Shown one piece after another: positions 1 to 64,000 of a DNA stretch of 64,000 nucleotides. A model generated the notes under the pieces. The model had not been told where the DNA came from, did not search any database, and worked only from the letters and a program-made list of their open reading frames with translations. Within the stretch, counting starts at the first letter, position 1. Each line of letters starts with the position of its first letter. The position numbers and the translations under genes are program-made. Location: positions 62,001 through 126,000 of the IMG/VR virus record IMGVR_UViG_3300046092_000062; one strand, written 5' to 3'.

Positions 1-3
1 TGT

Positions 4-77
4 TGGGGATTAGTTAAACGGTATAACTACGGATTTTGATTCCGTCATTAGTGGTTCGATTCCACTATCCTCTGCCA
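4..77 (+). tRNA. tRNA-Gln(TTG)
   Basis: Cloverleaf; anticodon arm ACGGA-ttTTGat-TCCGT; GTTCGATTC T-loop; encoded CCA at 75-77; T1.T72 mismatch. Confidence 0.9.
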
Positions 78-249
78 AAATTTCATATCCTGTACGAACG
101 GCAGCTCTTGCTTTTCAGGATAATCTCGTGTAAAATGTTTAACACAAGAGAAGCTCTTAGCATCGGAATAAGTTCCGTTGCCGAGTTTAAGTAATTCATC
201 GAATCCAGGATTGGGTTTGCTCATACTGTATTTAACACAAGGAAACAAA

Positions 250-753
250 ATGCCCTGGATCCAAAACGTAGCACGTAGCGATGTCACTAAAGGGTTTCAC
301 ATCAACCCCGGTGATAACGCTATGTTGATTCAAATCGTTGACTGCGGCAGCGAATTTCCTACTCCCCTTTACAAGTTTAAAGAAGCTCATCAATTTGAGT
401 TTTTAGATGTAGAGGAAAAGGACTACGTTCTTGAAGAAGAAATGAAGTGCAGTCACGAACAAGCCGCAGAGCTAGTTCGTTTGTTGCAACATGCACTAGA
501 GAATCGCATGAACGTTATTGTTCATTGCCATGCTGGTGTTTGCCGCAGCGGTGCAGTATGTGAAGTTGGAGTCATGCTTGGCTTTGATGACACTGAAGCA
601 TTTCGTGCTCCTAACTTGCTAGTCAAGCATCGCATGATGAAGCAGCTGGGTTGGACGTATGATGAGAACGAAGAGCCAACGATCAATGGTCAACCATATC
701 AATACAGCGCAGGCGGGATCATTTTACCCCCAAGTCACGAAGGTGATATTTAA
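250..753 (+). CDS. Cys-dependent protein tyrosine/dual-specificity phosphatase
   Basis: HC-x5-R active-site loop VHCHAGVCRSG; start moved to ATG 250 after AAGGA RBS. Confidence 0.8.
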   Translation: MPWIQNVARSDVTKGFHINPGDNAMLIQIVDCGSEFPTPLYKFKEAHQFEFLDVEEKDYVLEEEMKCSHEQAAELVRLLQHALENRMNVIVHCHAGVCRSGAVCEVGVMLGFDDTEAFRAPNLLVKHRMMKQLGWTYDENEEPTINGQPYQYSAGGIILPPSHEGDI

Positions 754-1094
754 TGCACAAAATCTACGTTGATGTTCCGTACGAGTACAACTATGTGTAC
801 CGAGTTGATCATGATGAGTCCACTGGTCCAGAAGTGCTAGCAAGGGACTTTGGGGTAAAGTTTGCGTTTATTTGCAACGCTGCTCAGAGATTCAGCAACC
901 CCGAAGGACTTGGAGCAGTGGGCAATACAGGTGATGCTCACGTGGTATGGCTTGAGTCGGAGAAAGACGAATTGTTCTTTCTAATCAAGTCCGGATTTAC
1001 CAAGTTAAATAAAGATGTAGTTGAACTATTCTTGAAAGCAAGATTGGAAGCTATGCGATTAAAAGAGAGGAATGATTATGAAACGTGTAATTGA
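753..1094 (+). CDS. hypothetical protein
   Basis: 113-aa ORF, TAATG-coupled to upstream gene. Confidence 0.6.
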   Translation: MHKIYVDVPYEYNYVYRVDHDESTGPEVLARDFGVKFAFICNAAQRFSNPEGLGAVGNTGDAHVVWLESEKDELFFLIKSGFTKLNKDVVELFLKARLEAMRLKERNDYETCN

Positions 1095-1749
1095 GGTCCG
1101 TGCCGCAGAAGGTGGCGAAGACAGTAAACTATTTGTAAAAGACTTGGCACAAGCCTACATTAAATTTGCACACAGCAAAGGCTGAACTAGCCGCCTGATA
1201 AATGAGTATCTTGGCGAAGTTCATATCTTAGTCGAGGGTGCTGATTTATCTGGCTTATACAACGAGCCAGGTGGACACCGAATACAGCGTGTACCACCAA
1301 CAGAGCGAAAAGGACGAGTACATACCAGTACTGTTACTGTCGCTGTTGTTGATCCAAGTGTGCCGACCACTACCATAAAAGAATCTGATTTGCGGATTGA
1401 ATGGTACAGCGGAACAGGCGCAGGAGGACAACACCGTAACAAGCACCAAAACAGTGCCCGCGTTACGCACATACCTAGTGGCACAGTAGTAACAGCACAG
1501 TGTCGCAGTAGGGAAAATAGTTTGGCAGAAGCTATGCAAACTATTCGAGAAAGAGTTGACAAGATAACAAAAGACTGTTATAATAACAACTTAGCAAGCA
1601 ACAGAAAGCAACAAGTTGGTTCAGGGATGCGAGGAGACAAAATTCGCACATACCGCTTTCAGGACGATACAGTTAAAGATCACGTAAGTGACAAGACTGC
1701 AAGCGTTAAGAAAGTGTTAGCCGGCAACTTTGACTTACTTTGGAATTAA
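1078..1749 (+). CDS. prfA: RF1-type peptide chain release factor lacking domain 1, with in-frame TGA at 1183-1185 (probable readthrough)
   Basis: Frame from ATG 1078 (GAGAGG RBS): MKRVIEVRAAEGGEDSKLFVKDLAQAYIKFAHSKG*TSRLINE...RIQRVPPTERKGRVHTSTVTVAV...GTGAGGQHRNK; PxT specificity motif and GGQ. The ORF track shows only the 1360-1749 part. Confidence 0.88.
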
Positions 1750-1763
1750 AAAGGAAAATTGAC

Positions 1764-1787
1764 ATGAAACGTTCAGGTAAACGATAG
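1764..1787 (+). promoter_or_regulatory. putative 7-codon leader peptide MKRSGKR-TAG followed by two hairpins
   Basis: AAGGAA RBS at 1751-1756, ATG 1764, TAG 1785-1787; stem 1787-1795/1815-1823 and stem 1823-1828/1838-1843. Confidence 0.45.
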
Positions 1788-1849
1788 TGTCATCCTAGAC
1801 CCCCGTATGGTCCTGGATGGCACGTAAAAGAAAAATATTTACGATCCAT

Positions 1850-1924
1850 CCACAGCAAACTTTGCTGGCGAAGTACCCGGCTCTTACCCGGACTAACAGA
1901 GTTCGATTCTCTGGCTGTGGACCA
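1850..1924 (+). tRNA. atypical tRNA-Lys(CTT)
   Basis: Acceptor CCACAGC/GCTGTGG + A + CCA; anticodon arm CCGG-ctCTTac-CCGG; canonical T-arm; A8-A9 instead of T8-A9 and odd D-loop. Confidence 0.7.
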
Positions 1925-1927
1925 TAT

Positions 1928-2002
1928 GGGGGTATAACTTAGCGGCTAAAGTATCTGGCTTTTAACCAGAGAACCAGAGTTCGATTCTCTGTGCCCCTAC
2001 CA
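1928..2002 (+). tRNA. tRNA-Lys(TTT)
   Basis: TCTGG-ctTTTaa-CCAGA anticodon arm, T-arm, CCA. Confidence 0.92.
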
Positions 2003-2127
2003 TATCAAAGTACGCTAGTGCATTATAGTGAATCAGGTCGCTCCTGTGGAAGCTAAAACTGCATCAATTGCCCTGGAGGGAAAGGTCGACGGCTGCGGTT
2101 CGATTCCGTAGCGTACTTTGATATGGT
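1999..2127 (+). ncRNA. long-stem tRNA-like element A
   Basis: Perfect 19-bp inverted repeat 1999-2017/2109-2127 with T-arm GCGG-TTCGATT-CCGT abutting the 3' strand. Confidence 0.55.
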
Positions 2128-2134
2128 AAGGCAT

Positions 2135-2212
2135 GGAAGTATAGCTCAGTTGGTTTAGAGCATCGGACTTTTAATCCGAGGGTCCTGGGTTCGAGCCCCA
2201 GTGCTTCTACCA
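2135..2212 (+). tRNA. tRNA-Lys(TTT), second copy
   Basis: TCGGA-ctTTTaa-TCCGA anticodon arm, T-arm, CCA. Confidence 0.92.
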
Positions 2213-2282
2213 TATGCAAACACATTTTTCTGAACGCCAGTCATTTGCCGTGCAGAGTAGGTCAAGTGTGTTTACATATGGT
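2209..2282 (+). ncRNA. long-stem element B
   Basis: 19-position stem 2209-2227/2264-2282 with one C.A mismatch. Confidence 0.5.
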
Positions 2283-2412
2283 ACTAGAAGGAGTAATTAA
2301 CCTTCGCCATAATCGGGAGTCATGACCCGATGAACTCGTAGTCTTCTAATTGGTTAGGAAAGGCCCGTTATGGGGCTTAATGTTGGTTCGAGCCCAACCT
2401 ACAATGAGTTCG

Positions 2413-2509
2413 CATATATAAACATACTAGTCGGCGACTAAGCGTATTGCACGGTCTCTACGGAGTGAAAGGGTCAGTGGTTCGATTCCACATAGTGTGT
2501 TTTTATATG
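2413..2509 (+). ncRNA. long-stem tRNA-like element C
   Basis: CATATA-T-AAACATACTA / TAGTGTGTTT-T-TATATG stem with T-arm GTGG-TTCGATT-CCAC. Confidence 0.5.
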
Positions 2510-2642
2510 GTGCAAAAGTAATAAAGGGACTTGGGTGCCCAGAGTTTTGAAAACTCACACACTATAGTCGGCATGTGTGTCCACCGTGCATTAACCGACG
2601 TTTAAATAAAGCTAGGGCAAGCGCCAGTTAACGGTGGAGCCT

Positions 2643-2756
2643 ATATAGAAGTATTCTTGGCATAAGTCAAAGCGGGAGAAGAAGCCTAGTATCTGCAGAT
2701 GCGAAAGTTTCAGAGCTTGACTCCTCCTATGCTTGCATTTGAGAGTGCTTCTATAT
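2643..2756 (+). ncRNA. long-stem element D
   Basis: 16-bp stem 2643-2658/2741-2756 (3 G-U) followed by GGTA like elements A and B. Confidence 0.4.
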
Positions 2757-2857
2757 GGTATAGTGTAATGCGAATGCACGGGATCGCCACATAAGCCTTT
2801 GACGAGCGGTGGAACAAGGTTCAGGTGTGGTAGGAACCCACAATGCCATTTAAATTT

Positions 2858-2933
2858 GCCTTTATAGCTCAGTTGGTAGAGCAGAGGATTGAAAATCCTT
2901 GTGTCACTGGTTCGAATCCGGTTAGAGGCACCA
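2858..2933 (+). tRNA. tRNA-Phe(GAA)
   Basis: Canonical cloverleaf, ttGAAaa loop, CCA. Confidence 0.95.
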
Positions 2934-2948
2934 AATTATAGGAGTAGT

Positions 2949-4172
2949 ATGGCAAAGTTTTCGGAGAAGTTCTTCTGTCCTGCACCGTGGACAATGTTAT
3001 ACTATCATGCCAACTCTCCTAGTCCGTGCCACATGATTAAAAATTTAGAGATGGAAGCGACCCCATCTGAATATTTTAATAGCGAATGGCTTAAGAATAT
3101 AAAACAAGAAATGCAGCAAGGGATTGTTCCTGCTGCATGTTCTGGTTGTAAAGAGCGTGAGAGTCATGGACTAAAAAGCACACGCGGCGCTATTTGGAAT
3201 TACTATAATGTAGGACCTGAGCCCGAGTACGAAGATCAATGGTTCGCAAACAAGTTTACCGCAGACAGCCCAACCGTTCCAAAAAGAATTGAGCTTAGGT
3301 TTAGTAATCTATGTAATATGAAATGCAGGATGTGCGACGAAACATCTAGTTCCAGCTTTGCAGCAGAAAAAATTGAACATAAGATTAAACCAGACAAAAA
3401 CGGAAGTCATCTTGAGCATAGCGTGATACCCATCACAAAGATAGAAAACAATTCAATTGATGGCCTCATGGATACTGCCTTTCTAGCGTCAGTTCGAAAG
3501 GTATGTTTAACCGGTGGCGAACCATTTTTAATAAAAGAATATTACAGCTATCTAGATTACTTAATAGACAACGGTTTTAACAAAACACTAGACGTAGAAT
3601 TGTTTACAAATTGCAGTGTATATAATCCATTGTTTATTGATCGACTTAGTAAATTTAAAACAGTTCAAATGGTGATGAGCATCGATGCTGTGGGCAAAGC
3701 GGCTGAATATATTCGTAGTGGAACCGATTGGCCTAAAGTGGAAGCCAATGTGCTTCGACTAAATCAACTAGCAGCTCCATTTAAAATGGAAGTTACAACT
3801 GCCATATCTGCATACAGCCTAATGGACTTTGCAGAGACTGCACGATTTCTAATGAGGTTGTACACCGAAAACAACACCATTGGCGTAAAATGTTACAACG
3901 TAACTTCGCCTCCGGGTATGCACTTTAATAATCTGCCTAAGCCGTTGAGAATACAAGCAATAGATCAAATCGACAAGGCAGTAGAGATTCTAACAGCACC
4001 AAACTATTTGGTACTAGTTACAGAGTTGTTAAACGTGAAACACGCATTGACTACTTCGTCCCCGGATACACCACTGGCATTCTTTGACTATACTAAGAAG
4101 TACGACACCATTAGGGGAGAGTCGTTTGCGGAAGTGTTTTTAACATCTCCTGACAGCACAGATTACTTGTAA
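2949..4172 (+). CDS. radical SAM protein with Cys-rich (twitch/SPASM-like) N-terminus
   Basis: CNMKCRMC (CxxxCxxC), LTGGEPF motif; start moved to ATG 2949 after GGAG. Confidence 0.88.
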   Translation: MAKFSEKFFCPAPWTMLYYHANSPSPCHMIKNLEMEATPSEYFNSEWLKNIKQEMQQGIVPAACSGCKERESHGLKSTRGAIWNYYNVGPEPEYEDQWFANKFTADSPTVPKRIELRFSNLCNMKCRMCDETSSSSFAAEKIEHKIKPDKNGSHLEHSVIPITKIENNSIDGLMDTAFLASVRKVCLTGGEPFLIKEYYSYLDYLIDNGFNKTLDVELFTNCSVYNPLFIDRLSKFKTVQMVMSIDAVGKAAEYIRSGTDWPKVEANVLRLNQLAAPFKMEVTTAISAYSLMDFAETARFLMRLYTENNTIGVKCYNVTSPPGMHFNNLPKPLRIQAIDQIDKAVEILTAPNYLVLVTELLNVKHALTTSSPDTPLAFFDYTKKYDTIRGESFAEVFLTSPDSTDYL

Positions 4173-5161
4173 AGGTTGGCCACATACACAATATGGTCAA
4201 TGGGGTGGTCTTTCCAATTATACACTGCTGGTAGATGATGTTTAATCTCCATAATTACAAACGCTTGCAGCAATGAATGGCTTCGTAGAAAATCTGTTAA
4301 CTTATAGGTTTTTCTAAATTGTTCAATTTCGCTAAACCATTGTAAGTTTTGCTGGGCATCAATGTATGTTTGGTGGAATGACTTTGTGTAACTAGTATCA
4401 AATGTGCCAGCCCCGATAGAGTTAACAAAATTGTCGAACCAAGTGGGAAATCGATCGCTAACAATATCAGTTAACGAGATCTGGTACAGGTGATCTATTC
4501 GGTCTTTGGGTAGTACATAGGTTTGTTCGTTAACTTCATGCCCGTTGTGTTGATTCCGTACACGATACCATTCAGAATACCATTCCAGCCCGCCGGATAA
4601 CTTATCATAGTCGATGCCTCTAAGGAATGGGAAAATTTCGTAATACGATTCAACAAACAAATTCCGCGCCTCAATAGAGTCTTGACAATTAAAACTATCA
4701 AACCCAAACCGACGTTCGACTATTTGATTCGCCTTAAAGAAAACAGGCCATTTGGTGATAGTATTTAATGATCCGTATTTGCGATCGTCGAGTACATCGT
4801 TATCATTGATAATAACAATAACTGGATCGGGATCACTTAATAGTATCGATCGGATAGCCATGTCCGGTCTTGACACATCAAAAGATGTTGGTATGTCATG
4901 ACAGTTGAGTAGAAAAACTTTTTTCTCTTTTGGTTGATTGTATGTCATCCAAATTAGATGTTGATGAATACTTTGATGAGTTGGTATTCTTGCGTGTAAG
5001 TGCGCAGTACCTATTCCTCCAAACATCTCACTAACTTCTTTGTTTACTGGATCATCAACGGTTTGACTAGCTGAGTCAATTTCACTTTTGTTGATGCACC
5101 AATGTATATAACTACCCGACGACCCCGGCGGGTATAATAGATAAATGTTCTTTGACAGCAT
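4163..5161 (-). CDS. hypothetical, sulfotransferase-like P-loop N-terminus
   Basis: MLSKNIYLLYPPGSSGSYI; start moved to 5161, TAAATA on minus strand at 5166-5171. Confidence 0.6.
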   Translation of the reverse strand: MLSKNIYLLYPPGSSGSYIHWCINKSEIDSASQTVDDPVNKEVSEMFGGIGTAHLHARIPTHQSIHQHLIWMTYNQPKEKKVFLLNCHDIPTSFDVSRPDMAIRSILLSDPDPVIVIINDNDVLDDRKYGSLNTITKWPVFFKANQIVERRFGFDSFNCQDSIEARNLFVESYYEIFPFLRGIDYDKLSGGLEWYSEWYRVRNQHNGHEVNEQTYVLPKDRIDHLYQISLTDIVSDRFPTWFDNFVNSIGAGTFDTSYTKSFHQTYIDAQQNLQWFSEIEQFRKTYKLTDFLRSHSLLQAFVIMEIKHHLPAVYNWKDHPIDHIVYVANLYK

Positions 5162-5182
5162 GGAATATTTATTGAAATAAAT

Positions 5183-5256
5183 GCTCTTATAGGTAAATGG
5201 TATATCGGCGCTGTGGTATAGCGCAGTCCTAAGTTCGATTCTTAGTAGGAGCACCA
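5183..5256 (+). tRNA. tRNA-Thr(GGT)
   Basis: Acceptor GCTCTTA/TAGGAGC, anticodon arm GCGCT-gtGGTat-AGCGC (unusual G32), CCA. Confidence 0.82.
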
Positions 5257-5271
5257 CGTGATAAGTATCTA

Positions 5272-6183
5272 ATGCAACATAATTTTTTACCATGTAAATA
5301 TCCAATTATTTGTGCCCCGATGAATAGAGTGTCGGACGTTAAGCTAGCACTTGCAGTTCATAGAGCTGGGTGCTTGCCGAGCCTTGTGGTCCACAATCAT
5401 GATGAATCTGAATTAGCTAACGATGTGGCTAAGATTGTGAACGAAATGAAAGAGTTCACAGAGCTGTCGGGATCAAGCGATTTTATACTTGCACTTAGAT
5501 CAGATTTTTTATTAAAAGATACCAAGCTGCTCCCTGCGATGTTAAAGTACAGGCCTGCGTATGTTGAATTCTTTGACAATATTGATTGGTCTGACATAAA
5601 GGTGGTCAACCTTATTAAGCTGCTTAGAACATACAGAATTAAAATAATCTATAAAATACTTGCACCTAGAATATTGGGCAAGTTAGTGGAATTTGTTGAC
5701 GCTATTGACGTTAAGGGCCCTGATGCCGCTGCCCGTGTGAATACCACAACTACTACTAGTTTAGTAGATCGGATTAAGCAACTGAAATCCGCTAATCCAC
5801 ATTTGCACATTATTGCATCTGGTGGTATGTCATCGCAACAGGATGTGCAGGCATGTATTGACGCTGGCGCAAGTGCAGTGGCATTGGGCACAGTATTTGC
5901 CATGTCAGAAGAGTCGTCGATTTCAGTTGAGACAAAAATGAAAATGATTGAATCAACATTCTCACAAGTTGTGAACATTGGCGAAGCCCAACAAAATGCG
6001 TTAGTGTTTACAAACGAAAAAGATGTTGACGGCAACCACACTGTGGGACTAGAACTTGGTATAAAAAGCCCAGTCGCTGGTCATGTGTTTGTGGGGAAAG
6101 CAATTGATTCAATTGACTCAATTAAAACAGTGGAAACAATCGTGTCGGAGCTAACTGGGGTAACTGATGCAAAAACCCGATGA
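5272..6183 (+). CDS. nitronate monooxygenase / FabK-like FMN TIM-barrel oxidoreductase
   Basis: YPIICAPM N-terminus, IIASGGM and AVALGTVF FMN-binding motifs. Confidence 0.75.
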   Translation: MQHNFLPCKYPIICAPMNRVSDVKLALAVHRAGCLPSLVVHNHDESELANDVAKIVNEMKEFTELSGSSDFILALRSDFLLKDTKLLPAMLKYRPAYVEFFDNIDWSDIKVVNLIKLLRTYRIKIIYKILAPRILGKLVEFVDAIDVKGPDAAARVNTTTTTSLVDRIKQLKSANPHLHIIASGGMSSQQDVQACIDAGASAVALGTVFAMSEESSISVETKMKMIESTFSQVVNIGEAQQNALVFTNEKDVDGNHTVGLELGIKSPVAGHVFVGKAIDSIDSIKTVETIVSELTGVTDAKTR

Positions 6184-7006
6184 TGTAACTATTTGTTACT
6201 TCGGGGGCAGCGGCGGCTTCTTTTGCTTGTACCTTCTTTTGCTTAGTAACCAATACCAATGCTGCTTCGAAAATGGGTCAGCTGACGCACACGTAACAAA
6301 AGTTACGCAATGGGATATACAGAATGTTTCCAATTGGAAAGATAATGAGATATGGCCTAACAACAGCAACACCAAAGCAGAGAGTTTCGATGTTAGCAAA
6401 GTCTTTTTTCTTTGTAACCCATTGCAATTAACGCAAAAGCCCGGAGTGCAAGATGACGTGCTATCTAAATGTCCAGGAAAGAAAATTCTATTGTACACAG
6501 ATTTAGAAACACAATGGCATCTAACAAAAACTAAACGTGCCTACTGGTTTCAAAAAGGACAGCAGCTAAACGGACAAGGACCAAGTTGGCAGACAGCCGA
6601 ATATCGTGAAGAACAAGTGCTAATATGGTATAATAACATCAGACAGGATAGCTGGCCTCAAATCTCCAAGGCAGATGATTTTTACAATCTTCCGCAGGAA
6701 ATACAGGATATTTGTATAACTGACTATAGCATGTGGGAAGTCCTTGACATTGGCAAATTTGACAATGATGACTACCGACCCCGTGGAGTAGAGTTTAGGG
6801 GAGACATAGTGTACAAGAAAGTAGTGGACATTATGCCTAAGATGGACATAGTGGTTAAGCTACAAGATTTGATTAAAACACAAGGCCGTGTGTTGTTCGA
6901 CCAGCTTGGTATTGAGACAAACAAAGACACGCAAAAGTTCATAATCCAGTACCTGTCGTTGCACACAGTCGAGCAGCGGAAATTCCTATTAGGCAAGCAC
7001 ATATAA
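6167..7006 (+). CDS. hypothetical, sulfotransferase-like P-loop N-terminus
   Basis: ICYFGGSGGFF; 279 aa. Confidence 0.55.
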   Translation: MQKPDDVTICYFGGSGGFFCLYLLLLSNQYQCCFENGSADAHVTKVTQWDIQNVSNWKDNEIWPNNSNTKAESFDVSKVFFLCNPLQLTQKPGVQDDVLSKCPGKKILLYTDLETQWHLTKTKRAYWFQKGQQLNGQGPSWQTAEYREEQVLIWYNNIRQDSWPQISKADDFYNLPQEIQDICITDYSMWEVLDIGKFDNDDYRPRGVEFRGDIVYKKVVDIMPKMDIVVKLQDLIKTQGRVLFDQLGIETNKDTQKFIIQYLSLHTVEQRKFLLGKHI

Positions 7007-7031
7007 TCAATTTGGCAACCAACTCATAATT

Positions 7032-8240
7032 ATGATTAATTTAAAACTAGGATATTACTCATGCAACGGAGTCACGTTCGATTCTAAGATTGCTGCATGT
7101 GTGTATTCTGTGCAGCACAATAACGCATTAGTTACGTGGACATTCAACGACCGAGAGTTTAATCAGCACAACTGGACACAAGAACCTGACCTAACACTGG
7201 ATCAATTGTATGATATTAGATCAAAGCAGCTAAGAGATCAGTACGACTATGTTATATTGAGCTACAGCGGCGGCGCCGACAGTCACAATATCCTAATGAG
7301 CTTTATTCGTCAAGGCCTCCATATAGACGAGATTGTGGTAAACACAACTGAGAAAGCTAGTGCAAGATTCACAGAGTTAGATAAAAACAATCTTGACCCC
7401 CGCAATGCAGGAGCAGAGCATGTGTTTCAGACGTTGCCTAGACTACGTGAAATTCAGGGATTGATCCCTAAAACAAAGATTAGTGTGTTGGATTTGTCGG
7501 ATCATCTATTTGAGAGTTTTTCAAAAGCCGATGATGCTAGCTGGGTATTAGAAAAGCGCGAAAGCCTAAACCCAGCTGGAGTAACACGGTTTAATTATCT
7601 GCACTTTGATCAATTGCGCAAACAGTTTGATAAAGATAAAAAAATTGCATTAGTGCTAGGAATCGAAAAGCCCAGGGTGTTTATTAGACACGGACAGTTG
7701 GTACTACGGTTTACAGACCGTGCGGCCAACATTGTTACTGTAGCAGAACACGTTAAAGAATACACAAATAGCACAGTAGAATTCTTCTACTGGAGTCCAG
7801 ATGCAGTGCCAGTGGTTATCAAACAAGCGCACACTATCAAGCGATGGCTTGAGGCTAATCCAGACAAACAGCATCTCTGGGACGTTGACACACTAACACC
7901 GGAGATGGTGAGACTAGTGCATGAGCGAGTGTACAGACCACTGCTATACACTACGTGGGACAACAGTTGGTGGCAATCAAACAAAGCAGTTAACGATTGG
8001 ACAAGCGAGTTTGACCAGTGGTTTAAGGATGGGTACAGTGATACTCGTGCTTACCAAGTGTGGGCAGAGGGTATTGAGTATGTTCGTGAAATTTTGCATC
8101 CTTACATAAACACTACTCATCTTGTTAATGGTCAAGCAGACGGCCTTGACATATTTGTTAAAGAGTACTTAATTGGACCAGTGAAAAATCTTTGTCCAGA
8201 ATTAAAGAATAAACTGTATAGGCATTTGCAAAATAAATAA
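7032..8240 (+). CDS. PP-loop (adenine nucleotide alpha hydrolase) family ATPase
   Basis: ILSYSGGADS PP-loop motif. Confidence 0.78.
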   Translation: MINLKLGYYSCNGVTFDSKIAACVYSVQHNNALVTWTFNDREFNQHNWTQEPDLTLDQLYDIRSKQLRDQYDYVILSYSGGADSHNILMSFIRQGLHIDEIVVNTTEKASARFTELDKNNLDPRNAGAEHVFQTLPRLREIQGLIPKTKISVLDLSDHLFESFSKADDASWVLEKRESLNPAGVTRFNYLHFDQLRKQFDKDKKIALVLGIEKPRVFIRHGQLVLRFTDRAANIVTVAEHVKEYTNSTVEFFYWSPDAVPVVIKQAHTIKRWLEANPDKQHLWDVDTLTPEMVRLVHERVYRPLLYTTWDNSWWQSNKAVNDWTSEFDQWFKDGYSDTRAYQVWAEGIEYVREILHPYINTTHLVNGQADGLDIFVKEYLIGPVKNLCPELKNKLYRHLQNK

Positions 8241-8273
8241 CTAGCGTGTATAATACACAGAAGGGACGATGCA

Positions 8274-8417
8274 ATGAAGTCAAGAGAGACAATCGAAAAG
8301 GCATACGGCAACGTCCCAAAAGAAATTGGGGTCACAGTTGATGTATTTAACTGGGTCCCGGAGTTTAGAGGTGTTAAGTATTACTGGATTCGTGCAGTAA
8401 GATTTTTCACCAGGTAA
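8274..8417 (+). CDS. small hypothetical protein (47 aa, below ORF-track cutoff)
   Basis: MKSRETIEKAYGNVPKEIG...; AAGGGA upstream; fills the gap before tRNA-Ser. Confidence 0.5.
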   Translation: MKSRETIEKAYGNVPKEIGVTVDVFNWVPEFRGVKYYWIRAVRFFTR

Positions 8418-8423
8418 GAATAC

Positions 8424-8514
8424 GGAGTGTGGGCAGGCCGGTAATGCAGCACCCTGCTAAGGTGTAGACTTGTGATGAGCAGGTCATAGGGTTCGATTCC
8501 CTAACACTCCGCCA
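8424..8514 (+). tRNA. tRNA-Ser(GCT)
   Basis: Long variable arm, ctGCTaa loop, G73-CCA. Confidence 0.93.
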
Positions 8515-8532
8515 GTGATAAGTAAGTATAAT

Positions 8533-8608
8533 GCGGATGTAGCTCAGCTGGTAGAGCACAACGTTGCCAACGTCGAGGTCGTCGGTTCGAACCCGATCAT
8601 CCGCTCCA
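8533..8608 (+). tRNA. tRNA-Gly(GCC)
   Basis: GCGGATG acceptor, ttGCCaa loop, T73-CCA. Confidence 0.95.
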
Positions 8609-8613
8609 TAAAT

Positions 8614-8690
8614 GGCTCTCTAGTTCCAATTGGCAGAACATCGGATTCCAAATCCGAGTGTTGGGGGTTCGAATCCCTCGGGGGTCGCCA
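8614..8690 (+). tRNA. tRNA-Trp(CCA)
   Basis: TCGGA-ttCCAaa-TCCGA arm, G73-CCA; D-stem GTTC/GAAC. Confidence 0.93.
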
Positions 8691-8695
8691 ATATA

Positions 8696-9145
8696 ATGAA
8701 ATCAAAATTCTCCGATTCCCAATTACGCACAATCACGAAAGTGGTTACATACCGCGTGATTATCACATGTAGTCACATCATCAATGGGTTTATTGTTAGT
8801 GGTAGTCTTGCTCTTGGATTGCAAATTGCAGGCCTAGCAGCAGTAATTAACAGTTTGTTATTTTGGCTACACGAGCGCATGTGGAATAGGCTACAATGGA
8901 AACGTCTCCATTTAAACAGTTCTACGTTCGTAGAAACCAATCCTAGAAGCATCAGTAAGATATTAACTTGGCGCATTTTCTCAATGTCTAGTAATTTTCT
9001 CATCCCTTACTTGATAACTGGATCATGGGGATCAGCAGCGGCATTCCTTGGGATAGCAGTAATAGTTAACATGGCTCTATACTATCTACATGAACGAGTG
9101 TGGAACATAGTTAAGTGGGGTAAACAGGTCAACGGCCTTTGGTGA
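8696..9145 (+). CDS. membrane protein with two tandem DUF2061-like repeats
   Basis: RTITKVVTYR...LHERMWNRLQW and RSISKILTWR...LHERVWNIVKW; start moved to ATG 8696. Confidence 0.72.
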   Translation: MKSKFSDSQLRTITKVVTYRVIITCSHIINGFIVSGSLALGLQIAGLAAVINSLLFWLHERMWNRLQWKRLHLNSSTFVETNPRSISKILTWRIFSMSSNFLIPYLITGSWGSAAAFLGIAVIVNMALYYLHERVWNIVKWGKQVNGLW

Positions 9146-9207
9146 AATGGATATCATATCTGTCTTCGAAACAGATGGTGGGAGTTCGATCCTCTCAAGG
9201 CCGACCA
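9133..9207 (+). tRNA. tRNA-Arg(TCG)
   Basis: CGGCCTT/AAGGCCG acceptor, TCTGT-ctTCGaa-ACAGA arm, CCA; overlaps last 13 nt of upstream CDS. Confidence 0.88.
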
Positions 9208-9213
9208 AAATAG

Positions 9214-9242
9214 TTGACTTAGTCAACGGCAGTGTGTATAAT
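9214..9242 (+). promoter_or_regulatory. sigma70 promoter
   Basis: TTGACT-17 nt-TATAAT. Confidence 0.75.
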
Positions 9243-9266
9243 ACAAACTGTTCATAAAAGAGTTAG

Positions 9267-9454
9267 CCATGAGCAAGGCAGCTTTCTGTTACCAGTGGTA
9301 GGCGTAGTATCAATAATCTTGCAATTAGTGGCCTGTGTTTAAGTATCGGGAACCCCCGAGGCAACAAAACGATTTTAAAATTGAGAACCGTTTCGAGCCC
9401 ACAACGTGTGGTCTAGGTAGGCATTCGCAAGATGCTGCTTGATCTAGATCATGG
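9267..9454 (+). ncRNA. unidentified structured ncRNA (about 190 nt)
   Basis: Nested stems 9267-9272/9449-9454, 9274-9282/9434-9441, 9316-9322/9427-9433, 9331-9335/9418-9422 plus internal hairpins; no ORF; own promoter. Confidence 0.5.
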
Positions 9455-9469
9455 TTGCCCATCTGATCA

Positions 9470-10105
9470 ATGGGGACCAAGTGGTCCGCGGTTGAAAAAC
9501 AGAATTACATGGCTAACCCTTTTATGAATACATTAACGTTTCAGACCCCGGTACGTATAGTTAATAACTGGGATAAAACCACACAAGTAGCAAAGCACTG
9601 CATCGATCTAGTAAAGAGTCAATCGGCCAGTATCACTAGGGAATACAAGTACAGCGATTACGGATATCACTATGAACTAGGATCAACTGGCACAGTTAGT
9701 CACATCACTAACGGTAGTGCAGAATGGTATTCAGTGACTGGTAAGCTAATAGAATCTACCATGCGCTTTTTGCCGCTAATGCTAGATGACCTAGCAGACC
9801 TTGACCCTACGTTTGCTAGCATTAACTACATGGTGGGCAATGGCGCAGAGCATAGGGATCACGAAAGTCAGCAAACTGGGTTCAATTATTTTTTTGCTGA
9901 TTGTGACAGCACTACCTACGCAAGAAACGCAGACATCTGCGAATCCTATCCTAGCGTAAAAGACACAGGGTGGATCCTTGATATCCAACAACTACACAGC
10001 ATCTCAAATACAAACGAACGCATTTGGTTTAACCTTAGATTTGGTAAACCCTTTGCATATTGCAGAGATTGGTTTGCAGATCATTTGGTATTAACTTATG
10101 AATAA
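9470..10105 (+). CDS. hypothetical, possible 2OG-Fe(II)/cupin oxygenase
   Basis: HRD...LHS facial-triad-like spacing. Confidence 0.5.
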   Translation: MGTKWSAVEKQNYMANPFMNTLTFQTPVRIVNNWDKTTQVAKHCIDLVKSQSASITREYKYSDYGYHYELGSTGTVSHITNGSAEWYSVTGKLIESTMRFLPLMLDDLADLDPTFASINYMVGNGAEHRDHESQQTGFNYFFADCDSTTYARNADICESYPSVKDTGWILDIQQLHSISNTNERIWFNLRFGKPFAYCRDWFADHLVLTYE

Positions 10106-11273
10106 AATTATCTCAATTGAGCCTGCAATCGATCCAGTCAATCGTCCTACATTTTTGTTGGACTGGGAACTAACAATGAAGTGCAATTTGGATTGCGACT
10201 ACTGCTCGACTGGCATTGAGTACGGTGGTCACGACAACAGCACAGCACATCCTCCTAAAGACGAATGCTTAAAAACCATTGACTTCATGTTTGCTTATGC
10301 AGACAAGTACATGCAGCTAAAGCCCAAATGGCAGCGCATGGTGGTTCTCAATGTATACGGCGGCGAAAGTATATTTCATCCAGACATTGTTGAGATCCTA
10401 GAGCAGGTGCGAGCAAGACACACATACGATTGGCCATTGACTGTTACCTGCACAAGTAACGCAGTGGCTGGTAAGAATCTTTGGGAAAAGGTTGCAAACT
10501 TAATTGATGAGTTTACCGTTAGTTTTCACAGCAGTGCATTGCCTAAACAGAGACAGCAAGTACTAGACAACATACTTTATAATAAGGCTATCGGCAGGCG
10601 CCAAAAGGTGGTGTTTGTGATGCACAACGATCCTGTTTTGTGGGATATTAGCCAACAAGCTATTGAGTTTTGTAAAACACACGATGTTAGGTATGTAGTT
10701 AAAGCAAACGACACCCCTACACCTCAGTGGCAGTATAACAAAGAACAGTTTATTTACTTTCAAGATTACTACAAGTCACGCACACCAGCTAAGAGTAGGG
10801 ATGCTCTAACAAAGGCGCTGGATGCAGTGGAAACTGACACAGTTGGCATGGGTAAGGTCGGTCGAGGTTGTTGTGGTGGCCGAAAGCTATGCACTAACCA
10901 AGACCTACAACACCCAACAGCCTTTGTACCACATGCAGATTTCATGGGTTGGAGTTGCAGTGTTAACTGGTACTTCTTGTACATTAAACAGATCAATGGC
11001 GATGTGTACACAAACAAGGATTGCCGTATGCGCTTTGATGGTACAGTTGGTCCAATTGGTAATTTGTCAAATGGTAATCTTATACTAGAACAAGTGCAGA
11101 AAAACATTGACAACAAAGCCATGCCTGTTATACAATGTGCTAGAACAAGATGTATATGCGGTTACTGTGCTCCAAAAGCGCAAGACCCAAAAGATTTTGA
11201 AGCTATTATGGATAAACACATAGTTGACAAGCAAGTCAAATTTGTTTATAATAACAGCTTAGATGATAAGTAA
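10098..11273 (+). CDS. radical SAM protein with Cys-rich C-terminus
   Basis: CNLDCDYC, YGGES; C-terminal CCGG..C, CSV, CARTRCICGYC. Confidence 0.88.
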   Translation: MNKIISIEPAIDPVNRPTFLLDWELTMKCNLDCDYCSTGIEYGGHDNSTAHPPKDECLKTIDFMFAYADKYMQLKPKWQRMVVLNVYGGESIFHPDIVEILEQVRARHTYDWPLTVTCTSNAVAGKNLWEKVANLIDEFTVSFHSSALPKQRQQVLDNILYNKAIGRRQKVVFVMHNDPVLWDISQQAIEFCKTHDVRYVVKANDTPTPQWQYNKEQFIYFQDYYKSRTPAKSRDALTKALDAVETDTVGMGKVGRGCCGGRKLCTNQDLQHPTAFVPHADFMGWSCSVNWYFLYIKQINGDVYTNKDCRMRFDGTVGPIGNLSNGNLILEQVQKNIDNKAMPVIQCARTRCICGYCAPKAQDPKDFEAIMDKHIVDKQVKFVYNNSLDDK

Positions 11274-11284
11274 TTTATCACAAT

Positions 11285-11368
11285 GCGTAAGTGGTGGAAT
11301 GGTATACACTCTGGTCTTAGAAGCCAGCGCCGCGAGGATTGAGAGTTCGAGTCTCTCCTTACGCACCA
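11285..11368 (+). tRNA. tRNA-Leu(TAG)
   Basis: Variable arm, ctTAGaa loop, A73-CCA. Confidence 0.93.
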
Positions 11369-11398
11369 TTTATTATTTTAAGTTTTTCTAAAAAGTGC

Positions 11399-11464
11399 TT
11401 GACACTTAATGAAACTCTTGTTATAATAGATACATGTTAAGAAATTAACAAACGTTCTTTAAAA
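11399..11464 (+). promoter_or_regulatory. consensus sigma70 promoter plus boxA-like antitermination site
   Basis: TTGACA(11399)-17-TATAAT(11422); CGTTCTTTAAAA at 11453-11464 resembles rrn boxA TGCTCTTTAACA. Confidence 0.8.
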
Positions 11465-11465
11465 A

Positions 11466-11750
11466 TTTGTTTTGATGTAAAGTAAGCAGGCGTACCACGC
11501 TAATAGGTTGCGTGACTCTTGTCGAAAATTTGGTCCAGATAGAAAGCTGGGAACTCTTGAGTAGTCTGTAAGCGGCTACTGTGGCGTCTAACACCTATGA
11601 GTTAGAAACGATCTGTTCCACGTAGCAATACGCAGGAAGAATGATTGCAATAGAGTAGAGTAACGCTCTACCGGTTGCATGAGGGTCAACTGAAAGACGC
11701 AAGTCTTACCCGTTACCTTGTAACCAGGTAAAAAGAGGCATCAAAATAAA
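11466..11750 (+). ncRNA. unidentified multi-hairpin ncRNA (285 nt)
   Basis: 12-bp closing stem 11466-11477/11739-11750; at least 6 internal hairpins, several with GNRA loops; no ORF. Confidence 0.6.
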
Positions 11751-11764
11751 TTTCTAAATAACTG

Positions 11765-11838
11765 TTGACAGCAAATGAAAAGTTTGCTACAATAGCAGCT
11801 TAGTTAGACATTGTGCTAACTAACAAAGTTCTTTAAAA
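11765..11838 (+). promoter_or_regulatory. sigma70 promoter plus boxA-like site
   Basis: TTGACA(11765)-17-TACAAT(11788); AGTTCTTTAAAA at 11827-11838. Confidence 0.8.
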
Positions 11839-11855
11839 TAGATACGTATAAGAAG

Positions 11856-11970
11856 TTCTTATACACATGCACATAAATGCGTAGGCCACGCAGATATGGT
11901 TGGATTCATAGCTTGGGCTATTGCCCAGGTTGGCAGGTTCGAAACCTGTGAGTGTGCAGTTGTATAAGAA
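11856..11970 (+). ncRNA. long-stem tRNA-like element E
   Basis: TTCTTATACA/TGTATAAGAA and TGCACAT/GTGTGCA stems, T-arm GCAGG-TTCGAAA-CCTGT, D-like and variable-like hairpins, no CCA. Confidence 0.5.
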
Positions 11971-11974
11971 TTTA

Positions 11975-12875
11975 GGGCAGTTTAATGTCCTGCAAAGAGT
12001 ATGGTTCGCCCAGCTTGATGCGAAGAATAACTGTGGTGACACAGCCAAAGGAGGTATGCCTACATAACTCCGCTAGCAATAGTTCATTTAGACAAGCCTG
12101 CTCACTCCTGTGAGGGAGCGTTCACTCAGCGACGGGTGGATGTAACAGTGACGCAAAGTGCATAGGGAAGAACGTTTGCTTACAAGCCTGAGATTGCATC
12201 AAGGGGAACTTGAGTAGATGGAAAGTAACAGGTGGTGCTGACTTCTATGCGAAACCAACTTTGTTAATTGGTATGAGAAAGGGTAGTGTATTGGTTCGAA
12301 GGGTTGCACCTAAGAGCTCGTATGCAGTTTTAGTGGTTGGTGGACGTAGTAATACGAACATTGGTCGCAAAAGACGACTGAGTAGCTCGCAAGGCAAAAG
12401 GTACGTGGTGTGTTGTATTGTGTATTCCAAAAGATTATGCAGCAACTGAGTCAGCACATCGCAGTAGGTTGATATAGTTCATTGGTAGAACATCTGTCTC
12501 TTAAACAGAATGCGGTGGGTTCAATTCCCACTATCATTACAAAACGCAAAGACTGACTCGGTCGTATGTGAAAAGCATCTAATACTTGAGCCGCAAGGTA
12601 ATCAAGTCAGACGTAACTCGCAAGGTGAAATCTGTTTATGCAGGAAGTTTCGTAGCTACTTAGCGGTGGTGAATGGCTCTAAAGGTCAACGGGATAGAAA
12701 GCGTAGAATAGCATACGGCGACAAGACTACTGCCTGTCTTTAAAAACGGCGATGCTGACAGCAGACTAGACTACTATGCAAATAGGGTTTAGTGGAAGTC
12801 GGAAGAAAGTAGACTCGCAAGGTTTACAATAATGTCCGAGGTGTTGTTAGGTTAGGATGTATTCTCAGTCCGCCA
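11975..12875 (+). ncRNA. probable GOLLD large ncRNA (about 900 nt)
   Basis: ORF-free, GNRA (GCAA/GAAA) hairpin-rich, inside a phage tRNA cluster; segments such as GAAAGTAACAGGTGGTGCTGAC and 3' TATTCTCAG match my recollection of GOLLD; ends approximate. Confidence 0.65.
12468..12539 (+). tRNA. tRNA-Lys(CTT)-like module embedded in the large ncRNA, no CCA
   Basis: D-arm GTTC-attggta-GAAC, anticodon arm TCTGT-ctCTTaa-ACAGA, T-arm GTGGG-TTCAATT-CCCAC; weak acceptor, ends ACAA. Confidence 0.7.
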
Positions 12876-12969
12876 ACTTATATGCAAACACATTAGTAAA
12901 AGTCTGTAAAAGGACGAAGCAACTGACTCTGTAATAGGAGCTGTTTGCTCAGTGTGTTTACATATAAGT
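12876..12969 (+). ncRNA. long-stem element F
   Basis: ACTTATATG-C-AAACACATT / AGTGTGTTT-A-CATATAAGT, nearly the same stem as element B. Confidence 0.55.
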
Positions 12970-13056
12970 ATGCTTTGATGGTTAAAGTTGGATAGGTAGT
13001 GGGTAGCTTGTGAAATCATAGTAGCAAGTCCACAGCAACCCAAACGGTAGAAGCAG

Positions 13057-13129
13057 CTTATTTGAAAGCACATTTGTTCCTGAAAGATTTTACGGTTTGG
13101 ATGGTTCAGCAAATGTGTTTCCAAATAAG
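13057..13129 (+). ncRNA. long-stem element G
   Basis: CTTATTTG-A-AAGCACATTTG / CAAATGTGTTT-C-CAAATAAG. Confidence 0.5.
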
Positions 13130-13224
13130 AATTTGGTGATTGTGTGGAGCTAAGGCGATTCGCTGGACTATGAAGCACGACGAGAGCGTTGAACTTGAAA
13201 TAGGTTCAACCACCAGACTAATAT

Positions 13225-13300
13225 GGACGGTTGGCAGAGCGTTTATGCGCCGGATTGCAAACTCGGTATAAGGTAGGTTAGACTCCTACACCGTCCTCCA
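13225..13300 (+). tRNA. tRNA-Cys(GCA)
   Basis: ttGCAaa loop, T73-CCA; non-canonical T-loop TTAGACT. Confidence 0.85.
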
Positions 13301-13595
13301 TTTTTGCTAGTTTTTTAAAACTAGTTGTGACGTATGGAGATGAGAGATTGCACCTCTAGTTAGCACTTGACACGCTTACTGGAATATTAATCGTGATCCA
13401 GTGACCCGAGTCCCCTGGCTTAATTGCCTTGTTTGTTGACTCTCGGAAATATTGGTATCCTCTGCTTGTTGTATTTTGCTTTAGAAAACAGTTGCCTTGA
13501 AAATCAATTATATCTAATGTACATTGCACATTGTCCCGCAATTGACTTGCCATACGTTGCACCCCTATTAAAATCAAACAGAAAGGAACTCGATT

Positions 13596-14162
13596 ATGAA
13601 ATTTACACTTCGCAAAGCAAACGCCCTACAAAACACAATCCAGGAACACATCAAGACGATCGACATCGCATTGACGGTTTCCCTTAACGAGTTCCAAAGT
13701 TCAACTTCGGTGCTTGGTACCGCACGTGAGACATTGGTCCGCAACGATGCCAAGCGCACACAGTTGACCAAGGCCTTGTACGCAGTCCGTGCAAAGGTTG
13801 GTCGCGCCAACACAGAAGCCGGTGTTGCAGATCTGTTGACAGACGCTGCATTCATTGACAAGCGTTTGGGCTTCTTAAAAGGCCTAACTGAAAGCAAGGT
13901 TGTCGAAGAAATCGCAGTCATTGAAGGCAAGCTAGAAAAGCTTCGCGCACAAGACAACAAGAACCGTGTTTACGGTTACAACGACACAGTTGACACTGGT
14001 GTGCTTGAAGCGGACCAGATTGAAGGTTACAAGGCAGAAATGCGTGACCTGAAGAAACAAAAGCAAAGCATTAATGACAAGGTCCTGGAACTTAACGTTC
14101 GCACCGAGATTGAGTTGGATGCAGATACCGTTTCTTTGCTACAGGCAGAGCAACTGGTATAA
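13596..14162 (+). CDS. hypothetical coiled-coil protein
   Basis: 188-aa ORF, AAAGGA RBS, strong codon bias. Confidence 0.75.
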   Translation: MKFTLRKANALQNTIQEHIKTIDIALTVSLNEFQSSTSVLGTARETLVRNDAKRTQLTKALYAVRAKVGRANTEAGVADLLTDAAFIDKRLGFLKGLTESKVVEEIAVIEGKLEKLRAQDNKNRVYGYNDTVDTGVLEADQIEGYKAEMRDLKKQKQSINDKVLELNVRTEIELDADTVSLLQAEQLV

Positions 14163-14169
14163 ATATTGA

Positions 14170-14244
14170 AGCAGAGTAGAGAAATGGTATCTCACCAGGC
14201 TCATAACCTGGAGACAGTTGGTTCGATTCCAGCCTTTGCATCCA
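14170..14244 (+). tRNA. tRNA-Met(CAT), initiator-like
   Basis: CCAGG-ctCATaa-CCTGG arm; 1:72 mismatch (A.A); CCA. Confidence 0.85.
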
Positions 14245-14250
14245 ATACAT

Positions 14251-14325
14251 GCCTTGATAGCTCAGGGGTAGAGCGTCTCCTTTACACGGAGAGGGTCCGC
14301 GGTTCGAAACCGTGTCAAGGTACCA
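14251..14325 (+). tRNA. tRNA-Val(TAC)
   Basis: TCTCC-ttTACac-GGAGA arm, CCA. Confidence 0.93.
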
Positions 14326-14333
14326 AAGGAAAT

Positions 14334-14407
14334 GCGGGATTAGTTTAATGGTAAAACGAGATCCTTCCAAGTTCAAGTCAGCGGTTCGATTCCGCTATCC
14401 CGCTCCA
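14334..14407 (+). tRNA. tRNA-Gly(TCC)
   Basis: GCGGGAT/ATCCCGC acceptor, T73-CCA, ctTCCaa loop (weak anticodon stem). Confidence 0.88.
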
Positions 14408-14442
14408 TAACATTACCCCGCCTGGTGCGGGGTTTGCCATTT

Positions 14443-14898
14443 ATGAAAACAAAATATCAACAACTATACATGGACTGGGCGCATCGTGCAGCAGAACTAA
14501 GTCATGCACGTAGGCTCAAGGTAGGAGCAGTTATTGTCAAGGACGATGTGGTCATTTACGGCTACAATGGCATGCCAGCAGGGTGGGATAACAACTGCGA
14601 AGAACACCCTAAGATTGTTAACAAACAAACCTATGCCATTGAAGAAGATACAACTAGATTAGTAACACGACCTGAGGTATTACATGCTGAATCAAATGCT
14701 ATTGCAAAACTGGCGAAGTCTCCTAACGTTGGTAACGGGGCTGACTTATTTGTTACTCACAGTCCTTGTATCCACTGTGCCAAGCTCATTTTTCAGTCAG
14801 GTATTCGTCGTGTATTTTATGGTGCAAACTATCGCGATGATGCAGGAGTCCAATTCCTCAGGAGTTCGGGCATAACAGTTACACAAATTGAAGAATAA
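14443..14898 (+). CDS. dCMP deaminase
   Basis: HAE and PCxxC zinc motifs (LHAESNA, HSPCIHC). Confidence 0.92.
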   Translation: MKTKYQQLYMDWAHRAAELSHARRLKVGAVIVKDDVVIYGYNGMPAGWDNNCEEHPKIVNKQTYAIEEDTTRLVTRPEVLHAESNAIAKLAKSPNVGNGADLFVTHSPCIHCAKLIFQSGIRRVFYGANYRDDAGVQFLRSSGITVTQIEE

Positions 14899-14900
14899 CT

Positions 14901-14925
14901 AGCCCACTTCGGTGGGCTTTTTCTT
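14901..14925 (+). terminator. rho-independent terminator
   Basis: GCCCAC-TTCG-GTGGGC-TTTT. Confidence 0.85.
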
Positions 14926-14983
14926 GACTATACTTTCATGCTCTGCTATAATAGTAGTTCAACTAACCCAATGGAATACTTTA

Positions 14984-15145
14984 ATGTTTGAATCAATTGA
15001 AATCCGCAAAGCAGCAAACGGCTTTATCCTTATCGTGCATACCGAAGACGAAACAAAAGAATTTGTGTACGATACTGAACGCAAGCTGATGCGATCACTT
15101 AAATCGCAGCTGGGTCAAAAGATCACAGCTGACGACCAAGATTAA
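14984..15145 (+). CDS. small hypothetical protein (53 aa)
   Basis: Preceded by TTGACT(14924)-17-TATAAT(14947). Confidence 0.6.
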
Positions 15146-15897
15146 TCTCTACGCTCGATATCTTCTTCAGTGCAGTGTTTGCCGTATTGTATCTCTACAA
15201 TGCGACAAGGTGCAGTAAACGGATTGTGTAATCGATGCCATCCGTCTTTGGGTATATGGATACTCATGTGTTCGCTTAATTGTTGAGCTGGCATATGGTA
15301 TCCATTTTCCATTTGTTGCTCAGCAACACATTGTCCTTCGCTAACGTGCCAGTATTCTGCACGGTGCTGATGCCTTTGTAGACTGAGACTTTGTCCTGGA
15401 TTGATAGTCAACTCCTTGACCTTAGTACCTGGCACATCGTGTAGGACACGATAGTAACCCCATGGGCGTTCTGTCTTAGGTGCTTTCCATTCTTGTAGAA
15501 TCCAGCTTGAACTGTTGGCCTTGTTTTCACCACCAACACCAAACACAAACTCTACTCCAGTAACTGACATTTCGGGGATGTTGTCTCGTGTTCTATCGCC
15601 ACCATTGGCAAAGATGATTTCATCGTTGGGATATTGTGCTTTAAGCTCTTCCAGTAACTTAATGGCACTACCATCGCTGTCGTCCCAGTAAGTGGTTTGG
15701 GTAACATACTTGATCTTGCTTACAACAGCATATCGTTCGTCCCATGGCATAAATGCTGCACCCTTTTTGCGTTGTAGCCAAGCGTCACTGTTTAGGCCGA
15801 CGACCAAGATATCGCCAAGTTGGCTTGCTGCTTTGAGATAGGCAATGTGCCCACTATGGATAGGATCAAACCCACCGGTTACGATTACAATTTTCAT
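15142..15897 (-). CDS. cytidylyltransferase-like (HxGH) domain fused to mannose-6-phosphate isomerase-type cupin
   Basis: [11 protein letters not shown]; C-terminal ERPWG...[12 protein letters not shown]. Confidence 0.85.
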
Positions 15898-15994
15898 ACA
15901 AATATTTATTCGGTGGTCTTGCTCTTGCTTTTAAAACTTGATCCTTGTAAAATAGCTAAAATAAATACCTTATCAACTATTATTGGAGAATTAC

Positions 15995-17026
15995 TTGTCA
16001 AAGACTGTACTTATTACCGGCGGAGCCGGTTTCATTGCTCACCACGTTATTGAGCGCATCCTAAAAACTACAGATTGGAATATTGTTAGCTTAGATCGCT
16101 TAGACTATTCGGGCAATCTAAACCGTCTACATGACATGATGGAAGAGATTGCGCCAGAACAGCGCAAACGCCTACGCATTGTATGGCACGATCTCAAAGC
16201 AGAGATCAATCCACTGACTACCAGCATGATTGGTGATGTGAACATTGTGCTGCACTTGGCTGCTGGTTCGCACGTGGATCGTTCTATCGAATTCCCAATG
16301 GAGTTTGTAATGGATAACGTTGTAGGCACAACCAATCTCTTGCAGTATGCTCGTACTCTTCCGAACCTTGACCGCTTTGTTTACTTCTCGACAGACGAAG
16401 TGTTTGGTCCAGCACCCAATGGTGTTAGCTACAAAGAATACGATCGCTACAATAGCACGAACCCTTATTCAGCAAGTAAGGCAGCAGCAGAAGAAATTTG
16501 CGTTGCATTTGAAAACACTTACAAACTTCCTATCGTAGTTACACACACTATGAACGTGTTTGGTGAACGTCAGCACCCTGAGAAGTTTATCCCAATGGTA
16601 ATCCAGAAAGCCCGTGATGGCGAAGTGGTAACAGTTCATAGCGATCCAAGCAAGACCATTGCAGGTTCACGTCACTATATCCATGCTAAGGATGTAGCAG
16701 ATGGATTGATGTTTATCCTTGAAAATCTCAAAGACTATAAGCACACAGGTGATTACGGTGGTGCCAAGTGCCCTAAGTTTAACCTTGTTGGTCCAGAAGA
16801 AATTGACAACCTTACACTTGCTAAAATGATTGCAGCAGCAGTTGGCAAAGAGTTGGTATACGAAATGACAGACTTCCACAGCAGCCGTCCTGGTCACGAT
16901 CTACGTTATGCGCTCGATGGTGGCTTGCTAGCTGAACTAGGATGGACTCCTAAAATCAAACTTAGCGAACGTGTTAAGGAAGTGGTTGAATGGACACTAG
17001 CTAATAACCGTTGGTTGCGTAAATGA
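15995..17026 (+). CDS. rfbB: dTDP-glucose 4,6-dehydratase-like NAD-dependent epimerase/dehydratase
   Basis: TGGAGFI, STDEVFG, YSASK; probable TTG start at 15995. Confidence 0.88.
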   Translation: MSKTVLITGGAGFIAHHVIERILKTTDWNIVSLDRLDYSGNLNRLHDMMEEIAPEQRKRLRIVWHDLKAEINPLTTSMIGDVNIVLHLAAGSHVDRSIEFPMEFVMDNVVGTTNLLQYARTLPNLDRFVYFSTDEVFGPAPNGVSYKEYDRYNSTNPYSASKAAAEEICVAFENTYKLPIVVTHTMNVFGERQHPEKFIPMVIQKARDGEVVTVHSDPSKTIAGSRHYIHAKDVADGLMFILENLKDYKHTGDYGGAKCPKFNLVGPEEIDNLTLAKMIAAAVGKELVYEMTDFHSSRPGHDLRYALDGGLLAELGWTPKIKLSERVKEVVEWTLANNRWLRK

Positions 17027-17733
17027 AACATTGCTTTATTGTAACTAGTGCAGTTAATAGCCGCTTTGGGGTATATTCCCCAATTGAGCGGCTAGAGCAA
17101 ACAGTGACTACCGTTGCTAGTATTCGCAAGCATGTGCCGGATGCTAAGATTGTTATTATGGAAGTGACAGGGGTTCCTGTCACAGCAGAACAGACTGCAA
17201 TCTTGTCTAGTGTATGCGATGTGTTCTTGGACTTTACAGACGAAGCAGAAGTGCAAAAACTTTATCACAGTACAGACAACTGGGATGTGGTAAAGAATGG
17301 CACTGAGATCATGTGCTTTGGCCAAGCACTGAAATTGCTTAAAGAAGACGGCGAGTTTGTGGGCATCGATCGTATTCACAAGATGTCAGGTCGTTACGTA
17401 ATTAATGACTTGTTTGATCCTGAGCTATACGAAACTGAAGCAGACAAAATCATTATCGGGCGTAAGCATAAGAGTCAATTCCCTGTTGAGGTAACGCAGC
17501 AGTCTTGGCAATACATGGCACGACTATGGTCATGGCCTATTGCACTACTAGACGAAGTCATTGAGGTATACGACAACAGTTTCGCACACTTCAACGAACG
17601 AGTTACAAATGGAGGCTACACGGACATTGAGCATGTGCTTGCTAAATTCCTTAACCCTGCTCATGTAGTTGAAGTAGATCAAGTTGGCGTAGAAGGGGCC
17701 ATTGCACCTAACGGTTCATATATTAAAAACTAA
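17023..17733 (+). CDS. hypothetical, glycosyltransferase-like
   Basis: Operon context, ATGA coupling, HKMSGRY segment. Confidence 0.5.
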   Translation: MKHCFIVTSAVNSRFGVYSPIERLEQTVTTVASIRKHVPDAKIVIMEVTGVPVTAEQTAILSSVCDVFLDFTDEAEVQKLYHSTDNWDVVKNGTEIMCFGQALKLLKEDGEFVGIDRIHKMSGRYVINDLFDPELYETEADKIIIGRKHKSQFPVEVTQQSWQYMARLWSWPIALLDEVIEVYDNSFAHFNERVTNGGYTDIEHVLAKFLNPAHVVEVDQVGVEGAIAPNGSYIKN

Positions 17734-18512
17734 TGATAAACAACCACAACTGGAATCAAATCCAGCAAGACTTTTTACAAGCCAAGCCATTTAATTATGT
17801 AGTAATTGACAATTTCTTCACAGACGCGGTCGCTGCACAGCTAGTTGCAGATTTCCCGTCGTACGACAACACAGTTTGGAATGCACACTATCACAATGCA
17901 CTAGAAGATAAGAAAGCATGTAATCGCTGGGATAACTTTCCTGCAACCACATACAAGGCATTTTCTTATTTGACAGGAGCAACATTTACATCACACATGC
18001 AACACCTATTAGGTGATGCCGATCTTGCAGCCGATGTTGGACTGCATGGTGGTGGATGGCACGCTCACACTAAAGGCGGGAAGAACAACATCCACTTGGA
18101 TTACAGTATTCATCCCAAATTGGAATTGCAACGCAAGCTCAACATTATCATTTACATCAGTCCTGAATGGGATACTGCATGGGGCGGCGGCCTAGAGATT
18201 TGGGATCACAACGAAGAAACAGGCGGCCCCGGGCAATGTGTGACTACTGTTGAAAATCGTTTTAACAGAGCAGTAATTTTTGATACTACACAAAATTCAT
18301 GGCACGGCCTGCCTAAGGAACTCAACTGCCCAGACGGCAGTGTTCGTCGTAGCCTAGCAGTGTATTATGTCACTGATCCAGCAACAAACGCAGATCCACG
18401 CGGTAAAGCATTATTTGCACCATACGGCGACCAAGCAAACGATCCAGACGTGATCGAACTAATTAAAAAACGTAGCAACGTTACAAACGCACCCGGAGTT
18501 TACAAAGCATGA
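17733..18512 (+). CDS. 2OG-Fe(II) oxygenase
   Basis: IHLD...SWHG...R facial triad; FNRAVIF. Confidence 0.82.
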   Translation: MINNHNWNQIQQDFLQAKPFNYVVIDNFFTDAVAAQLVADFPSYDNTVWNAHYHNALEDKKACNRWDNFPATTYKAFSYLTGATFTSHMQHLLGDADLAADVGLHGGGWHAHTKGGKNNIHLDYSIHPKLELQRKLNIIIYISPEWDTAWGGGLEIWDHNEETGGPGQCVTTVENRFNRAVIFDTTQNSWHGLPKELNCPDGSVRRSLAVYYVTDPATNADPRGKALFAPYGDQANDPDVIELIKKRSNVTNAPGVYKA

Positions 18513-19231
18513 TTAAATTTTATTTACACGTACCAGAGTTAACTGGTTGGCAATCAGTTCTAGTTGAGATGCTAGAGAAAATGGACAACAGCGGCCTAAT
18601 CAATCGCGCAGACGAAATCATCTTCTGCTTAAATGGTGTTAAGAGCAATATGGAAATGTTCCTGTTGCCCATCCTTAAATCTAATCCTAAATTTACAGCA
18701 GTGCAAGTCCATGGCGATGCTACTAAGTGGGAATGGCCTACTATTAACAAAATCAAGCAGGATGCTGATTCTAGCGAAGATGAGTACACAATTGGTTACG
18801 CACACCTTAAAGGGCTCAGCAGAGAAAATGTTGCAGACCAAAAGGCCGCAGATTGGCGCAACTATCTAACATACTGGACAATCGAGCAATGGGAAAAATC
18901 TCTCGAAGAATTGTCTAAAGGGGTTGAAGTAGTTGGAGTCAACTGGTTGGATCATCCGTTCCCTCATTTCTCAGGAAACTTTTGGTGGACAAATAATAAC
19001 TACATCCGACGCTTGCGTAAACTGTCAGACCCTGCTACAATTGAGTGGGGCAAGGAAAGTTTATACTTGCCGGGAGTTAAACTAGATCCGGGTAACTTTA
19101 GATTTGAGCATGAGGCATGGATCGGCAGCGGAAAACCTCTGCAAACAAACATGCACTCAAGTCATGTTAAAGGAGACCCTAGCTTCCACTACAACAACGA
19201 ATATCCTTCTTCTAACTACAGAACTGAATAA
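18509..19231 (+). CDS. hypothetical, glycosyltransferase-like
   Basis: YAHLKG and HFSGNFWW motifs; operon context. Confidence 0.5.
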   Translation: MIKFYLHVPELTGWQSVLVEMLEKMDNSGLINRADEIIFCLNGVKSNMEMFLLPILKSNPKFTAVQVHGDATKWEWPTINKIKQDADSSEDEYTIGYAHLKGLSRENVADQKAADWRNYLTYWTIEQWEKSLEELSKGVEVVGVNWLDHPFPHFSGNFWWTNNNYIRRLRKLSDPATIEWGKESLYLPGVKLDPGNFRFEHEAWIGSGKPLQTNMHSSHVKGDPSFHYNNEYPSSNYRTE

Positions 19232-20457
19232 TGACATCTTGCAAATCAATTGACGCCTGCCTTGCTTGTGGTAGCAGCCACTTAACTCTTGAACTAGACT
19301 TAGGCAACCAAGCCCTTGCCAATGCTTGTATTTCGGACTTACAAGGTGACGAACTAAAGTTCCCGTTGGCCGTTAACAGATGCGAGCACTGCAATCATTT
19401 GCAATTGACTCACGCAGTTGACCCTGCACTGATTTACACTCACTACCTCTACGTAAGTGGTACAAGTAAAACAGGGCGTGATCACTTTGAGTGGTTCTCT
19501 AAGTTTGCAGTTGAGTACATGGGCAACTATCCAATGACAGTATTGGACATTGGTTGCAACGACGGTACACAATTAGATTACTTCAAACAGTTGGGATTGA
19601 GAACCACTGGTGTTGACCCTGCTGAAAACCTGTACCCGGTTAGCAGCAAGAATCACAATATCTACTGTGACTTCTTTAGCTCAACGTTAACTGAACAACT
19701 AGCCAAGGACGAAATATTCTTTGACATCATTACAGCGCAGAACAGCTTTGCTCACAATCCGGATCCACTGACTTACATGAAGAACATCAAGAGATTGATG
19801 CGTAATGGTAGCAAGTTCTTTATTCAAACAAGCCAAGCTGACATGGTCGTAAACAACGAGTTTGATACTATCTATCACGAGCATGTAAACTTCTACAACA
19901 TCAACAGCATGAATGAGTTGTGCAAACGTGCTGGATTGTATCTAGAGGATGTGGTCAAGTGCCCTATCCATGGCACAAGCTATATCTTTATTGTTAGCAA
20001 AGACAAACAACGTCCCGAACACATCAAGAACTTGATTGCAAGCGAAGCTAGTAAAGGACTGCTAACAGCAGACACTTACGACCGTTGGGCATTTAATGCC
20101 AAAGAGTTAGTAGAGGAATTGGTTGGTAGTGTTGAAGTATACGTAGAAAAGTACGGCTATAGAGCCATTGGTTATGGCGCGGCAGCTAAAGGCAATACTC
20201 TGCTACAGTTTAGTGGACTCAAGCTGGAAGCCATTATTGATGACAATCCTCTGAAGCAAGGTCTGTACAGCCCTGGTGCAAATATTCCTATTGTGCCAAT
20301 TGACTATTTGGATCAGTTCGGCGAGGATGATACAATTATCTTCATTCCACTGGCATGGAATTTCTACGAAGAGATTCGTACCCGTATTCAACAGAAGCGT
20401 AACTATCGCGGTGATCGTTATGTTAAGTATTTCCCTAAAGTAGAGATAGAACAATGA
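19231..20457 (+). CDS. NDP-sugar C-methyltransferase-type class I SAM methyltransferase
   Basis: N-terminal CxxC...CxxC, LDIGCNDG, IYHEH, GYGAAAKG. Confidence 0.85.
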   Translation: MTSCKSIDACLACGSSHLTLELDLGNQALANACISDLQGDELKFPLAVNRCEHCNHLQLTHAVDPALIYTHYLYVSGTSKTGRDHFEWFSKFAVEYMGNYPMTVLDIGCNDGTQLDYFKQLGLRTTGVDPAENLYPVSSKNHNIYCDFFSSTLTEQLAKDEIFFDIITAQNSFAHNPDPLTYMKNIKRLMRNGSKFFIQTSQADMVVNNEFDTIYHEHVNFYNINSMNELCKRAGLYLEDVVKCPIHGTSYIFIVSKDKQRPEHIKNLIASEASKGLLTADTYDRWAFNAKELVEELVGSVEVYVEKYGYRAIGYGAAAKGNTLLQFSGLKLEAIIDDNPLKQGLYSPGANIPIVPIDYLDQFGEDDTIIFIPLAWNFYEEIRTRIQQKRNYRGDRYVKYFPKVEIEQ

Positions 20458-21341
20458 AACTAGAAGTACCAATTGGAATCCTACTTCGACGCCGTGCTGC
20501 ACTTGGTGATGTGATTATTACCACAGGCGTTGTGCGTGAACTAAAAAACATGTACGGTGACAACTGTGTAATCGATGTGCATACTGAGTATCCGCAAGTG
20601 TTTAAACATAATCCTCATGTGCGTAATGTGATTCACACAGACACCGAAGTTGATGCAGCGGCATACGATGTGTTCTATAACTTAGATGACACATACGAGT
20701 ATAACCCAGATGGGCACTTTGTTGACAATTACTTCTATCGGGTTTTTGGTAACACAAATATGGACAAGAGCATGGAATTGTTTATTGGTAATGCGCAAGT
20801 CGCAGAAGTTGATAAACTAGTTGCATCAATCAACAGTCCGTTTGTGGTAATTCATATGCGCCGCTGGCACTGGGAATTGAAAAATATTGCAGTAGAAGTT
20901 TGGATAGACGTTATTAACAAAATCCTTGCAGCAGATCCTTCTGTTAAGATTGTGTGTACAGGCGGCCCAACGGATTATGCACCCGAAGGTAATCCTAGAG
21001 TAATTGACGCTAGAGGCCTTGACGCAGGATCAACTTGCTACTTAATGGATAGTGCTAAGTGCTTTGTGGGCATTGACTCGGCGCCATTTCACATTGCTGG
21101 AGCAAGTGAAACTCACATTGTGGCATTACTGAGCCACATGTATCCAGACCGTGTGTTGCCATTCCGTAATGGAGTGATGGGCGATAACTGCACAGTCATT
21201 CAAGCCAGTGTGCCCTGCGTTGGATGCCATGCTAGACAGCAACGCCCAGTTCGACAAATTGTATGCGAACGCAGCGACTACGCTTGTAATAAGTCATGGG
21301 ATATTGCTGCAATTGTAGACGCAGTAGTTAAACAATTATGA
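20454..21341 (+). CDS. glycosyltransferase family 9 (heptosyltransferase-like)
   Basis: RAALGDVI, FVGIDSAPFHIAGA. Confidence 0.82.
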   Translation: MKLEVPIGILLRRRAALGDVIITTGVVRELKNMYGDNCVIDVHTEYPQVFKHNPHVRNVIHTDTEVDAAAYDVFYNLDDTYEYNPDGHFVDNYFYRVFGNTNMDKSMELFIGNAQVAEVDKLVASINSPFVVIHMRRWHWELKNIAVEVWIDVINKILAADPSVKIVCTGGPTDYAPEGNPRVIDARGLDAGSTCYLMDSAKCFVGIDSAPFHIAGASETHIVALLSHMYPDRVLPFRNGVMGDNCTVIQASVPCVGCHARQQRPVRQIVCERSDYACNKSWDIAAIVDAVVKQL

Positions 21342-21712
21342 TCGTGTCTATTCCAGTAAGCATTGGGGAATTGTTTGATAAGATAACAATTCTCCAGATC
21401 AAAAGTGAGCGTATCAAGGATGCAACTAAGTTGGAAAATGTTAAGACCGAACTGTATCATCTCTATGTATCGCTAAATGAATTATCACTGCCCGACGTAG
21501 ATAGTTATGTGGCTGAACTAAAAGCCATTAATAGCGAACTGTGGGACATTGAAGACTTTAAACGTGCATGTGAAAAGAAGCAATCGTTTGACGCCGAGTT
21601 TATTGAAGCAGCAAGACAAGTATATCTTAAAAACGATAAACGGGCAGCTATTAAGAAAGCAATCAACGACATCTGCGGCAGCACTATTACTGAAGAAAAG
21701 AGTTATGAGTAA
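21338..21712 (+). CDS. DUF6165-like protein
   Basis: PVSIGELFDKITILQIK...LWDIED...VYLKNDKRA. Confidence 0.7.
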   Translation: MIVSIPVSIGELFDKITILQIKSERIKDATKLENVKTELYHLYVSLNELSLPDVDSYVAELKAINSELWDIEDFKRACEKKQSFDAEFIEAARQVYLKNDKRAAIKKAINDICGSTITEEKSYE

Positions 21713-22532
21713 AAGCATTACGTTAGTCACTGTAGAAACCATGTACCACAACTTAGCTCGTCGTGCATTAGAAGAAACACTCAAACACATTGACGTTAAA
21801 GAAGTTGTGGTATTCAGTGACAAAGAGATCCTACCTGGTAGCACAACAGTGCTTACCAAGCCCATCAAGAGCTTTAGGGACTACAACGAGATTATGCTTA
21901 AAAACATGTGGCCGTTTATTGACACTGACCATATCTTGTTTGCACAGTGGGATGCAATGGCATACGATGGTACCAAGTGGACTGATCAGTTTCTCGAGTA
22001 TGATTACATTGGTGCAGTTTGGCCATGGGCACCCGAAGGCCAAAACATGGGCAACGGTGGGTTCTCTCTACGTTCACGTAAGCTGTTATTGGCTTGTAAA
22101 GATCCTGCAATTCAGTTGCATGAAAAACGTAAGTTCATTGAGGAAGACGCAGTCCAGTGCGTTGACCATAGGCAGCTCTTAGAGAGCAAGTACGGTATTA
22201 AATTTGCGCCAACTGCCTTAGCACAACAGTTTAGTCACGAGATACAAGAAGGCTCATATGAATACAAACCAGGATTTGGATTTCACGGACAATGGAATGT
22301 GGTTAAGTTAGCTGACTTGGACGTAGTTGATTACTTTATTCCTAGGATGGACTACAAAGGTTGGAACATACATAAATGGCATCATTTCTTGTACGAGCTA
22401 GGCGAACGAGCAGAAGCGCACTACCATATGCCGTTTGTGATGCAGCAGATTACACAACACAGTCCTGAGCTGGTGCTCCCGGTAATGGAATGGCTTGCGA
22501 GACACAGCGAATTCTGGGCCGCAGCAACGTAA
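21705..22532 (+). CDS. DUF5672-like glycosyltransferase
   Basis: QWD...YDYIGAVW...GNGGFSLRS; start moved to ATG 21705. Confidence 0.72.
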   Translation: MSKSITLVTVETMYHNLARRALEETLKHIDVKEVVVFSDKEILPGSTTVLTKPIKSFRDYNEIMLKNMWPFIDTDHILFAQWDAMAYDGTKWTDQFLEYDYIGAVWPWAPEGQNMGNGGFSLRSRKLLLACKDPAIQLHEKRKFIEEDAVQCVDHRQLLESKYGIKFAPTALAQQFSHEIQEGSYEYKPGFGFHGQWNVVKLADLDVVDYFIPRMDYKGWNIHKWHHFLYELGERAEAHYHMPFVMQQITQHSPELVLPVMEWLARHSEFWAAAT

Positions 22533-22538
22533 TTTTGG

Positions 22539-22567
22539 TTGCCCAATAAAGGCCCTTTTGCTATAAT
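22539..22567 (+). promoter_or_regulatory. sigma70-type early promoter
   Basis: TTGCCC-17-TATAAT. Confidence 0.7.
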
Positions 22568-22597
22568 ACACGTATTGCAGCAAACAGGGCTTTTTCA

Positions 22598-22747
22598 ATG
22601 AAGTACACGCTAATCACTAGCAAGGGCAAAGTTTACACTTTCTTCTTGAAATCTGTTGCAGACACGTACCAGCAAGCGTATGGCGGTGTTGTTTTTACAC
22701 AACAAGTATTAGACTCAATTTGCCCAAAAATGGCAGAAGCAGTATAA
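22598..22747 (+). CDS. small hypothetical protein (49 aa)
   Basis: MKYTLITSKGKVYTFF...; directly downstream of promoter. Confidence 0.5.
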   Translation: MKYTLITSKGKVYTFFLKSVADTYQQAYGGVVFTQQVLDSICPKMAEAV

Positions 22748-22748
22748 T
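22720..22748 (+). promoter_or_regulatory. sigma70-type early promoter
   Basis: TTGCCC-aaAAATG..-TATAAT, 17-nt spacer. Confidence 0.7.
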
Positions 22749-22778
22749 AGATACATAGCAAGCAAAAAGGAACATACC

Positions 22779-23060
22779 ATGAAGCAAGATTACACTGTGC
22801 GCATCTTTAAACTTGATGGTCGTTGTGCCCGTGGCGAACGCCTTGTGTCAACTACAGTATGGGCAGACCGTACTGAAACTGGTATTAAGCGCGAGTGCCG
22901 AGAGCTCGAAGCTATGTGGCCAAAGAGCAAAGGCTATCGTGTAATTTACTATGCTACCATGAAAACCGTGAAAAACCTTATGACTGGTAAGGATATTCAA
23001 ATTAACGCAGACACCCCATGGTGCTGCAACCCTGCTAGCGAAACTTATTGGAGCATGTAA
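22779..23060 (+). CDS. hypothetical protein
   Basis: 93 aa, AAGGA RBS. Confidence 0.7.
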   Translation: MKQDYTVRIFKLDGRCARGERLVSTTVWADRTETGIKRECRELEAMWPKSKGYRVIYYATMKTVKNLMTGKDIQINADTPWCCNPASETYWSM

Positions 23061-23066
23061 TTTCGG

Positions 23067-23095
23067 TTGACCCGAAATGAAATCCATCGTATAAT
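23067..23095 (+). promoter_or_regulatory. sigma70-type early promoter
   Basis: TTGACC-cgAAATG..-TATAAT, 17-nt spacer. Confidence 0.78.
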
Positions 23096-23124
23096 ACATA
23101 CTTAAACAGCAAAAAGGAAAAAGC

Positions 23125-24153
23125 ATGTCAAACAGTTTTGTTCGTATCCGCAGCGGCGCCTATCGTACTACTGATGTCTCGGGTCAAACATTCGAGCTTG
23201 TAGAACAGTTTAAGACCAGCGCCAAAGGTGGTTATGTGACTGTTAAAAATGGTGGTGCTTTTCCTGGCTTTCCGGAAGATATCCGTGTTAAGGTTACTGG
23301 CCCGTTTGATTACGAGTTTGTGACTGAAGGTGATGCAGGCGTTGCCGCAGTGCAAGCCCATGCAGAGGTCGTTGTAGAGTCTGATGAGGAAGCAATTGCA
23401 CGTATCCGTGAGCGCTTTGAAATCTTGCATGAGATGACTAAGGCTGCAACCAACGGCGACATTCGTGCTATGATTGTTAGCGGCCCTCCTGGTGTGGGTA
23501 AGAGCTACGGTGTTGAGCAAGAAATTGAAAAGGCAACACTGCTGGATCAAATTGCAGGCAATCGTCTCCGTGCAGAAGTTGTTAAGGGTAGTGCTACCCC
23601 AATTGGCTTGTACCAAACCCTGTACAAGTACAGTGACGCAAATTGTGTGCTGGTGTTTGATGACTGTGACGGCATCTTGCTTGATGACGTGTCGCTTAAC
23701 TTGCTGAAGGGTGCGTTGGACTCAGGCAAGAAGCGTAAGATTTCTTGGTTGAGCGAGTCAAGTGCTCTGCGCCGCGAAGGCATCCCAGACAGCTTTAACT
23801 TTAACGGTAGTGTGATCTTTATCACTAACTTGAAGTTTGACACTATGAAGAGCCAGAAGCTCCGTGATCACCTTGATGCACTGCAATCACGCTGTCACTA
23901 CCTGGACTTGACCTTGGACACTATGCGTGACAAGATGCTCCGTATCCGTCAAATCGCAGCAGACGGCGAGTTGTTTGCAGACTACGAGTTTGATCAGATT
24001 GCCCAAGATGAGATCATTGATTTCATGGACGCTAACAAGAACAAGTTGCGTGAAATGAGTTTGCGTATGGCTCTTAAGATTGCAGACTTGCGCAAGAGCT
24101 TTCCAAATAACTGGACTGCAATGGCTCGTACTACTTGCATGAAGCCTAACTAA
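23125..24153 (+). CDS. AAA+-type P-loop ATPase
   Basis: Walker A GPPGVGKS, Walker B VLVFDD, ITN, SRC. Confidence 0.85.
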   Translation: MSNSFVRIRSGAYRTTDVSGQTFELVEQFKTSAKGGYVTVKNGGAFPGFPEDIRVKVTGPFDYEFVTEGDAGVAAVQAHAEVVVESDEEAIARIRERFEILHEMTKAATNGDIRAMIVSGPPGVGKSYGVEQEIEKATLLDQIAGNRLRAEVVKGSATPIGLYQTLYKYSDANCVLVFDDCDGILLDDVSLNLLKGALDSGKKRKISWLSESSALRREGIPDSFNFNGSVIFITNLKFDTMKSQKLRDHLDALQSRCHYLDLTLDTMRDKMLRIRQIAADGELFADYEFDQIAQDEIIDFMDANKNKLREMSLRMALKIADLRKSFPNNWTAMARTTCMKPN

Positions 24154-24162
24154 GGAGTTATA

Positions 24163-24694
24163 ATGAGTAAAGACCTCGGGTGGATTGCAGTCATAGTGTT
24201 AGCTATTTGCGGACACCCGGGCTTTGCAGTGTTTTTGGCTTTTCTTTTATTGTTGTCTTAAGGATTTTTATGTATCAAATTTGGGATGGTGATTTGTTTT
24301 TGTTTAACGTGGAAACAGCAGACGAGGCTCTTGAGCAAAGCGAAGCTGGCTTCACAGTCGAACTAGAGGCATACTACGGTGCGTAATCTTGTTATTGCAC
24401 GTTTACACGAGTGTGCCCACAAAGGCATTATTTTTAACAGTGACGGTGAAGAGTTTCCTGTTGCAAAATTAGAGCAAATGTCTAATGCAGACTTGCTGGC
24501 ATTGTTTGAAGACCTAATCGGATTTAACGGATAACAACATGGATAAATTTGAACAAATTGGAAAGCTGGCTGAAGCGGCAATTCTTATTCAGGAAGTGAT
24601 TGCCCATGCACATCCTGATTTCCGTGCAGAACTGCAAACCATAGCCGACGATGTTGCTAACATTGCCGACGATATTGAATTGGAAGAAGAGTAA
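24163..24694 (+). CDS. run of four very small ORFs (24163-24261, 24270-24386, 24379-24534, 24539-24694)
   Basis: Tightly packed 32-51 aa ORFs translated by hand; RBS before the first. Confidence 0.45.
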
Positions 24695-24749
24695 CCCCGC
24701 AGTGTGCGTAGGGGCAATGTCAATAAGACCCCTCCGATAAGGAATTAAA

Positions 24750-24974
24750 ATGATTTTGTGGGACGCAGAAACAAGGTTGTATCTCTTTACAGAAAAAGAG
24801 TTTGAACAACTGCCCGACGGCATTGAGTTAGAGACAATCGGCGGTAAATTTAAAGTCAAAGGACAAGACACAATCGATCTCGACACACGTATGGGCTATT
24901 TGGCTTTTGGTGTGCGAAATCCATTTGAACACGAACACAAGGACCTGTTCCTCTTGTTCACATTAGCGGAGTAA
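24750..24974 (+). CDS. hypothetical protein
   Basis: 74 aa, AAGGA RBS. Confidence 0.65.
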   Translation: MILWDAETRLYLFTEKEFEQLPDGIELETIGGKFKVKGQDTIDLDTRMGYLAFGVRNPFEHEHKDLFLLFTLAE

Positions 24975-24977
24975 ACG

Positions 24978-25424
24978 ATGAAATCATGGGACGTTGATAA
25001 AGATGATGCTGAGTGGGGAGGGTTTGAACGTACCCCGCGTCAAACAAAGTTTGAAAAGTTTGCTGTTGAGGCAATGGAAGAACTTGAAGCAAATGGCATG
25101 GCCGATCTCTTGTTGCTCAAGAACGATAAATTGCGTGAGTGGTGGAAGGTGCACAAAGAAGAGGAAGCCAGGAAACTTGCAGCTCGTCTGGAAAAAGAAC
25201 GTGTTGCCCGAGTAAGGGAAGAAGCACTGGCCAAACTGTCCACAGAAGAGCGCAAGGTCTTGGGCATCTCCACTGGCACTCGCAGAACGCGGAACACAAA
25301 GTCGCCCTCTGAGATGTGGCAAGGAGTAATGCACAGCGATGGCAGATTAACTGTAGTCTCTGTAGACGATCTTGAGCAACGTTGGAGTGACTATTCTGAA
25401 AACGAGGATGATGAATTATCATGA
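24978..25424 (+). CDS. hypothetical protein
   Basis: 148 aa, GGAG RBS. Confidence 0.65.
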   Translation: MKSWDVDKDDAEWGGFERTPRQTKFEKFAVEAMEELEANGMADLLLLKNDKLREWWKVHKEEEARKLAARLEKERVARVREEALAKLSTEERKVLGISTGTRRTRNTKSPSEMWQGVMHSDGRLTVVSVDDLEQRWSDYSENEDDELS

Positions 25425-25657
25425 GTGAACGAGCAAGAGAATACTTCAAGACATACCCATGTCCAAATGAGCCTAAATACTTTACAGTATTTGGTTACTT
25501 GGTGTCTGTGAATTGGGCCAATGATTGCTGGACGCATATCACAGATCGTGAAAATGAAAAGACTGACTACTTGCACTTTGGTAAAGTGCGTAACATGAAG
25601 GGCCAGACCATGTATGAAATCGTCATCTGGCGCTTCTTAATGCTGTGGGGCAAATAA
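25421..25657 (+). CDS. hypothetical protein
   Basis: ATGA-coupled 78 aa. Confidence 0.6.
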   Translation: MSERAREYFKTYPCPNEPKYFTVFGYLVSVNWANDCWTHITDRENEKTDYLHFGKVRNMKGQTMYEIVIWRFLMLWGK

Positions 25658-25666
25658 GGAAACACT

Positions 25667-26191
25667 ATGAAAACAACTAAACAATGGCTCGAACAAATCA
25701 AAGCAGATCCAGTAAAACTCAAGCAGTGGCTTGAACGTCAATACATCGGCGAGTACTTAGCAGCAGAGCGCATTGCTGATCTTGCGCATGAACAACGTGC
25801 TACACGATTTGGTCGAGTGCTGGAAAACATTGCAATTGATGAACTTACACATTCCAAGTGGGTTGGCAAGTTGCTTACTGATCGCGGCATGACTTTGCCC
25901 GAGCCTACAATAAAGGACACACGTTATTGGGAACCAATCCTGAATAACTTGCACACCTTTGAAGAAATTGCGGGTGCAGGACACCACGCCGAAACCATGC
26001 GATTGCGTCGCATCCGTGCATTGGCAGCAGATGAAGAAATTGCACAAGACATTCGCGATGTGTTTGCAAAGATTCTGCCCGATGAAGAATTCCATGCCAA
26101 AGCGTTTGCAGCAATGAGCACAACAGATGCAATTGAAAGCACCCGTGAGCTGCACAACATGGGCCTGGAAATGCTGGGACTGGAAGTTTAA
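25667..26191 (+). CDS. ferritin-like di-iron protein
   Basis: E..(GEYLA)...DELTH...E...DEEFH paired ExxH motifs. Confidence 0.78.
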   Translation: MKTTKQWLEQIKADPVKLKQWLERQYIGEYLAAERIADLAHEQRATRFGRVLENIAIDELTHSKWVGKLLTDRGMTLPEPTIKDTRYWEPILNNLHTFEEIAGAGHHAETMRLRRIRALAADEEIAQDIRDVFAKILPDEEFHAKAFAAMSTTDAIESTRELHNMGLEMLGLEV

Positions 26192-26221
26192 AAAGTAGTA
26201 CTAGAGTATTACATATTTTGG

Positions 26222-26250
26222 TTGCTCAGAAATGGTCCTTTTGCTATAAT
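26222..26250 (+). promoter_or_regulatory. sigma70-type early promoter
   Basis: TTGCTC-agAAATG..-TATAAT, 17-nt spacer. Confidence 0.72.
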
Positions 26251-26275
26251 ATACACATAGCAAGAAGGGCCAGCA

Positions 26276-26563
26276 ATGCGTGTAGAAACCAAAGTTAAAA
26301 TCATTATTTGGACTGTAACATTAGTTACTACTTTTGTTGTAGGCTTCTTAATGCTGCTAATGATTAACGAAGCATTTGGCACAGAAACCCCAGTGGGCGA
26401 GCCCTATGTAGCTAGTTATAGTTACTGCGCCGTTACTACACACGGTGTTAAGGGTCAAAGCTGGTGTAGCCAGTACAAAACAGGTCACGAAATGCGCCAA
26501 AAAACCCACATAAAAGGCCTGTTTTTTGACGGTACAGGCGATCATTTGGTTGTCCAGAAATGA
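26276..26563 (+). CDS. hypothetical membrane protein
   Basis: N-terminal hydrophobic helix. Confidence 0.6.
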   Translation: MRVETKVKIIIWTVTLVTTFVVGFLMLLMINEAFGTETPVGEPYVASYSYCAVTTHGVKGQSWCSQYKTGHEMRQKTHIKGLFFDGTGDHLVVQK

Positions 26564-26578
26564 TTTTGGTTGTATAAT
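26550..26578 (+). promoter_or_regulatory. sigma70-type early promoter
   Basis: TTGTCC-agAAATG..-TATAAT, 17-nt spacer. Confidence 0.72.
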
Positions 26579-26611
26579 AACTACATAGCAAGCAAACAAC
26601 AGGAGCAGAAA

Positions 26612-27037
26612 ATGACAGCAACTACACAACGTGATCCAAAGTGGGACGAGCGCATGGAAGTTCAAGCACAGCACATTCGCTGGCGCGAACAGTTTTACGG
26701 TGTGAAGTTTAACCTGCTCCAAAAGGCTTACGCTCACTTCCGTATGTTCTTTGTCAATAAACACACAATCATTGGTGCTAACTGCACATTGGCTGACTAC
26801 TGCGACAAGTACAAGACAGTTGATGGTCTGCGTGAAGCCATTGGTGACACTCCTAACACTGACAAGCGCAAAGCATACTTCCATGTTTTGACAGACGCTG
26901 GCAAGTTTGCTGCTTGGGCTATCCGTGTACCGTTTTTGTTGGTTGCACTGGCATTTGTCATTGTGCGCGAAGTGGCTGACTTGTGCGTAACAGGCGTACA
27001 AAAAGTGACCCAAATGTTGCCTGGTTCAATCGACTAA
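26612..27037 (+). CDS. hypothetical protein with C-terminal hydrophobic helix
   Basis: Start moved to ATG 26612 after AGGAG. Confidence 0.65.
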   Translation: MTATTQRDPKWDERMEVQAQHIRWREQFYGVKFNLLQKAYAHFRMFFVNKHTIIGANCTLADYCDKYKTVDGLREAIGDTPNTDKRKAYFHVLTDAGKFAAWAIRVPFLLVALAFVIVREVADLCVTGVQKVTQMLPGSID

Positions 27038-27058
27038 TACAGTAAGTAAAGGAACACT

Positions 27059-27360
27059 ATGCAAGCCTGTGTAAACGCCCTGATTATATTGAGCCCAATC
27101 CTGTTGATGGGATTGGCAATCATTGCTTATAACATCTTTGTTCCAGGTCAAAGCCGTGAAGATCGAATTGAAGAACAGTGTTCGAGAATTGAAGCCAAGT
27201 GGGCTCGTATGGCCAAGGAAGGTAAACTGTAATGTATATCGAAATGACAGCCTTTGCTATTCCAACTTTCATTATCACAATTTTCAAAGTGTGTGCAATG
27301 ATTGTGGGTGTTTGGTTAGCCCTTGCACTGATTGTTGGCATGTTCTATCCTAGCAACTAA
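27059..27360 (+). CDS. two small membrane ORFs (27059-27232, 27244-27360)
   Basis: 57 and 38 aa hydrophobic ORFs, RBS before the first. Confidence 0.45.
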
Positions 27361-27369
27361 GGAGTTGAC

Positions 27370-27639
27370 GTGTTCAAACTTAAAGTTGGTGATGTTTGTA
27401 AATTGAATGAAACCATCCCTGGCATTCACAAATGTGATGATTGGAAGACAGGCTTGTATCGTGTGACAAACATTTGGGCACTAGGCTGTGTTGGCAAAGA
27501 TCGAGAAGACCCACGCCGCCAAAGTTATAAGTTTGAGAAAATCAAAAAAGACGGCACAGTTTACAAAAGTTTCAACAACGGATATCGTTGCCAAGCGTGG
27601 GATAAAATGATCGACGAAGGTCGAGTGGAGATTGTATGA
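27370..27639 (+). CDS. hypothetical protein
   Basis: GTG start after AAGGAG. Confidence 0.65.
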   Translation: MFKLKVGDVCKLNETIPGIHKCDDWKTGLYRVTNIWALGCVGKDREDPRRQSYKFEKIKKDGTVYKSFNNGYRCQAWDKMIDEGRVEIV

Positions 27640-27965
27640 TTACTGCAAAAGAAGCCAAAGAACTGTATGACCAAAGTGGGCAAGAGGTTGAAGACTTCTT
27701 GAAACACAACGTTGAGCAAGCAGTGGTCAAAGCCGCAGAAGGTGGCAAGCGTCAAGTGTTTATCCATATGGGTAGTGTGAAACAGTTTGAGTACCTGGAT
27801 CGTACTATTACACCTTTACAACAGGCAGTAGCAGACAAACTCAAAACATTGGGTTATCGTGCTGATATTAAGTTAGACGGTGACAAGTATGTTCCACGAG
27901 GTCTAGCAGACGACAACGGCAATGGTCCTACAATTCAAAACTACGGTATTCAGATTAGCTGGTAA
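27636..27965 (+). CDS. hypothetical protein
   Basis: ATGA-coupled 109 aa. Confidence 0.65.
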   Translation: MITAKEAKELYDQSGQEVEDFLKHNVEQAVVKAAEGGKRQVFIHMGSVKQFEYLDRTITPLQQAVADKLKTLGYRADIKLDGDKYVPRGLADDNGNGPTIQNYGIQISW

Positions 27966-27974
27966 GGACGCAAA

Positions 27975-28262
27975 ATGGCATTGGACAAAAACATTGCACC
28001 GGGCACAGTAATTAAGGTCAAGAGCCTTAAAGGTAAAACTGCGGGCATTTGGGTGGGCGGTTCAAATATGAATTCGATCACTCTTTGGGACCCTAATGCT
28101 TTAGGTCAGGCTAAATTGGCAACGTCTCAAGTTGGGGACACATTGATTGTAATTAAAAAACCCCGTAAAGTGTACGGGATCAATGTGTGTCGGGTTGAAA
28201 CTGCTAATGGCATTCAGGGCGAAGTGTATTGGACAGAACTCCGTTCCAACTGTGAGGTATGA
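27975..28262 (+). CDS. hypothetical protein
   Basis: 95 aa, AAGGA RBS. Confidence 0.6.
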   Translation: MALDKNIAPGTVIKVKSLKGKTAGIWVGGSNMNSITLWDPNALGQAKLATSQVGDTLIVIKKPRKVYGINVCRVETANGIQGEVYWTELRSNCEV

Positions 28263-28263
28263 A

Positions 28264-28947
28264 ATGAACGAACTTACGCAAATCCGCAGCATGGCGGAAA
28301 TGATTATCGAAAAGGTTGACGCATTGGAAGGTGCAACGCCAAAGTCAAAGTTCCAAGTTGGTGATCGTGTACGTTCGATTAGCGGACCGTCCTATGGCGC
28401 TATTGGAACAGTGGTCACAGTTAGCGGCAATCTTTATTATTGCAAGTTCGACCACGGTGTGTATCATCATGGATACAACCACGAAGACGGCCTTATATTG
28501 ACCAAGTGTGATGCAGAGCCAAAATTCAAAGTCGGTGATTGCGTCCGCCACACTGGCGTGACGGGTAACAACACGGGCAAAGTCACTGGAATTCATAAGC
28601 TCGACGGACATTATCGCTATCGCTATCTTGTTCTGCTTGACAACGGTGAACACACCCATATCATTGAGCCTCAGCTTGCATTAGTTGAAGCCGATCGTAA
28701 ATGGCACAGTGGTCCGCCGCCCCATGTTGGATGGTGGAACGCAAGTTATTATGATGGACACAACCGAAACATGAGTTGGCGTTGGTGGAATGGTGAATAC
28801 TGGTCACATCTTGTATTTCCCTTTGATTCAATTGTGATGGTTGGTATCAGTTCAGGCGAGTTTGATGATTATCAAGATAAAATTCAATGGACCGACTACT
28901 GGCCAGAGAACGCTCGTGTGCCACGCATTAACCCAACAAAAGCATGA
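28264..28947 (+). CDS. hypothetical with two SH3/KOW-like repeats
   Basis: KFQVGDRVR and KFKVGDCVR repeats; start moved to 28264. Confidence 0.6.
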   Translation: MNELTQIRSMAEMIIEKVDALEGATPKSKFQVGDRVRSISGPSYGAIGTVVTVSGNLYYCKFDHGVYHHGYNHEDGLILTKCDAEPKFKVGDCVRHTGVTGNNTGKVTGIHKLDGHYRYRYLVLLDNGEHTHIIEPQLALVEADRKWHSGPPPHVGWWNASYYDGHNRNMSWRWWNGEYWSHLVFPFDSIVMVGISSGEFDDYQDKIQWTDYWPENARVPRINPTKA

Positions 28948-29100
28948 GAGGCCAAACAGCACAATATCGTTGTCGCTCTTGTGGTGGGCTTTTCGTTGCA
29001 CGAGTTGCTGATAGAAATCGCGGATGGGCAAAGTTCTGTGGTAAGGCTTGCAAACAAATAATGCAAGAAGAAGCAAAGAAAATTTGGAAGGTACTGAAAA

Positions 29101-29463
29101 ATGGCGGGTTACGAGTTAATTCTTAAAGTTAAACGTCTCGAAGATACTCTGCACAAGATGGGTATGCGTTGGGGCTACGACAAACACAATGGCCAGTGGG
29201 GCGGCAGCGAGTTTGGCGATCGTGTAGCAGTGTACCCACGTGATGAAGAACTGCCGGTTTATGCCCGTGATGCTATGTTGTTTAGCGGAACCATTGATCA
29301 GCTTCAAGTGTGGATTACTGGCATTGAATGGGCCCGCGGCTACGACATGATCAACAAAGTTAGTGACGAAAAGAAACGTGCCCGCAAGGAACAAGATCGT
29401 CGCAACGAAAACATGATGCGCCGCCTTAAAAACGAAGAAGTCATTGGGAAAGGTCACGCTTGA
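29101..29463 (+). CDS. hypothetical protein
   Basis: 120 aa ORF. Confidence 0.65.
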   Translation: MAGYELILKVKRLEDTLHKMGMRWGYDKHNGQWGGSEFGDRVAVYPRDEELPVYARDAMLFSGTIDQLQVWITGIEWARGYDMINKVSDEKKRARKEQDRRNENMMRRLKNEEVIGKGHA

Positions 29464-29488
29464 CCCGAAATGATTTTGGTGTTATAAT
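29460..29488 (+). promoter_or_regulatory. sigma70-type early promoter
   Basis: TTGACC-cgAAATG..-TATAAT, 17-nt spacer. Confidence 0.78.
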
Positions 29489-29515
29489 AACTACATAGCA
29501 GCAAAAAGGTACCCG

Positions 29516-29782
29516 ATGATTAACGAAGCAATGTTCCGCAATCGCAGTCAGTTTAACGAGTTTACTATGAGCCTGCGCCGTATGTGCGAAGTTACTGGTC
29601 CAACTCGTGTGCAGTTGCGTAATGGGTGCATTACTACTTTAGTATACAAGCCCTCTGATGAAAAACGGGACGAAGAAGCTATGTTTCACACCACAAGTTG
29701 GTCGTTGGTTTGGTACCCAGATGGGTCCAGCTGCAAAAACGCAGATCTCGACATTGTGCGCATGGGCATTGACATTCAATGA
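29516..29782 (+). CDS. hypothetical protein
   Basis: 88 aa downstream of promoter. Confidence 0.6.
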   Translation: MINEAMFRNRSQFNEFTMSLRRMCEVTGPTRVQLRNGCITTLVYKPSDEKRDEEAMFHTTSWSLVWYPDGSSCKNADLDIVRMGIDIQ

Positions 29783-29797
29783 AAACGGTGTTATAAT
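29769..29797 (+). promoter_or_regulatory. consensus sigma70 promoter
   Basis: TTGACA-17-TATAAT. Confidence 0.82.
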
Positions 29798-29826
29798 ATA
29801 CACATAGACAGCAACAAAGGACATAT

Positions 29827-30957
29827 ATGAAAAAGTTTCTAGCAGCACTCGCGTTTGGTTTGATGGCAATTGCCGCTCAAGCTGAGGCAACATTTGATCA
29901 GATCCAGGGACTGATCCAACAGCAACAATATGCCGCAGCAGCGCAAGGACTGGAAGTGATTATCCAAAATCACCCCAAGTCAGCTAAAGCATTTTATGCA
30001 ATGGCACAAGCACAAGCAGGCTTGGGCAATCAAGAAAAAGCACAAAAGGCGCTTAACATTGCAACAGGCTTGAACCCTGCACTGGACTTTGCTCCGGCTA
30101 GTAGCGTGGCAAGTTTGAAGGAAGCAATTACTCCGCAAACTAAGAAGATTGAGTCAATCGAGGAAACGCATTTTTGGCGTAATACAATCATGGCGCTTAT
30201 CTTGGCTGGCGCAGGTATTTGGGTGTTCATGATGTATATGCGTAAAGAGCAAGAAGCCGAAGCAAAGGCAGAAGCAGAACGTCAAGCAGAACTGGACCGT
30301 ATCCGTGAAGAACGTGATGCAAAGCGTAAGCAAGAACACATGGAAATGCTTGCCAAACAAGATGCAGAACGCAAAGCTGAACTGGCCGCAGAAGCAGCAT
30401 TGAAAGCACACAAGAATTATGGTCACGAACGTTTCGACCCAGCTAATCCCGACAAGTTGAAAACAGTCAAGCAGTTCAAAGAAGAAAAACTTGCAGAAGA
30501 AATGGTAGCTAAGGCCCGTGCAGAAGCAGCAGAAGCTCGAGCTCGTGCAGATGCCGCAGAAGCAAGAGGTCGCGGATACTACACTCCAGCTCAAGCTGTT
30601 CAGCCAACTCAGACAGTGGTGCATACTAGCTCGGGTAGCAACGACATGCTGACTGGTGTGTTGATTGGTAACATGTTGAGCAACAGTGGTCACCACCATG
30701 ACACTGAGCGCACTGTGATCCGCGAAACTGTGCGTGAAGTTCCTGCTCCTAGCAAGTCTAGCACATGGGATGACACTACTATCCGCGAAGAAAAGTCTAG
30801 CACATGGGACACACCTGCACCATCACGCAGCTCTAGCTGGGATGACAGTTCAAGCAAGAGTAGCTCAAGCTGGTCTAGTTCAAGCAGCGACTCTAGCTCA
30901 AGCTGGAGCAGCAGCGATAGTTCTAGCAGCAGCGACAGTTCATCAAGCTGGGATTAA
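29827..30957 (+). CDS. membrane-anchored TPR protein with coiled coil and Ser-rich tail
   Basis: Signal peptide, TPR-like helices (AKAFYAMAQAQAGLG), TM helix, SSTWD repeats. Confidence 0.72.
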   Translation: MKKFLAALAFGLMAIAAQAEATFDQIQGLIQQQQYAAAAQGLEVIIQNHPKSAKAFYAMAQAQAGLGNQEKAQKALNIATGLNPALDFAPASSVASLKEAITPQTKKIESIEETHFWRNTIMALILAGAGIWVFMMYMRKEQEAEAKAEAERQAELDRIREERDAKRKQEHMEMLAKQDAERKAELAAEAALKAHKNYGHERFDPANPDKLKTVKQFKEEKLAEEMVAKARAEAAEARARADAAEARGRGYYTPAQAVQPTQTVVHTSSGSNDMLTGVLIGNMLSNSGHHHDTERTVIRETVREVPAPSKSSTWDDTTIREEKSSTWDTPAPSRSSSWDDSSSKSSSSWSSSSSDSSSSWSSSDSSSSSDSSSSWD

Positions 30958-31096
30958 TTATGTTTTTTGCTGACCTTTTTATGATTACAATGACGTTTGT
31001 AATGTTGATTGGACTGTTCTTCATGTTTGATGAAGTTATCCTTAAAGGTTATTTTGCAACAAAACTTCGTAAACGGTTTAACGTAGAGGACTTGAA

Positions 31097-31330
31097 ATGA
31101 CACAAACAATTTACGGACTAACATGCGACTATGGTGATGGCAGTGCTGGTATGCGTTGGTATCGCAACAAAGCAACAGTTGACGCCAAACTAGATGAAGA
31201 CAGTCCGGACTGGGATGAGATGATGTATGGCAACGAAGGTACACCTAGCATGGTGCTAACTTTCCCGGCAGACTTAGATCTCGAGAAGTGTGGATTTAGG
31301 TTTGATGATAACGAGGACGATGATTTATGA
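31097..31330 (+). CDS. hypothetical acidic protein
   Basis: 77 aa, GAGGA RBS. Confidence 0.6.
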   Translation: MTQTIYGLTCDYGDGSAGMRWYRNKATVDAKLDEDSPDWDEMMYGNEGTPSMVLTFPADLDLEKCGFRFDDNEDDDL

Positions 31331-31448
31331 TTTTAATCGTAGAGTTTTTAATGGCATGTGGCTTAGTAGCGATTGTGGGTAGTTTGATCTACGCTGGCTA
31401 CAAAGCAGGTAAAGCAAGTTCAACAACGGATAAAAAGGAATAATCCAA

Positions 31449-32300
31449 ATGTTTTCAATCGTATTTTTTGCACTCTTGGCATTGGTTGCTGCTGGTGCTA
31501 TCAGCGTCTTTCTTAATCAGAAAGCACTTGGCACACTAGTAGGTATTGTCATCTTTATCGGTGGCATGGCGTTTAGTTCATTCACTGTTATCAGTGCTGG
31601 ACACACAGGCGTTATTGTTACCCTAGGTGAAGTTAACCCGGTAACACTTACTGAAGGTTGGCACCTTGTTAATCCGGTGAGCCAAGTTAAAGACGTTAAC
31701 GTTCAACTTCAGCGCACTCAGCTAGCAGGTGCTAACGCAAGTACCAAAGACTTGCAGGTTGTACACACTGACATCGTTGTTCAGTATCGACTACACGCAG
31801 ACAAAGTGCCGCACATCTACAAAGAGTACGGCTTGAATGTGGATGACAAGGTTCTTGGTCCAGCTATTAACGAAGCGTTCAAATCAATCACTGCCAAATA
31901 CACAAGTGAGGAATTGGTTACTAAGCGACAGATTGTTAGTGACGAAATCCAAACTATGTTGAAGGGTAAAGTTGCTCCGTTTGACATCGACGTAAGTGGT
32001 ATTAGTTTGGTTAACTTTGGATTCTCAGCAGAGTACCAAAAGGCCATTGAGCAGAAGGTTATTGCTACTCAACAAACAGCCAAAGCTGAACAAGACTTGG
32101 CTCGTATTAAAGTTGAAGCCGCAAGCCGTATCGCTCAAGCTGAAGGTGAAGCCAAAGCTATTGCTATTCAAGCAAGTGCTATCCAAAGCAATGGTGGACA
32201 GAACTATGTGCAGTTGCAATGGATTGAGAAATGGAATGGCAAATTGCCAGACACTGTGCTCAATGGCAACTCTAGTATGATGTTGAACATGGGCAAATAA
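31449..32300 (+). CDS. prohibitin / SPFH (band 7) membrane protein
   Basis: N-terminal TM, AGHTGVIVTLG, STKDLQ, AIEQK...AEGEAKAI. Confidence 0.9.
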   Translation: MFSIVFFALLALVAAGAISVFLNQKALGTLVGIVIFIGGMAFSSFTVISAGHTGVIVTLGEVNPVTLTEGWHLVNPVSQVKDVNVQLQRTQLAGANASTKDLQVVHTDIVVQYRLHADKVPHIYKEYGLNVDDKVLGPAINEAFKSITAKYTSEELVTKRQIVSDEIQTMLKGKVAPFDIDVSGISLVNFGFSAEYQKAIEQKVIATQQTAKAEQDLARIKVEAASRIAQAEGEAKAIAIQASAIQSNGGQNYVQLQWIEKWNGKLPDTVLNGNSSMMLNMGK

Positions 32301-32302
32301 TA

Positions 32303-32322
32303 AAAGGGCTTCGGCCCTTTTT
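32303..32322 (+). terminator. rho-independent terminator
   Basis: AAAGGGC-TTCG-GCCCTTT-TT. Confidence 0.85.
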
Positions 32323-32333
32323 AGGAGTTTAAA

Positions 32334-32702
32334 ATGAAACGTGTAATTGGAATTTTAGCAGCAGTATTGTTAGTGGGTTGTGGTGGACGTACAGACGAGG
32401 AAGCCAAAGTCTTACTGTCTGCTCCTGCCGTTAACTTTGTTGGAGTGTACGAAGGCTGTGAAGTCAAGTACGTGGATCGTGGATACCAAAATAAGAGCTT
32501 CTATATTGCCAAGTGTGGCAGTACCACTACAGCTACTCGCAACTACAGCGAGCAGTCGGGCAAGACCACAGTGTTTCGCAGCAGCACAGTAATCACACAA
32601 GAGCTTGATAAGCTGCAAGCTGAGAAAGCCGCAGCAGAAACAAAAGAACGAGCTCTTGAAAAGTTAACACCAACTGAACGTGCAGCGTTGGGGATCAAAT
32701 GA
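32334..32702 (+). CDS. putative lipoprotein
   Basis: Lipobox LLVGC after signal peptide. Confidence 0.7.
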   Translation: MKRVIGILAAVLLVGCGGRTDEEAKVLLSAPAVNFVGVYEGCEVKYVDRGYQNKSFYIAKCGSTTTATRNYSEQSGKTTVFRSSTVITQELDKLQAEKAAAETKERALEKLTPTERAALGIK

Positions 32703-32953
32703 ACGAACGAATTCGAGAACTTACTAAACAGGCTGGTATTAGTATTCTGTATGAATATGATGGATATGATGGTCACGCCGCAGTAGCCAACTTGAAGGAC
32801 ATTGAAAAGTTTGCCGAGTTGATTGTTCGGGAATGTTTAGATATTGCTAAAAATTGGGAAGACGAACTAGAAAATGCCAACATGCTCAGCGAATCAAATG
32901 CAGCTGGCATCGTGGCATATCGAATCGCCCGACAATTTGGAGTTGAAGAATGA
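32699..32953 (+). CDS. hypothetical phage protein (MNERIREL family)
   Basis: MNERIREL...EKFAELIVREC...QFGVE pattern. Confidence 0.7.
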   Translation: MNERIRELTKQAGISILYEYDGYDGHAAVANLKDIEKFAELIVRECLDIAKNWEDELENANMLSESNAAGIVAYRIARQFGVEE

Positions 32954-33258
32954 TCTACAAAGAATTTTTTCAAGACGCAAAAGTTGCTGTCAAGAACATC
33001 TCAGGTTACGCATGGATCGGCATTAAGAGTATTTCCAAGATCATTGGATATGCAATACTGTTTACTGTAGTATGTTTCGTTGTTGGCGCTATTGCATTTC
33101 AGTTTCCGTGGGTCACTGCTACTGTAGTTGCTATGCTAGCAGCCTGCGCATTATTCTGGATAGAACTAGAAACTGTTAGGTTCGTTCGTGAAAAGGAACA
33201 GCTTGAACAAGCCTGGCGAGATGAAAAGAACAAGCCAGCGCACGGAGATGTAAAATGA
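32950..33258 (+). CDS. hypothetical membrane protein
   Basis: Two hydrophobic helices. Confidence 0.6.
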   Translation: MIYKEFFQDAKVAVKNISGYAWIGIKSISKIIGYAILFTVVCFVVGAIAFQFPWVTATVVAMLAACALFWIELETVRFVREKEQLEQAWRDEKNKPAHGDVK

Positions 33259-33782
33259 AGTGGTTTGGTCGCACTGGCGGATACTACATTTTCTGGACAG
33301 GCTTTGTTTACCTTTGGGTGGGCCTGTTAAACATCTATTACAAGTTCTGTCCGGCAGAACTAATTCAAGTGCTATGGATTGTATCATTGATACTGCCACT
33401 AACAGTTAAACCTGTTGCACGGTATTTTAATATGAAACTATTTTGGGAGGAATGATATGGACGATGATATGAAGTGGTTTATGATCGCTATGATTTTTGT
33501 TATGGGATTGCCAATGGCAGGACTTGCATACTCCGACTATCAAAAGAGTCAGTGTAAGCTAGCCGGCATTGCTGCACACATGCCAACAGACGATATTGCA
33601 AAGGTGTGTAAATGAATAAGTTTCAACTTTGGTACACACAGTACAGTAGCGAAATCACATGGTTCATCATTGGCGTATGTTTGATGTCGTGCATTGCCAA
33701 TCTCTCGTTGCGTAACTACGGCAACGCAGCACTGGATGCGTTCTTTGTAGTGGTGAACTACATGTTCTGGAGTCGCCGCTAA
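33255..33782 (+). CDS. three small membrane ORFs (33255-33455, 33457-33615, 33612-33782)
   Basis: Translationally coupled 52-66 aa hydrophobic ORFs. Confidence 0.55.
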
Positions 33783-33783
33783 T

Positions 33784-34080
33784 ATGAGTAACGAAACAGC
33801 AAAGTTCTTAAACTCGCGCCGCCGCCACAAGACGGATGTTACCATTGCTAGGCAGTTGCGTATTGCCAAGCAGAGTTCTACTTATAATCCAAAGTTGGAT
33901 AAGCAGCCGCACCGTCTGGCTAAACATCGTGCTATGGATTGTGGTAAGCCTGGGTGCTTGATGTGTGGCAACCCACGCCGCAACGAGTGGCTCAAGAAAG
34001 ACCGCAGAACTGCACAAGAACGCAGACTAATGCAAGACCTAGACTCTGGTACGCACAGCAGCGATACTGAGCAAGAGTAA
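33784..34080 (+). CDS. basic protein with CxxxxCxxC motif
   Basis: MDCGKPGCLMCGNPRR. Confidence 0.65.
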   Translation: MSNETAKFLNSRRRHKTDVTIARQLRIAKQSSTYNPKLDKQPHRLAKHRAMDCGKPGCLMCGNPRRNEWLKKDRRTAQERRLMQDLDSGTHSSDTEQE

Positions 34081-34101
34081 AAGCCCCGCAAGGGGCTTTT
34101 T
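34081..34101 (+). terminator. rho-independent terminator
   Basis: AAGCCCC-GCAA-GGGGCTT-TTT. Confidence 0.85.
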
Positions 34102-34151
34102 AATGGTTAAACGTACCTCGTAAAAATTATTTGTTCCTGTTACAATGCACT

Positions 34152-35342
34152 ATGAAAAAATACGATACAGTTGAAGATTACATTGAAGTTATTTCTGGCT
34201 ACCGTGACGTTGTTACCGGTAAGCCCAAGAGTTCGTGGATGTTTAGCTTTGATCCGATTATCAATCTAGCTAGATATGATGTTAGTGTGCTGACCAGTAT
34301 GTGCGAAGCTACATACTCAGCCAAGCCTCTAACTGAACGACAAGGCGAACTGGCTTGCAAGATCCTTCTTAAGTACCAACGGCAACTTGCAGCAAAGGGC
34401 GTTGATGTAAGTCCCATTGAGCAGCCGGTGTGGAGAAATAAATTACGTAAGATGGATTACACCAAGTCCCTTACTATTAGGGATGACACCATTGTTCTGC
34501 AATTTCCTTACTCGACAGACTTGATTGAGCGTTTACGGGCTTTCAGGAAAGATAGTCAGGGACGATGCGTATTTGACAAAGAAAAGAAGCAATGGCACAT
34601 TGCCCTGACAGAATATAATCTAAACTACTGCTATGCGTGGGCTGCATCCAATGGCTTTACTGTTGGCGAAGAAGTCATTGAGTTGAATAACAAGATTGCT
34701 CAGGTTGAACAACAGCCATATGCGATTGAGTTGTTTTGCAACGGTACATCTCTAGACATTAGAAACTGCCCAGACAGCCTGCGTGAATACATTGAAACTA
34801 AACTAGGTGGATTTGCATTTGATAATCTGCTACGTCTAGTAGATGCCTCTAGTGATTTAGGGTACACTATTGATGAAGATCTAAGCCAAGCTGTGATCCA
34901 AGAGTGGGGCACAAGATTCCTACGCATTGCAAGCCATCGCGAAGTTAAGATTAACAGTGATGTTGGCATCGATGAAGATCATTTGTCTAGCGTGTTGGAC
35001 TATGCAGTAAAGGTTGGACGTTTGCCCGTGGTAATTTATGAGCCCGACTTGAGTATTCGATTGTTCCAGCGATTAAAGGAATTGTACCCAGACGAACAAA
35101 TCATTGACGTTGGCAACAGCAAAAGCGTACAAGAACGTATAACACCAGAGACAAAGTTCATATATACAGTTAAGCCCATTAAAGACCTTGAACACATCCC
35201 CATGCTTATTAGCACATCGGGAATGATCTTTGGCGGCGACAAACAAACCATGTTACAAAGATCCAGTAAGGTAGTATATACCGCAGCAGATGTGTATACT
35301 AAAGGCAATACTGGAAAGAAAGTTATTAAAATTGCAGGCTAA
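34152..35342 (+). CDS. hypothetical protein with possible HARP-like domain
   Basis: LQFPYSTDLIERLR...FDKEKKQWHI; coupled to helicase; start moved to 34152. Confidence 0.6.
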   Translation: MKKYDTVEDYIEVISGYRDVVTGKPKSSWMFSFDPIINLARYDVSVLTSMCEATYSAKPLTERQGELACKILLKYQRQLAAKGVDVSPIEQPVWRNKLRKMDYTKSLTIRDDTIVLQFPYSTDLIERLRAFRKDSQGRCVFDKEKKQWHIALTEYNLNYCYAWAASNGFTVGEEVIELNNKIAQVEQQPYAIELFCNGTSLDIRNCPDSLREYIETKLGGFAFDNLLRLVDASSDLGYTIDEDLSQAVIQEWGTRFLRIASHREVKINSDVGIDEDHLSSVLDYAVKVGRLPVVIYEPDLSIRLFQRLKELYPDEQIIDVGNSKSVQERITPETKFIYTVKPIKDLEHIPMLISTSGMIFGGDKQTMLQRSSKVVYTAADVYTKGNTGKKVIKIAG

Positions 35343-36858
35343 ATTAATTATCAAAGACGAAGTTAACGTAAAGATTGAAGGCGTTGACGTAGGGGTTAGG
35401 AAGAAACTTGTAGACAAGTTCAAATACGAAATCCCCGGAGCACGGTATCAGCCTAGCGTTCGCTTGGGACGATGGGACGGCAAAGTTAGTTACTTTCAAT
35501 TAGGTGGCAGCAGCTACATTAACCTGTTGCCTGAAATCTTGCCCGTACTAGATGCAGCAGGTTACGACATCGAAATTGACGATCGTCGCACATACTCTAA
35601 TACCATTGTGTTTGACGAGTTTAAAGAAGACACGTTTGCTCACAAGACATGGCCTGTTGGGCATCCGGCAGCAGGACAGCCTGTTATGTTCCGCGACTAT
35701 CAAGTTGGTATTATCAACAACTTCTTACAGAACCCGCAGGCATTGCAAGAGATTGCCACAGGCGCAGGCAAGACAATTATGACTGCGGCGTTGTCGTTGA
35801 GTGCCGAGAAGTACGGTAAGAGTGTGGTTATTGTTCCTAACAAGGACTTGGTGCGTCAAACAGAGCTAGACTACATTAACTTGGGATTAGACGTTGGTGT
35901 GTACTTTGGTGATCGCAAGGAAGTTGGACGCACTCATACTATTTGCACATGGCAGAGCTTGAACATTCTAATGAAGAACAGTGAAGGCCGCAATGGTGAA
36001 GATGAACCGGCTAGCCATCGTTTGTTAAAGGATCCAACAGACTATATCATTGACGATCTCGTTGATGGAGTGGCATTAGTTATGGTAGACGAAGTACACA
36101 TGGCCAAAGCAGATGCGTTAAAGACTTTGTTGACAAGTGTGTTTGCCCATGTGCCTATCCGTTGGGGACTAACAGGAACAGTGCCTAAAGAAGAATATGC
36201 AGCAGTGTCAATCTTCTGTAGCCTTGGTCCGGTAGTTGGTAAGCTAAGTGCAAGTGAATTGCAAGAAGCCGGACATTTGGCCATGTGCCACGTTAACGTT
36301 GTGCAGCTAATTGATCACGTAGAGTATAAAGACTACCAAAGTGAACTAAAGTACTTGACTACTACAGCGGCACGTATTGCATACATTGCCAAGCTAGTGG
36401 ACAAGATTAAAGAGGGCGGTAATACCCTTGTTCTAGTTGACCGCATTGAAACTGGCAAGATGTTGCAAGTGGAACTGAGTGGATTGTTTAGTTTACTAAG
36501 CGACAAGCCAGACGTGATGTTTGTTAACGGATCTACTAAAGCAAAGGATCGGAAAGATGAATATGACGATGTTGCAACAGCAACTAACAAGATTATTGTG
36601 GCGACTTATGGTGTGGCCGCTGTGGGTATTAATATTCCTAGGATTTTTAATCTGGTTCTTATGGAGCCCGGAAAGAGCTTTGTGCGGGTTATACAAAGTA
36701 TTGGGCGAGGCATTAGAAAAGCGGAAGACAAAGACCATGTAGAGATTTGGGATGTGACCAGTACCTGCAAGTTTTCTAAACGTCACCTAACAGCACGTAA
36801 GAAATTCTACAAAGATGCTAACTACCCATTTACAGTAGAGAAGATTGATTGGCAATGA
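35332..36858 (+). CDS. uvsW: UvsW-like superfamily 2 DNA helicase
   Basis: FRDYQ Q-motif, ATGAGKT, DEVH, GLTGT, QSIGRGIR; probable TTG start. Confidence 0.9.
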   Translation: MQAKLIIKDEVNVKIEGVDVGVRKKLVDKFKYEIPGARYQPSVRLGRWDGKVSYFQLGGSSYINLLPEILPVLDAAGYDIEIDDRRTYSNTIVFDEFKEDTFAHKTWPVGHPAAGQPVMFRDYQVGIINNFLQNPQALQEIATGAGKTIMTAALSLSAEKYGKSVVIVPNKDLVRQTELDYINLGLDVGVYFGDRKEVGRTHTICTWQSLNILMKNSEGRNGEDEPASHRLLKDPTDYIIDDLVDGVALVMVDEVHMAKADALKTLLTSVFAHVPIRWGLTGTVPKEEYAAVSIFCSLGPVVGKLSASELQEAGHLAMCHVNVVQLIDHVEYKDYQSELKYLTTTAARIAYIAKLVDKIKEGGNTLVLVDRIETGKMLQVELSGLFSLLSDKPDVMFVNGSTKAKDRKDEYDDVATATNKIIVATYGVAAVGINIPRIFNLVLMEPGKSFVRVIQSIGRGIRKAEDKDHVEIWDVTSTCKFSKRHLTARKKFYKDANYPFTVEKIDWQ

Positions 36859-37631
36859 AGGGAGTGATCCTTTACTTTCCGTGGGGTGCTGCTGGTAATC
36901 TTGTTCGTAACATAATTACCATTGACCCGCGCTTTGACTTCTTTGATGACAAGGAGTTTAGAGATTCTTACCCTACAGCTACAGACAGGTACAACTGGTT
37001 ATTGGAATATTATCAACGACTAATGGCTCCTGCTTTGTGGCTACAGCGTGAGTGGAGTATTCGGCAAAAGCTGCACACCTGCTATTACACTAACAATCGA
37101 ATACAGTTCTGGAACCCTGACGCATTAGTTGCATACGACTGTCATGGCCAAGAGCATGAAATCGACGAGATCCTGTCTAACCAACAACTGCGGTGTTATG
37201 ACCGACATCGTATTGCTACCGGCGAACGAGATGAACAACTTAGTACATGGCACTTGCAAGACTGCAACCATGTTTTTCTCTTGCCCAGCAACACTAAGCT
37301 GATAGCTGAAATATATAACAGCAAAAATCCATCGCTAAACCAACTAAACGGTAGCCTGCAGGAGAAACAAACAGCGGCATTGGTTGCCATAAACGCCATG
37401 TCTAATCGTCTCAGTAGTCTAGTAGATCCACTAATCACTAACGGCAGCAAGGTAAACATTTACACAGCAGACACGCTATACACTGCAAACGGATACGATA
37501 TTATCAATGACATAGTGACAAATTTACATTTAGAAGTCACGTTACACCAGATTAAGACATTGCACTCAATATGGTTGCAAAGTACTAAAGAAGTGTACTA
37601 TAATTATTTTAACAGAGAGCTTACCACATGA
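36855..37631 (+). CDS. hypothetical, sulfotransferase-like P-loop N-terminus
   Basis: ILYFPWGAAGNLV. Confidence 0.55.
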   Translation: MKGVILYFPWGAAGNLVRNIITIDPRFDFFDDKEFRDSYPTATDRYNWLLEYYQRLMAPALWLQREWSIRQKLHTCYYTNNRIQFWNPDALVAYDCHGQEHEIDEILSNQQLRCYDRHRIATGERDEQLSTWHLQDCNHVFLLPSNTKLIAEIYNSKNPSLNQLNGSLQEKQTAALVAINAMSNRLSSLVDPLITNGSKVNIYTADTLYTANGYDIINDIVTNLHLEVTLHQIKTLHSIWLQSTKEVYYNYFNRELTT

Positions 37632-38131
37632 GAATATTAACGCTGGATAATACAGCATACGACCTTAACGAAATTCCCGATGAAGTTGAGGACTTGCGAT
37701 TCGCAGTACTTGATAACAGCGATAACAAGAACCCCGATTACTTTTACATTCCCTTAATCTTTTTGGAATCATTTAATAGTCCTGCATTAGTGCTAAAAAT
37801 TGGAGACAGCGTTATTAAGATGCCAGTTGATTGGCAACTGCTAATCGGAGAACCAGATCTAGGCGATCTTGAAGTAGTTCCATTAACAAGCATTAACGAC
37901 AGAGGCTTCAGTGTATTCTGCTTTAATCCACTAAGCAGCTTCAAGCCAGAATTTAAACCAGTTGAGATTGTAGACATTTATCAAGATGTTAAATGGTACT
38001 TTCCTAAACTCAAACCTGGGCAGATGCTAGCAGTGCCGCTTGAGTCGGGAACAGAGAAACCCCTATGCGCCTACTTTGTAAAAGACATTAGTCGTCAAAG
38101 TGAGGTCGTTGATTACAGTAAGTGTTGGTAA
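37628..38131 (+). CDS. conserved-looking all-beta protein, possible degenerate Hint fold
   Basis: LKIGDSVIKMPVDWQLL...VEIVDI...WYFPKL pattern; no N-terminal Cys. Confidence 0.6.
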   Translation: MRILTLDNTAYDLNEIPDEVEDLRFAVLDNSDNKNPDYFYIPLIFLESFNSPALVLKIGDSVIKMPVDWQLLIGEPDLGDLEVVPLTSINDRGFSVFCFNPLSSFKPEFKPVEIVDIYQDVKWYFPKLKPGQMLAVPLESGTEKPLCAYFVKDISRQSEVVDYSKCW

Positions 38132-38132
38132 T

Positions 38133-38282
38133 ATGGGCAATTACACAGAACCACAAATTTTTGAAACCATTAATAGACTCGCTAGAATCTATTTGGAGAG
38201 CTACCCAGACGACAAGGAAGGACTGGAACGTTTCTTGCGCTGGGCACATCTACAATACGGATACAAGTATGGGACAGCTTAA
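38133..38282 (+). CDS. small hypothetical protein (49 aa)
   Basis: MGNYTEPQIFETINRLARIY... Confidence 0.55.
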   Translation: MGNYTEPQIFETINRLARIYLESYPDDKEGLERFLRWAHLQYGYKYGTA

Positions 38283-38544
38283 ACCTGGTGCCACTTACAT
38301 TTACGAAAGCCCGGATGGTGGCCAAACAACCTATGCTAGAGAAGTTGGTACCAATGAGCGTGTGATGATTGGGCAAAGTTACTCAGCCAGTAGCAAATGG
38401 GATCAAATCCAAGAGGATAAACTATGGGGTAATATTCGTCGCAAGGCAAAGAGTCATCCCGGTTTACAAGAAGAGCTAGATCGTGTTATAATGTTCTATA
38501 AACTACTTGAAGACAACGACGAAGTTATGTGGCATCCTGTATGA
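38269..38544 (+). CDS. hypothetical protein
   Basis: MGQLKPGATYIYESPDGGQTTYARE; start moved to 38269. Confidence 0.65.
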   Translation: MGQLKPGATYIYESPDGGQTTYAREVGTNERVMIGQSYSASSKWDQIQEDKLWGNIRRKAKSHPGLQEELDRVIMFYKLLEDNDEVMWHPV

Positions 38545-38738
38545 TAAAATATCAATACCATTATATATCCAGCCTTATTAGAGATTCAGATTCCATTGGT
38601 TCATGGATAAACACCACCGCTGAGTTAAATGAGCTTGGTGCAGAGGGGTGGGATGTTGTTACTATAACACCTGATTCCTCTAATGTGGTTGGATCGTTTT
38701 TAAACATAGTACTCCGGAGACCCTATATAGATGAGTGA
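38541..38738 (+). CDS. DUF4177-like small protein
   Basis: YQYHYI...LNELGAEGWDVV...LRRP. Confidence 0.55.
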   Translation: MIKYQYHYISSLIRDSDSIGSWINTTAELNELGAEGWDVVTITPDSSNVVGSFLNIVLRRPYIDE

Positions 38739-39198
38739 TAAACTAAACATCGCAAATGAGATGGCACAGTTTGATAACAAGAACCGTGACTTCTACGATA
38801 GCCTAAGCGAAGAAGAAAAGAAAAAGTTTAGCCCATTCCTAATGATTCGTTGGGGTGCTACAGTAGAAGGCAGCGCAGACATGCAGGCCTATTACTTAAT
38901 GAGCCTAAACGAAAAGTTAAATAAACAGTTCTTCGACGTAAGCACAAGTGAGCACAAAAAGCTACAGTGGTTGTTGGCCACTACAGTTAGTCCAGGATTG
39001 GGCAAACAGTATCACAAGTGGTTGGCAGGTAAGAAGAAAGAAAGTAACAACAAAGCAGTTAAGTTTCTTAGAGGAATTTACCCGCACTTGAAAGAAGATG
39101 AAATTGAGCTACTCGGACGACTTAACAGTAAAGACGATCTTAAACGACTGGCTAAAGAGCACGGATGGGATGACAAGCGAATCAAAGCAGACCTATAA
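38731..39198 (+). CDS. possible clamp-loader small subunit (T4 gp62-like)
   Basis: FSPFLMIRW...LNEKLN...LQW pattern; replication context. Confidence 0.5.
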   Translation: MSDKLNIANEMAQFDNKNRDFYDSLSEEEKKKFSPFLMIRWGATVEGSADMQAYYLMSLNEKLNKQFFDVSTSEHKKLQWLLATTVSPGLGKQYHKWLAGKKKESNNKAVKFLRGIYPHLKEDEIELLGRLNSKDDLKRLAKEHGWDDKRIKADL

Positions 39199-39871
39199 GT
39201 GTCAGTATTGTAGCAAATCATTTGCTAAGGAATCTACTCTAGCAAGTCATGCCTGCGAACAAAAGCGCAGAGCACAGCAACAAAACGAAACTGGCGTACA
39301 GTTGGGCTTTAAAGCATACCTGCGATTTTATCAAACAACACAAGGTGCAGGCAAGATCAAAACATACGAAGACTTTGCTGGTAGTCCATACTACACAGCA
39401 TTTGTTAAGTTTGGCAGACACCTTGTGGGCATACGTGCAGTTAACCCACTGGTATTCATCGACTGGTTACTTAAAAACAATAAGAAGTTAGACTACTGGA
39501 CCAAGGATGCGTTTTACGCAGAGTGGTTAGCAGAGTACATGAAAAAAGAAAACCCGCAAGACGCATTAGAGCGGGCACTAAAGGAAATGACAAGTTATGC
39601 AGAGGATCATCCAGAACTTAAAAACGGGTATAGAGACTATTTCAGATACGCTAATGGTAATAGGATCTGTCATCATATTAGCACCGGTCGTATTAGTCCT
39701 TGGGTTGTCTTTAATTGTGAGAGCGGGGTTGCCTTTCTTGATACGTTATCTAATGAACAAGTGGAAATAATTTTGCCTGCTATTGATCCTGATTACTGGC
39801 AGAAGAAGTTTAGAGATTATCCAGAAGACGTAACGTGGGTTAAATCAATTATGGAAGCAGCGGGACTATGA
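39170..39871 (+). CDS. C2H2-type zinc-finger protein
   Basis: YKCQYCSKSFAKESTLASHAC; start moved to 39170. Confidence 0.7.
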   Translation: MTSESKQTYKCQYCSKSFAKESTLASHACEQKRRAQQQNETGVQLGFKAYLRFYQTTQGAGKIKTYEDFAGSPYYTAFVKFGRHLVGIRAVNPLVFIDWLLKNNKKLDYWTKDAFYAEWLAEYMKKENPQDALERALKEMTSYAEDHPELKNGYRDYFRYANGNRICHHISTGRISPWVVFNCESGVAFLDTLSNEQVEIILPAIDPDYWQKKFRDYPEDVTWVKSIMEAAGL

Positions 39872-40458
39872 TTTTCAAAAGTGACGTAGACATTGACTTT
39901 GGCGATCGTAATAGAGCGCTGGCATTGCTAAAGCACACGCCAGCAGCCATTATTCGTGACGGTAAGTTGATCAAGCACAATACGGGCATCTATGTAACTG
40001 ATGTACCTGAGGATCCATTCATGTGCGTTGCAGGCATTGATCACAAAGCGGCAGAGGATCGCGGCTATGCCAAGCTGGACTTTCTGAATGTTTCTTTATA
40101 TACGCAGATAAAGAATGAGCAGCATTTGCAAGAACTGCTAGCCATTGAGCCAGACTGGGCAGCGTTATATGATCCAGAGTTTTGTGCTAAGTTGATTCAC
40201 ATTGGCGCACATTACGATACACTGATTAAGATGCCAGAAGCGGTGAATACTATTCCACGTATGGCTATGTTTCTAGCATTGATTCGCCCTGCTAAAAGGC
40301 ATTTGATTGGGAAAACTTGGAAGGAAGTTGCTGCTACAGTTTGGGACAAACCTGAAGACGACAGCTACTTCTTTAAGAAAAGCCACGCAGTTGCTTACGC
40401 ACATCTTGTGGTTGTAAACATGAACCTTCTATCCCAAGCGTCTAACGAGGGTAATTGA
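39868..40458 (+). CDS. dnaE: miniature DNA polymerase III alpha (family C) catalytic core
   Basis: SDVDIDF, KHNTG, GYAKLDFL, FKKSHAVAYA in DnaE order within 196 aa. Confidence 0.8.
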   Translation: MIFKSDVDIDFGDRNRALALLKHTPAAIIRDGKLIKHNTGIYVTDVPEDPFMCVAGIDHKAAEDRGYAKLDFLNVSLYTQIKNEQHLQELLAIEPDWAALYDPEFCAKLIHIGAHYDTLIKMPEAVNTIPRMAMFLALIRPAKRHLIGKTWKEVAATVWDKPEDDSYFFKKSHAVAYAHLVVVNMNLLSQASNEGN

Positions 40459-40800
40459 TCGGCGCTTTGAGCGTTTGCTAGCCATCTCTTTAAGGCTAGT
40501 TTGTGGACCTACTTTGATTTCCACGTCTTTACTGTTCATAGTCTTAACGCATGGCTTGAACACAACCCAATCAGCTTTAAGAAACACGTTGATTGGGATT
40601 AATCTATTGCTTTCCCACCACCATTGCTCGCCTAGTTCTAGAAACTTGGCCTTTTGTTCCGGCGTCTTCAAGCTACCAAAGTCGTAGATCGTAGTGATCT
40701 GCTCGTCTGCGTTTTGGACAATCCCGATATAATCATTCCCACCGTACACTAGATACGTTATAAAGGGATATTGTTCTAATAGCTGTTGTATTTGTTCCAC
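40429..40800 (-). CDS. hypothetical protein
   Basis: 123 aa, convergent with mini-DnaE, TAG stop. Confidence 0.7.
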   Translation of the reverse strand: MEQIQQLLEQYPFITYLVYGGNDYIGIVQNADEQITTIYDFGSLKTPEQKAKFLELGEQWWWESNRLIPINVFLKADWVVFKPCVKTMNSKDVEIKVGPQTSLKEMASKRSKRRSITLVRRLG

Positions 40801-40835
40801 CGTGTTTCGCTAAATATGTTAAAGATAATCTGAAA

Positions 40836-41330
40836 ATGCAGACTACCAAAATATATTTATATGATAACACGGTGACGGTTCAAATAATGGACCCCACCAT
40901 CTTCACCACAAGGAACAGACCTGTGTACAGTCGCCCTATTAAAGTCTATCAAGGTATAGACAACCCAATCCAAGTTTTAGTAAAGAACCAGGACCAGAAA
41001 GCTGCAAACATTGCAGGCTATGCAGTCCAAGCTGATATCCAAGACCCAACTAACCAAGTGACGGTTAGCAGCTATGCTGTCACATTCTCTAATGTGTCGT
41101 TGGGACAAGGTACATTTACTATTGACAAAAATACTGTTAGCAGCTTAGAGCAACGTTTCTACAAGTTAACCTTTAAAACAATTAAAACAAGTGACAATTC
41201 AGAGACACCTGCGTATGTAGATGACAACTACGGCGCACCACTAGACCTGCAAGTGCTACCTGCATATTATTCAGTAACTGAGCCTAGCCCAACTGTTGAT
41301 AATAGTGTAATTGATGGCGGAGATATTTAA
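40836..41330 (+). CDS. putative virion structural protein (beta-rich)
   Basis: TAAATA at 40811; heads tail-fibre operon. Confidence 0.6.
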   Translation: MQTTKIYLYDNTVTVQIMDPTIFTTRNRPVYSRPIKVYQGIDNPIQVLVKNQDQKAANIAGYAVQADIQDPTNQVTVSSYAVTFSNVSLGQGTFTIDKNTVSSLEQRFYKLTFKTIKTSDNSETPAYVDDNYGAPLDLQVLPAYYSVTEPSPTVDNSVIDGGDI

Positions 41331-42817
41331 TGACTATAGCAAATGTAAATGTAAGACAAATCTTACTTAAAAAGGGCAACACTGCTCGAAGCCAAAACTA
41401 CACCGGTGCAATTGGTGAAATTACCCTAGATACAGATTTAAACAGTATCAGAGTACACAATGGCGTTACAGCAGGCGGCGTTAATATACTTGCGACTCAA
41501 GCGCAAATCAACGCTCTAACATCTAGTATTAGTACTATCACTGGATTAGATGCCAACTTAGTTGCGAACATTAGCTCGTTGCTAGCCAATGCAGCAAGTC
41601 AACAGACCACGATCAATTCTTTACTTGCCAACGCAGCAAGCCAACAAACACAGATTGCTAATATTACCACCGGTACTGCAACCTTTGGAAACTTGTTACC
41701 AAGTGCTAACGTAACATACAGTTTAGGTAGCCCGACACAGCAGTGGAAAGACTTGTACGTTAGCAGCAACACTATCTACATTGCTGGTATCCCGTTGCGA
41801 GTAGACACCAATGGAAATTTAACCATTAACGGCAACAGTGTAAGCGGTGGTCCGAGTGGAACGGTATTGCCGCCGGACGCAAATGGCGTGCTAACTAACC
41901 TCAATGGGGGACTGGCGTGGGGCGATCCTAATAGACTTGGCTATAACGACACCTTAATCTATATGTCGGGGTATGATTCTAATCTTATTTTCCAGCGTGG
42001 ACAAACACGCTACGGTGAAATTAAAGCAGGTCCGGAATTCTTTGGACTAGAAAACAGCGGCGAAATTACCATTAACACCGGCGCCACATGGTCCTTTGCA
42101 CAGGATGGTACATTAACATTCCCTGACAATCTCACAGTTGTTGACAGCGTTATTGGTCGTCGACTAGAAGAAGTTAACGGCGAAGCAGTGGATGCAGTAG
42201 GATCAAAGTTGACATTTACTGATACTGATGTACAAATGGAGGCATACGCCGATCCAGACGGACTTAACAACATAGCTCATGCTCGCTTGTTTGCTAATGC
42301 TACCTCAGCAATTATGGAAGCATCGATTGAAGACGTCGCTGGCGTAACTTTTGGACGAATAACAGTAGCTGGTGGTGGCATAGACATGTCACTAAGTGAT
42401 GGTGTACTCGACAATTCGTGGGACTTTGCTTTAGATGGGACTACATTATTACCCAATGGTGGTCGAGTAGTTTTTGGTGCGCAAAACGGCGATTCGTACA
42501 TCCAAGCAGGGCAAGGCTTCCACATCAGTAGCCGCGAAGGCATTAGTCTTGAAGCAGTGGATGCAACAGATCCAGAGAATCCAGTTACACAAGGATGGTA
42601 CTTTAGTCCAGATAGCAGAATAACATTCCCTGATGGTACAAAGCAAGGTACTGCATACGTCCACAATAATGTCAACTTAGATGGCGGAGGAGCTAGCACA
42701 GTGTACGAAGTAGAAACAGCATACGCAGATGGCGGCTTTGCTAGCATTAGAAGTTTTAGTGAAACGTTTGATGGCAACGAAGGCAACAATTACATATTAG
42801 ATGGTGGTAGAGCATAA
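41330..42817 (+). CDS. tail fibre protein with Mtd-N/hyaluronidase-like N-terminal domain
   Basis: QILLKKG...GEITLDTD...HNGVTAGG; duplicated LLANAASQQT; DGTLTFPD repeats. Confidence 0.75.
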   Translation: MTIANVNVRQILLKKGNTARSQNYTGAIGEITLDTDLNSIRVHNGVTAGGVNILATQAQINALTSSISTITGLDANLVANISSLLANAASQQTTINSLLANAASQQTQIANITTGTATFGNLLPSANVTYSLGSPTQQWKDLYVSSNTIYIAGIPLRVDTNGNLTINGNSVSGGPSGTVLPPDANGVLTNLNGGLAWGDPNRLGYNDTLIYMSGYDSNLIFQRGQTRYGEIKAGPEFFGLENSGEITINTGATWSFAQDGTLTFPDNLTVVDSVIGRRLEEVNGEAVDAVGSKLTFTDTDVQMEAYADPDGLNNIAHARLFANATSAIMEASIEDVAGVTFGRITVAGGGIDMSLSDGVLDNSWDFALDGTTLLPNGGRVVFGAQNGDSYIQAGQGFHISSREGISLEAVDATDPENPVTQGWYFSPDSRITFPDGTKQGTAYVHNNVNLDGGGASTVYEVETAYADGGFASIRSFSETFDGNEGNNYILDGGRA

Positions 42818-43815
42818 TGGCAAATAGAATACAACTACGCAGAGATACAGCAGCTAACTGGGCTAGCGTTAACCCTGTATTAGCAGATGGCGAGCCCGGC
42901 TTAGAGTGGGACACAAACAAGATCAAATACGGCGATGGCATTACTAGCTGGGACGGATTGAGCTATGCTGGCAACGAGGTCACTTACGGTAACGTGCAAG
43001 TTGCAGAATACCTTACTCAATTTGATGGTACCATTAACTTTACATCTAGTCCAGCTGGTATCAGTGGAGCTGGTATTATCAGCACAGAAAGCCTGATTGC
43101 GTCGACTGCAACACTAACTTCGATTGAAAATGAAGTATCACAGGTGGGCACACAAATCACCGGAATTGAAGCATGGGCCGGCGCTGGCGCAGATAACGGC
43201 TTTGTATGGATTGGATCTAATCCCAATTTTGATTCGTTGTTTAACATCGGCGATAGCATTGTTGGTTGGAGTTTTTACCCAGAGGGATCTCCGGAGGCAG
43301 CAGTAACTATTACAGAATACAACCCACCACTTGGTGCTCCTGCCTTGCGCTTTTCTGGAAGTCCTGGTTCGGCACCGTATGTAGCACAAAGTCCAGATTA
43401 TTCGTCTGTACAAAATCCAGTGACAGTAACCGTTGACACTAATAACTGGGTGTTTAATGCAGATGGATCACTAACATTGCCAGCAACGTCTGCTAACGTG
43501 AGCATTGATGCTACTACTAACATTGTGTCCTTGGGCACTAACGATACTATCACATTCAGTGGGTTTAGTGGAGAAATCCTAGTTAACGACTTGTATGATG
43601 GTTACATGTACAAATATCTAGTGGGTAGCGGCAGCGTTTGGTTAATGGGCAGTACAAACACCAATTGGACTCCGGCAAATACTGCGCCAGGAAACAGCGT
43701 AACAGTTGCTGGTTATACGTCAATTGCATTTACTACCGGCGCATACATATTCACTAACTTGGCAGAAGAACGATCATACAGCTTTTATGCCGTTAAGACC
43801 AGAAACGGTGCTTAA
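42817..43815 (+). CDS. tail fibre protein with major tropism determinant N-terminal domain
   Basis: RIQLRRDTAANW...NPVLADGEPGLEWDTNKIKYGDG. Confidence 0.8.
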   Translation: MANRIQLRRDTAANWASVNPVLADGEPGLEWDTNKIKYGDGITSWDGLSYAGNEVTYGNVQVAEYLTQFDGTINFTSSPAGISGAGIISTESLIASTATLTSIENEVSQVGTQITGIEAWAGAGADNGFVWIGSNPNFDSLFNIGDSIVGWSFYPEGSPEAAVTITEYNPPLGAPALRFSGSPGSAPYVAQSPDYSSVQNPVTVTVDTNNWVFNADGSLTLPATSANVSIDATTNIVSLGTNDTITFSGFSGEILVNDLYDGYMYKYLVGSGSVWLMGSTNTNWTPANTAPGNSVTVAGYTSIAFTTGAYIFTNLAEERSYSFYAVKTRNGA

Positions 43816-43847
43816 CAATAAATATAACATAACAAGGATTTTAGAAA

Positions 43848-45290
43848 ATGGCCTCAAAGATACAAATTAGACGAGACACAGCGGATAACTGGACTAACAC
43901 AAACCCAGTTTTAGCTCAAGGTGAGCCGGGATTAGAAACAGACACACGTAAGATCAAGTACGGCGACGGCAACTCCTATTGGGTTGACTTATCGTATTCG
44001 GCTGCTGGTGTTGACATCGGCAACGATGGACAAATCACTATCGGCGAAGGTGCAGGTGCCGATGGTACAGGAACAAATGCAATCGCAATCGGTACAGACG
44101 CTGGTGTAAACCAACAGTATGTAGCTATTGCTATCGGTCATGCTGCGGGTAACAATAACCAAGGCGGCCAAGCTATTGCTATCGGTCGTAGTGCAGGTAA
44201 CAATAACCAAGACATGAACGCGATTGCTATCGGTCGATATGCTGGTAATCAAGACCAACAAGAAGAAACTATTGCTATCGGTCGTTATGCTGGTAGAACA
44301 AACCAACGTTTCCACGCTATTGCCATTGGCGCACAAGCTGGCGAATCTGACCAGTACTGGGACGCTATTGCCATTGGTCGCAGTGCAGGTAACAACGGAC
44401 AAGATCATCAAACTATTGCTATCGGACAACGTGCTGGACAAGACTACCAAGCGAGTCAAGCCATTGCTATTGGTGCATACGCAGGCAATGACACCCAAGG
44501 ACAGAACTCTATTGCGATTGGTGCTTATGCAGGGCAGAACAGCCAATACAATAACAGCATTGTGATTAACGCCACTGGCAGCTTACTAGACAGCGACGAT
44601 ACTGGTACGTTTATTGTTAAGCCAGTTCGTAGCACGGCCGATATGACTGGCTTTACCCCAATGGGATACAATGCAGATACTGGCGAAATTGCTGCCAGTG
44701 CCCAGGGTACTATTTTAGCGACTAACACAGTTAGTGGCGGCGAAGGTACTATAATTGGCCGCGCAACTGCAATTAGCTGGAACCCAACTAGCGGGTCCAA
44801 CCTAACTCCTGGTACGTATGATTTTACATTGGAATTCAATGGCGGCCTGTTTTTACGTGCAGACATATCGGAGTCTGGAGACATTGCGCTTAGTATTCTT
44901 GACGGCGGATACGGGCATACTGTTACAAATAACACTGTAATTAATGGTACAACAATCGGTGGATCTAGTCCAGCAAATGATGTAACCGTTACTATCGACG
45001 CAGTAACTGATATTTCAGATTACACTGCATTAGATTTAACCAAATCTATTAACAAGTTGAACGACGGCTACTATACACTAGCAGACGGCACAGAAGGTCA
45101 AATTATGTATTTGGCATCACTTAGCAGCATTACTAACCCATCTAGTGTACGAGTAACGGTGGCCAATGGTCGCGGTAACGGCAGTTCATGGCAAGACGGT
45201 TGGCTATTTCCGTTTAACGGCAGCGGAGTATGCACACTGCTATTTACAGATGGTTCATGGCAGATCGTTAGCGGCGGAATCTGGGATTAA
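43848..45290 (+). CDS. tail fibre with Mtd-N domain and YadA-head-like 14-aa repeats
   Basis: KIQIRRDT...KIKYGDG; about 12 AIAIGxxAGxxxQ repeats. Confidence 0.8.
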   Translation: MASKIQIRRDTADNWTNTNPVLAQGEPGLETDTRKIKYGDGNSYWVDLSYSAAGVDIGNDGQITIGEGAGADGTGTNAIAIGTDAGVNQQYVAIAIGHAAGNNNQGGQAIAIGRSAGNNNQDMNAIAIGRYAGNQDQQEETIAIGRYAGRTNQRFHAIAIGAQAGESDQYWDAIAIGRSAGNNGQDHQTIAIGQRAGQDYQASQAIAIGAYAGNDTQGQNSIAIGAYAGQNSQYNNSIVINATGSLLDSDDTGTFIVKPVRSTADMTGFTPMGYNADTGEIAASAQGTILATNTVSGGEGTIIGRATAISWNPTSGSNLTPGTYDFTLEFNGGLFLRADISESGDIALSILDGGYGHTVTNNTVINGTTIGGSSPANDVTVTIDAVTDISDYTALDLTKSINKLNDGYYTLADGTEGQIMYLASLSSITNPSSVRVTVANGRGNGSSWQDGWLFPFNGSGVCTLLFTDGSWQIVSGGIWD

Positions 45291-45302
45291 AGGATAAACA
45301 AA

Positions 45303-45500
45303 ATGACACAATACAACATCACAGCAACTTCTGCTAAAAAAGAAATCACAGTTAGTAACACTGACTCTAAGTTTGCAAGTCCAGCAGAATTTGAAACACA
45401 AGAGCTTGCACAAGCTCAAGCAGACAAATACGCAAACCACCTAAACCATGACGACTATGAGGGTGCATGGGATTGGACCGGACAAGCCACAGCGGTTTAA
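45303..45500 (+). CDS. small hypothetical protein
   Basis: 65 aa, AAGGA RBS. Confidence 0.65.
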   Translation: MTQYNITATSAKKEITVSNTDSKFASPAEFETQELAQAQADKYANHLNHDDYEGAWDWTGQATAV

Positions 45501-45546
45501 CTACCAAATAATTTGAGTTTGCTTTGCATATAGTATAAAATACTAT

Positions 45547-46509
45547 ATGATTAAAGTTTTTGACTCAGCGATCGACGATACAACAGCCATTGAATTATGG
45601 AACAAGTATCGTCGATTTCGTTTTAGCTACTACTGGGCAGGTAATGTCAAGTCTTCCTTGAACCACTGGCATCACGGCATTGCCGACGGTGGCCTCAATG
45701 GAGTGGATGATGTTTCACATAAGTTTTATAATAAGCCAGGGTATGAATTGGAGTCCCGTGTATGGGACGTTATCAAGCGTGACATTATTACTGAGCCCTG
45801 CAAGCTACTACGTTGTTATGTAAATGCCTACACCTTTGGTACAGAGGGTGCAATGCACACTGACAGCAATAGAGAAGGTGAATTCACTGTCATGCTCTAT
45901 CTCAACCGAGAATGGCAAATGAACTGGGCAGGAGAAACAGTTATCCTTGACGCAGAAGGTAAAGATATCCAGCAGTCAGTGATACCGAGATTTAGGCGCA
46001 TTGTGAAATTTCCCTGCAACCAATTACATGCAGCCAGACCCGTTAGTAAGACTTGCAATGAGCTGAGGGAAGTGTTAGTATACAAGATACGTTTAGATTC
46101 TGCACCAGATATCATTGAAGCAAAATACACAGCCTTGCTTAATCAAATTGGTGCAGACAAAACGCAGCACTCTAAAGGCACACTAAAAAGCCATTTAATG
46201 GGCACGTATCAAATACTGCAAAACAAAAAGCAAAACATTGATGTATGCCTAGCAGGATTGTTCCACAGTGTATATGGCACCAGTATCTTTACATACTCGA
46301 GTACATCCGATAGAGATGCAGTAAGAGCAGTGATTGGGGAAACTGCTGAACGTCTTGTGTGGTTGTTTTGTAACCTAGATCGGCCTACATGCTGGTCAGT
46401 GCAGGGTAATGTCTTGCCCACAAAAGACGGCAGCACTATTACGGTTAGTGATGTAGAGCGAGAGCAGTTGGCGCAAATTGAAGCAGCTAACTTAGAAGAT
46501 CAACGATAA
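45547..46509 (+). CDS. 2OG-Fe(II) oxygenase fused to DUF6817/HD-like domain
   Basis: MHTD...LHAAR; C-terminal HSKGTLKSHL...AGLFHSVYGT. Confidence 0.75.
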   Translation: MIKVFDSAIDDTTAIELWNKYRRFRFSYYWAGNVKSSLNHWHHGIADGGLNGVDDVSHKFYNKPGYELESRVWDVIKRDIITEPCKLLRCYVNAYTFGTEGAMHTDSNREGEFTVMLYLNREWQMNWAGETVILDAEGKDIQQSVIPRFRRIVKFPCNQLHAARPVSKTCNELREVLVYKIRLDSAPDIIEAKYTALLNQIGADKTQHSKGTLKSHLMGTYQILQNKKQNIDVCLAGLFHSVYGTSIFTYSSTSDRDAVRAVIGETAERLVWLFCNLDRPTCWSVQGNVLPTKDGSTITVSDVEREQLAQIEAANLEDQR

Positions 46510-47567
46510 TGTTTAATACAATCCAAGACGCAGTGCGTCAAATACTTCCTGCTAAAAAGAAAACCAGTTCTAACGGGTGGATCAGTTTCAATGGCGTGTG
46601 TTGTACGCATAATGGCGAAAGCGCAGACACACGGGGCAGGGGCGGTCTTGTGATGAACGCAGATGGTGGTACAAGCTATCACTGCTTTAACTGTGGATTC
46701 AAAGCCAACTACACACCGGGTCGTCACTTAAACTATAAATTCCGTAAGCTATTAAGCTGGCTTGGTGCAAGCGAGAACGAAGTAAAGCGTTTGGTCATTG
46801 ACGCACTTCGAGTTAAAGATCTAGTCGCACCCGAGACTATTAAAGAAGAGCGAGAAGAAGTTTCGTTTAAGGCGCGAGCACTACCAGAGGATGCAGTGAG
46901 TTTTAAGGAGTGGGAGACATTCCTGCGCTTACAAGACGACGACGAGCCCGTGCATCCACAATTTGCCAGCGCATTTAACTACATTTACAATCGTAAGATT
47001 GATTACAGTAGGTACGATTTTTACACCACAGAGAACGAAGCATACAATTTGCACAAACGTGTGATTGTTCCCTTTAAGTGGAAAGGACAGATAATTGGAT
47101 ACACAGCAAGAACATGGGACAACAACGTCAAGCCCAAATACCACAACCACCATGAGCCTAATTTCGTCTTTAATATGGATGAGCAGCTGGATACTAGCAA
47201 GTTTGTTCTTGTCATGGAAGGTCCGTTTGATGCGATGTCTGTTGACGGTGTTGCTATTCTGGGCTCCGAATGTAATGAGACTCAAGCAGACATTATCGAA
47301 TCTCTTGGTCGTGAAGTTATTGTAGTTCCAGACTTTGACATTAAAGAAGTTAAGGGCAAGATGGTATGGGCTGGAGAAAAGTTAGTAGACCAGGCAATTG
47401 AATATGGCTGGTCTGTTAGTTTCCCAGTCTGGCGAGAACTGGTTAAAGACACTGCAAATGCAGTTGAATCATACGGTAAGCTATTTACTATGAAGAGTAT
47501 CTTAGAGGGCAAGCAAACGAGCAGATTAAAGATTGAGCTTATGAAGCGCCGCATATATAATAGCTAA
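46509..47567 (+). CDS. DNA primase (Zn finger + TOPRIM)
   Basis: CCTH...CFNC, RVIVPF, MEGPFDA, VPDFD. Confidence 0.88.
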   Translation: MFNTIQDAVRQILPAKKKTSSNGWISFNGVCCTHNGESADTRGRGGLVMNADGGTSYHCFNCGFKANYTPGRHLNYKFRKLLSWLGASENEVKRLVIDALRVKDLVAPETIKEEREEVSFKARALPEDAVSFKEWETFLRLQDDDEPVHPQFASAFNYIYNRKIDYSRYDFYTTENEAYNLHKRVIVPFKWKGQIIGYTARTWDNNVKPKYHNHHEPNFVFNMDEQLDTSKFVLVMEGPFDAMSVDGVAILGSECNETQADIIESLGREVIVVPDFDIKEVKGKMVWAGEKLVDQAIEYGWSVSFPVWRELVKDTANAVESYGKLFTMKSILEGKQTSRLKIELMKRRIYNS

Positions 47568-47579
47568 CAGGAAAATTAC

Positions 47580-49019
47580 ATGGCAACAAAAGAATACAGT
47601 ACCGACTTACAAAAGCTATTTTTAGAGATGATGTTACAGGATGCACAAAGTTATGTGCGTGTGGCTAACATTTACAATCCCGAAAACTTTGATCGCAGCA
47701 TTAGATCCGCAGCGGAATTTATTAAGACACACAGTAATGACTTTAAAACATTACCAGGCTACGATCAAATCAAAGCAGTTACAGGCGTAGAGCTAAAAGC
47801 AATTCCCGATGTAGGTGAAGGGCATACTGAATGGTTCTTAACTGAGTTTGAAAACTTTACCAAGCGACAAGAGCTAGAACGTGCGATCCTTAAGGCAGCG
47901 GACATGTTAGAAGCTGGCGACTTTGATCCGGTAGAGAAGCTGATCAAGGATGCAGTGCAGATCAGTTTGCAAAAAGACATGGGTACAGATTACTTTGCTG
48001 ACCCAGCAGGTCGTATTAACAAATATTACAACAGCGGCGGACAAGTAAGTACTGGATGGCCGCAACTGGATCGACTGCTATACGGCGGGTTCTCGCGTGG
48101 TGAACTAAACATCTTTGCAGGTGGATCTGGTTCTGGTAAGTCATTGGTTATGATGAACATTGCACTCAGCTGGTTGCAAGCAGGACTAAGTGGTGTGTAT
48201 GTTACGCTGGAATTGAGCGAAGAACTTACATCATTGCGTACTGATGCTATGCTAACTGGCATGGGCACAAAAGACATCCGCAAGGACATTGATACCACAA
48301 CGCTTAAAGTTAAGCTGGTTAGCAAAAAGTCTGGGCAGTATCGCATCAAGGCATTGCCAGCGCAGAGCAACGTTAACGACATTCGTGCTTACCTAAAGGA
48401 AGTGCAATTACAAACAGGCATCAAAGTTGACTTTGTGATGGTTGACTACCTTGACTTGGTTATGCCTGTGTCAGTTAAAGTTAACCCTAACGACCAGTTT
48501 ATTAAAGACAAGTATGTAGCAGAAGAGTTGCGTAACTTGGCAAAGGAACTAGGTATCTTGTTAGTTACAGCAAGTCAGTTGAACCGCAGTGCCGTTGAAG
48601 AAGTTGAATTTGATCACAGTCACATTGCTGGCGGTATCTCTAAGATTAACACTGCTGACAACGTGTTTGGTATTTTTACTAGTCGTGCTATGAAGGAACG
48701 CGGCAAGTATCAAATCCAGTGTATGAAGTCGCGTAGTTCTACTGGTGTGGGACAAAAGATTGATCTCGAATACAACATCGAAACCATGCGTATTACAGAT
48801 CCGGGCATCGATGAAAGCAGTGGCAATGGTGGTCCACCTAGACTTGCTGGCATTATGAATCAGATCAAGAACAAGCCAGCGGCGTCCGATGATGAAGGGC
48901 CGTCGTCATTTGAACGTGCAACTGGAACGCCTGCGTGGGAACAAGGTCCTAAAGTCACAGGCGAAGTGCAAAGCAATAAGCTAAAGCAGATGCTAGCCGG
49001 GCTTAAGAAGGGTGAATAA
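47580..49019 (+). CDS. dnaB: replicative DnaB/gp41-like helicase
   Basis: GGSGSGKS, LELSE, VDYLDL, ASQLNR, KSR. Confidence 0.9.
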   Translation: MATKEYSTDLQKLFLEMMLQDAQSYVRVANIYNPENFDRSIRSAAEFIKTHSNDFKTLPGYDQIKAVTGVELKAIPDVGEGHTEWFLTEFENFTKRQELERAILKAADMLEAGDFDPVEKLIKDAVQISLQKDMGTDYFADPAGRINKYYNSGGQVSTGWPQLDRLLYGGFSRGELNIFAGGSGSGKSLVMMNIALSWLQAGLSGVYVTLELSEELTSLRTDAMLTGMGTKDIRKDIDTTTLKVKLVSKKSGQYRIKALPAQSNVNDIRAYLKEVQLQTGIKVDFVMVDYLDLVMPVSVKVNPNDQFIKDKYVAEELRNLAKELGILLVTASQLNRSAVEEVEFDHSHIAGGISKINTADNVFGIFTSRAMKERGKYQIQCMKSRSSTGVGQKIDLEYNIETMRITDPGIDESSGNGGPPRLAGIMNQIKNKPAASDDEGPSSFERATGTPAWEQGPKVTGEVQSNKLKQMLAGLKKGE

Positions 49020-50021
49020 GTCGGGCAAGTAATCTGCAATGGAGATATTCTTTAGCAGATCTTGTGTTAAAATTTCGTCAGAAAATCGCCGGAAATCGAG
49101 ATCGTCTTGATCTCGATGTTCTCTAAATAATTTATTGGGATTAGATTTTTTAACATGCTCTGGTAAACAATTTAAATTAAAATATGTAGGAGATGAAACA
49201 AGATTGTGATTGTAGGACAAACCGGCATCGCGAAACCAGCCAACTGTAGCTGAGTGTTGTAGTATGTTAAGATTGCTTATAGTGTAGCTAACAGTTAATT
49301 GGATTCCGAGGTCGCGGTATTGTTGTAAATTTAACAGTAACCGATCCCACGTTAATGGATACCGTATGTACTCAAATGTCGGTCCAATTCCATCTATGCT
49401 CACACAAAAATTCAGTCTACTAAACTTGGATAATATTGCAAGTTGTTCTCTATTCAAATGAATTGACCCATTGGTTACTAGCGATACAAAGCATGAGGTA
49501 TTACCGGAATCGATTAATCTTTGTAACACATCAAAATTCTTTTTCTCATATAGAGGCTCGCCTCCTACAAAAGACAACATTTTTAGATTTTTAAAATCAA
49601 TGTTATTAATTTGACTATCATTGATTTTAATCATTTTTTCTCCGGTATTTTTGAGACTTGCCCACTTTGAACTTGAATGTTCGTTACAGGTAACGCAGGT
49701 TGAGTTGCAGAGATTAGATGTGTATAATTTAACTATCTGTTCAGAGAACACACCATTGGCACAATCATCTTTAACAAACCTTATATCTTTATTGGCATAA
49801 AAATCATATGATGTGTTTTTTATCTGCCTGTCGCTTTGGATTTGTTGATCTTCTAACACCCAACATTTACTACATTCAACAGGTCGTTGGTTCTTTAACA
49901 TTTCCTGTTGTATGGTCTTTATACTTCTATTAGACCTTGCCATTAAACAACATGGGGTATCAAATTTGTTTTTACTGTATTCTGCACCGTAAAACGGCAT
50001 TACGCAAAAGGTATCATTCAT
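48993..50021 (-). CDS. radical SAM protein with twitch/SPASM-like N-terminus
   Basis: CNSTCVTC, FVGGEPL; TAAATA on minus strand at 50026-50031. Confidence 0.85.
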   Translation of the reverse strand: MNDTFCVMPFYGAEYSKNKFDTPCCLMARSNRSIKTIQQEMLKNQRPVECSKCWVLEDQQIQSDRQIKNTSYDFYANKDIRFVKDDCANGVFSEQIVKLYTSNLCNSTCVTCNEHSSSKWASLKNTGEKMIKINDSQINNIDFKNLKMLSFVGGEPLYEKKNFDVLQRLIDSGNTSCFVSLVTNGSIHLNREQLAILSKFSRLNFCVSIDGIGPTFEYIRYPLTWDRLLLNLQQYRDLGIQLTVSYTISNLNILQHSATVGWFRDAGLSYNHNLVSSPTYFNLNCLPEHVKKSNPNKLFREHRDQDDLDFRRFSDEILTQDLLKNISIADYLPDLFTLLKPG

Positions 50022-50079
50022 ACAATATTTAACGGGAAGTAACCTAATCTAAAAATATGTTAACACTAAATATACTAAA

Positions 50080-50343
50080 TTGGAGCAAATCTTGCAAAAA
50101 CGTACTCGTAGTATCCTAGACGAACTTGCTAGTATCGGCGCACAAAAGGACAAGGAAAGCCTTATTGAAAGCCGTGCTAATAATGTGATCGCTAGTGCTA
50201 TCAATTTAGTAAACTATATCAAGGAAAATTATGATGCCGAGACATCTGCTGAACTTGAGCGTAGGCTTCTAAACAGTATCCGTTCGCAGGATCCACAAAA
50301 ATTCACACGTGGTGTACGGAGACTAAGAAACAATGAGAATTAA
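50080..50343 (+). CDS. hypothetical protein
   Basis: 87 aa, TAAATA at 50067. Confidence 0.65.
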   Translation: MEQILQKRTRSILDELASIGAQKDKESLIESRANNVIASAINLVNYIKENYDAETSAELERRLLNSIRSQDPQKFTRGVRRLRNNEN

Positions 50344-52735
50344 CAGCATCCTATCGGAAAATGTAAAAGCGAAGCAAAGATTAATTGAAGATCCAGACTA
50401 CAAGAAATTGTATAATCTTGGTCGTTTGCTTAAAGAAGCAGACCTAACACAAGATCAAGTTAAACAAGCATTTCAGCGTGTAGCTGATGGCGCAGCAGCA
50501 GGTGCAAACACAGAATTCTCTACAGACGACCAAGCAAGCAACCGTACCCTATTAGGTAAAGGCGTTGACGTTGCTGGTAAAGTATCTTCTGCATTTAAAG
50601 ACGTTGGTAACTGGATTGGTAATTCTGGACCAGTTGCCGGCCTAGATGCAATGATTGACCAAGCGCAAAAAGAAATTATGTCAGCAGCAGGCGGTGATGC
50701 AGGCAAAGTACAACAGGCGCTTGATTGGTATCGTGAATTAAGTAAAGTACCGGGCATGGCTCTTGCCATTAAAGCAATCATTGTTGGTCTTGCAGGTCTA
50801 GCAGGATCGGGTCTTGGTCCAGTTGGTATTGCAGCAGGCTTGACATTTGCTAACAAAATGTTGCAAGGTAACAAATTCTCTAGCGCAGTTGGCAGCGCAT
50901 TAGCAACGGGCGGGACTGTTGCAGCTATGCACGTGGCAAAAGACTTATTAGCTGATGCACCAGATGCAGCAACTACAGAGCCGGATGCAGCAGCCGAGCC
51001 AGAAGCAAGCCAAGATTTACAATTACCTGACGCTGATGCAGAAATGAACGCACAAGCAGACGTAGATGCAGCACAGCAATGGCTTGATGCAGATGAAGCA
51101 GGTAAAACCGCAATCGAGCAAGCTACCGGAATGCCAGCAGCACAGTTACAAGATATTGCAGTTGGCAATAGCCTACAACCAACTGGTGCCGGCAGTGTAG
51201 ACATGGGCGGAGTTGATGCAGGCGAAGTAATTCAACACACTGTAACAAAAGGTGAGACACTGAGTCAGATTGCCAAAGCCAATGGTGTATCAGTAGAAGA
51301 ATTACAAGCTGCTAACCCAGAGATCACCGATGTACACAAGATTGCAGTGGGACAAAATATCAATATCCCAGCAGAGACTGGTAGTAATGTTTATGCCAAC
51401 GGGGTTGGCGCAGGTGGACCAACTGCATCTAGCACAATGCCGCAAGCACAAGCAGACGAATTAAGTGGACGAGCATCCAACATAAGCGCAGCACAGCAAG
51501 CCGCAGAGCCAGCAGCCGCGCCAGTTGCAGAACCGTCTACAGATTTTGCACAGCAAGCCCGCAACCAAGTTGAATTAAACAAAATGGTGCAGGACAAAGT
51601 AGATACAGATTACGCAAATCAACAAGGTGCTCAAGGAAACTACGTACCAACTGGTAATGCCTATATTGACCGTTTAAACAGAGCCGCAGCAAACGGTATC
51701 CGTTTGCGTGAAAGCTATATTGATCGTGACATGACTATCCGTATGTGGGTCTTGCGCGAAGGTATGGGCAAACCACGCGGCGGAGTACAGATTACAGAAT
51801 CTGGTCGTAAAGCTATTTTCCGTGCAATCGCTAAAGCAAGTTTAAACGAAGGTGCATTGGATAAGCTAAAGTCGTTTAACCAACAAGCTGGTGCAGCAAT
51901 TGGTAAAGCAACAGCACCACTAAAGCGTATTGCCGCAGCAGGTGCAGACGCAGCAACTAACAATATCACTTACGATAAGCTAGACATGAACTGGCGCCGT
52001 GGTGCAAAGCTAGCAGGTGCCCCAACAGTAAACAGTGAAGACCTAGTTAAGTTCCTAAGAGACCAAGGGGTCAAGGATAACTTAATTAACAGCGTATTTG
52101 CTGACATGAATATCCCGCTTGACAAATCGTCACAGGCTGCAAACGCCACAAAGGGCGGATTCTTATCTAGTTTGCTAAAAGGTGCAGGCGCACAGCAAGC
52201 AGGTCAAGCAGTTGACTCTTACAATGCAGCAAGCACTGGCGGAGCAAAAGCACCACCTGCAGATGCATCTAAGACAGCAGGCGCAGCGATGAACAATCTA
52301 CGTTCGCAATATGCCGCAGCACAACAGCCAGCAGCCACACCTGCTCCGGCAGCAACAGCGCAAGCTACACCTGCTCCTACTGCAACGGCATCAAAGCCAA
52401 CACCAGTTACTGGATCAACTGGATTTGATTATGCGTCAGCAGCTAAGATGGCCGGAATTAAGCCAGCAGCTCCTAAAGCAGCACCAAACTTTGGTCAGCA
52501 AATGGGCGGATATGGTAAGACTACAACTACTGTAAACACAACTCCTACAGTAGCTAAGCCAGTAGCAGCAGCACAGCCAAAGCAACCTAAGGTTGTATCA
52601 GGTGGTGCAACTCCTGCCGAAGTAGACGCTTACAACAAGAAAGTGCAAGCCGCAGCAGCAGCACAACCAGCAATGGCTGAAAGCAAAATTGACATCGCCG
52701 AAACACTATGGCGTAAAATGAAGAGAATCAAATGA
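50333..52735 (+). CDS. large Ala-rich LysM-domain protein, probable internal head/ejection protein
   Basis: HTVTKGETLSQIAKANGVSVEELQAANPEI..IAVGQNINIP LysM; multiple LxE sites. Confidence 0.75.
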   Translation: MRINSILSENVKAKQRLIEDPDYKKLYNLGRLLKEADLTQDQVKQAFQRVADGAAAGANTEFSTDDQASNRTLLGKGVDVAGKVSSAFKDVGNWIGNSGPVAGLDAMIDQAQKEIMSAAGGDAGKVQQALDWYRELSKVPGMALAIKAIIVGLAGLAGSGLGPVGIAAGLTFANKMLQGNKFSSAVGSALATGGTVAAMHVAKDLLADAPDAATTEPDAAAEPEASQDLQLPDADAEMNAQADVDAAQQWLDADEAGKTAIEQATGMPAAQLQDIAVGNSLQPTGAGSVDMGGVDAGEVIQHTVTKGETLSQIAKANGVSVEELQAANPEITDVHKIAVGQNINIPAETGSNVYANGVGAGGPTASSTMPQAQADELSGRASNISAAQQAAEPAAAPVAEPSTDFAQQARNQVELNKMVQDKVDTDYANQQGAQGNYVPTGNAYIDRLNRAAANGIRLRESYIDRDMTIRMWVLREGMGKPRGGVQITESGRKAIFRAIAKASLNEGALDKLKSFNQQAGAAIGKATAPLKRIAAAGADAATNNITYDKLDMNWRRGAKLAGAPTVNSEDLVKFLRDQGVKDNLINSVFADMNIPLDKSSQAANATKGGFLSSLLKGAGAQQAGQAVDSYNAASTGGAKAPPADASKTAGAAMNNLRSQYAAAQQPAATPAPAATAQATPAPTATASKPTPVTGSTGFDYASAAKMAGIKPAAPKAAPNFGQQMGGYGKTTTTVNTTPTVAKPVAAAQPKQPKVVSGGATPAEVDAYNKKVQAAAAAQPAMAESKIDIAETLWRKMKRIK

Positions 52736-53490
52736 TGTATTTGTACGAAGGTGGAAACATTTTTGGGGATGGCGACATTCCTAAGGAAGCAGTGCAGGGC
52801 ATTATTGCCCACGTACAAGCAGACTTACCAACTGGGCTAAAGGCCATTGCCGACATTGGATCGGCAGGTTTTAAAGTATCAGCAGGTGACATGGACTTGT
52901 TTTTAGATGCAGAGACTGTAATGAAGAAGTTTGGTGCAGCGGATGAGAAGGCAGCTAAAGTAGCTCTAGCAGAGTTTATGATGGCCAAAGGTTACAAGGC
53001 CAAAATCTCAGGTCGCAACGTGCATATTGAAGTTCCTTACAAAACTGAAGCCGGCAACCGTGCAGCACAAGTTGACTTAATGGTTATACCAGATGCTACC
53101 CGTGTAGCAGATTGGCACCAGCATGGCCCACGCGGCAGTTACGAAGACCCTAAGTTCAAAGCAGCACAAATCTTTATTTTGTTGAACAGCATTGGTAAGC
53201 ATCTTGGGTTTAAAGTAGATGCGTTTGCTGGCAACGTATTGCGCAGAGACAATAACGAAGTGGTAGCAAACAATAGAGATGCTGCCGCAAAAGTTTTGCT
53301 TAACCCTAAGGCAAAAGCAGCAGATTTAAACAGTGTGGGCACTATTATGGCTGCACTAAAGAACGACCCAGACCGCGAAGGTAAACTAGCACAAGCTAGA
53401 CAGGACCAAGCCAAGGGATTATTAACATTACCCGAAGACGTTGCTCCTGGTACAGCAACGTGGTTTAGAAACATATCAAGCCAATTATGA
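52732..53490 (+). CDS. pol-beta superfamily nucleotidyltransferase-like protein
   Basis: IGSAG...GDMDL and distal QVDLM. Confidence 0.68.
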   Translation: MMYLYEGGNIFGDGDIPKEAVQGIIAHVQADLPTGLKAIADIGSAGFKVSAGDMDLFLDAETVMKKFGAADEKAAKVALAEFMMAKGYKAKISGRNVHIEVPYKTEAGNRAAQVDLMVIPDATRVADWHQHGPRGSYEDPKFKAAQIFILLNSIGKHLGFKVDAFAGNVLRRDNNEVVANNRDAAAKVLLNPKAKAADLNSVGTIMAALKNDPDREGKLAQARQDQAKGLLTLPEDVAPGTATWFRNISSQL

Positions 53491-54503
53491 AAATTTTTGA
53501 AATTCTAAGAGAAGGTGGTTGGGACACTACCTTAACACAAAACACAGTTCTACATCCTAGAATCGTCGCTCCTGCATTGGCAGTAGTTGACAAGTTTGTT
53601 ATGGACTTTAACCGCTGGCTAGAGCCTAAGGGATTGGGTCCTGTACGCAGAGGCCGCCCTACAGGTAGTAGCGCACATCACGAAGCAGACGCAGCAGAAC
53701 AACCAGACAAAGTCTACGGAGACATTGACTTGCAAATGATTGGCCCTGAGTTTGAAGGTGCAACATTTGCACAGTTTACAGGCAACTGGAACAAGCTAGC
53801 AGATCAGTTTGTTAAAGAAGGTCATGCTCCTTATGTGGACACAAGCGAAAGCAAACCTGGTCACCCTATTTTCCAAATTGGCGCAAACGATTACGTACAG
53901 ATTGACTTTATGTGGCATCCTGAGCGTTTAGAGCAATGGGGTGCAGCCCGTGTTACTCCTGAGCGCGGCGTTAAGGGTTTGCTAACTGGCAACATGTTTA
54001 GTGTGCTAGGCGAGCTATTGGACATCAGTATCCAACATGCAGGTGTGCAGCTAAAGGTTATTGACAATCAGCACGTTCCGTTTAGTAAACAAAAAGGCAC
54101 ACAAGTTGTTACTATTACAACTAACCCCAGCACCTACATCCTGGATCTCTTTAACTACGAAGCCCAGCAACAAGGCGTGCAACCACGCATTGACCCTTTG
54201 CTAAAACAATTTCCAGGCAACGACTTAAACGATGTTAAAATCTCTAAACTAGTTAACGGCGTTAAAGGCTTTGCCCGTAGCGCAGAAGCCAGTGGCATGA
54301 TGGGGCAAGGCGATTTTGCTAACTTTTCTAGCGCACAGGATTTTATACAGCAGTTCTGGCAACGTTACGAAGAAAAGGCCATGATCGATATCGCAGGCAA
54401 AAAGCGTGACAAGGCACAAACACCTGATGCTATTGCTAGGGCAGAACAAGACAGACAAAAGATCCAACAGGGTCTTGACATGGTTAGAGGACTATTCGCA
54501 TAA
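53487..54503 (+). CDS. pol-beta superfamily nucleotidyltransferase-like protein
   Basis: TGSS...YGDIDL and distal QIDFM. Confidence 0.65.
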   Translation: MKIFEILREGGWDTTLTQNTVLHPRIVAPALAVVDKFVMDFNRWLEPKGLGPVRRGRPTGSSAHHEADAAEQPDKVYGDIDLQMIGPEFEGATFAQFTGNWNKLADQFVKEGHAPYVDTSESKPGHPIFQIGANDYVQIDFMWHPERLEQWGAARVTPERGVKGLLTGNMFSVLGELLDISIQHAGVQLKVIDNQHVPFSKQKGTQVVTITTNPSTYILDLFNYEAQQQGVQPRIDPLLKQFPGNDLNDVKISKLVNGVKGFARSAEASGMMGQGDFANFSSAQDFIQQFWQRYEEKAMIDIAGKKRDKAQTPDAIARAEQDRQKIQQGLDMVRGLFA

Positions 54504-55621
54504 TGAAATTCAGCTTTATTAACATGCTGACTGAAGCAGCAGATCCACGTATTCCCCACCCAGAGGATGCTATCTTTGGACCCAATGGTAGTGCAGATGC
54601 TGCACAAGCTCTTGCGGGACTTAGAGGTGCTATTGCCCAAGCTGGTAATATGAGTATTAAATGGGACGGTGGTATTGCATTGTGGTTTGGCCGTAACGAA
54701 CAAGGACAGTTGGTAGTGACTGACAAGTACATGCCAGACAAAGGTGTGCTAGCAACTAGCCCCGAGCAATGGCGTGAATACGATTTACAAAAGAAGTCGG
54801 GAACAACTCGTGATGACTTGTATGCAAAGCTAGCACAAATGTGGCCTGCATTAGATAAAGCAGTTGTTGGTCCAGGATGGTTCTTCGGCGACCTAATGTA
54901 CAGCGAACCATTGACTCCTATCCATGGACGCTTTGTGTTTAAGGGCCCAACAGTTGAGTACCGTGTTCCTATTGAAAGCGAACTAGGACATTTAATTAAC
55001 AGATCTATTGCGGGCATTGTTGTACACGTACAGTCGGATTCCCCCGGCGGTACAAAAACACCTTGGAACGGCAACGGTTTGCGTAATATTCCAGGCGGTG
55101 TGGCTATTATTAACCCTACTTTAGGCATTAAATTTAGCCTCAAGGAGCCTGTGCAGCTTTCTAAAGCAGCAGATGCGGCAATTAAAAAGTGGGGCCCAAC
55201 TGTAGACCAATTCCTTGCTACACAGTCTGGAACAGCAAAAGCTCTGCTACAGCAATTCTTTAACAAGCGTATTACTAACCAGCCCGAAGGCAGGGATCTT
55301 GTTGAGTTCTTGAAAGCAAAAGCTAGCGGAAAGCAGTTTCAAATCCTAGTAGGCGATCAGGAAACTCCTGGTGCGTTGTATGCACAAAATGCAGAAGGTG
55401 GCCTAGATGAAAGTCCGGGATACACAGGGCTTAAAGCAATATGGAACGCAATCTATGCGTTTAAAGTTAACCTAAGTCAACAGCTTGAAACTCAAGTTAA
55501 GGGACTAGAACAGTTTAGTGGTGGCCAACCCGGCGGCGAAGGATTTGTATTTCCGAGCCCAAATGGCCTGGTTAAAATTGTAAATCGTGGGCAGTTCGGC
55601 GCAGCGCATTTTAACAAGTAA
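54503..55621 (+). CDS. ATP-grasp covalent nucleotidyltransferase (RNA/DNA ligase-like, DUF6267-like)
   Basis: Motif I SIKWDG, motif III-like FFGDLMY, motif IV GEGFV, motif V LVKIV; no OB domain. Confidence 0.68.
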   Translation: MKFSFINMLTEAADPRIPHPEDAIFGPNGSADAAQALAGLRGAIAQAGNMSIKWDGGIALWFGRNEQGQLVVTDKYMPDKGVLATSPEQWREYDLQKKSGTTRDDLYAKLAQMWPALDKAVVGPGWFFGDLMYSEPLTPIHGRFVFKGPTVEYRVPIESELGHLINRSIAGIVVHVQSDSPGGTKTPWNGNGLRNIPGGVAIINPTLGIKFSLKEPVQLSKAADAAIKKWGPTVDQFLATQSGTAKALLQQFFNKRITNQPEGRDLVEFLKAKASGKQFQILVGDQETPGALYAQNAEGGLDESPGYTGLKAIWNAIYAFKVNLSQQLETQVKGLEQFSGGQPGGEGFVFPSPNGLVKIVNRGQFGAAHFNK

Positions 55622-55695
55622 ATAGCCAGTCTTTTTCTCAAAGAGATAAATATTTACATGAGGCGTATAGCCCATTCATTAAAAGGAAATTTAAA

Positions 55696-56094
55696 ATGGC
55701 ATTAGGACAAGTAAAAGTAAACGGCAAAGCAGCCGCAGGTGCATTCCAAGGTTACCAACCATTGGTTATTAAAATCGCTGACAGCCAATCTGGCTTCACA
55801 GCTACAACAGGTGGTACAAGTCAATCTGCACCATTGGTTGAAGGTGGTTACGACCAAGGTATCCGTGCAGTAGAAACATTGGGTTCTATCGTATGGGCTG
55901 GCGCTCAAACTAACGCATCTTTGTGCGTTATCGTTGACGGTGCTACATTCAACGCAGGCGCAGGTGCAACAACATCTGGTGCTTACGGTGCTTTGAAGGA
56001 TGCAGTTGCATCTGCAACAGGCATGGGTGCTGGTAACTTGACAGTTACTACATCTAGCGTGTTGAACGGCGCTGGTACATTCACATTCGCTTAA
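55696..56094 (+). CDS. small Ala/Gly-rich putative virion protein
   Basis: TAAATA at 55647, strong codon bias, followed by terminator. Confidence 0.65.
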   Translation: MALGQVKVNGKAAAGAFQGYQPLVIKIADSQSGFTATTGGTSQSAPLVEGGYDQGIRAVETLGSIVWAGAQTNASLCVIVDGATFNAGAGATTSGAYGALKDAVASATGMGAGNLTVTTSSVLNGAGTFTFA

Positions 56095-56113
56095 TATTTT
56101 AAGCAGTGAAAAC

Positions 56114-56138
56114 AAAAAGGCTCTTAGGAGCCTTTTTT
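56114..56138 (+). terminator. rho-independent terminator
   Basis: AAAAAGGCTC-TTAG-GAGCCTTTTTT. Confidence 0.85.
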
Positions 56139-56174
56139 AATGGCTAACTAAATATAGTATATTGGAGATATAAC

Positions 56175-56618
56175 ATGGCCTCAGGCGCATTAAAAGTAAA
56201 CGGCGATGCAACCGCAGTAGTTGCAACAGATATTGATGGTAACACAGACGGCTCGGCCCGCACTGCCACTGGCATCATTGCACCAGGTATGAGTGGCCGC
56301 ATCACTGCATATAAGATCACAGGTGTTGGCGGATATGCTGCAAGCAACTTAACTCTTGAAAGCGGCATTAACCGCACAACAGGTAACGTTGGGTTAGTAT
56401 CACAGATGCTTGGGGTTATTCAGCAACGTAACACAGTTGTAGCATACCAAGTCGAAAGCGGCAGTAATCAACTAAGTGCATTAGTAGAACACAGTGCATG
56501 GACTGACGCAGAATTGCAAGCATACATTCGTGCAAACATTACACAACTTGGTGTATACGGTAACAGCACAGTGTCTAGCGTATCAGTTGCTAGCACAGGC
56601 GGCTTGAAGTTAGCATAA
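56175..56618 (+). CDS. small putative virion protein, similar start to 55696 ORF
   Basis: MASGALKVNG vs MALGQVKVNG; TAAATA at 56149. Confidence 0.65.
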   Translation: MASGALKVNGDATAVVATDIDGNTDGSARTATGIIAPGMSGRITAYKITGVGGYAASNLTLESGINRTTGNVGLVSQMLGVIQQRNTVVAYQVESGSNQLSALVEHSAWTDAELQAYIRANITQLGVYGNSTVSSVSVASTGGLKLA

Positions 56619-56638
56619 GAGTTAACACTTAACAACAG

Positions 56639-56662
56639 AGGCAGTTTTATACTGCCTTTTTT
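56639..56662 (+). terminator. rho-independent terminator
   Basis: AGGCAG-TTTTATA-CTGCCT-TTTTT. Confidence 0.75.
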
Positions 56663-56681
56663 GTTGGACATAAATATCTAC

Positions 56682-57128
56682 ATGAACCGAGAACTACAGT
56701 TTTATACAGGATACACACTAGTGGACATTACTGCCACTGGTGTAACCCGATATAGACCTGAGCAAGAGTTTGAAAGAAATCAGCAACGTAACTGGGAAAC
56801 GGTATTGCAGACAATGGGTCTTAGAACCCAGCCTCTCATGATCAACGGACCGATATGCACAGAAAGTAACCTAGCAGATGGATGGAACTTTGGAGAATAT
56901 TACCGAGGACGCCATAAGATCTGGGTTTGGACCTTTGCAATCGAGCACCAAGACGTTTTCCTAGTGGGAGATAATCCACAAGGTGGCTTAGAAACTGACT
57001 TTGAACAAATTCCTGTCGTAACCGGATTGGCAGAAACAGCTCGTTTTATGTTGCCTATCTTTTATCCGCATGGCGCGATAAAAAATGTGTACTTTAAAAA
57101 CCTGGCAATAGACTTAAATAATATTTAA
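56682..57128 (+). CDS. hypothetical protein
   Basis: TAAATA at 56671; start moved to 56682. Confidence 0.7.
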   Translation: MNRELQFYTGYTLVDITATGVTRYRPEQEFERNQQRNWETVLQTMGLRTQPLMINGPICTESNLADGWNFGEYYRGRHKIWVWTFAIEHQDVFLVGDNPQGGLETDFEQIPVVTGLAETARFMLPIFYPHGAIKNVYFKNLAIDLNNI

Positions 57129-57218
57129 TGCTACGGCACACACAGGCACTCTTTTATGGCACACATTTTGGCACACTCAACAGCATTGTTATCTGAATAA
57201 CAAATAAGGAATATCGCA

Positions 57219-57476
57219 ATGGCGACGGAAATTGAAAAAGAGAATCTTGAAGCGCACGTAGAATTATGTGCTGAAAGGTATAAGAATTTGGACACTAAGC
57301 TAAACAGTCTTGATGAAAGAATGAGTCGCGTTGAGGATTTAATCGTGAGTATTAAAGAATCGCTTGCCGCTGCTCCCGATGCATCAAACAAAACAATTAT
57401 CACTATTGGTACAGCAATCATCGGCGTGTTGATCTCCGGTTTTGTTGTTGTGCTAGTTAACTTTGTCAACAAATGA
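57219..57476 (+). CDS. coiled-coil protein with C-terminal TM helix
   Basis: Heptad region then IITIGTAIIGVLISGFVVVLV. Confidence 0.65.
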   Translation: MATEIEKENLEAHVELCAERYKNLDTKLNSLDERMSRVEDLIVSIKESLAAAPDASNKTIITIGTAIIGVLISGFVVVLVNFVNK

Positions 57477-57685
57477 AAATTGTTGAACTATTAAACCACA
57501 TTAGATTGTCCATCACAAACGAAGAAGCGGATGTGTTGGGCAAATTTAATGAACACGAAATAATTAAACGGGCCGACCTGAACGAGCGCGAAATTCACAT
57601 TGCAAATCAATTAGTCAACAAAGATGTATTGTTGAGAAAGAATCAAGATGGCCAAATCACGTACAAGAAAAAATCCCATAACTAA
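57473..57685 (+). CDS. hypothetical protein
   Basis: ATGA-coupled 70 aa. Confidence 0.6.
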   Translation: MKIVELLNHIRLSITNEEADVLGKFNEHEIIKRADLNEREIHIANQLVNKDVLLRKNQDGQITYKKKSHN

Positions 57686-58175
57686 TGGGCAAGTAGTCGA
57701 GGCAATGGTAGCAGTAGATTTAGCTGCACAATATGTCAAAACCTGGACTAAAAATGAAACTCAAAAACTAATAAAAAGCGAACCCTTGATCATCCCCACT
57801 AAGGATGGATGGCAAGTTGGTAAGCACTCTATAAAACAGTCAGCAGGTGTTTGGCAACTATTCAACGACTTCACTGAGTTGATGGCCACATTCACTTGCA
57901 AACAATCTGCTGTGACGTACTCGTTGCTATATCAAACTGGCCGCTTGAAGCAAGCACAGAATTTATACCGAAACGATACGACACTAAGTAAGTTAACACA
58001 GGATAAAATCTATTACGTACACAACAGAAATCGAGCAATTAAGCGCGATGATATGTTTACAGTTGACGTATTAGATGCTAGAATAACAGATAATAGTATC
58101 ATGTTAGATCTAGCTAAAATAGATCTTGAAAAAACTTTAAATCAGGCTAAATATCTAAAAGGTATCTGGGAATAA
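57648..58175 (+). CDS. hypothetical protein
   Basis: 175 aa ORF, true start uncertain. Confidence 0.6.
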   Translation: MAKSRTRKNPITNGQVVEAMVAVDLAAQYVKTWTKNETQKLIKSEPLIIPTKDGWQVGKHSIKQSAGVWQLFNDFTELMATFTCKQSAVTYSLLYQTGRLKQAQNLYRNDTTLSKLTQDKIYYVHNRNRAIKRDDMFTVDVLDARITDNSIMLDLAKIDLEKTLNQAKYLKGIWE

Positions 58176-58180
58176 CCACT

Positions 58181-58864
58181 ATGAGATTAAACGAAATGGG
58201 CGCTAAGCCAACCGCAAAACAAATGAACAAAGTCATGGAAAGCCGCTTTGGTTTCCAAGTTGACTATGCAAACTTAACCTTCAAGAAGGCTTACACGATG
58301 GCAACTGCTATCAGCGAAAGCCTAAACAAGATTAAGAGTACACACGGCGTTCACACTGCTGAAAAGAATCCATCTTACATGGAAATGCTTATGGTACGTG
58401 AAAGCCTACACAGCTGGATGCGTGACAACAAACAACAGTTGATCAACGAAAGCGAAATGGCCAAGTCTGAAGCTATCTTAGCTGCAAAAGACATGGTTGA
58501 TAGCATCCAAGACATGTTGGAAAAAATCAGCAAAATGCAGAACGAACAGTTACCTGCATTGTTAGACACAATCCGTGACCAAATTGGCATTGAAAAAGCC
58601 GACGGCTTTAAGAGCGCAGTTAGCCCATTGCTAGGCAATTTGGCACAAACACTACAACAAGGTCGCGAAACTGCTGATTCAGCAGCACGTGGCTTAGCCG
58701 GCGAAGACATGGGCCAAGATATGGGCATGGGCGGAGCAGACTTAGGTCCAAGCATGGGCGGTGGTCTTGACGGCGAAATGAGTGATATGGACCAAGGCGC
58801 TGACTTTGGTGCCAGCGATGCAGCAACAGGCGGTACAGCCGACTTAGGCAGAGAAGTACGCTAA
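58181..58864 (+). CDS. putative prohead core/internal head protein
   Basis: MRLNE start, INESE site, acidic Gly/Met-rich tail; TAAATA at 58148. Confidence 0.55.
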   Translation: MRLNEMGAKPTAKQMNKVMESRFGFQVDYANLTFKKAYTMATAISESLNKIKSTHGVHTAEKNPSYMEMLMVRESLHSWMRDNKQQLINESEMAKSEAILAAKDMVDSIQDMLEKISKMQNEQLPALLDTIRDQIGIEKADGFKSAVSPLLGNLAQTLQQGRETADSAARGLAGEDMGQDMGMGGADLGPSMGGGLDGEMSDMDQGADFGASDAATGGTADLGREVR

Positions 58865-59286
58865 TGCGATTCGCAGAAATTATTGTTGAAGACAGCGGCA
58901 TAGGCGCAATGATCGAAGACGAGGCAGAAACTCGTGGAGATAGCGTCTTAGCCACAGCTCTTGAAGAATTACGCAATCGTGCTCATGGGCATTCAGTCCC
59001 TAAGGTACGTGTTGACAGCTTAGTTAATCTAGTTAAGCGTTTACCAGGCGGTGAATCGTTTAACGCAGATGCACTAGAATCTGCACGTAAGAGCAACGAC
59101 ACAATCAAAAACTTAATCACAGATATTAAAGACGACGAAAACGGCGTTAAGTACGTTTACTTGGCTACATTTAGTGATGACGGTTTCGGTGATGAATCGA
59201 CTCCTGGTGCAGAAGACGGAGCACAAACTGCTCCTGAGAAAACTGTTAGCAGTATGGCTAACAGGGCACTAGGAAACCGTGGCTAA
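58864..59286 (+). CDS. acidic hypothetical protein, probably head-associated
   Basis: MRFAEIIVE start. Confidence 0.6.
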   Translation: MRFAEIIVEDSGIGAMIEDEAETRGDSVLATALEELRNRAHGHSVPKVRVDSLVNLVKRLPGGESFNADALESARKSNDTIKNLITDIKDDENGVKYVYLATFSDDGFGDESTPGAEDGAQTAPEKTVSSMANRALGNRG

Positions 59287-59316
59287 ATCTGTTATAGTTG
59301 TCCATAAAGGACTTAT

Positions 59317-59709
59317 ATGGCATATTCAGACAAGGTAATTGATCACTATGAGAACCCACGTAATGTGGGTTCTTTTGCGAGTGAGGACAGCGATGTTGGC
59401 ACTGGTATGGTTGGCGCACCCGCTTGTGGTGACGTAATGAAATTACAAATAAAGGTAGACTCGAATGGAATTATCACCGATGCACGTTTTAAGACTTATG
59501 GTTGCGGGAGTGCTATTGCAAGCAGCTCATTGGTTACTGAGTGGGTTAAAGGAAAAAGTCTGTCCGAAGCAGCAAGCATCACAAACAGTGAGATCGCAGG
59601 CGAGCTAGCTCTACCACCAGTTAAAATCCATTGTAGCATCTTAGCTGAGGATGCAATCAAAGCAGCAATTGAAAATTATCGAGCAAAGAATGATTCTAGT
59701 TTACAGTGA
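59317..59709 (+). CDS. iscU: Fe-S cluster assembly scaffold IscU
   Basis: YSDKVIDHYENPRNVG, PACGD, FKTYGCGSAIASSS, LPPVKIHC. Confidence 0.95.
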   Translation: MAYSDKVIDHYENPRNVGSFASEDSDVGTGMVGAPACGDVMKLQIKVDSNGIITDARFKTYGCGSAIASSSLVTEWVKGKSLSEAASITNSEIAGELALPPVKIHCSILAEDAIKAAIENYRAKNDSSLQ

Positions 59710-60775
59710 TAGTCAGATTATTGACTTAGAGTGGCTTCCAAAAATACAGTTCAACCGCCCATACACAATTTGTCACAGCATCGACGAATACGAAGCAGCA
59801 CAAGTTGACACCAAGATAGCATTTACTACACACCGACTACACTGTGACTTTGATACAGCCTACGTTGGATTTGAAGATAAGATAAACCGTTTAAGTTACA
59901 TTAGTGATTTAGTTTTCACCTTTGAAAGCGAATTGCACAACTTCCATTGGCAAATTTGGGACCAATGCCATCACGACAATGTCTACTGGATGTTGCCAGG
60001 CGCAGTAAACGACAGAGATGACATTAACAGTCACATTCTATGCTGGGGCGACTGGTTTAAAACAACAGCAAATATCTATAAAGCATTGCCAGACAAAGTA
60101 ATGCACATCAACTACTCTGCTACCAAGCCCAAGTACTTTGATGCCTTACTAGGCAGTCCTAAGCCACACAGAGACTTTGTGTTTAAAGCAGTTAACGATA
60201 ACAAGTTAAATGACAAAGTTGTAATGACGTATGGCGGTGACTGGAAAGAAGGCGAGTTCTATGCTAAGGATTACTTTATTTGGGAAGAAGGAACTACACC
60301 AATTGGTCAAACCATTGGCACTGCTGACTGGGCAGACTATTGCGGGCAACGTGTACACCTAAGTCAGATCATTCCTATCAAGACATTCAACGAAACAGCA
60401 TACAGTATCATTGCAGAAACTGACTTTGATAATACACTAAGCTGCTTCACTGAGAAAACGGCCAAGCCAATGATTGGTCGTAGACTGTTTATTGCGTTCA
60501 CCGGTTACAAGTTTATGCACAATCTACGTGCATTGGGCTTCAAAACATTTGATGGAGTAATTGACGAGTCTTATGACTTGATTAAAGACGATAACGAGCG
60601 TTATACTGCCGCATTTGAGCAGGTTAAGTGGCTTTGTGAGCAGGATCAAGATGTTATCTATGCCAAGATCAAGCCTATTGTTGAACATAACTTTCAACTG
60701 CTAATGACACGGGATTGGACAGCATGGCCAGCATCCCGTATCACTGAGGTAATTAACTCAACAATCGTTGGTTAA
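59690..60775 (+). CDS. glycosyltransferase-like protein (GT-B/exostosin-like C-terminus)
   Basis: IIAET...FTEKTAKP...LGFKTF..IDESYD; start moved to 59690. Confidence 0.55.
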   Translation: MILVYSDSQIIDLEWLPKIQFNRPYTICHSIDEYEAAQVDTKIAFTTHRLHCDFDTAYVGFEDKINRLSYISDLVFTFESELHNFHWQIWDQCHHDNVYWMLPGAVNDRDDINSHILCWGDWFKTTANIYKALPDKVMHINYSATKPKYFDALLGSPKPHRDFVFKAVNDNKLNDKVVMTYGGDWKEGEFYAKDYFIWEEGTTPIGQTIGTADWADYCGQRVHLSQIIPIKTFNETAYSIIAETDFDNTLSCFTEKTAKPMIGRRLFIAFTGYKFMHNLRALGFKTFDGVIDESYDLIKDDNERYTAAFEQVKWLCEQDQDVIYAKIKPIVEHNFQLLMTRDWTAWPASRITEVINSTIVG

Positions 60776-61505
60776 CAATTCCGGCCCAGGCAGCATGTGC
60801 AGCAGGGCCTGGATGAAACTTGTCATCCATAAAACTTCCCATACTCTTAGCTAATTCGTAGACCCCGTCTTTGGCGTCGTTTGTAAAGATCCAGTTATCA
60901 AACTTGATTTCACGCAACAGGTGCTGAACTTCAGGGAACCCTGTAACACCAAAGTCACCATTGGGGCTGATATTCTTACCATCAGTCCAGTAGTTTACGT
61001 AACTCATAAACTTGTATTTGATGCCCTTGCTCTCTAAGAAGCTTTGTAGCTTGACCATCTCCATCAAGTTGATCATTGCTAAACTCAATTCACTGGATAC
61101 CTTGTACTGCTCATAGAACATCTTGTGCGCAACAGGATTCTTGTACCATGTGCCCATCTGCCCACCGCTAAAGATGTACCCTAGCTTCTGGTTATCCATC
61201 CTGCGATAAAACCCATAGCTGTCGTATAAGGCATTCCAGTCTGGATCAGTAACGTCGGTTAGGAAATCTAGTCTGCTTACACCACTCCACATAACCAAGA
61301 CTTGGTCATACGCACCGGGATTCTCTAAGACCTTGTGTATAACGCTGTCTGCGATGTATTGGTTACCAGCCGCTGCTTCTGCAATGGTAGTAATCTCTAG
61401 TTCTGGATTGATTTCGTTTAGGTAACGGGGCCAACACGTATTGAGTCCGCCCGGTGTCTCGGGCCATTGGGTAAAGCTACACCCACTTATAAGTAATTTC
61501 ATCAA
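60753..61505 (-). CDS. SGNH/GDSL-like hydrolase
   Basis: SGCSFT, AGNQ, distal FHPG. Confidence 0.62.
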   Translation of the reverse strand: MMKLLISGCSFTQWPETPGGLNTCWPRYLNEINPELEITTIAEAAAGNQYIADSVIHKVLENPGAYDQVLVMWSGVSRLDFLTDVTDPDWNALYDSYGFYRRMDNQKLGYIFSGGQMGTWYKNPVAHKMFYEQYKVSSELSLAMINLMEMVKLQSFLESKGIKYKFMSYVNYWTDGKNISPNGDFGVTGFPEVQHLLREIKFDNWIFTNDAKDGVYELAKSMGSFMDDKFHPGPAAHAAWAGIVNQRLLS

Positions 61506-61513
61506 AATATTTA

Positions 61514-61542
61514 TTGACTATGAGGGCACCAGTTGCTATAAT
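61514..61542 (+). promoter_or_regulatory. sigma70 promoter
   Basis: TTGACT-17-TATAAT. Confidence 0.72.
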
Positions 61543-61548
61543 TACAAT

Positions 61549-62259
61549 ATGTTAACATCACCATATGAATATTCACCATTAAGCAGAGAAACACTAGAAG
61601 GCAAACGTCACTATTGTTTACCCGACGGCAGCAAAGTACCCTCTGTTACCACTATCCTAGACCGTACCAAGAGCGAGGAAAAGAAAGCAGTCCTTGCTAA
61701 CTGGAAAAAGCGGGTAGGCGAGCAGCAAGCACAAAAGATTGTGACAGAAGCTGCTAACCGCGGCACACGTATGCACAGTTACCTAGAGCAGTACATCTTA
61801 ACAGGTGACATGAAGGAACTGCCCTCTAATCCCTTTGCACAACCCAGCTGGTTTATGGCAGCAGAAGTTATCCTACAAGGACTACAACACGTAGACGAGT
61901 TTTGGGGCACAGAAGTTCCACTTTATTATAGTGGGTTATATGCAGGTACCACTGACTGCATTGGCGTATGGAAGGGCAAGCCTGCTATCCTTGACTTTAA
62001 GCAAACTAACAAGCCCAAGAAACGTGAGTGGATTGATGATTACTTTATTCAGCTAGCAGCATACGCCGCAGCACACAATCACACTCACGGCACAGAAATC
62101 AACACTGGCGTTATTTTAATGGCTCAACAGCCAACTACATTGCCCAATGGCGAACTAGACAAGCCGGTTTATACCGAATATGTAATCGAAGGCGATGAGT
62201 TTGCACATTGGGACAAAGAGTGGATGAAACGTGTAGAGATGTATTACCTGTCTAGCTAA
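61549..62259 (+). CDS. PD-(D/E)xK exonuclease (Cas4/lambda-exo-like)
   Basis: PSVTTIL, RGTRMH, EVPL, GTTD, ILDFKQT, QLAAYA; start moved to 61549. Confidence 0.85.
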   Translation: MLTSPYEYSPLSRETLEGKRHYCLPDGSKVPSVTTILDRTKSEEKKAVLANWKKRVGEQQAQKIVTEAANRGTRMHSYLEQYILTGDMKELPSNPFAQPSWFMAAEVILQGLQHVDEFWGTEVPLYYSGLYAGTTDCIGVWKGKPAILDFKQTNKPKKREWIDDYFIQLAAYAAAHNHTHGTEINTGVILMAQQPTTLPNGELDKPVYTEYVIEGDEFAHWDKEWMKRVEMYYLSS

Positions 62260-62286
62260 ATACACAATAGTTAGAGGATTAGCACA

Positions 62287-63858
62287 ATGGCTGTCGTACA
62301 GATTTCACGCATTCAGGCACGTAGAGGCCTACAACAAGATTTACCAGCACTAGCAAGCGCAGAGTTTGCATGGAGTGTTGATACACGTAAGTTATACATC
62401 GGTAACGGCACGTTAGCCGAAGGCGCCCCTACTGAAGGGGCAACGGAGATTTTAACTCAGTATACCGACTTTGCAGCAGTATTAAAGAATTACACGTTTA
62501 AAGGCAATGCTGGCGGATATACTGCACAGACTACTACAAGCCCGCTAAATCCTATCGTACGAACAATTCAAGACAAACTTGACGATATTGTTAGTATCAA
62601 AGACTTTGGCGCAGTAGGCGATGGCGTAGCAGACGACACCGCAGCAATTAATCGTGCAATCCAACAAATTTACTTGACTACACGATTGACAAATTATCCT
62701 CAAGTGCGTAGAACAATCTTCTTCCCTGCAGGTACCTACAACGTAACTGGAGAAACTATTTTAATTCCGCCATATGCTCGTTTAATCGGGGACGGAATCG
62801 AAAGTACAATCATTAAACAAACAGACGGTACACAAACTTCCTTATTCCAGTTTACTGATAGCATGTACCAGACTGGCGCATCGCTAGGACAAAACAGTGC
62901 AACCCTGCCTGGTTACATCACAATCGAAAACATGACATTAGCAACAACTAGTGATCGTGATGTTGTTGCCATTGACAGCGCAGAACATGTGACATTCTTT
63001 GGCGTTGAGTTCTTGGGTAGCCTAAGCAGTCCGACTACTGCTGGTAGTCAAGCATACGCAGGCGTAAAAATCAATTCCTTTGCAGCGACTACTAAGAATA
63101 TCAATTTTTGGTCGTGCAAATTTAAGAACACACGTTACGCAGCATTAAGCGATGACGCTAGCAGCGACGTGAGAATGAACGGGTGTTTATTTGTTGGCTT
63201 GTACAAAGGTCTAAAGCTAGGCCAGAACAGTGCAAGCGTTGCAACCACTCCAAGCAACTACAAAATTCTAAACAGCATTTTTGCCAGTGTTGCAAACAAT
63301 GCAATTGACTGCTATGCAAACGTCACTGGCGTACTAAGCAGCGGCAATCACTTCCTTGACGTCGGTAACAACTTTGCAGGTTCCGGATCTCCTGTGGCAT
63401 CAATTATTTCGTTTGTGGCAAACGGTAACACCAGTGCCAACGATATGTTTGATCGCCCCGATGCTGACAACGTAACAGTTCCTCGATTGAGTTTTAACAA
63501 TGCTAAAAACATTGCAATTCAGGCCAACGTTGGTCTAACAGTTGGTACATATACTATCGGCACTAGCGGATATGCAGTACTAGCAGACAATACACCAGCC
63601 TTTACACAATCAAACATTAACTTAGTCAACGGGTGTACACTAACATACTCAATGACTAGAGGTACAGGTAAGCGTTTTGGTACGTTATTCTTTTCAAACG
63701 ATGGCACCACTGGAGCAAACTTCATTGAGACTGCAACACAAACTGGTTCAAACATTGGAGTTACTATCAGTGCAAGTAACGCTAACGTAATCACATATAC
63801 AACAACTTCTACTGGCTCACCTGCCATCGTTAAATACAACATCAACTACTTCAGTTAA
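62287..63858 (+). CDS. baseplate/tailspike protein with pectate-lyase-3-type beta-helix
   Basis: VVQISRIQARRG, SIKDFGAVGDGVADDTAAINRAI, IFFPAGTY; TAAATA at 62257. Confidence 0.78.
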   Translation: MAVVQISRIQARRGLQQDLPALASAEFAWSVDTRKLYIGNGTLAEGAPTEGATEILTQYTDFAAVLKNYTFKGNAGGYTAQTTTSPLNPIVRTIQDKLDDIVSIKDFGAVGDGVADDTAAINRAIQQIYLTTRLTNYPQVRRTIFFPAGTYNVTGETILIPPYARLIGDGIESTIIKQTDGTQTSLFQFTDSMYQTGASLGQNSATLPGYITIENMTLATTSDRDVVAIDSAEHVTFFGVEFLGSLSSPTTAGSQAYAGVKINSFAATTKNINFWSCKFKNTRYAALSDDASSDVRMNGCLFVGLYKGLKLGQNSASVATTPSNYKILNSIFASVANNAIDCYANVTGVLSSGNHFLDVGNNFAGSGSPVASIISFVANGNTSANDMFDRPDADNVTVPRLSFNNAKNIAIQANVGLTVGTYTIGTSGYAVLADNTPAFTQSNINLVNGCTLTYSMTRGTGKRFGTLFFSNDGTTGANFIETATQTGSNIGVTISASNANVITYTTTSTGSPAIVKYNINYFS

Positions 63859-63861
63859 TTT

Positions 63862-64000
63862 ATGTTCAAACTACAAGCTAGCGAGAGATTAACTCGCTGG
63901 CGTGAATTTCGAAAATCTCTGGATCACCTACCACTAGACAAAGCATTAGCCGAGGTTAATGACTTCTGGTCAGCATGTCCTTTCTCTCCTTACTACCTAG
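63862..64000 (+). CDS. hypothetical protein, truncated by window end
   Basis: MFKLQASERLTRWREFRKSLD... open to the edge. Confidence 0.55.
   Translation, partial: MFKLQASERLTRWREFRKSLDHLPLDKALAEVNDFWSACPFSPYYL

What the first reader, a model, noticed from the sequence alone, without database searches (positions are those of the whole stretch)
8614..8690. Phage tRNA-Trp has the Hirsh-suppressor D-stem and could read the RF1 UGA
Seen: D-stem GTTC/GAAC, giving U11-A24 (T8624, A8638), with one extra D-loop C. Known: E. coli tRNA-Trp is GUUC/GAGC and the G24A Hirsh variant increases UGA decoding. Inference: the phage supplies its own near-cognate UGA reader, completing a circuit with the RF1 gene. 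Caveat: A24 is natural in many tRNA-Trp (e.g. B. subtilis). No TCA-anticodon tRNA is present in this window.
Basis: partly seen in the sequence, partly recalled or inferred. Interest (0 to 1): 0.62.

Follow-up and report, generated by a model that had tools for sequence, protein, structure and literature searches.

The report
Phage tRNA-Trp and a UGA-interrupted RF1
The flagged gene is a normal phage tryptophan tRNA whose "suppressor-like" base pair is common in its phage group, but it sits near a release-factor gene with a strictly conserved internal UGA stop at a tryptophan position, which some tryptophan tRNA must read through.

Summary
Window 8614-8690 is a real tRNA-Trp(CCA) with D-stem GUUC/GAAC (U11-A24) and one extra D-loop base. 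No UCA tRNA exists in the window or in the whole 320.8-kb jumbo-phage genome.

The phage's RF1 gene (1072-1749) lacks domain 1 and has an in-frame TGA (1183-1185) where RF1 has Trp.
- The TGA is kept in 149/149 informative rows of two overlapping scans of related viral contigs, and in bacterial homologues.
- The two other conserved Trp codons are always TGG.
- In the window's clade a covarying hairpin starts 8 nt downstream.
- TGA is otherwise a normal stop (31% of ORFs).

A tRNA-Trp is therefore the likeliest decoder.

A24 cannot be shown to be a specific adaptation.
- U11-A24 is the clade's usual state (16/19) and occurs in 10/60 sampled bacterial tRNA-Trp.
- Two (near-)complete relatives with the same TGA showed only G24 tRNA-Trp.
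- The bacterial genomes with homologues carry C11-G24 tRNA-Trp.

Relatives do show other UGA-reading features: unpaired 27:43 in 8/19, and tRNA(UCA) in a TGA-recoded 524-kb relative.

Verdict: an ordinary tRNA and a plausible near-cognate reader. A specialised "Hirsh" role is unproven.

The parts
8614..8690 (+). tRNA-Trp(CCA), 77 nt with the CCA end encoded; one of two tRNA-Trp copies in the genome
   Evidence: ARAGORN; Rfam RF00005 at 51 bits with the cloverleaf alignment
8623..8626 (+). D-stem 5' strand G10 U11 U12 C13 (U11 = 8624)
   Evidence: Sequence; Rfam structure line
8636..8639 (+). D-stem 3' strand G22 A23 A24 C25 (A24 = 8638)
   Evidence: Sequence; Rfam structure line
8641..8657 (+). 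Anticodon arm: 5-bp stem (U27-A43 paired), loop UUCCAAA with U32, anticodon CCA at 8648-8650
   Evidence: Sequence; parsed table
1072..1749 (+). Short RF1-type release factor gene: 225 codons, no domain 1, PxT motif = PPT, GGQ present, interrupted by one in-frame TGA
   Evidence: Translation. NCBIfam prfA 192 bits over profile positions 107-334. Pfam PCRF + RF-1. Matches solved RF1 structures at E 5e-41
1183..1185 (+). In-frame TGA (codon 38), aligned to Trp of T. maritima RF1. Conserved in every informative related locus
   Evidence: 79/79; 70/70; 8 bacterial assemblies; alignment; the other Trp codons are always TGG
1193..1254 (+). Conserved RNA hairpin (arms 1193-1211 and 1236-1254) starting 8 nt after the TGA
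   Evidence: RNAalifold. Pair counts: 90.7% paired against 26-47% in slid controls; 33 compensatory cells against 9.2+-2.4 in shuffles. MFE -27 kcal/mol, z -3.38
4..14407 (+). Window part of the phage tRNA array (16 tRNA genes, all on the + strand), in which both the RF1 gene and this tRNA-Trp lie

Best explanation
The flagged gene is an ordinary, functional tRNA-Trp(CCA). It is one of two copies in the 48-tRNA array of an uncultured freshwater jumbo phage that uses the standard genetic code. Its U11-A24 pair is the state typical of tRNA-Trp in this phage clade, not a demonstrable special adaptation.

The same array holds a domain-1-less RF1 gene whose codon 38 is a strictly conserved UGA at a position where RF1 has Trp.

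Shown:
- The UGA and both flanking reading frames are conserved under protein-level selection.
- The other Trp codons of the gene are TGG.
- In the window's clade a covarying hairpin starts 8 nt downstream of the UGA.
- No UCA tRNA, SelA, SelB or TrpRS is encoded by the phage.

Inferred:
- Full-length RF1 is made by site-specific readthrough in which a near-cognate tRNA-Trp(CCA), from phage or host, inserts Trp in competition with host RF2.
- The main recoding signal lies in the mRNA (never U at the +4 base, plus the hairpin) rather than in a special tRNA.
- RF1 output therefore depends on the ratio of tRNA-Trp decoding to RF2 termination. That would make the gene a low-level or RF2-sensing switch for a factor that terminates at UAA/UAG, which are 70% of this phage's stops.
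- The phage tRNA-Trp copies probably contribute to this reading simply by being tRNA-Trp. Any extra benefit of A24 is possible but unproven.
For: tRNA identity and D-stem.

RF1 gene and UGA:
- TGA is conserved in 79/79 and 70/70 informative loci of two overlapping viral scans.
- It is also present in bacterial homologues.
- X38 aligns with Trp of RF1.
- The two other Trp codons are TGG in 80/80 distinct genes.
- Codon-position conservation pattern holds on both sides of the TGA.
- No conserved in-frame start codon follows the TGA in alignment A1.

Recoding signal:
- Hairpin covariation and controls.
- The +4 base is A, G or C and never T.

Genetic code and machinery:
- Standard code genome-wide, with stops TAA 228, TGA 108, TAG 17.
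- No Pfam domain crosses any other TGA-split ORF pair.
- No UCA tRNA; no SelB, SelA or class Ib aaRS.

A24 is not required:
- G002's sole tRNA-Trp is U11.G24 with a 5-bp anticodon stem.
- G079's is C11-G24.
- All 8 distinct tRNA-Trp recovered from the bacterial genomes carrying homologues are C11-G24.

Expression and literature:
- Contigs from four freshwater RNA libraries cover the gene including the TGA site, and no change is listed there.
- Over-expressing wild-type tRNA-Trp did not raise UGA readthrough in E. coli, whereas a structural variant did (PMC13092985).
Against: - U11-A24 is much more frequent in this clade's tRNA-Trp (16/19) than in sampled bacteria (10/60).
- 8/19 clade tRNA-Trp also have an unpaired 27:43, against 81/678 of the clade's other tRNAs, 4/60 sampled bacterial tRNA-Trp, and 8.9% of bacterial tRNA-Trp in PMC13092985. 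This may mean the tRNA side is tuned after all.
- No experiment shows readthrough, the residue inserted, or that the protein is made.
- RNA-library contigs cannot prove transcription.
- The hairpin is not evident in the more distant members tested (G077, L227, L213).
- The host, and hence its tRNA-Trp and RF2, are unknown.
Confidence: 0.55

Rival explanations
1. Specialised reader. Phages of this group supply tRNA-Trp variants tuned to read UGA: A24, an unpaired 27:43 (4-bp anticodon stem), C9, or outright a UCA anticodon. Expression of the tRNA array would then switch on the UGA-interrupted RF1. In the window phage, A24 is the tuning feature.
For: - 16/19 distinct clade tRNA-Trp have U11-A24, 8/19 have 27:43 unpaired, and one has C9.
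- Backgrounds are lower: 10/60 U:A and 4/60 unpaired in sampled bacteria; 12% unpaired in the clade's other tRNAs.
- The TGA-recoded relative G077 carries a tRNA(UCA) and the same RF1 TGA.
- G24A, A9C and 27:43 unpairing raise UGA reading by E. coli tRNA-Trp (PMC13092985; PMC11805395).
- The RF1 gene and the tRNA-Trp lie on the same strand of one tRNA array.
Against: - The window's two copies have only A24, with 5-bp stems and A9.
- G002 and G079 keep the TGA with tRNA-Trp lacking all three features.
- Bacterial copies have no dedicated tRNA.
- U:A at 11:24 is also the majority in the clade's Arg, His, Gly and Glu tRNAs, and tRNA-Lys has even more 27:43 mismatches. AT drift of phage tRNAs is therefore an alternative explanation.
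- 108 of 353 phage ORFs end in TGA.
- The counts are not phylogenetically independent.
Confidence: 0.25
2. The UGA is a true terminator and the gene is expressed as two products: a 37-residue peptide, and a C-terminal fragment made by reinitiation or from an internal start. The tRNA-Trp would then be irrelevant.
For: Gene callers and RefSeq annotate it this way: truncated 172-187-aa products, and a split into a 56-aa CDS plus a 'peptide chain release factor-like protein' in Variovorax. The hairpin could serve coupling.
Against: - No conserved ATG, GTG or TTG follows the TGA in the 64-sequence alignment.
- The stop sits exactly at a conserved Trp inside a continuous RF1 domain-2 alignment without a gap.
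- The N-terminal 35-37 codons are conserved as protein in the same frame.
- The strict choice of TGA, never TAA or TAG, in 149 loci is unexplained by simple termination.
Confidence: 0.08
3. The UGA encodes selenocysteine, directed by the downstream hairpin acting as a bacterial SECIS.
For: A UGA followed closely by a conserved hairpin is the bacterial SECIS arrangement.
Against: - Homologous RF1s have Trp, not Cys, at this position.
- The phage has no tRNA-Sec, SelB or SelA.
- No Rfam family matches the site.
- The hairpin apex lies about 38 nt from the UGA with a 24-nt loop.
- The hairpin is absent in distant members that keep the UGA.
Confidence: 0.03
4. The RF1 gene is a decaying pseudogene, or the TGA is an assembly error, so there is nothing for the tRNA to read.
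For: A single in-frame stop in one assembly would normally suggest this.
Against: Identical TGA in 149 informative loci of two overlapping scans, from many samples, at 51-97% protein identity (68-97% to the window's gene, 51-59% to the Gemmobacter query). Purifying selection acts on both sides. Contigs from other studies hold the same site.
Confidence: 0.02

Closest known systems
Hirsh UGA suppressor (E. coli trpT G24A, Su9)
   Same: tRNA-Trp with anticodon CCA and a U11-A24 pair in a GUUC/GA.C D-stem. The D-loop is very like E. coli's.
   Different: Here A24 is the natural, clade-wide state, not a mutation of a U11.G24 tRNA. The rest of the tRNA differs: G1-C72, three G.U pairs in the acceptor stem, U32, an extra D-loop base. 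No functional data exist, and relatives with G24 keep the same RF1 UGA.
4-bp anticodon-stem tRNA-Trp(CCA) that reads UGA (Blastocrithidia-like; PMC13092985)
   Same: Eight of 19 tRNA-Trp of related phages have 27:43 unpaired (C.U, U.U, U.C, G.A), usually together with A24.
   Different: The window's tRNA-Trp has a paired U27-A43 and a 5-bp stem, so it is not of this type.
prfB programmed +1 frameshift at an in-frame UGA (RF2 autoregulation)
   Same: A class-I release factor gene interrupted early by an in-frame UGA in a weak context. Expression requires recoding in competition with RF2.
   Different: There is no frame change: the same frame continues, so this is readthrough, not frameshift. 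The product is RF1-type (PxT) and would not recognise UGA, so control would be cross-regulation by RF2, not autoregulation. The stimulator is a downstream hairpin rather than an upstream SD-like element.
Leaky UGA readthrough by tRNA-Trp in phage Qbeta (A1 protein) and B. subtilis (from my own knowledge, not checked here)
   Same: Near-cognate decoding of UGA as Trp by tRNA-Trp(CCA) gives a low level of an extended product.
   Different: In Qbeta the readthrough extends a complete protein. Here it is needed to make any functional protein, and it restores the ancestral residue.
Code-change module of TGA-recoded Jade phages: RF1 + TrpRS + tRNA(UCA) (Borges et al., bioRxiv 10.1101/2021.08.26.457843)
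   Same: A phage-encoded RF1 linked to UGA decoding. The relative G077 fits this pattern (tRNA(UCA), TGA-recoded genome).
   Different: The window phage uses the standard code and has no UCA tRNA and no TrpRS. In Jade phages the module itself is written in standard code, whereas here the RF1 gene itself carries the UGA.
Bacterial SECIS-directed UGA recoding
   Same: A UGA followed within about 10 nt by a conserved hairpin.
   Different: The position is Trp in homologues, there is no Sec machinery, and the hairpin geometry is different.

Membership tests
tRNA-Trp (bacterial type) | Cloverleaf scoring above the Rfam tRNA threshold | tested here: met
   51 bits against a 29-bit gathering score, with full model coverage 1-71
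tRNA-Trp (bacterial type) | Anticodon CCA and discriminator G73 | tested here: met
   ARAGORN anticodon cca; N73 = G
Hirsh-type UGA-suppressing tRNA-Trp | A at position 24 paired with U11 | tested here: met
   T8624 / A8638; D-stem GTTC/GAAC
Hirsh-type UGA-suppressing tRNA-Trp | Raised UGA decoding relative to the G24 form or to host tRNA-Trp | not testable with these tools
   Needs a reporter assay. Comparative data argue that A24 is not required, because G002 and G079 keep the RF1 TGA with G24 tRNAs
4-bp anticodon-stem tRNA-Trp(CCA) | 27:43 not a standard pair, with a 7-nt loop | tested here: not met
   Window tRNA has U27-A43. The second copy has G27-C43
Opal suppressor tRNA (anticodon UCA) | UCA anticodon | tested here: not met
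   None in the genome. Found only in the relative G077
Peptide chain release factor 1 (prfA) | PxT codon-recognition motif and GGQ motif in PCRF + RF-1 domains | tested here: met
   PPT and GGQ are present in the translation. Pfam PCRF and RF-1 score above their cut-offs. RF1 scores better than RF2: 192 against 118 bits
Peptide chain release factor 1 (prfA) | Full-length architecture with N-terminal domain 1, scoring above the NCBIfam equivalog cut-off | tested here: not met
   The match covers only profile positions 107-334 of 347. 192 bits is below the cut-off of 400, so this is an RF1-type paralogue, not prfA proper
Genome-wide TGA-to-Trp recoding (code 4) | Many genes with in-frame TGA; coding density rises specifically when TGA is read as sense | tested here: not met
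   The gain with TGA as sense is no larger than with TAA as sense. 108/353 ORFs end in TGA. Other TGA-split ORF pairs show no domain across the stop. The same kind of coverage test is positive in the relative G077
Programmed stop-codon readthrough | Conserved in-frame stop with coding constraint on both sides | tested here: met
Programmed stop-codon readthrough | Conserved stimulatory context or structure 3' of the stop | tested here: met
   Covarying hairpin in 64 distinct sequences, and the +4 base is never T. The hairpin is not evident in three distant members
Programmed stop-codon readthrough | Full-length product actually made | not testable with these tools
   Only RNA-library contigs over the site are available
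Selenoprotein gene (bacterial) | Sec machinery present and Cys/Sec at the homologous position | tested here: not met
   No SelA, SelB or tRNA-Sec. Homologues have Trp at this position

The most novel reading that the evidence does not exclude
The short RF1 with UGA at codon 38 is a recoding switch shared by hundreds of freshwater jumbo phages and by bacterial chromosomes and megaplasmids. Its output would be set by the balance between UGA-reading tRNA-Trp and host RF2. The phages would tune the tRNA side of that balance with A24, 4-bp anticodon stems, C9 or a UCA anticodon. The flagged A24 tRNA-Trp would then be the window phage's version of a phage-supplied UGA reader that licenses RF1 synthesis.
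Probability: 0.25. Interest if true: 0.8.

Novelty: new variant of a known kind. Interest (0 to 1): 0.5.

Why it matters
Taken alone, the tRNA is ordinary. What matters is its partner.

- **A second recoded release factor.** A release-factor gene whose own synthesis needs readthrough of UGA would be a second natural case, after prfB, of a release factor controlled by recoding. Here the mechanism is readthrough at a Trp position, helped by a downstream RNA hairpin, which is rare in bacterial systems.
- **Breadth.** It is conserved across more than 250 viral contigs and several proteobacterial genomes. Current annotation splits or truncates it.
- **A bridge to code change.** It links standard-code phages to TGA-recoded relatives that carry tRNA(UCA). 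It may therefore show an intermediate step in how phages move towards stop-codon reassignment.
- **Natural test material.** It offers natural tRNA-Trp variants (A24, unpaired 27:43) for testing ideas on near-cognate UGA decoding.

Tried and rejected
- **Genome-wide recoding of TGA or TAG in the window phage:** rejected.
- **Close cultured relatives:** none in the INPHARED phage collection by DNA. By protein the best hit is 43% identity, mostly canonical prfA or contaminating fragments.
- **Host identification:**
  - MAG hits to the RF1 gene are short contigs in inconsistent taxa (Crocinitomicaceae, Burkholderiales, Pseudobdellovibrionaceae), so they give no host.
Two evenly drawn bacterial samples were used as background instead. 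Other phyla were not sampled.
- **Full-length 222-225-aa homologues in the protein database:** these looked like TGG versions but are TGA read as Trp by the gene callers.
- **Selenocysteine:** no machinery found.
- **Phage TrpRS:** none.
- **Literature:** searches found phage RF1/RF2, and RF-1 in tRNA arrays, but no description of the in-frame UGA. One search timed out. The library lacks most subscription papers, so absence is weak evidence.
- **A trade-off between hairpin and specialised tRNA:** suggested by G077 but not borne out, because relatives with 4-bp-stem tRNAs keep the hairpin.
- It was redone from the stored files.
- **Not attempted:** structure and complex prediction, because they would not bear on the question.

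Full report
**Where the window lies.** The window is bases 62001-126000 of a 320,767-bp IMG/VR virus record, 92% complete by CheckV, with GC 43.8%. Near-identical DNA occurs in freshwater metagenomes of at least 13 other studies, and in wetland and wastewater samples. No cultured phage is close. The genome carries 48 tRNA genes, nearly all in one array at genome 54-76 kb. The first 14.4 kb of the window is the right half of that array: 16 tRNAs, all on the + strand.

**Checking the observation.**
- ARAGORN and Rfam both call a tRNA-Trp(CCA) at 8614-8690.
- The Rfam alignment shows a four-pair D-stem GUUC/GAAC without any non-standard pair.
- The D-loop has one more base than in the relative L020's otherwise similar tRNA-Trp, giving 77 nt against 76.
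- Anticodon stem: five pairs (U27-A43). Position 9 is A, the discriminator is G73, and position 32 is U.
- No UCA tRNA exists in the window, in the genome, or in the 80 related loci of the first scan.
- A second tRNA-Trp(CCA) with the same D-stem lies just outside the window at genome 55960-56036.

**The RF1 gene that the finding leans on.**
- A single RF-1 domain gene lies at window 1072-1749.
- Its frame reads 37 codons, then TGA (1183-1185), then 187 codons.
- Read with X at the stop, it matches prfA better than prfB (192 against 118 bits), but only over profile positions 107-334. It lacks domain 1 and falls below the equivalog cut-off.
- PCRF and RF-1 domains, a PPT (PxT) motif and GGQ are present.
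- In the alignment to T. maritima RF1 the X falls exactly on a Trp, without a gap.

**The TGA is conserved and position-specific.**
- A scan of IMG/VR found 316 related stretches. In the 80 loci kept (68-97% protein identity), 79 of 79 informative ones have TGA at this codon.
- A second scan, seeded from a bacterial homologue, gave 70 of 70. The two scans overlap: some contigs appear in both.
- The full-length 222-225-aa proteins in the protein database exist only because callers read TGA as Trp.
- The two other conserved Trp codons of the gene are TGG in 80 of 80 distinct sequences.
- On both sides of the TGA, codon positions 1 and 2 are conserved and position 3 varies. Both parts are therefore under protein-level selection in one frame.
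- No conserved in-frame start codon follows the stop.
- The base after TGA is A, G or C, never T. U at this position is the base reported to reduce readthrough (PMC5289835, abstract seen).

**A hairpin downstream.** Synonymous positions just after the TGA are unusually conserved.
- RNAalifold predicts a long hairpin.
- With arms at alignment columns 26-44 and 69-87 (window 1193-1211 and 1236-1254), 90.7% of cells pair, against 26-47% when the partner strand is slid.
- 33 cells show compensatory double changes, against 9.2 +- 2.4 in shuffles; 0 of 500 shuffles reach the observed value.
- The window's copy folds at -27 kcal/mol, z = -3.38.
- The hairpin starts 8 nt after the UGA.
- More distant homologues each have some stable hairpin close to the UGA in different sequence. 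Three distant viral members, including G077, show no significant structure.

**The phage uses the standard code.**
- Reading TGA as sense lengthens ORFs no more than reading TAA as sense does.
- Of 353 well-scoring ORFs, 228 end in TAA, 108 in TGA and 17 in TAG.
- The four other same-frame ORF pairs split by a TGA show no Pfam domain across the stop.
- The phage encodes no SelB, SelA, tRNA-Sec or TrpRS.

The RF1 UGA is therefore a single, site-specific recoding event. The only plausible decoders on hand are tRNA-Trp(CCA) molecules from the phage or the host.

**Is A24 special? Background.** I built a covariance model from 18 tRNA-Trp of the clade and collected tRNA-Trp from evenly drawn genomes.

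| Source | C:G at 11:24 | U:A | U.G | Other | 27:43 unpaired |
|---|---|---|---|---|---|
| Pseudomonadota sample (30) | 24 | 3 | 3 | 0 | 3 |
| Bacteroidota sample (30) | 22 | 7 | 0 | 1 | 1 |
| Phage clade tRNA-Trp (19 distinct) | 1 | 16 | 1 | 1 | 8 |
| Phage clade, all other tRNAs (678) | 295 | 256 | 11 | 116 | 81 |

- U11-A24 is thus a natural minority state in bacteria and the rule in this clade's tRNA-Trp.
- U:A is also the majority in the clade's Arg, His, Gly and Glu tRNAs. AT-richness of phage tRNAs could explain part of the excess.
- One relative has C9.
- PMC13092985 reports 4-bp stems in 8.9% of 38,615 bacterial tRNA-Trp. It also shows that a 27:43-unpaired E. coli tRNA-Trp raises UGA readthrough about 2.5-fold, whereas over-expressed wild type does not.
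- G24A and A9C are the classical changes that raise UGA reading.

**Is A24 needed for the RF1 UGA?** No.

| Genome | tRNA-Trp found |
|---|---|
| G001 (354 kb) | two A24 copies |
| G003 (235 kb) | one A24 copy |
| G004 (223 kb) | one copy, A24 plus unpaired 27:43 |
| G002 (364 kb) | a single copy with U11.G24, A27-U43 and A9: the E. coli wild-type pattern |
| G079 (350 kb, 97% complete) | C11-G24 with a 5-bp stem |

All of these keep the RF1 TGA.

The same short RF1 with the same GGN-TGA occurs in bacterial assemblies: Gemmobacter caeni, Jiella, Thalassospira, Rhodovibrio, Sphingomonas/Sphingobium MAGs, a Pseudobdellovibrionaceae MAG, and Variovorax megaplasmids.
- In Gemmobacter it lies in a 19-tRNA array whose tRNA-Trp is C11-G24.
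- In Jiella it is chromosomal, beside ispH, a phosphotransferase and rnhA, with no tRNA within 6 kb.
- All eight distinct tRNA-Trp recovered from these bacterial genomes are C11-G24.
- RefSeq splits the Variovorax gene at the TGA into a 56-aa hypothetical protein and a 'peptide chain release factor-like protein'.

**A relative that does supply a UGA reader.** G077 is a complete 523,836-bp phage with the same RF1 TGA.
- Its best hit to the tRNA-Trp model is a tRNA with anticodon UCA, G73 and an unpaired C27.A43.
- No tRNA-Trp(CCA) was seen among the hits and samples examined.
- In nine 20-kb samples, ORF coverage rises from 0.44-0.94 to 0.65-0.98 when TGA is read as sense, far more than for TAG or TAA. 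G077 is therefore TGA-recoded.
- Even there the two other Trp codons of RF1 are TGG.
- Its RF1 lacks the hairpin.

This resembles the RF1 + tRNA(UCA) 'code-change module' described for Jade phages. The difference is that here the RF1 gene itself carries the UGA.

**Expression.** Contigs from four freshwater RNA libraries (four studies) cover the RF1 gene across 1183-1185, and no change is listed at those positions. These are contigs and may include DNA carry-over. They show presence in RNA libraries and no sign of editing, but they do not prove transcription.

**Interpretation.**
- *Most likely (0.55).* The flagged tRNA is an ordinary phage tRNA-Trp. The RF1 gene is expressed by site-specific UGA readthrough as Trp in competition with host RF2. 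The mRNA context and hairpin are the main signal, and any tRNA-Trp can act as reader. Because RF1 reads UAA and UAG (70% of this phage's stops) and RF2 reads UGA, the site would couple RF1 supply inversely to RF2 activity, or simply hold it low. That step is inference.
The enrichment of A24 and of 4-bp stems, and G077's UCA tRNA, speak for it. G002, G079, the bacterial copies and the 108 TGA-terminated phage ORFs speak against its being necessary.
- *Unlikely.* Two-piece expression (0.08), selenocysteine (0.03) and pseudogene or assembly error (0.02).

**Comparison with what is known.** The tRNA meets the sequence criterion of the Hirsh suppressor (A24 with U11), but the functional criterion cannot be tested here. 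It does not meet the 4-bp-stem criterion or the UCA criterion. The RF gene is RF1-type but is not prfA proper. The recoding resembles prfB in logic (an early in-frame UGA in a release-factor gene) but differs in mechanism (readthrough, a downstream hairpin, cross-regulation rather than self-regulation). In the library I could search I found phage RF1/RF2 genes, and RF-1 in tRNA arrays, but no account of this in-frame UGA.

**Verdict.** The tRNA itself is ordinary. The interest lies in the conserved UGA-plus-hairpin in the neighbouring RF1 gene, and in the unusual spread of UGA-reading features among the clade's tRNA-Trp genes.

Noticed in passing
window 12405-12871: A GOLLD RNA (Rfam RF02032, 198.8 bits, full length) sits in the tRNA array and encloses tRNA-Lys(CTT) at 12468-12540.
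   Followed up: no
outside the window: genome 187515-187589 (locus L297): A tRNA with anticodon CUA (amber suppressor type, labelled 'Pyl' by ARAGORN) lies far from the main array. It is conserved in relatives G001, G002 and G004. TAG ends only 17 of 353 ORFs. The phage thus carries both an amber-reading tRNA and an RF1. Its amino-acid identity and any in-frame TAG genes were not examined.
   Followed up: partly
relative G077 (loci L215, L272, L284-L292): A complete 523,836-bp relative is TGA-recoded over much of its length and carries a tRNA(UCA), yet three of nine sampled 20-kb regions are already dense under the standard code. This looks like the early-standard / late-recoded layout described for other recoded phages.
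   Followed up: partly
loci L094, L096-L102, L267 (bacterial assemblies and megaplasmids): The short RF1 with the same in-frame TGA is also present in Alpha- and Betaproteobacteria, on a chromosome, in a tRNA array or on a megaplasmid. RefSeq annotates it as two separate CDSs in Variovorax.
   Followed up: partly
related loci L077, L006, L015, L033, L043, L047, L060, L068; also L274: Many tRNA-Trp(CCA) of related phages have an unpaired 27:43 (4-bp anticodon stem), mostly together with A24. L005 has C at position 9.
   Followed up: yes
window 178-753, 2889-4172, 5272-6183, 10098-11273: Protein genes interspersed in the tRNA array: a dual-specificity-phosphatase-like ORF directly upstream of the RF1 gene, two radical-SAM proteins, and an FMN TIM-barrel (NMO/IMPDH/DHO-dehydrogenase-like) protein. 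They may be tRNA- or RNA-modifying enzymes. This was not examined.
   Followed up: no
outside the window: genome 180876-181270: ARAGORN reports a permuted tmRNA with tag peptide ANDEQFLMVA. It was not checked with Rfam.
   Followed up: no
relative G002 (locus L087): ARAGORN lists a tRNA with a four-base anticodon call '(tttc)', i.e. an 8-nt anticodon loop, in the array of the 364-kb relative. It was not examined.
   Followed up: no

What the first reader, a model, noticed from the sequence alone, without database searches (positions are those of the whole stretch)
11399..11750. 285-nt GNRA-rich ncRNA with rRNA-style transcription signals
Seen: perfect TTGACA-17-TATAAT promoter, boxA-like site, then a 12-bp closing stem enclosing hairpins CACGC/GCGTG, AGTAG/CTACT, TCTAAC/GTTAGA, CGTA-GCAA-TACG, TAGAG-GTAA-type arm within TGCAA/TTGCA, AAGAC-GCAA-GTCTT and TTACC/GGTAA. 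It is its own transcription unit just upstream of the probable GOLLD. Inference: an ornate stable RNA, possibly a partner of GOLLD; I cannot assign it to a known family.
Basis: partly seen in the sequence, partly recalled or inferred. Interest (0 to 1): 0.72.

Follow-up and report, generated by a model that had tools for sequence, protein, structure and literature searches.

The report
New abundant structured RNA beside phage GOLLD
A freshwater jumbo phage encodes a roughly 290-nucleotide, highly folded non-coding RNA next to its GOLLD RNA; it matches no known RNA family, is very abundant in lake metatranscriptomes, sits behind ribosomal-RNA-style transcription signals, and has no known function.

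Summary
Window 11464-11753 (+) encodes a ~290-nt RNA. A 15-bp terminal helix closes about ten inner helices.

**Signals.** It lies behind a perfect extended -10 sigma-70 promoter (11399-11427), a GAAA-capped hairpin and a boxA-like GTTCTTTAAAAAT. In the 320-kb phage genome, only this RNA and GOLLD (12405-12871, 198.8 bits) carry that leader.

**Known families.** Rfam 15 gives no hit, even at E<=10.

**Relatives.** Eight distinct variants (roughly 88-96% identical) occur in freshwater phage and metagenome contigs.
- 98.5% of pair cells stay paired. Seven pairs changed on both sides, against 2.8 in shuffles.
- The RNA diverges 8%, against 24% at neutral codon sites of the neighbouring gene.

**Expression.** In one RNA library, depth is 1,700-5,800 over the RNA against 0-5 on the flanking gene. 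The depth steps fall at about 11463 and 11753, the base of the terminal helix.

**Link to GOLLD.** It is accessory, not an obligate GOLLD partner.
- Complete GOLLD phages lack it.
- One carries an "empty site" that keeps only the helix.
- In three contigs a different unknown RNA follows it.

**Verdict.** This is a real, expressed, lineage-restricted new ncRNA class. How it is expressed and matured is inferred with moderate confidence. Its function, a trans-acting scaffold, assembly or decoy RNA, is speculative.

The parts
11399..11427 (+). Promoter P1: TTGACA, 17-nt spacer, TG-extended TATAAT
   Evidence: 12/12 matches, TG present. The promoter is present upstream of all eight variants, although the flanking context differs.
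11436..11449 (+). Leader hairpin GTTAA-GAAA-TTAAC, in the boxB position
   Evidence: Sequence read. The same hairpin precedes boxA in at least 93 viral-contig stretches.
11454..11466 (+). boxA-like element GTTCTTTAAAAAT. By my count it matches E. coli rrn boxA GCTCTTTAACAA at 10 of 12 positions. Its last bases overlap the first pairs of the terminal helix.
   Evidence: Variants in relatives read GCTCTTTAAAA and GATCTTTAACAA.
11464..11753 (+). The mature ~290-nt structured RNA. It is the full-length match to covariance model R1.
   Evidence: 339 bits. The metatranscriptome depth steps and contig ends fall at about 11463 and 11753.
11464..11478 (+). P1 terminal helix, 5' strand. It pairs with 11738-11752.
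   Evidence: G-U changes to G-C at 11469/11747, A-U to G-U at one pair and U-G to U-A at another. The helix is retained in the empty-site allele L096.
11738..11752 (+). P1 terminal helix, 3' strand
11485..11523 (+). P2 hairpin. Its loop UAAUAGGUU contains AUAGGU, which is complementary to ACCUAU in the P5 loop.
   Evidence: pairs 11492/11516 (G-C to C-G) and 11486/11522 (GC/GU/AU) covary.
11533..11552 (+). P3 hairpin
   Evidence: mostly invariant.
11554..11558 (+). P1b, CTCTT pairing with AAGAG at 11733-11737. It closes the multi-helix junction.
   Evidence: invariant.
11560..11580 (+). P4 hairpin with a UGUAAG loop
   Evidence: 11560/11580 changes A-U to U-A, plus two single-sided compatible changes.
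11587..11606 (+). P5 hairpin, invariant in all eight variants together with its flanking junctions (11581-11613)
11610..11646 (+). P6 arm. The inner CGUA-GCAA-UACG tip is variable and is replaced by an 11-nt-longer hairpin in L077/L078.
11647..11678 (+). P7 arm (TGCAA/TTGCA outer stem, GAGU/RCUC inner stem)
   Evidence: G-C changes to A-U at one pair, plus four single-sided compatible changes.
11683..11711 (+). P8 arm (GGGU/ACCC outer stem, AAGAC-GCAA-GUCUU tip), almost invariant
11715..11729 (+). P9 hairpin with a UUGUAAG-type loop
   Evidence: the closing pair changes A-U to G-C.
11765..11838 (+). Second promoter-hairpin-boxA cassette (P2), driving GOLLD
12405..12871 (+). Conserved 3' half of GOLLD, with tRNA-Lys embedded at 12468-12540. 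This is context, not part of the new RNA.

Best explanation
Window 11464-11753 encodes a previously undescribed, lineage-restricted stable ncRNA. It belongs to freshwater jumbo phages and lies in their tRNA/GOLLD island.

Shown:
- It is non-coding and folds into a terminal 15-bp helix plus about ten inner helices that are conserved and covary.
- It is under purifying selection.
- It accumulates in environmental RNA to levels hundreds of times above the neighbouring mRNA, within an order of magnitude of GOLLD.
- Its ends lie at the base of the terminal helix.

Inferred mechanism of production:
- Host sigma-70 RNA polymerase starts at a consensus extended -10 promoter.
- The leader hairpin plus boxA recruits the host NusB/NusE antitermination machinery, as in rrn operons. 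The untranslated transcript thereby escapes Rho and continues into GOLLD.
- The roughly 30-nt leader and the spacer are removed, and the RNA is trimmed back to its terminal helix, which protects both ends.

Inferred function (weakest step):
- It is a trans-acting, compactly folded accessory RNA of the phage's translation-related RNA island.
- It acts as a scaffold, a self-assembling particle or a decoy that binds a host or phage macromolecule.
- It is not a cis-regulator and not an obligate GOLLD subunit.
For: Structure:
- 91 consensus pairs. 98.5% of cells are paired, against about 42% when partners are slid.
- 7 pairs and 12 cells changed on both sides, against 2.8 and 3.4 in shuffles (0-1 of 500 shuffles reach the observed values).
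- The G-U pairs are compatible only with the + strand.

Selection:
- 8% divergence between the window and L002, against 24% at four-fold sites of the adjacent radical-SAM gene.
- No + strand open frame longer than 35 codons, and indels shift the frames.

Expression:
- In run X7, depth is 1,734-5,778 across 11410-11731. It is 0-5 on the radical-SAM gene, 0-36 downstream of GOLLD and 980-21,555 on GOLLD.
- The RNA is also present in X16 and X18.
- Contig ends and bin averages place the depth steps at about 11463 and 11753.

Signals:
- Perfect promoter.
- The promoter-hairpin-boxA cassette occurs only before this RNA and GOLLD in the genome.
- In relatives the cassette precedes GOLLD, tRNA genes and other structured RNAs.
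- No terminator before the GOLLD promoter.

Independence from GOLLD.

Precedent:
- GOLLD and ROOL from phage tRNA islands form RNA-only nanocages (PMC12286853).
- The under-200-nt manA RNA motif forms cages through kissing loops and GNRA contacts (bioRxiv 10.64898/2026.07.01.735769).
Against: - Only eight close variants are known, so covariation rests on few events. Two of the seven double changes lie in the P6 tip, where the alignment was fitted by the model.
- Variable columns are no rarer in unpaired than in paired regions (17% each).
- The expression data are assembled contigs without strand information, from mixed communities. Contig ends can reflect graph branching rather than RNA ends.
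- No experiment links boxA here to Nus factors, and the host is unknown.
- The RNA is dispensable: complete relatives and an empty-site allele lack it.
- Nothing bears directly on its function. No conserved protein neighbour was seen.
Confidence: 0.55

Rival explanations
1. It is an obligate partner of GOLLD, either a subunit, cap or cargo of the GOLLD nanocage or an RNA that base-pairs with GOLLD.
For: It is adjacent to GOLLD in 5 of 8 variants and within about 5 kb in a sixth. It shares a unique leader cassette with GOLLD. Its abundance is similar to GOLLD's in X7.
Against: - Complete GOLLD phages lack it (G001, G007).
- The empty-site allele keeps GOLLD.
- Run X17 has GOLLD at depth 420-3,778 but 0 for this RNA.
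- A different RNA follows it in L076-L078.
- There is no complementarity to GOLLD beyond chance: 7-mers 20 against 17.8 expected, and none of 9 nt or longer.
Confidence: 0.1
2. It is a phage counter-defence or host-takeover decoy RNA. On this reading it is a compact fold that sequesters a host nuclease, ribosome-associated factor or immune sensor. This would explain why it is accessory and patchily distributed.
For: - Presence and absence are patchy among near-identical loci, including an empty site.
- It has a strong host-type promoter and very high copy number.
- It lies in a tRNA island. From general knowledge, such regions supply replacements for tRNAs cut by host anticodon nucleases.
- Two repeated UUGUAAG loops could be paired protein-binding sites.
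Against: There is no direct evidence. No defence-related or partner protein is consistently adjacent. No resemblance to a known decoy RNA was seen in the Rfam scans.
Confidence: 0.15
3. It is a by-product of operon processing. On this reading it is a structured spacer, comparable to an rRNA external transcribed spacer, that helps fold or process the GOLLD precursor in cis and merely survives as a stable fragment.
For: There is no terminator between it and GOLLD, and the promoters are in tandem. The terminal helix persists even when the body is absent.
Against: - Loops and junctions are invariant over long blocks (11581-11613, 11679-11712), which points to selection on the body itself.
- It also occurs upstream of a different RNA, with GOLLD 5 kb away.
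- It accumulates to GOLLD-like levels, while the spacer beyond 11753 is close to zero.
Confidence: 0.1
4. It is a selfish or mobile RNA-gene insertion, an intron-like or hairpin-targeting element that landed in the loop of a pre-existing hairpin.
For: In L096 the 264-nt body (11476-11739) is missing, the helix arms are joined as a 9-bp hairpin and all flanks are conserved.
Against: - There is a single copy per genome, and none elsewhere in the empty-site phage.
- I saw no terminal repeats or target duplication at the body's ends.
- It matches no intron or ribozyme family.
- No RNA joint across 11476/11739 appears in four metatranscriptomes.
- Deletion by slippage across the base of a large hairpin explains the allele equally well.
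Confidence: 0.07
5. It is a chance fold or a small protein-coding gene.
For: The minus strand has stop-free stretches of up to 54 codons.
Against: Compensatory changes, conservation three times stronger than neutral, indels that shift the frames, promoter orientation, G-U pairs readable only on the + strand, and RNA abundance far above the flanking mRNA.
Confidence: 0.02

Closest known systems
GOLLD RNA (Rfam RF02032) and ROOL RNA
   Same: Both are encoded in phage tRNA islands. Both are large multi-helix 'ornate' folds that are highly expressed and of unknown function. In this phage GOLLD shares the identical promoter-hairpin-boxA leader type (PMC12286853).
   Different: - There is no sequence or model similarity.
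- This RNA is 290 nt, against more than 800 nt for many GOLLD RNAs (PMC12286853) and, from my own recollection, roughly 580 nt for ROOL.
- It carries no embedded tRNA.
- Its distribution is very narrow: eight close variants.
- Its oligomeric state is unknown.
Bacterial rrn operon leaders (boxB-boxA antitermination, terminal processing helices around 16S and 23S rRNA)
   Same: - A strong sigma-70 promoter.
- A hairpin followed by a boxA-like GTTCTTTAAAAA, or GCTCTTTAAAA in relatives.
- An untranslated structured product.
- 5' and 3' ends paired in a long helix, with leader and spacer removed.
- Tandem promoters with no terminator between products.
   Different: - The product is not rRNA.
- The mature ends lie at the base of the helix rather than inside it, as RNase III would leave them.
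- Nus-factor dependence is untested.
- No boxC was identified.
T4 species 1 and species 2 stable RNAs (from my own knowledge, not tested here)
   Same: They are small stable RNAs of unknown function, encoded within a phage tRNA gene cluster and matured from tRNA-cluster transcripts.
   Different: Those RNAs are about 120-140 nt. Homology could not be tested because no sequence or model was available in the tools.
manA RNA motif and phi29 pRNA (self-assembling phage RNAs)
   Same: They are multi-hairpin phage RNAs with GNRA loops and complementary hairpin loops that could mediate kissing contacts. Here the pair is the P2 loop AUAGGU with the P5 loop ACCUAU. manA cage formation is reported in bioRxiv 10.64898/2026.07.01.735769.
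   Different: There is no Rfam hit to either. The loop complementarity is only 6 nt and falls to 5 in L002. It could be intramolecular or due to chance. Assembly is untested.

Membership tests
GOLLD (RF02032) | Match to the conserved 3'-half covariance model at or above 150 bits | tested here: not met
   11440-11770 gives no Rfam hit at E<=10. The GOLLD hit lies separately at 12405-12871. blastn between the two finds nothing better than E 0.8.
GOLLD (variable 5' domain of other lineages) | Homology to a 5' domain of GOLLD RNAs from other clades | tested here: inconclusive
   Model R1 found nothing in about 20 GOLLD loci of this phage group. GOLLDs of Lactobacillales or Mycobacterium could not be fetched.
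Any Rfam 15 family (ROOL, raiA, OLE, HEARO, RNase P, 6S, SRP, tmRNA, pRNA, manA, ribozymes, introns) | Covariance-model match | tested here: not met
   Zero matches at E<=10 on 331 nt, both strands, with permissive filters. Only noise appears in the 2.2-kb scan.
rrn-type antitermination leader | boxA consensus (E. coli GCTCTTTAACAA) downstream of a promoter | tested here: met
   GTTCTTTAAAAA at 11454, 10 of 12 by my count. Relatives carry GCTCTTTAAAA and GATCTTTAACAA. The motif with a promoter occurs only twice in 320 kb.
rrn-type antitermination leader | Hairpin (boxB) upstream of boxA | tested here: met
   GTTAA-GAAA-TTAAC lies 4 nt upstream. The hairpin is conserved in at least 93 viral stretches.
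rrn-type antitermination leader | Binding of NusB/NusE and Rho resistance | not testable with these tools
   This needs biochemistry or genetics, and the host is unknown.
Stable RNA matured via a terminal helix | 5' and 3' ends of the accumulated RNA coincide with a conserved end-to-end helix | tested here: met
   The helix is 11464-11478 with 11738-11752. The depth steps and contig ends lie at about 11463 and 11753. Caveat: these are assembled contigs, not raw reads.
tRNA / tmRNA | ARAGORN or Rfam detection | tested here: not met
   Searches report nothing in 11399-11750.
Protein-coding gene | A conserved open frame on the transcribed strand | tested here: not met
   The longest + strand stop-free run is 35 codons or fewer. 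Indels of 1 and 11 nt occur among variants.
Mobile element or intron | Multiple copies or insertion sites, an intron or ribozyme core, or spliced junctions | tested here: not met
   There is one copy per genome and none in the empty-site phage. No joint at the body's ends appears in RNA contigs. No Rfam intron or ribozyme hit was found.

The most novel reading that the evidence does not exclude
This RNA is one of a large, unexplored set of 'boxA-driven' ornate RNAs in freshwater jumbo phages. It would self-assemble, for example through the P2-P5 loop complementarity and its GCAA tetraloops, into an RNA-only particle. Alternatively it would dock onto or into the GOLLD nanocage. On this reading these phages hijack the host's ribosomal-RNA antitermination and folding machinery to mass-produce RNA nanostructures.
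Probability: 0.15. Interest if true: 0.85.

Novelty: new variant of a known kind. Interest (0 to 1): 0.62.

Why it matters
GOLLD and ROOL were recently shown to form RNA-only nanocages, yet their function is still unknown (PMC12286853). This work adds three things.
- A second, unrelated structured RNA is made from the same unusual leader, at comparable abundance and in the same island. It gives a new handle on what these islands do.
- The natural presence/absence alleles allow comparison between otherwise similar loci.
- The promoter-hairpin-boxA cassette occurs in at least 93 viral-contig stretches, ahead of tRNA genes, GOLLD and many unassigned structured RNAs. This suggests that phages routinely borrow the host rRNA antitermination system for their non-coding RNAs. 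It also provides a simple sequence tag for finding more such RNAs.

At 290 nt the RNA is a tractable target for chemical probing and cryo-EM.

Tried and rejected
Searches for the same RNA elsewhere:
- Cultured phages: blastn with the RNA found no match.
- Cultured phages: tblastn with the neighbouring radical-SAM protein found no match.
- Cultured phages: blastn with the GOLLD 3' part found no match.
- 54 loci around relatives of the radical-SAM gene: only the near-identical phages carry the RNA.
- Two stem-tolerant degenerate patterns in viral contigs returned only the same clade.
- The metagenome scan added four variants and two chance hits, L073 and L075.
- A genome-contig scan with a valid pattern found nothing.

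Model R1 searches:
- 63 + 83 related loci and 15 whole phage records gave no divergent homologue.

Other tests that gave nothing:
- Similarity to GOLLD or to two other cassette-driven RNAs: none.
- Extended complementarity to GOLLD: not above shuffles. An earlier attempt timed out.
- Relatives cannot be drawn for a virus record.
- The supplements of the 2023 IMG/VR structured-RNA catalogue (PMC10690425) are not held. I therefore could not check whether this RNA is among its 10,006 candidates.
- A possible P7-loop pairing with 11711-11716 was rejected because neither side is conserved.

Full report
**Context.** The window is bases 62001-126000 of a 320,767-bp IMG/VR virus record, estimated 92% complete. 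This part of the genome is a tRNA/ncRNA island. It holds sixteen tRNA genes and a GOLLD RNA at 12405-12871 (RF02032, 198.8 bits against a cutoff of 150). tRNA-Lys is embedded in GOLLD at 12468-12540. Sequencing runs that hold this DNA are freshwater, aquatic or wastewater metagenomes.

**Checking the observation.** The sequence and the consensus scan confirm a 12/12 promoter at 11399-11427 with a TG-extended -10. A second promoter lies at 11765-11793.
- Consensus promoters of this type occur 21 times in the genome against 0.7 in shuffles. Twenty are on the + strand. They are therefore real signals, not chance.
- Downstream of the first promoter lie the hairpin GTTAA-GAAA-TTAAC (11436-11449) and GTTCTTTAAAAAT (11454-11466).
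- A promoter followed by a hairpin and this boxA-like word occurs at only two places in 320 kb. One is before the RNA in question and one is before GOLLD.
It gives -85.3 kcal/mol and z = -2.71.

**Known families.** Rfam 15 gives nothing for this region. This holds at gathering thresholds, at E<=10 in a 2.2-kb scan (unrelated noise only) and at E<=10 on the 331-nt region alone. ARAGORN finds nothing there.

**Relatives.** Eight distinct variants were found, roughly 88-96% identical. All come from uncultured phage or freshwater metagenome contigs.
- Relatives of the neighbouring radical-SAM-like gene gave 54 viral loci. Only the two near-identical phages (L002, L003) carry the RNA, at 92% identity.
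- Anchoring on a conserved GOLLD 5' word, and on invariant words of the RNA itself, added L065/L068 and L071.
- A metagenome scan added L072, L074, L076, L077 and L078.
- A covariance model (R1: 289 positions, 91 pairs) finds each of them at 315-361 bits.
- R1 finds nothing else in about 1.4 Mb of related loci.
- R1 finds nothing in 13 other whole phage records, five of them at least 98% complete. The two whole records of L002 and L003 each hold one copy.
- The RNA is single-copy where present.

**Structure.** On the eight variants, 98.5% of pair cells form standard pairs, against 35-45% when partners are slid by 1-3 columns.
- Seven pairs carry changes on both sides, against 2.8 +/- 1.3 in shuffles. 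The covariation score exceeds all 500 shuffles.
- Clear compensatory events are 11492/11516 (G-C to C-G), 11560/11580 (A-U to U-A), the P9 closing pair (A-U to G-C) and an inner P7 pair (G-C to A-U). The terminal helix shows G-U changing to G-C.
- Two of the seven double changes lie in the P6 tip, where L077 and L078 carry a longer replacement hairpin. They should be discounted. They show instead that P6 is a variable peripheral arm.
- Several G-U pairs would be A-C mismatches on the other strand. The + strand is therefore the functional one.
- Long blocks are invariant: 11581-11613 (P5 and its junctions) and 11679-11712 (P8).
- The P2 loop (AUAGGU) and the P5 loop (ACCUAU) are complementary over 6 nt. 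This could be a tertiary or intermolecular kissing contact, but it could also be chance.

**Selection and coding potential.** Between the window and L002, four-fold degenerate sites of the adjacent gene differ at 24%. The RNA differs at about 8%. That is roughly three-fold constraint, on top of the pairing-preserving pattern of changes. The + strand has no stop-free run longer than 35 codons. Indels of 1 and 11 nt occur among variants.

**Expression.** Logan contigs of four freshwater metatranscriptomes were laid on 9800-14600.
- In X7, word depth is 0-5 over the radical-SAM gene and 40 over the tRNA-Leu bin.
- It is 1,734 and 5,778 over the two bins that hold the RNA, and 353 over 11732-11892.
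- It is 980-21,555 over GOLLD and 36 falling to 0 beyond it.
- The bin averages fit a depth of about 2,600 that starts at 11463 and stops at 11753.
- One contig starts at 11463, as shown by the from_end values at 11486 and 11531. Another runs 11585-11753 with no differences.
- These ends coincide with the base of the terminal helix.
- X16 and X18 show the same pattern at lower depth. X17 holds GOLLD but not this RNA.
- Caveats: these are unstranded assembled contigs from mixed communities, and contig ends can arise from graph branching.

**Relation to GOLLD.**
- The RNA is immediately upstream of GOLLD in five variants.
- In L076, L077 and L078 it is followed by another promoter-hairpin-boxA cassette and a different, also unassigned, roughly 340-nt RNA with its own long closing stem. 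In L076, GOLLD lies about 5 kb away.
- Several GOLLD phages lack the RNA altogether.
- In L096 the P1 promoter, hairpin, boxA, the outer part of the helix (ATTTGTTTTGA|ATCAAAATAAA), the spacer and the GOLLD promoter are all present. The 264-nt body (window 11476-11739) is absent. L096 comes from a 177-kb record rated 100% complete, and the RNA is nowhere else in it.
- Complementarity between the RNA and GOLLD does not exceed shuffles.
- The RNA is therefore an accessory module of the island, not an obligate GOLLD partner.

**How it is probably made (inference).**
- The cassette resembles the rrn leader, with a hairpin followed by boxA. E. coli boxA is GCTCTTTAACAA. Here the word is GTTCTTTAAAAA, and relatives carry GCTCTTTAAAA and GATCTTTAACAA.
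- The cassette occurs in at least 93 viral-contig stretches, ahead of tRNA-like genes, GOLLD and many unassigned structured RNAs.
- Established knowledge of rrn antitermination is that NusB/NusE binding to boxA makes RNA polymerase resistant to Rho on untranslated RNA. That gives a plausible reason for the cassette.
- No terminator lies between the RNA and the GOLLD promoter. Read-through, followed by removal of leader and spacer, fits the depth profile.

**Function.** Nothing here tests function directly.
- By analogy with GOLLD and ROOL (PMC12286853) and with the cage-forming manA motif (bioRxiv 10.64898/2026.07.01.735769), I favour a trans-acting compact RNA that works as a scaffold, an assembly or a decoy.
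- The patchy distribution is what one expects of accessory host-takeover or counter-defence functions.
- Rival readings are scored separately: obligate GOLLD partner, mere processing by-product, mobile insertion, and coding or chance.

**Novelty.** This is a new RNA class with no detectable relative among described families. It belongs to a recognised kind, the large structured ncRNAs of phage tRNA islands. I could not check whether it is among the 10,006 unnamed candidates of PMC10690425, because the supplements are not held.

Noticed in passing
L080-L162 (viral contigs); window 11436-11466 and 11801-11838: The leader cassette is a GTTAAGNAATTAAC hairpin, 2-7 nt, then GYTCTTTAAAA, placed behind TTGACA-17-TAnAAT promoters. 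It occurs in at least 93 IMG/VR stretches with 63 distinct downstream regions. It precedes tRNA-like genes, GOLLD and many unassigned structured RNAs.
   Followed up: partly
L078:10770-11115; L076 about 8600-8830 (-); L077:800-1087: A different RNA of roughly 340 nt has its own cassette and an 18-bp closing stem (CTCTATATGTAAACGCAC / GTGTGTTTACATATAGAG). It has no Rfam hit. About 15 other cassette-driven RNAs begin with the same CATATA-hairpin-TATATGTAAAC signature.
   Followed up: partly
L096:3300-3420: Empty-site allele. Promoter, leader, outer helix arms, spacer and GOLLD promoter are conserved, but the 264-nt body (window 11476-11739) is missing. The phage record is rated complete and lacks the RNA elsewhere.
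   Followed up: yes
window 12470-12541: RNA-library contigs join 12470 to 12541, skipping the tRNA-Lys embedded in GOLLD. Depth is 2,296 in X7, and the joint is also seen in X16-X18. These are either GOLLD variants without the tRNA or an excised form.
   Followed up: no
L063 about 6990-7130; L056; L069: Upstream of GOLLD in these phages lies a tRNA-like gene with a long structured insertion (GTGGCGAGTCTAGGG...GGTTCGAATCCCAATCTCTACACCA). Other phages (L059, L062, L067) have different G+C-rich structured segments in the same position.
   Followed up: no
L009:1363-1661: A more distant relative encodes a tmRNA (beta_tmRNA 127 bits, permuted tmRNA 128 bits). This is a weak hint that this broad phage group infects Betaproteobacteria.
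   Followed up: no
window 11107-11252: Two further consensus promoters (11107-11136, 11224-11252) lie inside the 3' end of the radical-SAM-like ORF, just upstream of tRNA-Leu (11285-11368). Neither has a boxA leader.
   Followed up: no
G000:C1:57153-57328 and 58002-58179 (outside the window): Short similarities to the 5' hairpin of the L078 RNA and to another cassette-driven RNA (L063:4281-4800). They suggest further unassigned RNAs in this phage's own island.
   Followed up: no
window 10098-11273: A 391-aa protein gives only a sub-threshold Radical_SAM hit (27.9 bits against a cutoff of 29.5). It is conserved in 54 viral loci and has no tblastn match in cultured phages.
   Followed up: no

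What the first reader, a model, noticed from the sequence alone, without database searches (positions are those of the whole stretch)
11975..12875. Probable GOLLD RNA carrying an internal CCA-less tRNA-Lys(CTT) and ending in GCCA
Seen: about 900 ORF-free structured nt; a near-complete cloverleaf at 12468-12539 lies inside it with a weakened acceptor and ACAA end; the RNA ends ...CTCAGTCCGCCA followed by long-stem element F, like the tRNAs upstream. Known: GOLLD RNAs are giant phage ncRNAs of unknown function next to tRNA arrays; I recall tRNA insertions in their variable region, so novelty may be limited. Inference: the module is either excised or displayed as a decoy for tRNA-Lys nucleases.
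Basis: partly seen in the sequence, partly recalled or inferred. Interest (0 to 1): 0.62.

Follow-up and report, generated by a model that had tools for sequence, protein, structure and literature searches.

The report
Phage GOLLD RNA with tethered pseudo-tRNA
This stretch of a freshwater jumbo-phage genome encodes a roughly 900-nt GOLLD RNA, a known cage-forming phage RNA of unknown function. A tRNA-Lys-shaped module sits in its internal linker and looks built to stay attached rather than to be released as a working tRNA. The case is a well-documented member of a known family, not a new kind of element.

Summary
Rfam GOLLD (RF02032) matches window 12405-12871 at 198.8 bits (cut-off 150). A covarying 5' domain (11975-12404) completes an ORF-free RNA of about 900 nt, and four freshwater metatranscriptomes carry it.

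A tRNA-Lys(CUU) cloverleaf (12468-12539) lies in the GOLLD linker. The RNA ends in GCCA, followed by the same spacer hairpin that follows a free tRNA-Lys.

Embedded tRNAs in this linker are already published, so the basic finding is not new. I surveyed 79 related loci, which gave 57 cloverleaf modules.
- The module is inherited with the GOLLD scaffold.
- Its D, anticodon and T arms stay almost perfectly paired.
- The top three acceptor pairs have decayed, and none encodes CCA (0/57, against 752/790 free tRNAs). The window's CAA stands where three outgroup GOLLDs have CCA.
- Anticodons vary, mostly Asn, Lys and Arg(UCU).
- One RNA-library contig spans the whole module with both flanks.

My reading is a permanently tethered pseudo-tRNA that, by homology, faces the cage lumen, and not an excised tRNA. 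A role as decoy for anticodon nucleases is possible but untested, and Lys is not the conserved identity.

Verdict: new member of a known kind, moderate interest.

The parts
11765..11793 (+). Sigma-70-like promoter (TTGACA, 17 nt, TACAAT, with an extended -10 TG). It predicts a primary transcript starting near 11800.
   Evidence: Promoter scan, 11 of 12 matches. Member of a three-copy promoter repeat family at 1554, 11222 and 11763 (D3). Function is inferred.
11853..11973 (+). Structured leader or spacer element: a long closing stem (arms 11853-11873 / 11953-11973) around four small hairpins, one of them T-arm-like (GGTTCGAAACC). It appears to be removed from the mature RNA.
   Evidence: Inverted repeat I9. 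Fold -54.2 kcal/mol, z -7.0. No RNA-library contig depth at 11872-11955 in X11, X17 and X18 and 0.29 in X16, while GOLLD is deep. No tRNA or other Rfam hit.
11975..12404 (+). GOLLD 5' domain, the variable half that the Rfam model does not cover. It starts with the covarying hairpin GGGCA-GUUUAA-UGUCC (11975-11993).
   Evidence: Conservation onset at 11975-12005. RNAalifold gives 108 pairs, 67 with compensatory changes. RNA contigs cover it, and Illumina adapter abuts 11980 in two runs.
12405..12462 (+). First hairpin of the Rfam GOLLD model. By inference from the literature's numbering of the linker as J13/15, this is P13.
   Evidence: Rfam alignment, model positions 1-59.
12468..12539 (+). 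Embedded tRNA-Lys(CUU)-shaped module: acceptor 12468-12474 / 12532-12538, anticodon CTT at 12500-12502, discriminator A at 12539. The D, anticodon and T arms are intact. The acceptor top is G.U plus a U x U mismatch.
   Evidence: ARAGORN and Rfam tRNA 64.3 bits. Cloverleaf parse. X11 contig 12448-12575 (1 mismatch) spans it with both flanks.
12540..12555 (+). CAA standing at the CCA position (12540-12542), then the conserved A-rich junction AACGCAAAGACUG of the GOLLD linker.
   Evidence: Same spacing as ACCA-AACGCAAAG in three Verrucomicrobia-MAG GOLLDs. 0 of 57 clade modules keep CCA. The Rfam linker consensus covers this junction.
12541..12871 (+). Conserved GOLLD 3' domain, including the pseudoknot and the terminal 3-bp hairpin with loop UGUAUUCUCAG.
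   Evidence: Rfam RF02032 alignment to model positions ~110-416. RNA contigs cover it.
12872..12875 (+). GCCA tail, a tRNA-like N-CCA 3' end. The mature 3' end is inferred to lie here.
   Evidence: CCA at the fixed offset +5 after TCTCA in 28 of 61 unique tails (window included), with a variable N (G or T). In L212, L169 and L186 a tRNA gene starts about 5 nt after it. RNA contig depth is zero from 12880 on, and one contig alignment ends at 12875.
12876..12969 (+).
   Evidence: Inverted repeats I21 and I7 and direct repeat D13. Fold -31.5 kcal/mol, z -4.1. Shared 14-mer. No RNA contig depth.
13225..13300 (+). tRNA-Cys(GCA) with encoded CCA, the next gene of the array. The order GOLLD then tRNA-Cys is shared with Caulobacter phage Magneto and L095.
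   Evidence: ARAGORN. Magneto annotation.

Best explanation
Window ~11975-12875 (+) is a full-length GOLLD RNA (~900 nt) of a 320-kb freshwater jumbo phage that carries 48 tRNA genes.

Transcription and maturation. It is transcribed inside the tRNA array from a sigma-70-like promoter at 11765-11793. It appears to be cut out of a longer precursor: the structured spacers on both sides are lost. This leaves a 5' end at about 11975-11980 and a tRNA-style N-CCA 3' end at 12875.

Assembly (by homology). From the solved GOLLD cages (14-mer env-38, 12-mer S. agalactiae), it should assemble into a homo-oligomeric RNA cage whose linker points into the lumen.

The module. That linker is a tRNA-Lys(CUU)-shaped module that is part of the RNA and not a tRNA gene awaiting release. 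It keeps the D arm, anticodon arm, T arm and elbow under selection. It has lost what a tRNA needs to be processed and charged: a full 7-bp acceptor stem and CCA.

Most likely mechanism. Each cage displays a dozen or so tethered tRNA bodies inside. These serve as ligands for a tRNA-recognising partner, read mainly through the anticodon loop and the elbow. Capture or sequestration of a host tRNA-directed factor, such as an anticodon nuclease, is my preferred guess.

What is shown and what is inferred.
- Shown: GOLLD identity, architecture, conservation patterns, presence in RNA libraries, and contiguity of the module with its flanks.
- Inferred by homology: cage formation and lumen orientation.
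- Inferred: the processing route, and the N-CCA tail as a 3'-end maturation or stability signal.
- Speculative (about 0.2): the identity of the partner.
For: Identity.
- RF02032 at 198.8 bits against a cut-off of 150, full length.
- 5' domain covariation: 67 of 108 pairs with compensatory changes.
- The internal ORFs are not conserved.

Expression.
- RNA-library contigs from four freshwater metatranscriptome studies cover 11956-12879 at high depth.
- Depth is zero at 12880-13215 in all four runs. At 11872-11955 it is zero in three runs and 0.29 in X16.
- Illumina adapter abuts 11980 in two runs.

Retention of the module.
- X11 contig 12448-12575 (1 mismatch, depth 343) spans the whole module. 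X17 contig 12493-12586 spans its 3' junction.
- Across 57 parsed embedded modules, the T, anticodon and D stems average 4.9/5, 4.9/5 and 3.96/4 pairs.
- Acceptor pairs 1-72, 2-71 and 3-70 pair in only 53%, 40% and 58% of modules, and 5 of 57 have 7/7.
- CCA is encoded in 0 of 57.
- In 790 free tRNAs from the same loci and genome, every acceptor position pairs at 92-96% and CCA is encoded in 752.
- In this genome 46 of 47 free tRNAs encode CCA.
- The window's A-CAA-AACGCAAAG matches A-CCA-AACGCAAAG of three outgroup GOLLDs, so CAA reads as a decayed CCA.

Inheritance with the scaffold.
- Module bodies are closer to modules with a different anticodon than to any free tRNA in 48 of 57 cases. The window (Lys) and L230 (Asn) bodies are 97.6% identical.
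- Linker length is held to about 76-83 nt.

Literature.
- The linker is inside the cage, and tRNAs are sometimes in it (10.1101/2024.12.08.627333; PMC12990946).
- No free tRNA was detected from the pseudo-tRNA in a mycobacterial GOLLD (PMC6582537).

The 3' end.
- CCA at a fixed offset in 28 of 61 unique tails (window included), with variable neighbours. It is followed either by the tRNA-type spacer hairpin or directly by a tRNA.

Anticodons.
- Asn, Lys and Arg(UCU) make up 39 of 57 embedded modules against 87 of 893 free tRNAs.
Against: - The RNA evidence is from assembled contigs, which cannot show true ends, strand or the proportion cleaved. DNA carry-over in RNA libraries is possible.
- In run X18 the contigs break at exactly 12465/12469 and 12542.
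- 'Joints' 12470->12541 appear in X16 and X17. These are probably relatives with another tRNA, but excision is not excluded.
- Cage formation and lumen orientation are taken from other GOLLDs and were not tested here.
- Some relatives have a non-tRNA linker (L225, L150, L135/L153, L097), so the module is dispensable for GOLLD as such.
- The anticodon skew could reflect descent from an NUU ancestor and not selection. Unique sequences are not independent.
- The anticodon arm is not clearly more variable than the rest of the module.
- No partner protein is identified.
- The 17-nt anticodon stem-loop gave no clean host-mimicry signal.
Confidence: 0.6

Rival explanations
1. Pro-tRNA, or 'inhibited storage'. 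The module is a real tRNA-Lys(CUU) precursor. It is released by RNase P and a 3' endonuclease or exonuclease, then receives CCA from the host enzyme. This splits GOLLD into a 5' and a 3' RNA, perhaps when the cage opens.
For: - The cloverleaf scores as a tRNA (64.3 bits) with A73 and a canonical CUCUUAA loop.
- PMC12990946 proposes inhibited storage.
- X18 contigs break at the module's borders, and joints skip 12471-12540.
- Three outgroup GOLLDs still have ACCA after the module.
Against: - The top of the acceptor is unpaired across the clade, and CCA is lost in 57 of 57 modules while free tRNAs keep both.
- The phage already has a free tRNA-Lys(CTT) and two tRNA-Lys(TTT) with CCA.
- No phage CCA-adding enzyme was found.
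- Contigs span the junctions.
- No free tRNA was seen in the mycobacterial case (PMC6582537).
- Several modules have degenerate D or T loops yet intact anticodon arms (the L172/L126/L176 group).
Confidence: 0.12
2. Evolutionary relic. A tRNA gene was once captured in the tolerant linker of a GOLLD living in a tRNA array, and it now persists as a neutral spacer with no function of its own.
For: - The CCA and acceptor top have decayed.
- The anticodon drifts among single-step neighbours GUU, CUU, UUU, UCU and UGU.
- Some relatives have short non-tRNA linkers.
- Solved GOLLDs lack a tRNA (10.1101/2024.12.08.627333).
Against: - The D, anticodon and T stems stay at 98-99% paired despite sequence turnover.
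- The loop frame C32-U33...A37-A38 is kept in 36 of 57 modules.
- Linker length is constrained to about 76-83 nt.
- The module is present at the same place in about 85% of unique linkers (57 parsed cloverleaves plus 4 degenerate ones with intact anticodon arms, of 69). Decay is confined to the acceptor end.
Confidence: 0.15
3. Purely architectural role. The L-shaped module is a rigid strut or folding nucleus. It sets the distance between the 5' cap domain and the 3' belt domain, or fills the lumen, with no ligand.
For: - Tight linker-length constraint and a conserved elbow (G18G19 and T loop).
- The 5' and 3' domains are separate bodies joined by the linker (10.1101/2024.12.08.627333).
Against: - The linker is unresolved, and so flexible, in the solved cages.
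- The tethers on both sides of the module are single-stranded.
- The canonical U-turn anticodon loop is conserved although it has no obvious structural contact. No codon-like site in GOLLD covaries with the anticodon.
Confidence: 0.12
4. Two independent RNAs flank an ordinary tRNA gene, so there is no single GOLLD transcript.
For: The tRNA sits at a domain boundary. The S. agalactiae 3' domain alone can oligomerise (PMC12990946).
Against: - The Rfam model spans the tRNA (positions 1-59 before it, the rest after) in one hit.
- There is no promoter or terminator between the parts.
- A contig spans the module and both flanks.
- The same arrangement holds in about 80 relatives.
Confidence: 0.03

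Closest known systems
GOLLD RNA (Rfam RF02032; Weinberg et al. 2009; cryo-EM env-38 14-mer 9MEE, S. agalactiae 12-mer 9L0R)
   Same: Full-length match above the gathering score. Conserved 3' domain plus a variable, structured 5' domain.
   Different: - The 5' domain is not covered by any model, so its homology to the published P1-P12 was not tested.
- In this jumbo-phage sub-clade the RNA ends in a conserved N-CCA and is bracketed by tRNA-type spacer hairpins. I did not find this described in the papers I could read.
- Phage Phosso and Caulobacter phage Magneto end their GOLLDs with terminator hairpins instead.
Embedded tRNA or pseudo-tRNA in the GOLLD linker J13/15 (Mycolicibacterium tRNA-Phe, PMC12990946 citing Morgado 2020; M. 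aubagnense pseudo-tRNA, PMC6582537; 'sometimes present in the linker', Kretsch et al.)
   Same: A tRNA cloverleaf at the same place in the linker. It is expected to point into the cage. In the mycobacterial case it is not seen as a free tRNA.
   Different: - Here the anticodon is Lys(CUU).
- The clade survey adds that the module is inherited with the scaffold and switches anticodon.
- It has lost its CCA and the top of its acceptor stem.
ROOL RNA
   Same: A large phage or prophage RNA near tRNA islands that forms a cage with a lumen-facing variable linker.
   Different: Unrelated sequence and fold. No Rfam ROOL hit in the window.
tRNA-like domains built into larger RNAs (tmRNA tRNA-like domain; plant-virus 3' tRNA-like structures; MALAT1 mascRNA)
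   Same: tRNA mimicry is used inside a bigger RNA, and the GOLLD 3' N-CCA recalls the CCA ends of such RNAs. This comparison is from general knowledge.
   Different: - tmRNA and viral tRNA-like structures keep a chargeable acceptor and CCA but lack a normal anticodon arm. This module is the reverse: a full anticodon arm and a disabled acceptor.
- mascRNA is excised by RNase P and RNase Z. Here excision is disfavoured.
Phage tRNAs that counter tRNA-cleaving defences (T5 tRNA-Lys against PARIS; SP15 tRNA-Lys against PrrC; tRNA-Tyr against retron-Eco7; PMC11555353, PMC10264068)
   Same: A phage investing in Lys-type (and Asn and Arg-type) anticodon loops. [quoted passage not shown]
   Different: Those are free, functional replacement tRNAs. 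This module cannot plausibly be charged, so it could only act as bait or decoy. No link to any nuclease was tested.

Membership tests
GOLLD RNA (RF02032) | Covariance-model score at or above the curated gathering score over the full model | tested here: met
   198.8 bits against 150, model 1-416 of 416, E 1.3e-54. Same hit in the whole record.
GOLLD RNA (RF02032) | Conserved 3' domain with its pseudoknot and terminal hairpin | tested here: met
   The Rfam alignment shows the pseudoknot strands and helices aligned, with few non-canonical pairs flagged.
GOLLD RNA (RF02032) | Large, structured but variable 5' domain, giving a total length of about 700-900 nt | tested here: met
   11975-12404 is conserved among relatives. 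108 consensus pairs, 67 with compensatory changes. Homology to the published P1-P12 was not tested because no model covers it.
GOLLD RNA (RF02032) | Phage or prophage location next to tRNA genes | tested here: met
   320-kb IMG/VR virus record with 48 tRNAs and one tmRNA. GOLLD lies between tRNA-Leu and tRNA-Cys.
GOLLD RNA (RF02032) | Accumulates as a stable RNA | tested here: inconclusive
   RNA-library contigs from four studies cover 11956-12879, and the flanks have no or almost no depth. Contigs cannot prove strand, ends or RNA origin.
GOLLD RNA (RF02032) | Homo-oligomeric cage with the linker in the lumen | not testable with these tools
   Known for env-38 and S. agalactiae GOLLD only (10.1101/2024.12.08.627333; PMC12990946).
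Functional tRNA gene (RF00005, tRNA-Lys) | Cloverleaf recognised by tRNA models, with anticodon CUU and A73 | tested here: met
   Rfam tRNA 64.3 bits. ARAGORN calls Lys(ctt).
Functional tRNA gene (RF00005, tRNA-Lys) | Seven-pair acceptor stem | tested here: not met
   G1.U72, U2xU71, then five pairs. Across the clade the top three pairs hold in 40-58% of modules, against 92-96% in free tRNAs.
Functional tRNA gene (RF00005, tRNA-Lys) | 3' CCA encoded, as in the genome's other tRNAs, or evidence that it is added | tested here: not met
   CAA at 12540-12542. 0 of 57 embedded modules encode CCA, against 752 of 790 free tRNAs. 46 of 47 free tRNAs in this genome encode CCA. No phage CCA-adding enzyme was found. 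Addition after cleavage was not testable.
Functional tRNA gene (RF00005, tRNA-Lys) | Released as a free ~75-nt RNA and aminoacylated | not testable with these tools
   Only contigs were available. One contig spans the module with both flanks.
   The module falls in the unpaired linker stretch of the model after its first hairpin (positions 1-59). It sits at the same offset in 57 of 69 unique relatives' linkers.
Anticodon-nuclease decoy (hypothetical class) | Anticodon stem-loop that matches a host tRNA targeted by a host nuclease, with binding or cleavage by that nuclease | tested here: inconclusive
   The host is unknown. The 17-nt stem-loop occurs in ordinary tRNA-Lys(CTT) genes of only two MAGs, and in island tRNAs beside GOLLDs in five Verrucomicrobia MAGs. 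No nuclease test was possible.

The most novel reading that the evidence does not exclude
GOLLD cages act as multivalent, caged anticodon-loop baits. Each particle carries a dozen or so tethered, unchargeable tRNA bodies whose anticodon loop (Asn, Lys or Arg(UCU) in most relatives) tracks the specificity of the host's tRNA-cleaving defence. The cage soaks up or traps that nuclease, or another tRNA-directed defence protein, while the phage's own free tRNAs with diverged loops keep translation going. This would give GOLLD its first function. It would also explain why the module keeps its anticodon arm and elbow but has lost its acceptor end and CCA.
Probability: 0.12. Interest if true: 0.85.

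Novelty: new member of a known kind. Interest (0 to 1): 0.4.

Why it matters
GOLLD is one of the largest bacterial and phage non-coding RNAs. Its cage structure was solved only recently, and it still has no known function.

This locus adds nothing new in kind. It does give a clean, expressed example together with a set of about 80 relatives. That set makes the 'what is the linker tRNA for' question concrete.
- The module is under selection for tRNA shape and for the anticodon-loop frame.
- It is not under selection for the features needed for processing or charging.
- Its anticodons cluster in the Asn, Lys and Arg(UCU) box.

This argues against the published 'stored tRNA' idea for this clade. 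It points experiments toward tRNA-binding partners.

The conserved N-CCA tail and the tRNA-type spacers also suggest that GOLLD borrows the host's tRNA end-maturation route. That helps anyone trying to express the native RNA.

Tried and rejected
1. Internal codon-like docking site. I scanned a 48-sequence full-length alignment for any column whose triplet matches each sequence's own codon. The best column held 20 sequences against a null maximum of 18, and inspection showed a clade-conserved GUAAC and not covariation. Rejected.

2. Host mimicry by the anticodon stem-loop. The exact 17-mer gave 23 hits in 185,579 species genomes. Two lie in ordinary tRNA-Lys(CTT) genes (Planctomycetaceae and Bdellovibrionales MAGs). 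Five lie in a free tRNA-Lys(CTT) with an odd UGCAAGU T loop on Verrucomicrobia MAG contigs, three of which were shown to carry a GOLLD-like hit on the same locus (two over the gathering score). So this is an island tRNA and not clearly a host one. GOLLD was found only in the centre genome among 151 genomes of that phylum sampled. Inconclusive; no host assigned.

3. Anticodon-arm hypervariability. The window and L230 share a 97.6% identical body with a wholly different anticodon arm. Averaged over pairs at 80-90% scaffold identity, however, the anticodon arm (0.76) is no more diverged than the body (0.745). Not claimed.

4. Coding potential. The three mechanical ORFs inside GOLLD stay open in 2-4 of 48 relatives. 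Rejected.

5. A tRNA, or any Rfam family, in the upstream element or in the upstream RNA (11360-12000): nothing at E <= 1 except a spurious rRNA match.

6. Phage-encoded CCA-adding enzyme, RtcB or RNA ligases (PF01743, PF01139, PF09414, PF09511): none in the 92%-complete record. The PF09511 control rang nowhere, so that search is uninformative.

7. Pairing of the GOLLD 5' end or of the module's 5' acceptor strand with the 3' GCCA end, which would make a split acceptor: no complementarity by eye. Not pursued.

8. Morgado et al. 2020 (PMC7549688) could not be read.

The big protein searches, structure prediction and complex prediction were not needed and were not used.
Full report
**What is there**

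The window is bases 62001-126000 of a 320,767-bp IMG/VR virus record, estimated 92% complete. A scan of all Rfam families gives one GOLLD hit (RF02032) at 12405-12871 on the + strand. It scores 198.8 bits against a gathering score of 150 and covers the full model 1-416. The same scan gives fifteen tRNA hits on the same strand (ARAGORN calls sixteen). ARAGORN calls it tRNA-Lys(ctt).

The whole record holds 48 tRNA genes and a tmRNA. 46 of its 47 free-standing tRNAs encode CCA. The embedded one is followed by CAA.

**Extent of the RNA**

The Rfam model covers only the conserved 3' half.
- Identity to eleven relatives rises from background to 50-100% at about 11975-12005 and stays high to 12405.
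- RNAalifold on 16 relatives gives 108 consensus pairs in 11975-12404, 67 of them with compensatory changes. One is a first hairpin, GGGCA-GUUUAA-UGUCC, at 11975-11993.
- The three mechanical ORFs inside the region stay open in only 2-4 of 48 relatives.

**Transcription and ends**

A promoter-like site (TTGACA, 17 nt, TACAAT, with TG) lies at 11765-11793. It belongs to a three-copy promoter repeat. Between it and GOLLD lies a very stable element at 11853-11973 (-54.2 kcal/mol, z -7.0) with a T-arm-like hairpin. After GOLLD comes a long hairpin at 12876-12969 (-31.5 kcal/mol, z -4.1). The 14-mer that opens this hairpin is identical to the one directly following the CCA of the free tRNA-Lys(TTT) at 2213.

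I laid contigs from four freshwater metatranscriptomes from four different studies on 11200-13700.
- Depth is high over 11956-12879.
- Depth is zero over 12880-13215 in all four runs. Over 11872-11955 it is zero in three runs and 0.29 in X16.
- Illumina adapter sequence abuts position 11980 in two runs. A third run shows a relative's end one base away.
- One contig alignment stops at 12875.

Contigs cannot prove ends, strand or RNA origin. The pattern fits a mature RNA of about 11975/11980 to 12875, cut out of a longer precursor.

**The 3' tail**

Among 61 unique downstream tails of related GOLLDs, 28 (the window's included) have CCA at exactly the same offset after the terminal loop (GCCA or TCCA, with neighbouring bases varying). 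The CCA is followed either by the same family of spacer hairpin or, in three loci, directly by a tRNA gene about five bases later. More distant relatives have no CCA, and the two cultured phages (Phosso, Magneto) end with terminator hairpins.

I infer that in this sub-clade GOLLD is matured like a tRNA of the array. The duplex-plus-NCCA end would stop exonucleolytic trimming and could be repaired by the CCA-adding enzyme. This rests on general knowledge of bacterial stable-RNA 3' maturation and is not shown here.

**The embedded module in the window**

- Acceptor stem: G1.U72, U2xU71, then five Watson-Crick pairs.
- D stem 4/4, anticodon stem 5/5 and T stem 5/5.
- Anticodon loop CUCUUAA, T loop UUCAAUU, discriminator A.

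**The embedded module across relatives**

Two pattern scans of IMG/VR, filtered with nhmmer, gave 81 GOLLD loci of the same clade. 79 have both linker anchors, giving 69 unique linkers, and 57 of those parse as cloverleaves.

| Feature | 57 embedded modules | 790 free tRNAs from the same loci and this genome |
|---|---|---|
| T, anticodon and D stem pairs | 4.9/5, 4.9/5, 3.96/4 | not reported |
| Acceptor pairs 1-72, 2-71, 3-70 | 53%, 40%, 58% | 92-96% |
| Inner four acceptor pairs | 91-96% | 95-96% |
| Full 7/7 acceptor | 5 | 643 |
| CCA encoded | 0 | 752 |

- Three GOLLDs on Verrucomicrobia MAG contigs have A-CCA-AACGCAAAG where the window has A-CAA-AACGCAAAG. The window's CAA therefore reads as a decayed CCA.
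- Linker length is mostly 76-83 nt.
- Module bodies are closer to modules with a different anticodon than to any free tRNA in 48 of 57 cases. The module is inherited with the scaffold, not repeatedly captured.
- Anticodons: GUU 20, CUU 9, UCU 5, UUU 5, UGA 4, and others including CUA and UUA. Asn, Lys and Arg(UCU) together make up 39 of 57, against 87 of 893 free tRNAs. These counts are not phylogenetically independent.
- Four unique linkers have degenerate D or T loops yet an intact Asn-type anticodon arm.
- A few relatives have short non-tRNA linkers.

**Excised or retained**

- For retention: an X11 contig (12448-12575, one mismatch) spans the whole module with both flanks, and an X17 contig spans its 3' junction.
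- Against: in X18 contigs break at 12465/12469 and 12542, and 'joints' 12470->12541 occur in X16 and X17 with unknown content between.
- Co-occurring relatives carry different modules between identical flanks. One loose end shows an Asn-type module. Such breaks are therefore what an assembler would produce anyway.
- Taken with the decayed acceptor and CCA, the redundancy with three free Lys tRNAs, and the published failure to detect a free tRNA from a mycobacterial GOLLD pseudo-tRNA (PMC6582537), I judge retention much more likely than excision.

**How it probably works**

Solved GOLLDs form 12- to 14-mer cages, with the unresolved linker placed in the lumen (10.1101/2024.12.08.627333; PMC12990946). 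By homology, this RNA would carry a dozen or so tethered tRNA bodies inside. Selection keeps the elbow and a canonical U-turn anticodon loop but not the acceptor end. That fits a ligand for something that reads tRNA shape and the anticodon loop.

A bait for host tRNA-directed defence nucleases is my preferred guess. [quoted passage not shown] I give this about 0.2. The alternatives are a neutral relic, an architectural strut, or a stored pro-tRNA.

**Comparison and novelty**

GOLLD itself, its place in phage tRNA arrays, and tRNAs in its linker are all published. This is a new member of a known kind.

I did not find the following in the papers available to me. No paper in the searchable library holds both 'GOLLD' and 'acceptor stem'.
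- The clade-wide loss of CCA and of the acceptor top.
- The anticodon skew.
- The conserved N-CCA tail with tRNA-type spacers.

These are modest refinements, not a new category.

**Limits**

There are no raw reads, no known host and no structural test. Counts are of unique sequences and not of independent events. Morgado et al. 2020 could not be read.

Noticed in passing
window 11434-11760 (+): A second abundant RNA lies just upstream of GOLLD, behind a perfect TTGACA-17-TATAAT promoter (11399-11427). RNA-library contigs cover about 11456-11753 at depths similar to GOLLD in two runs. It folds at -94.4 kcal/mol, z -3.2. It has no Rfam match. It is conserved upstream of GOLLD in L095/L189 and L124, and weakly in L162. 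It may be an undescribed companion ncRNA.
   Followed up: partly
window 1995-2131, 2208-2283, 11853-11973, 12876-12969: The spacers of the tRNA array are long hairpins, some enclosing T-arm-like hairpins (GCGGTTCGATTCCG at 2095-2108, GGTTCGAAACC at 11938-11948). In two of them the 5' arm includes the CCA end of the preceding tRNA. They look like processing elements or decayed tRNAs.
   Followed up: partly
window 12470-12541 (RNA contigs of runs X16, X17): Contig 'joints' skip exactly the embedded module (70-71 nt), with unknown content between. Most likely these are relatives with a different module. A true module-less RNA form is not excluded.
   Followed up: no
G000:C1:58089-58161 (outside the window; L233 790-862): This is the only other CCA-less tRNA call in the phage genome, a tRNA-Ile(aat)-like cloverleaf (Rfam tRNA 51.6 bits). 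No other Rfam family lies around it.
   Followed up: partly
G000:C1:180876-181270 and 187515-187589 (outside the window): The phage record also encodes a tmRNA (tag ANDEQFLMVA) and a CUA-anticodon (amber-suppressor-type) tRNA with CCA.
   Followed up: no
window 178-753, 1360-1749, 2889-4172, 5272-6183, 10098-11273: Protein genes interleaved with the tRNA array: a dual-specificity phosphatase-like protein, a 129-aa RF-1-domain protein (the size of a ribosome-rescue or peptidyl-tRNA hydrolase protein), two radical-SAM proteins and an NMO/IMPDH-like TIM-barrel protein. Possibly a translation or tRNA-modification island.
   Followed up: partly
L003 (Caulobacter phage Magneto JX100812.1) 2526-3012; L002 (Sinorhizobium phage Phosso PV764938.1) 2541-3009: Both cultured phages carry an unannotated GOLLD above the Rfam cut-off with a linker tRNA module. 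Magneto's record annotates only the embedded module, as 'tRNA-Lys'. A permuted tmRNA lies on the opposite strand just upstream. These are tractable systems for experiments.
   Followed up: partly
L238 1281-1752, L240 2694-3164, L241 88-558 (Verrucomicrobia MAG contigs): These GOLLDs have an embedded tRNA that still carries ACCA. Both the embedded tRNAs and the neighbouring free ones have an unusual UGCRA T loop in place of UUCRA. GOLLD was found only in the centre genome among 151 genomes of that phylum sampled.
   Followed up: partly
L147, L167 (embedded modules): Two embedded modules carry stop-codon-reading anticodons (CUA, UUA). Four carry UGA in a class-I body. One (L090) has an 8-nt anticodon loop.
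   Followed up: no
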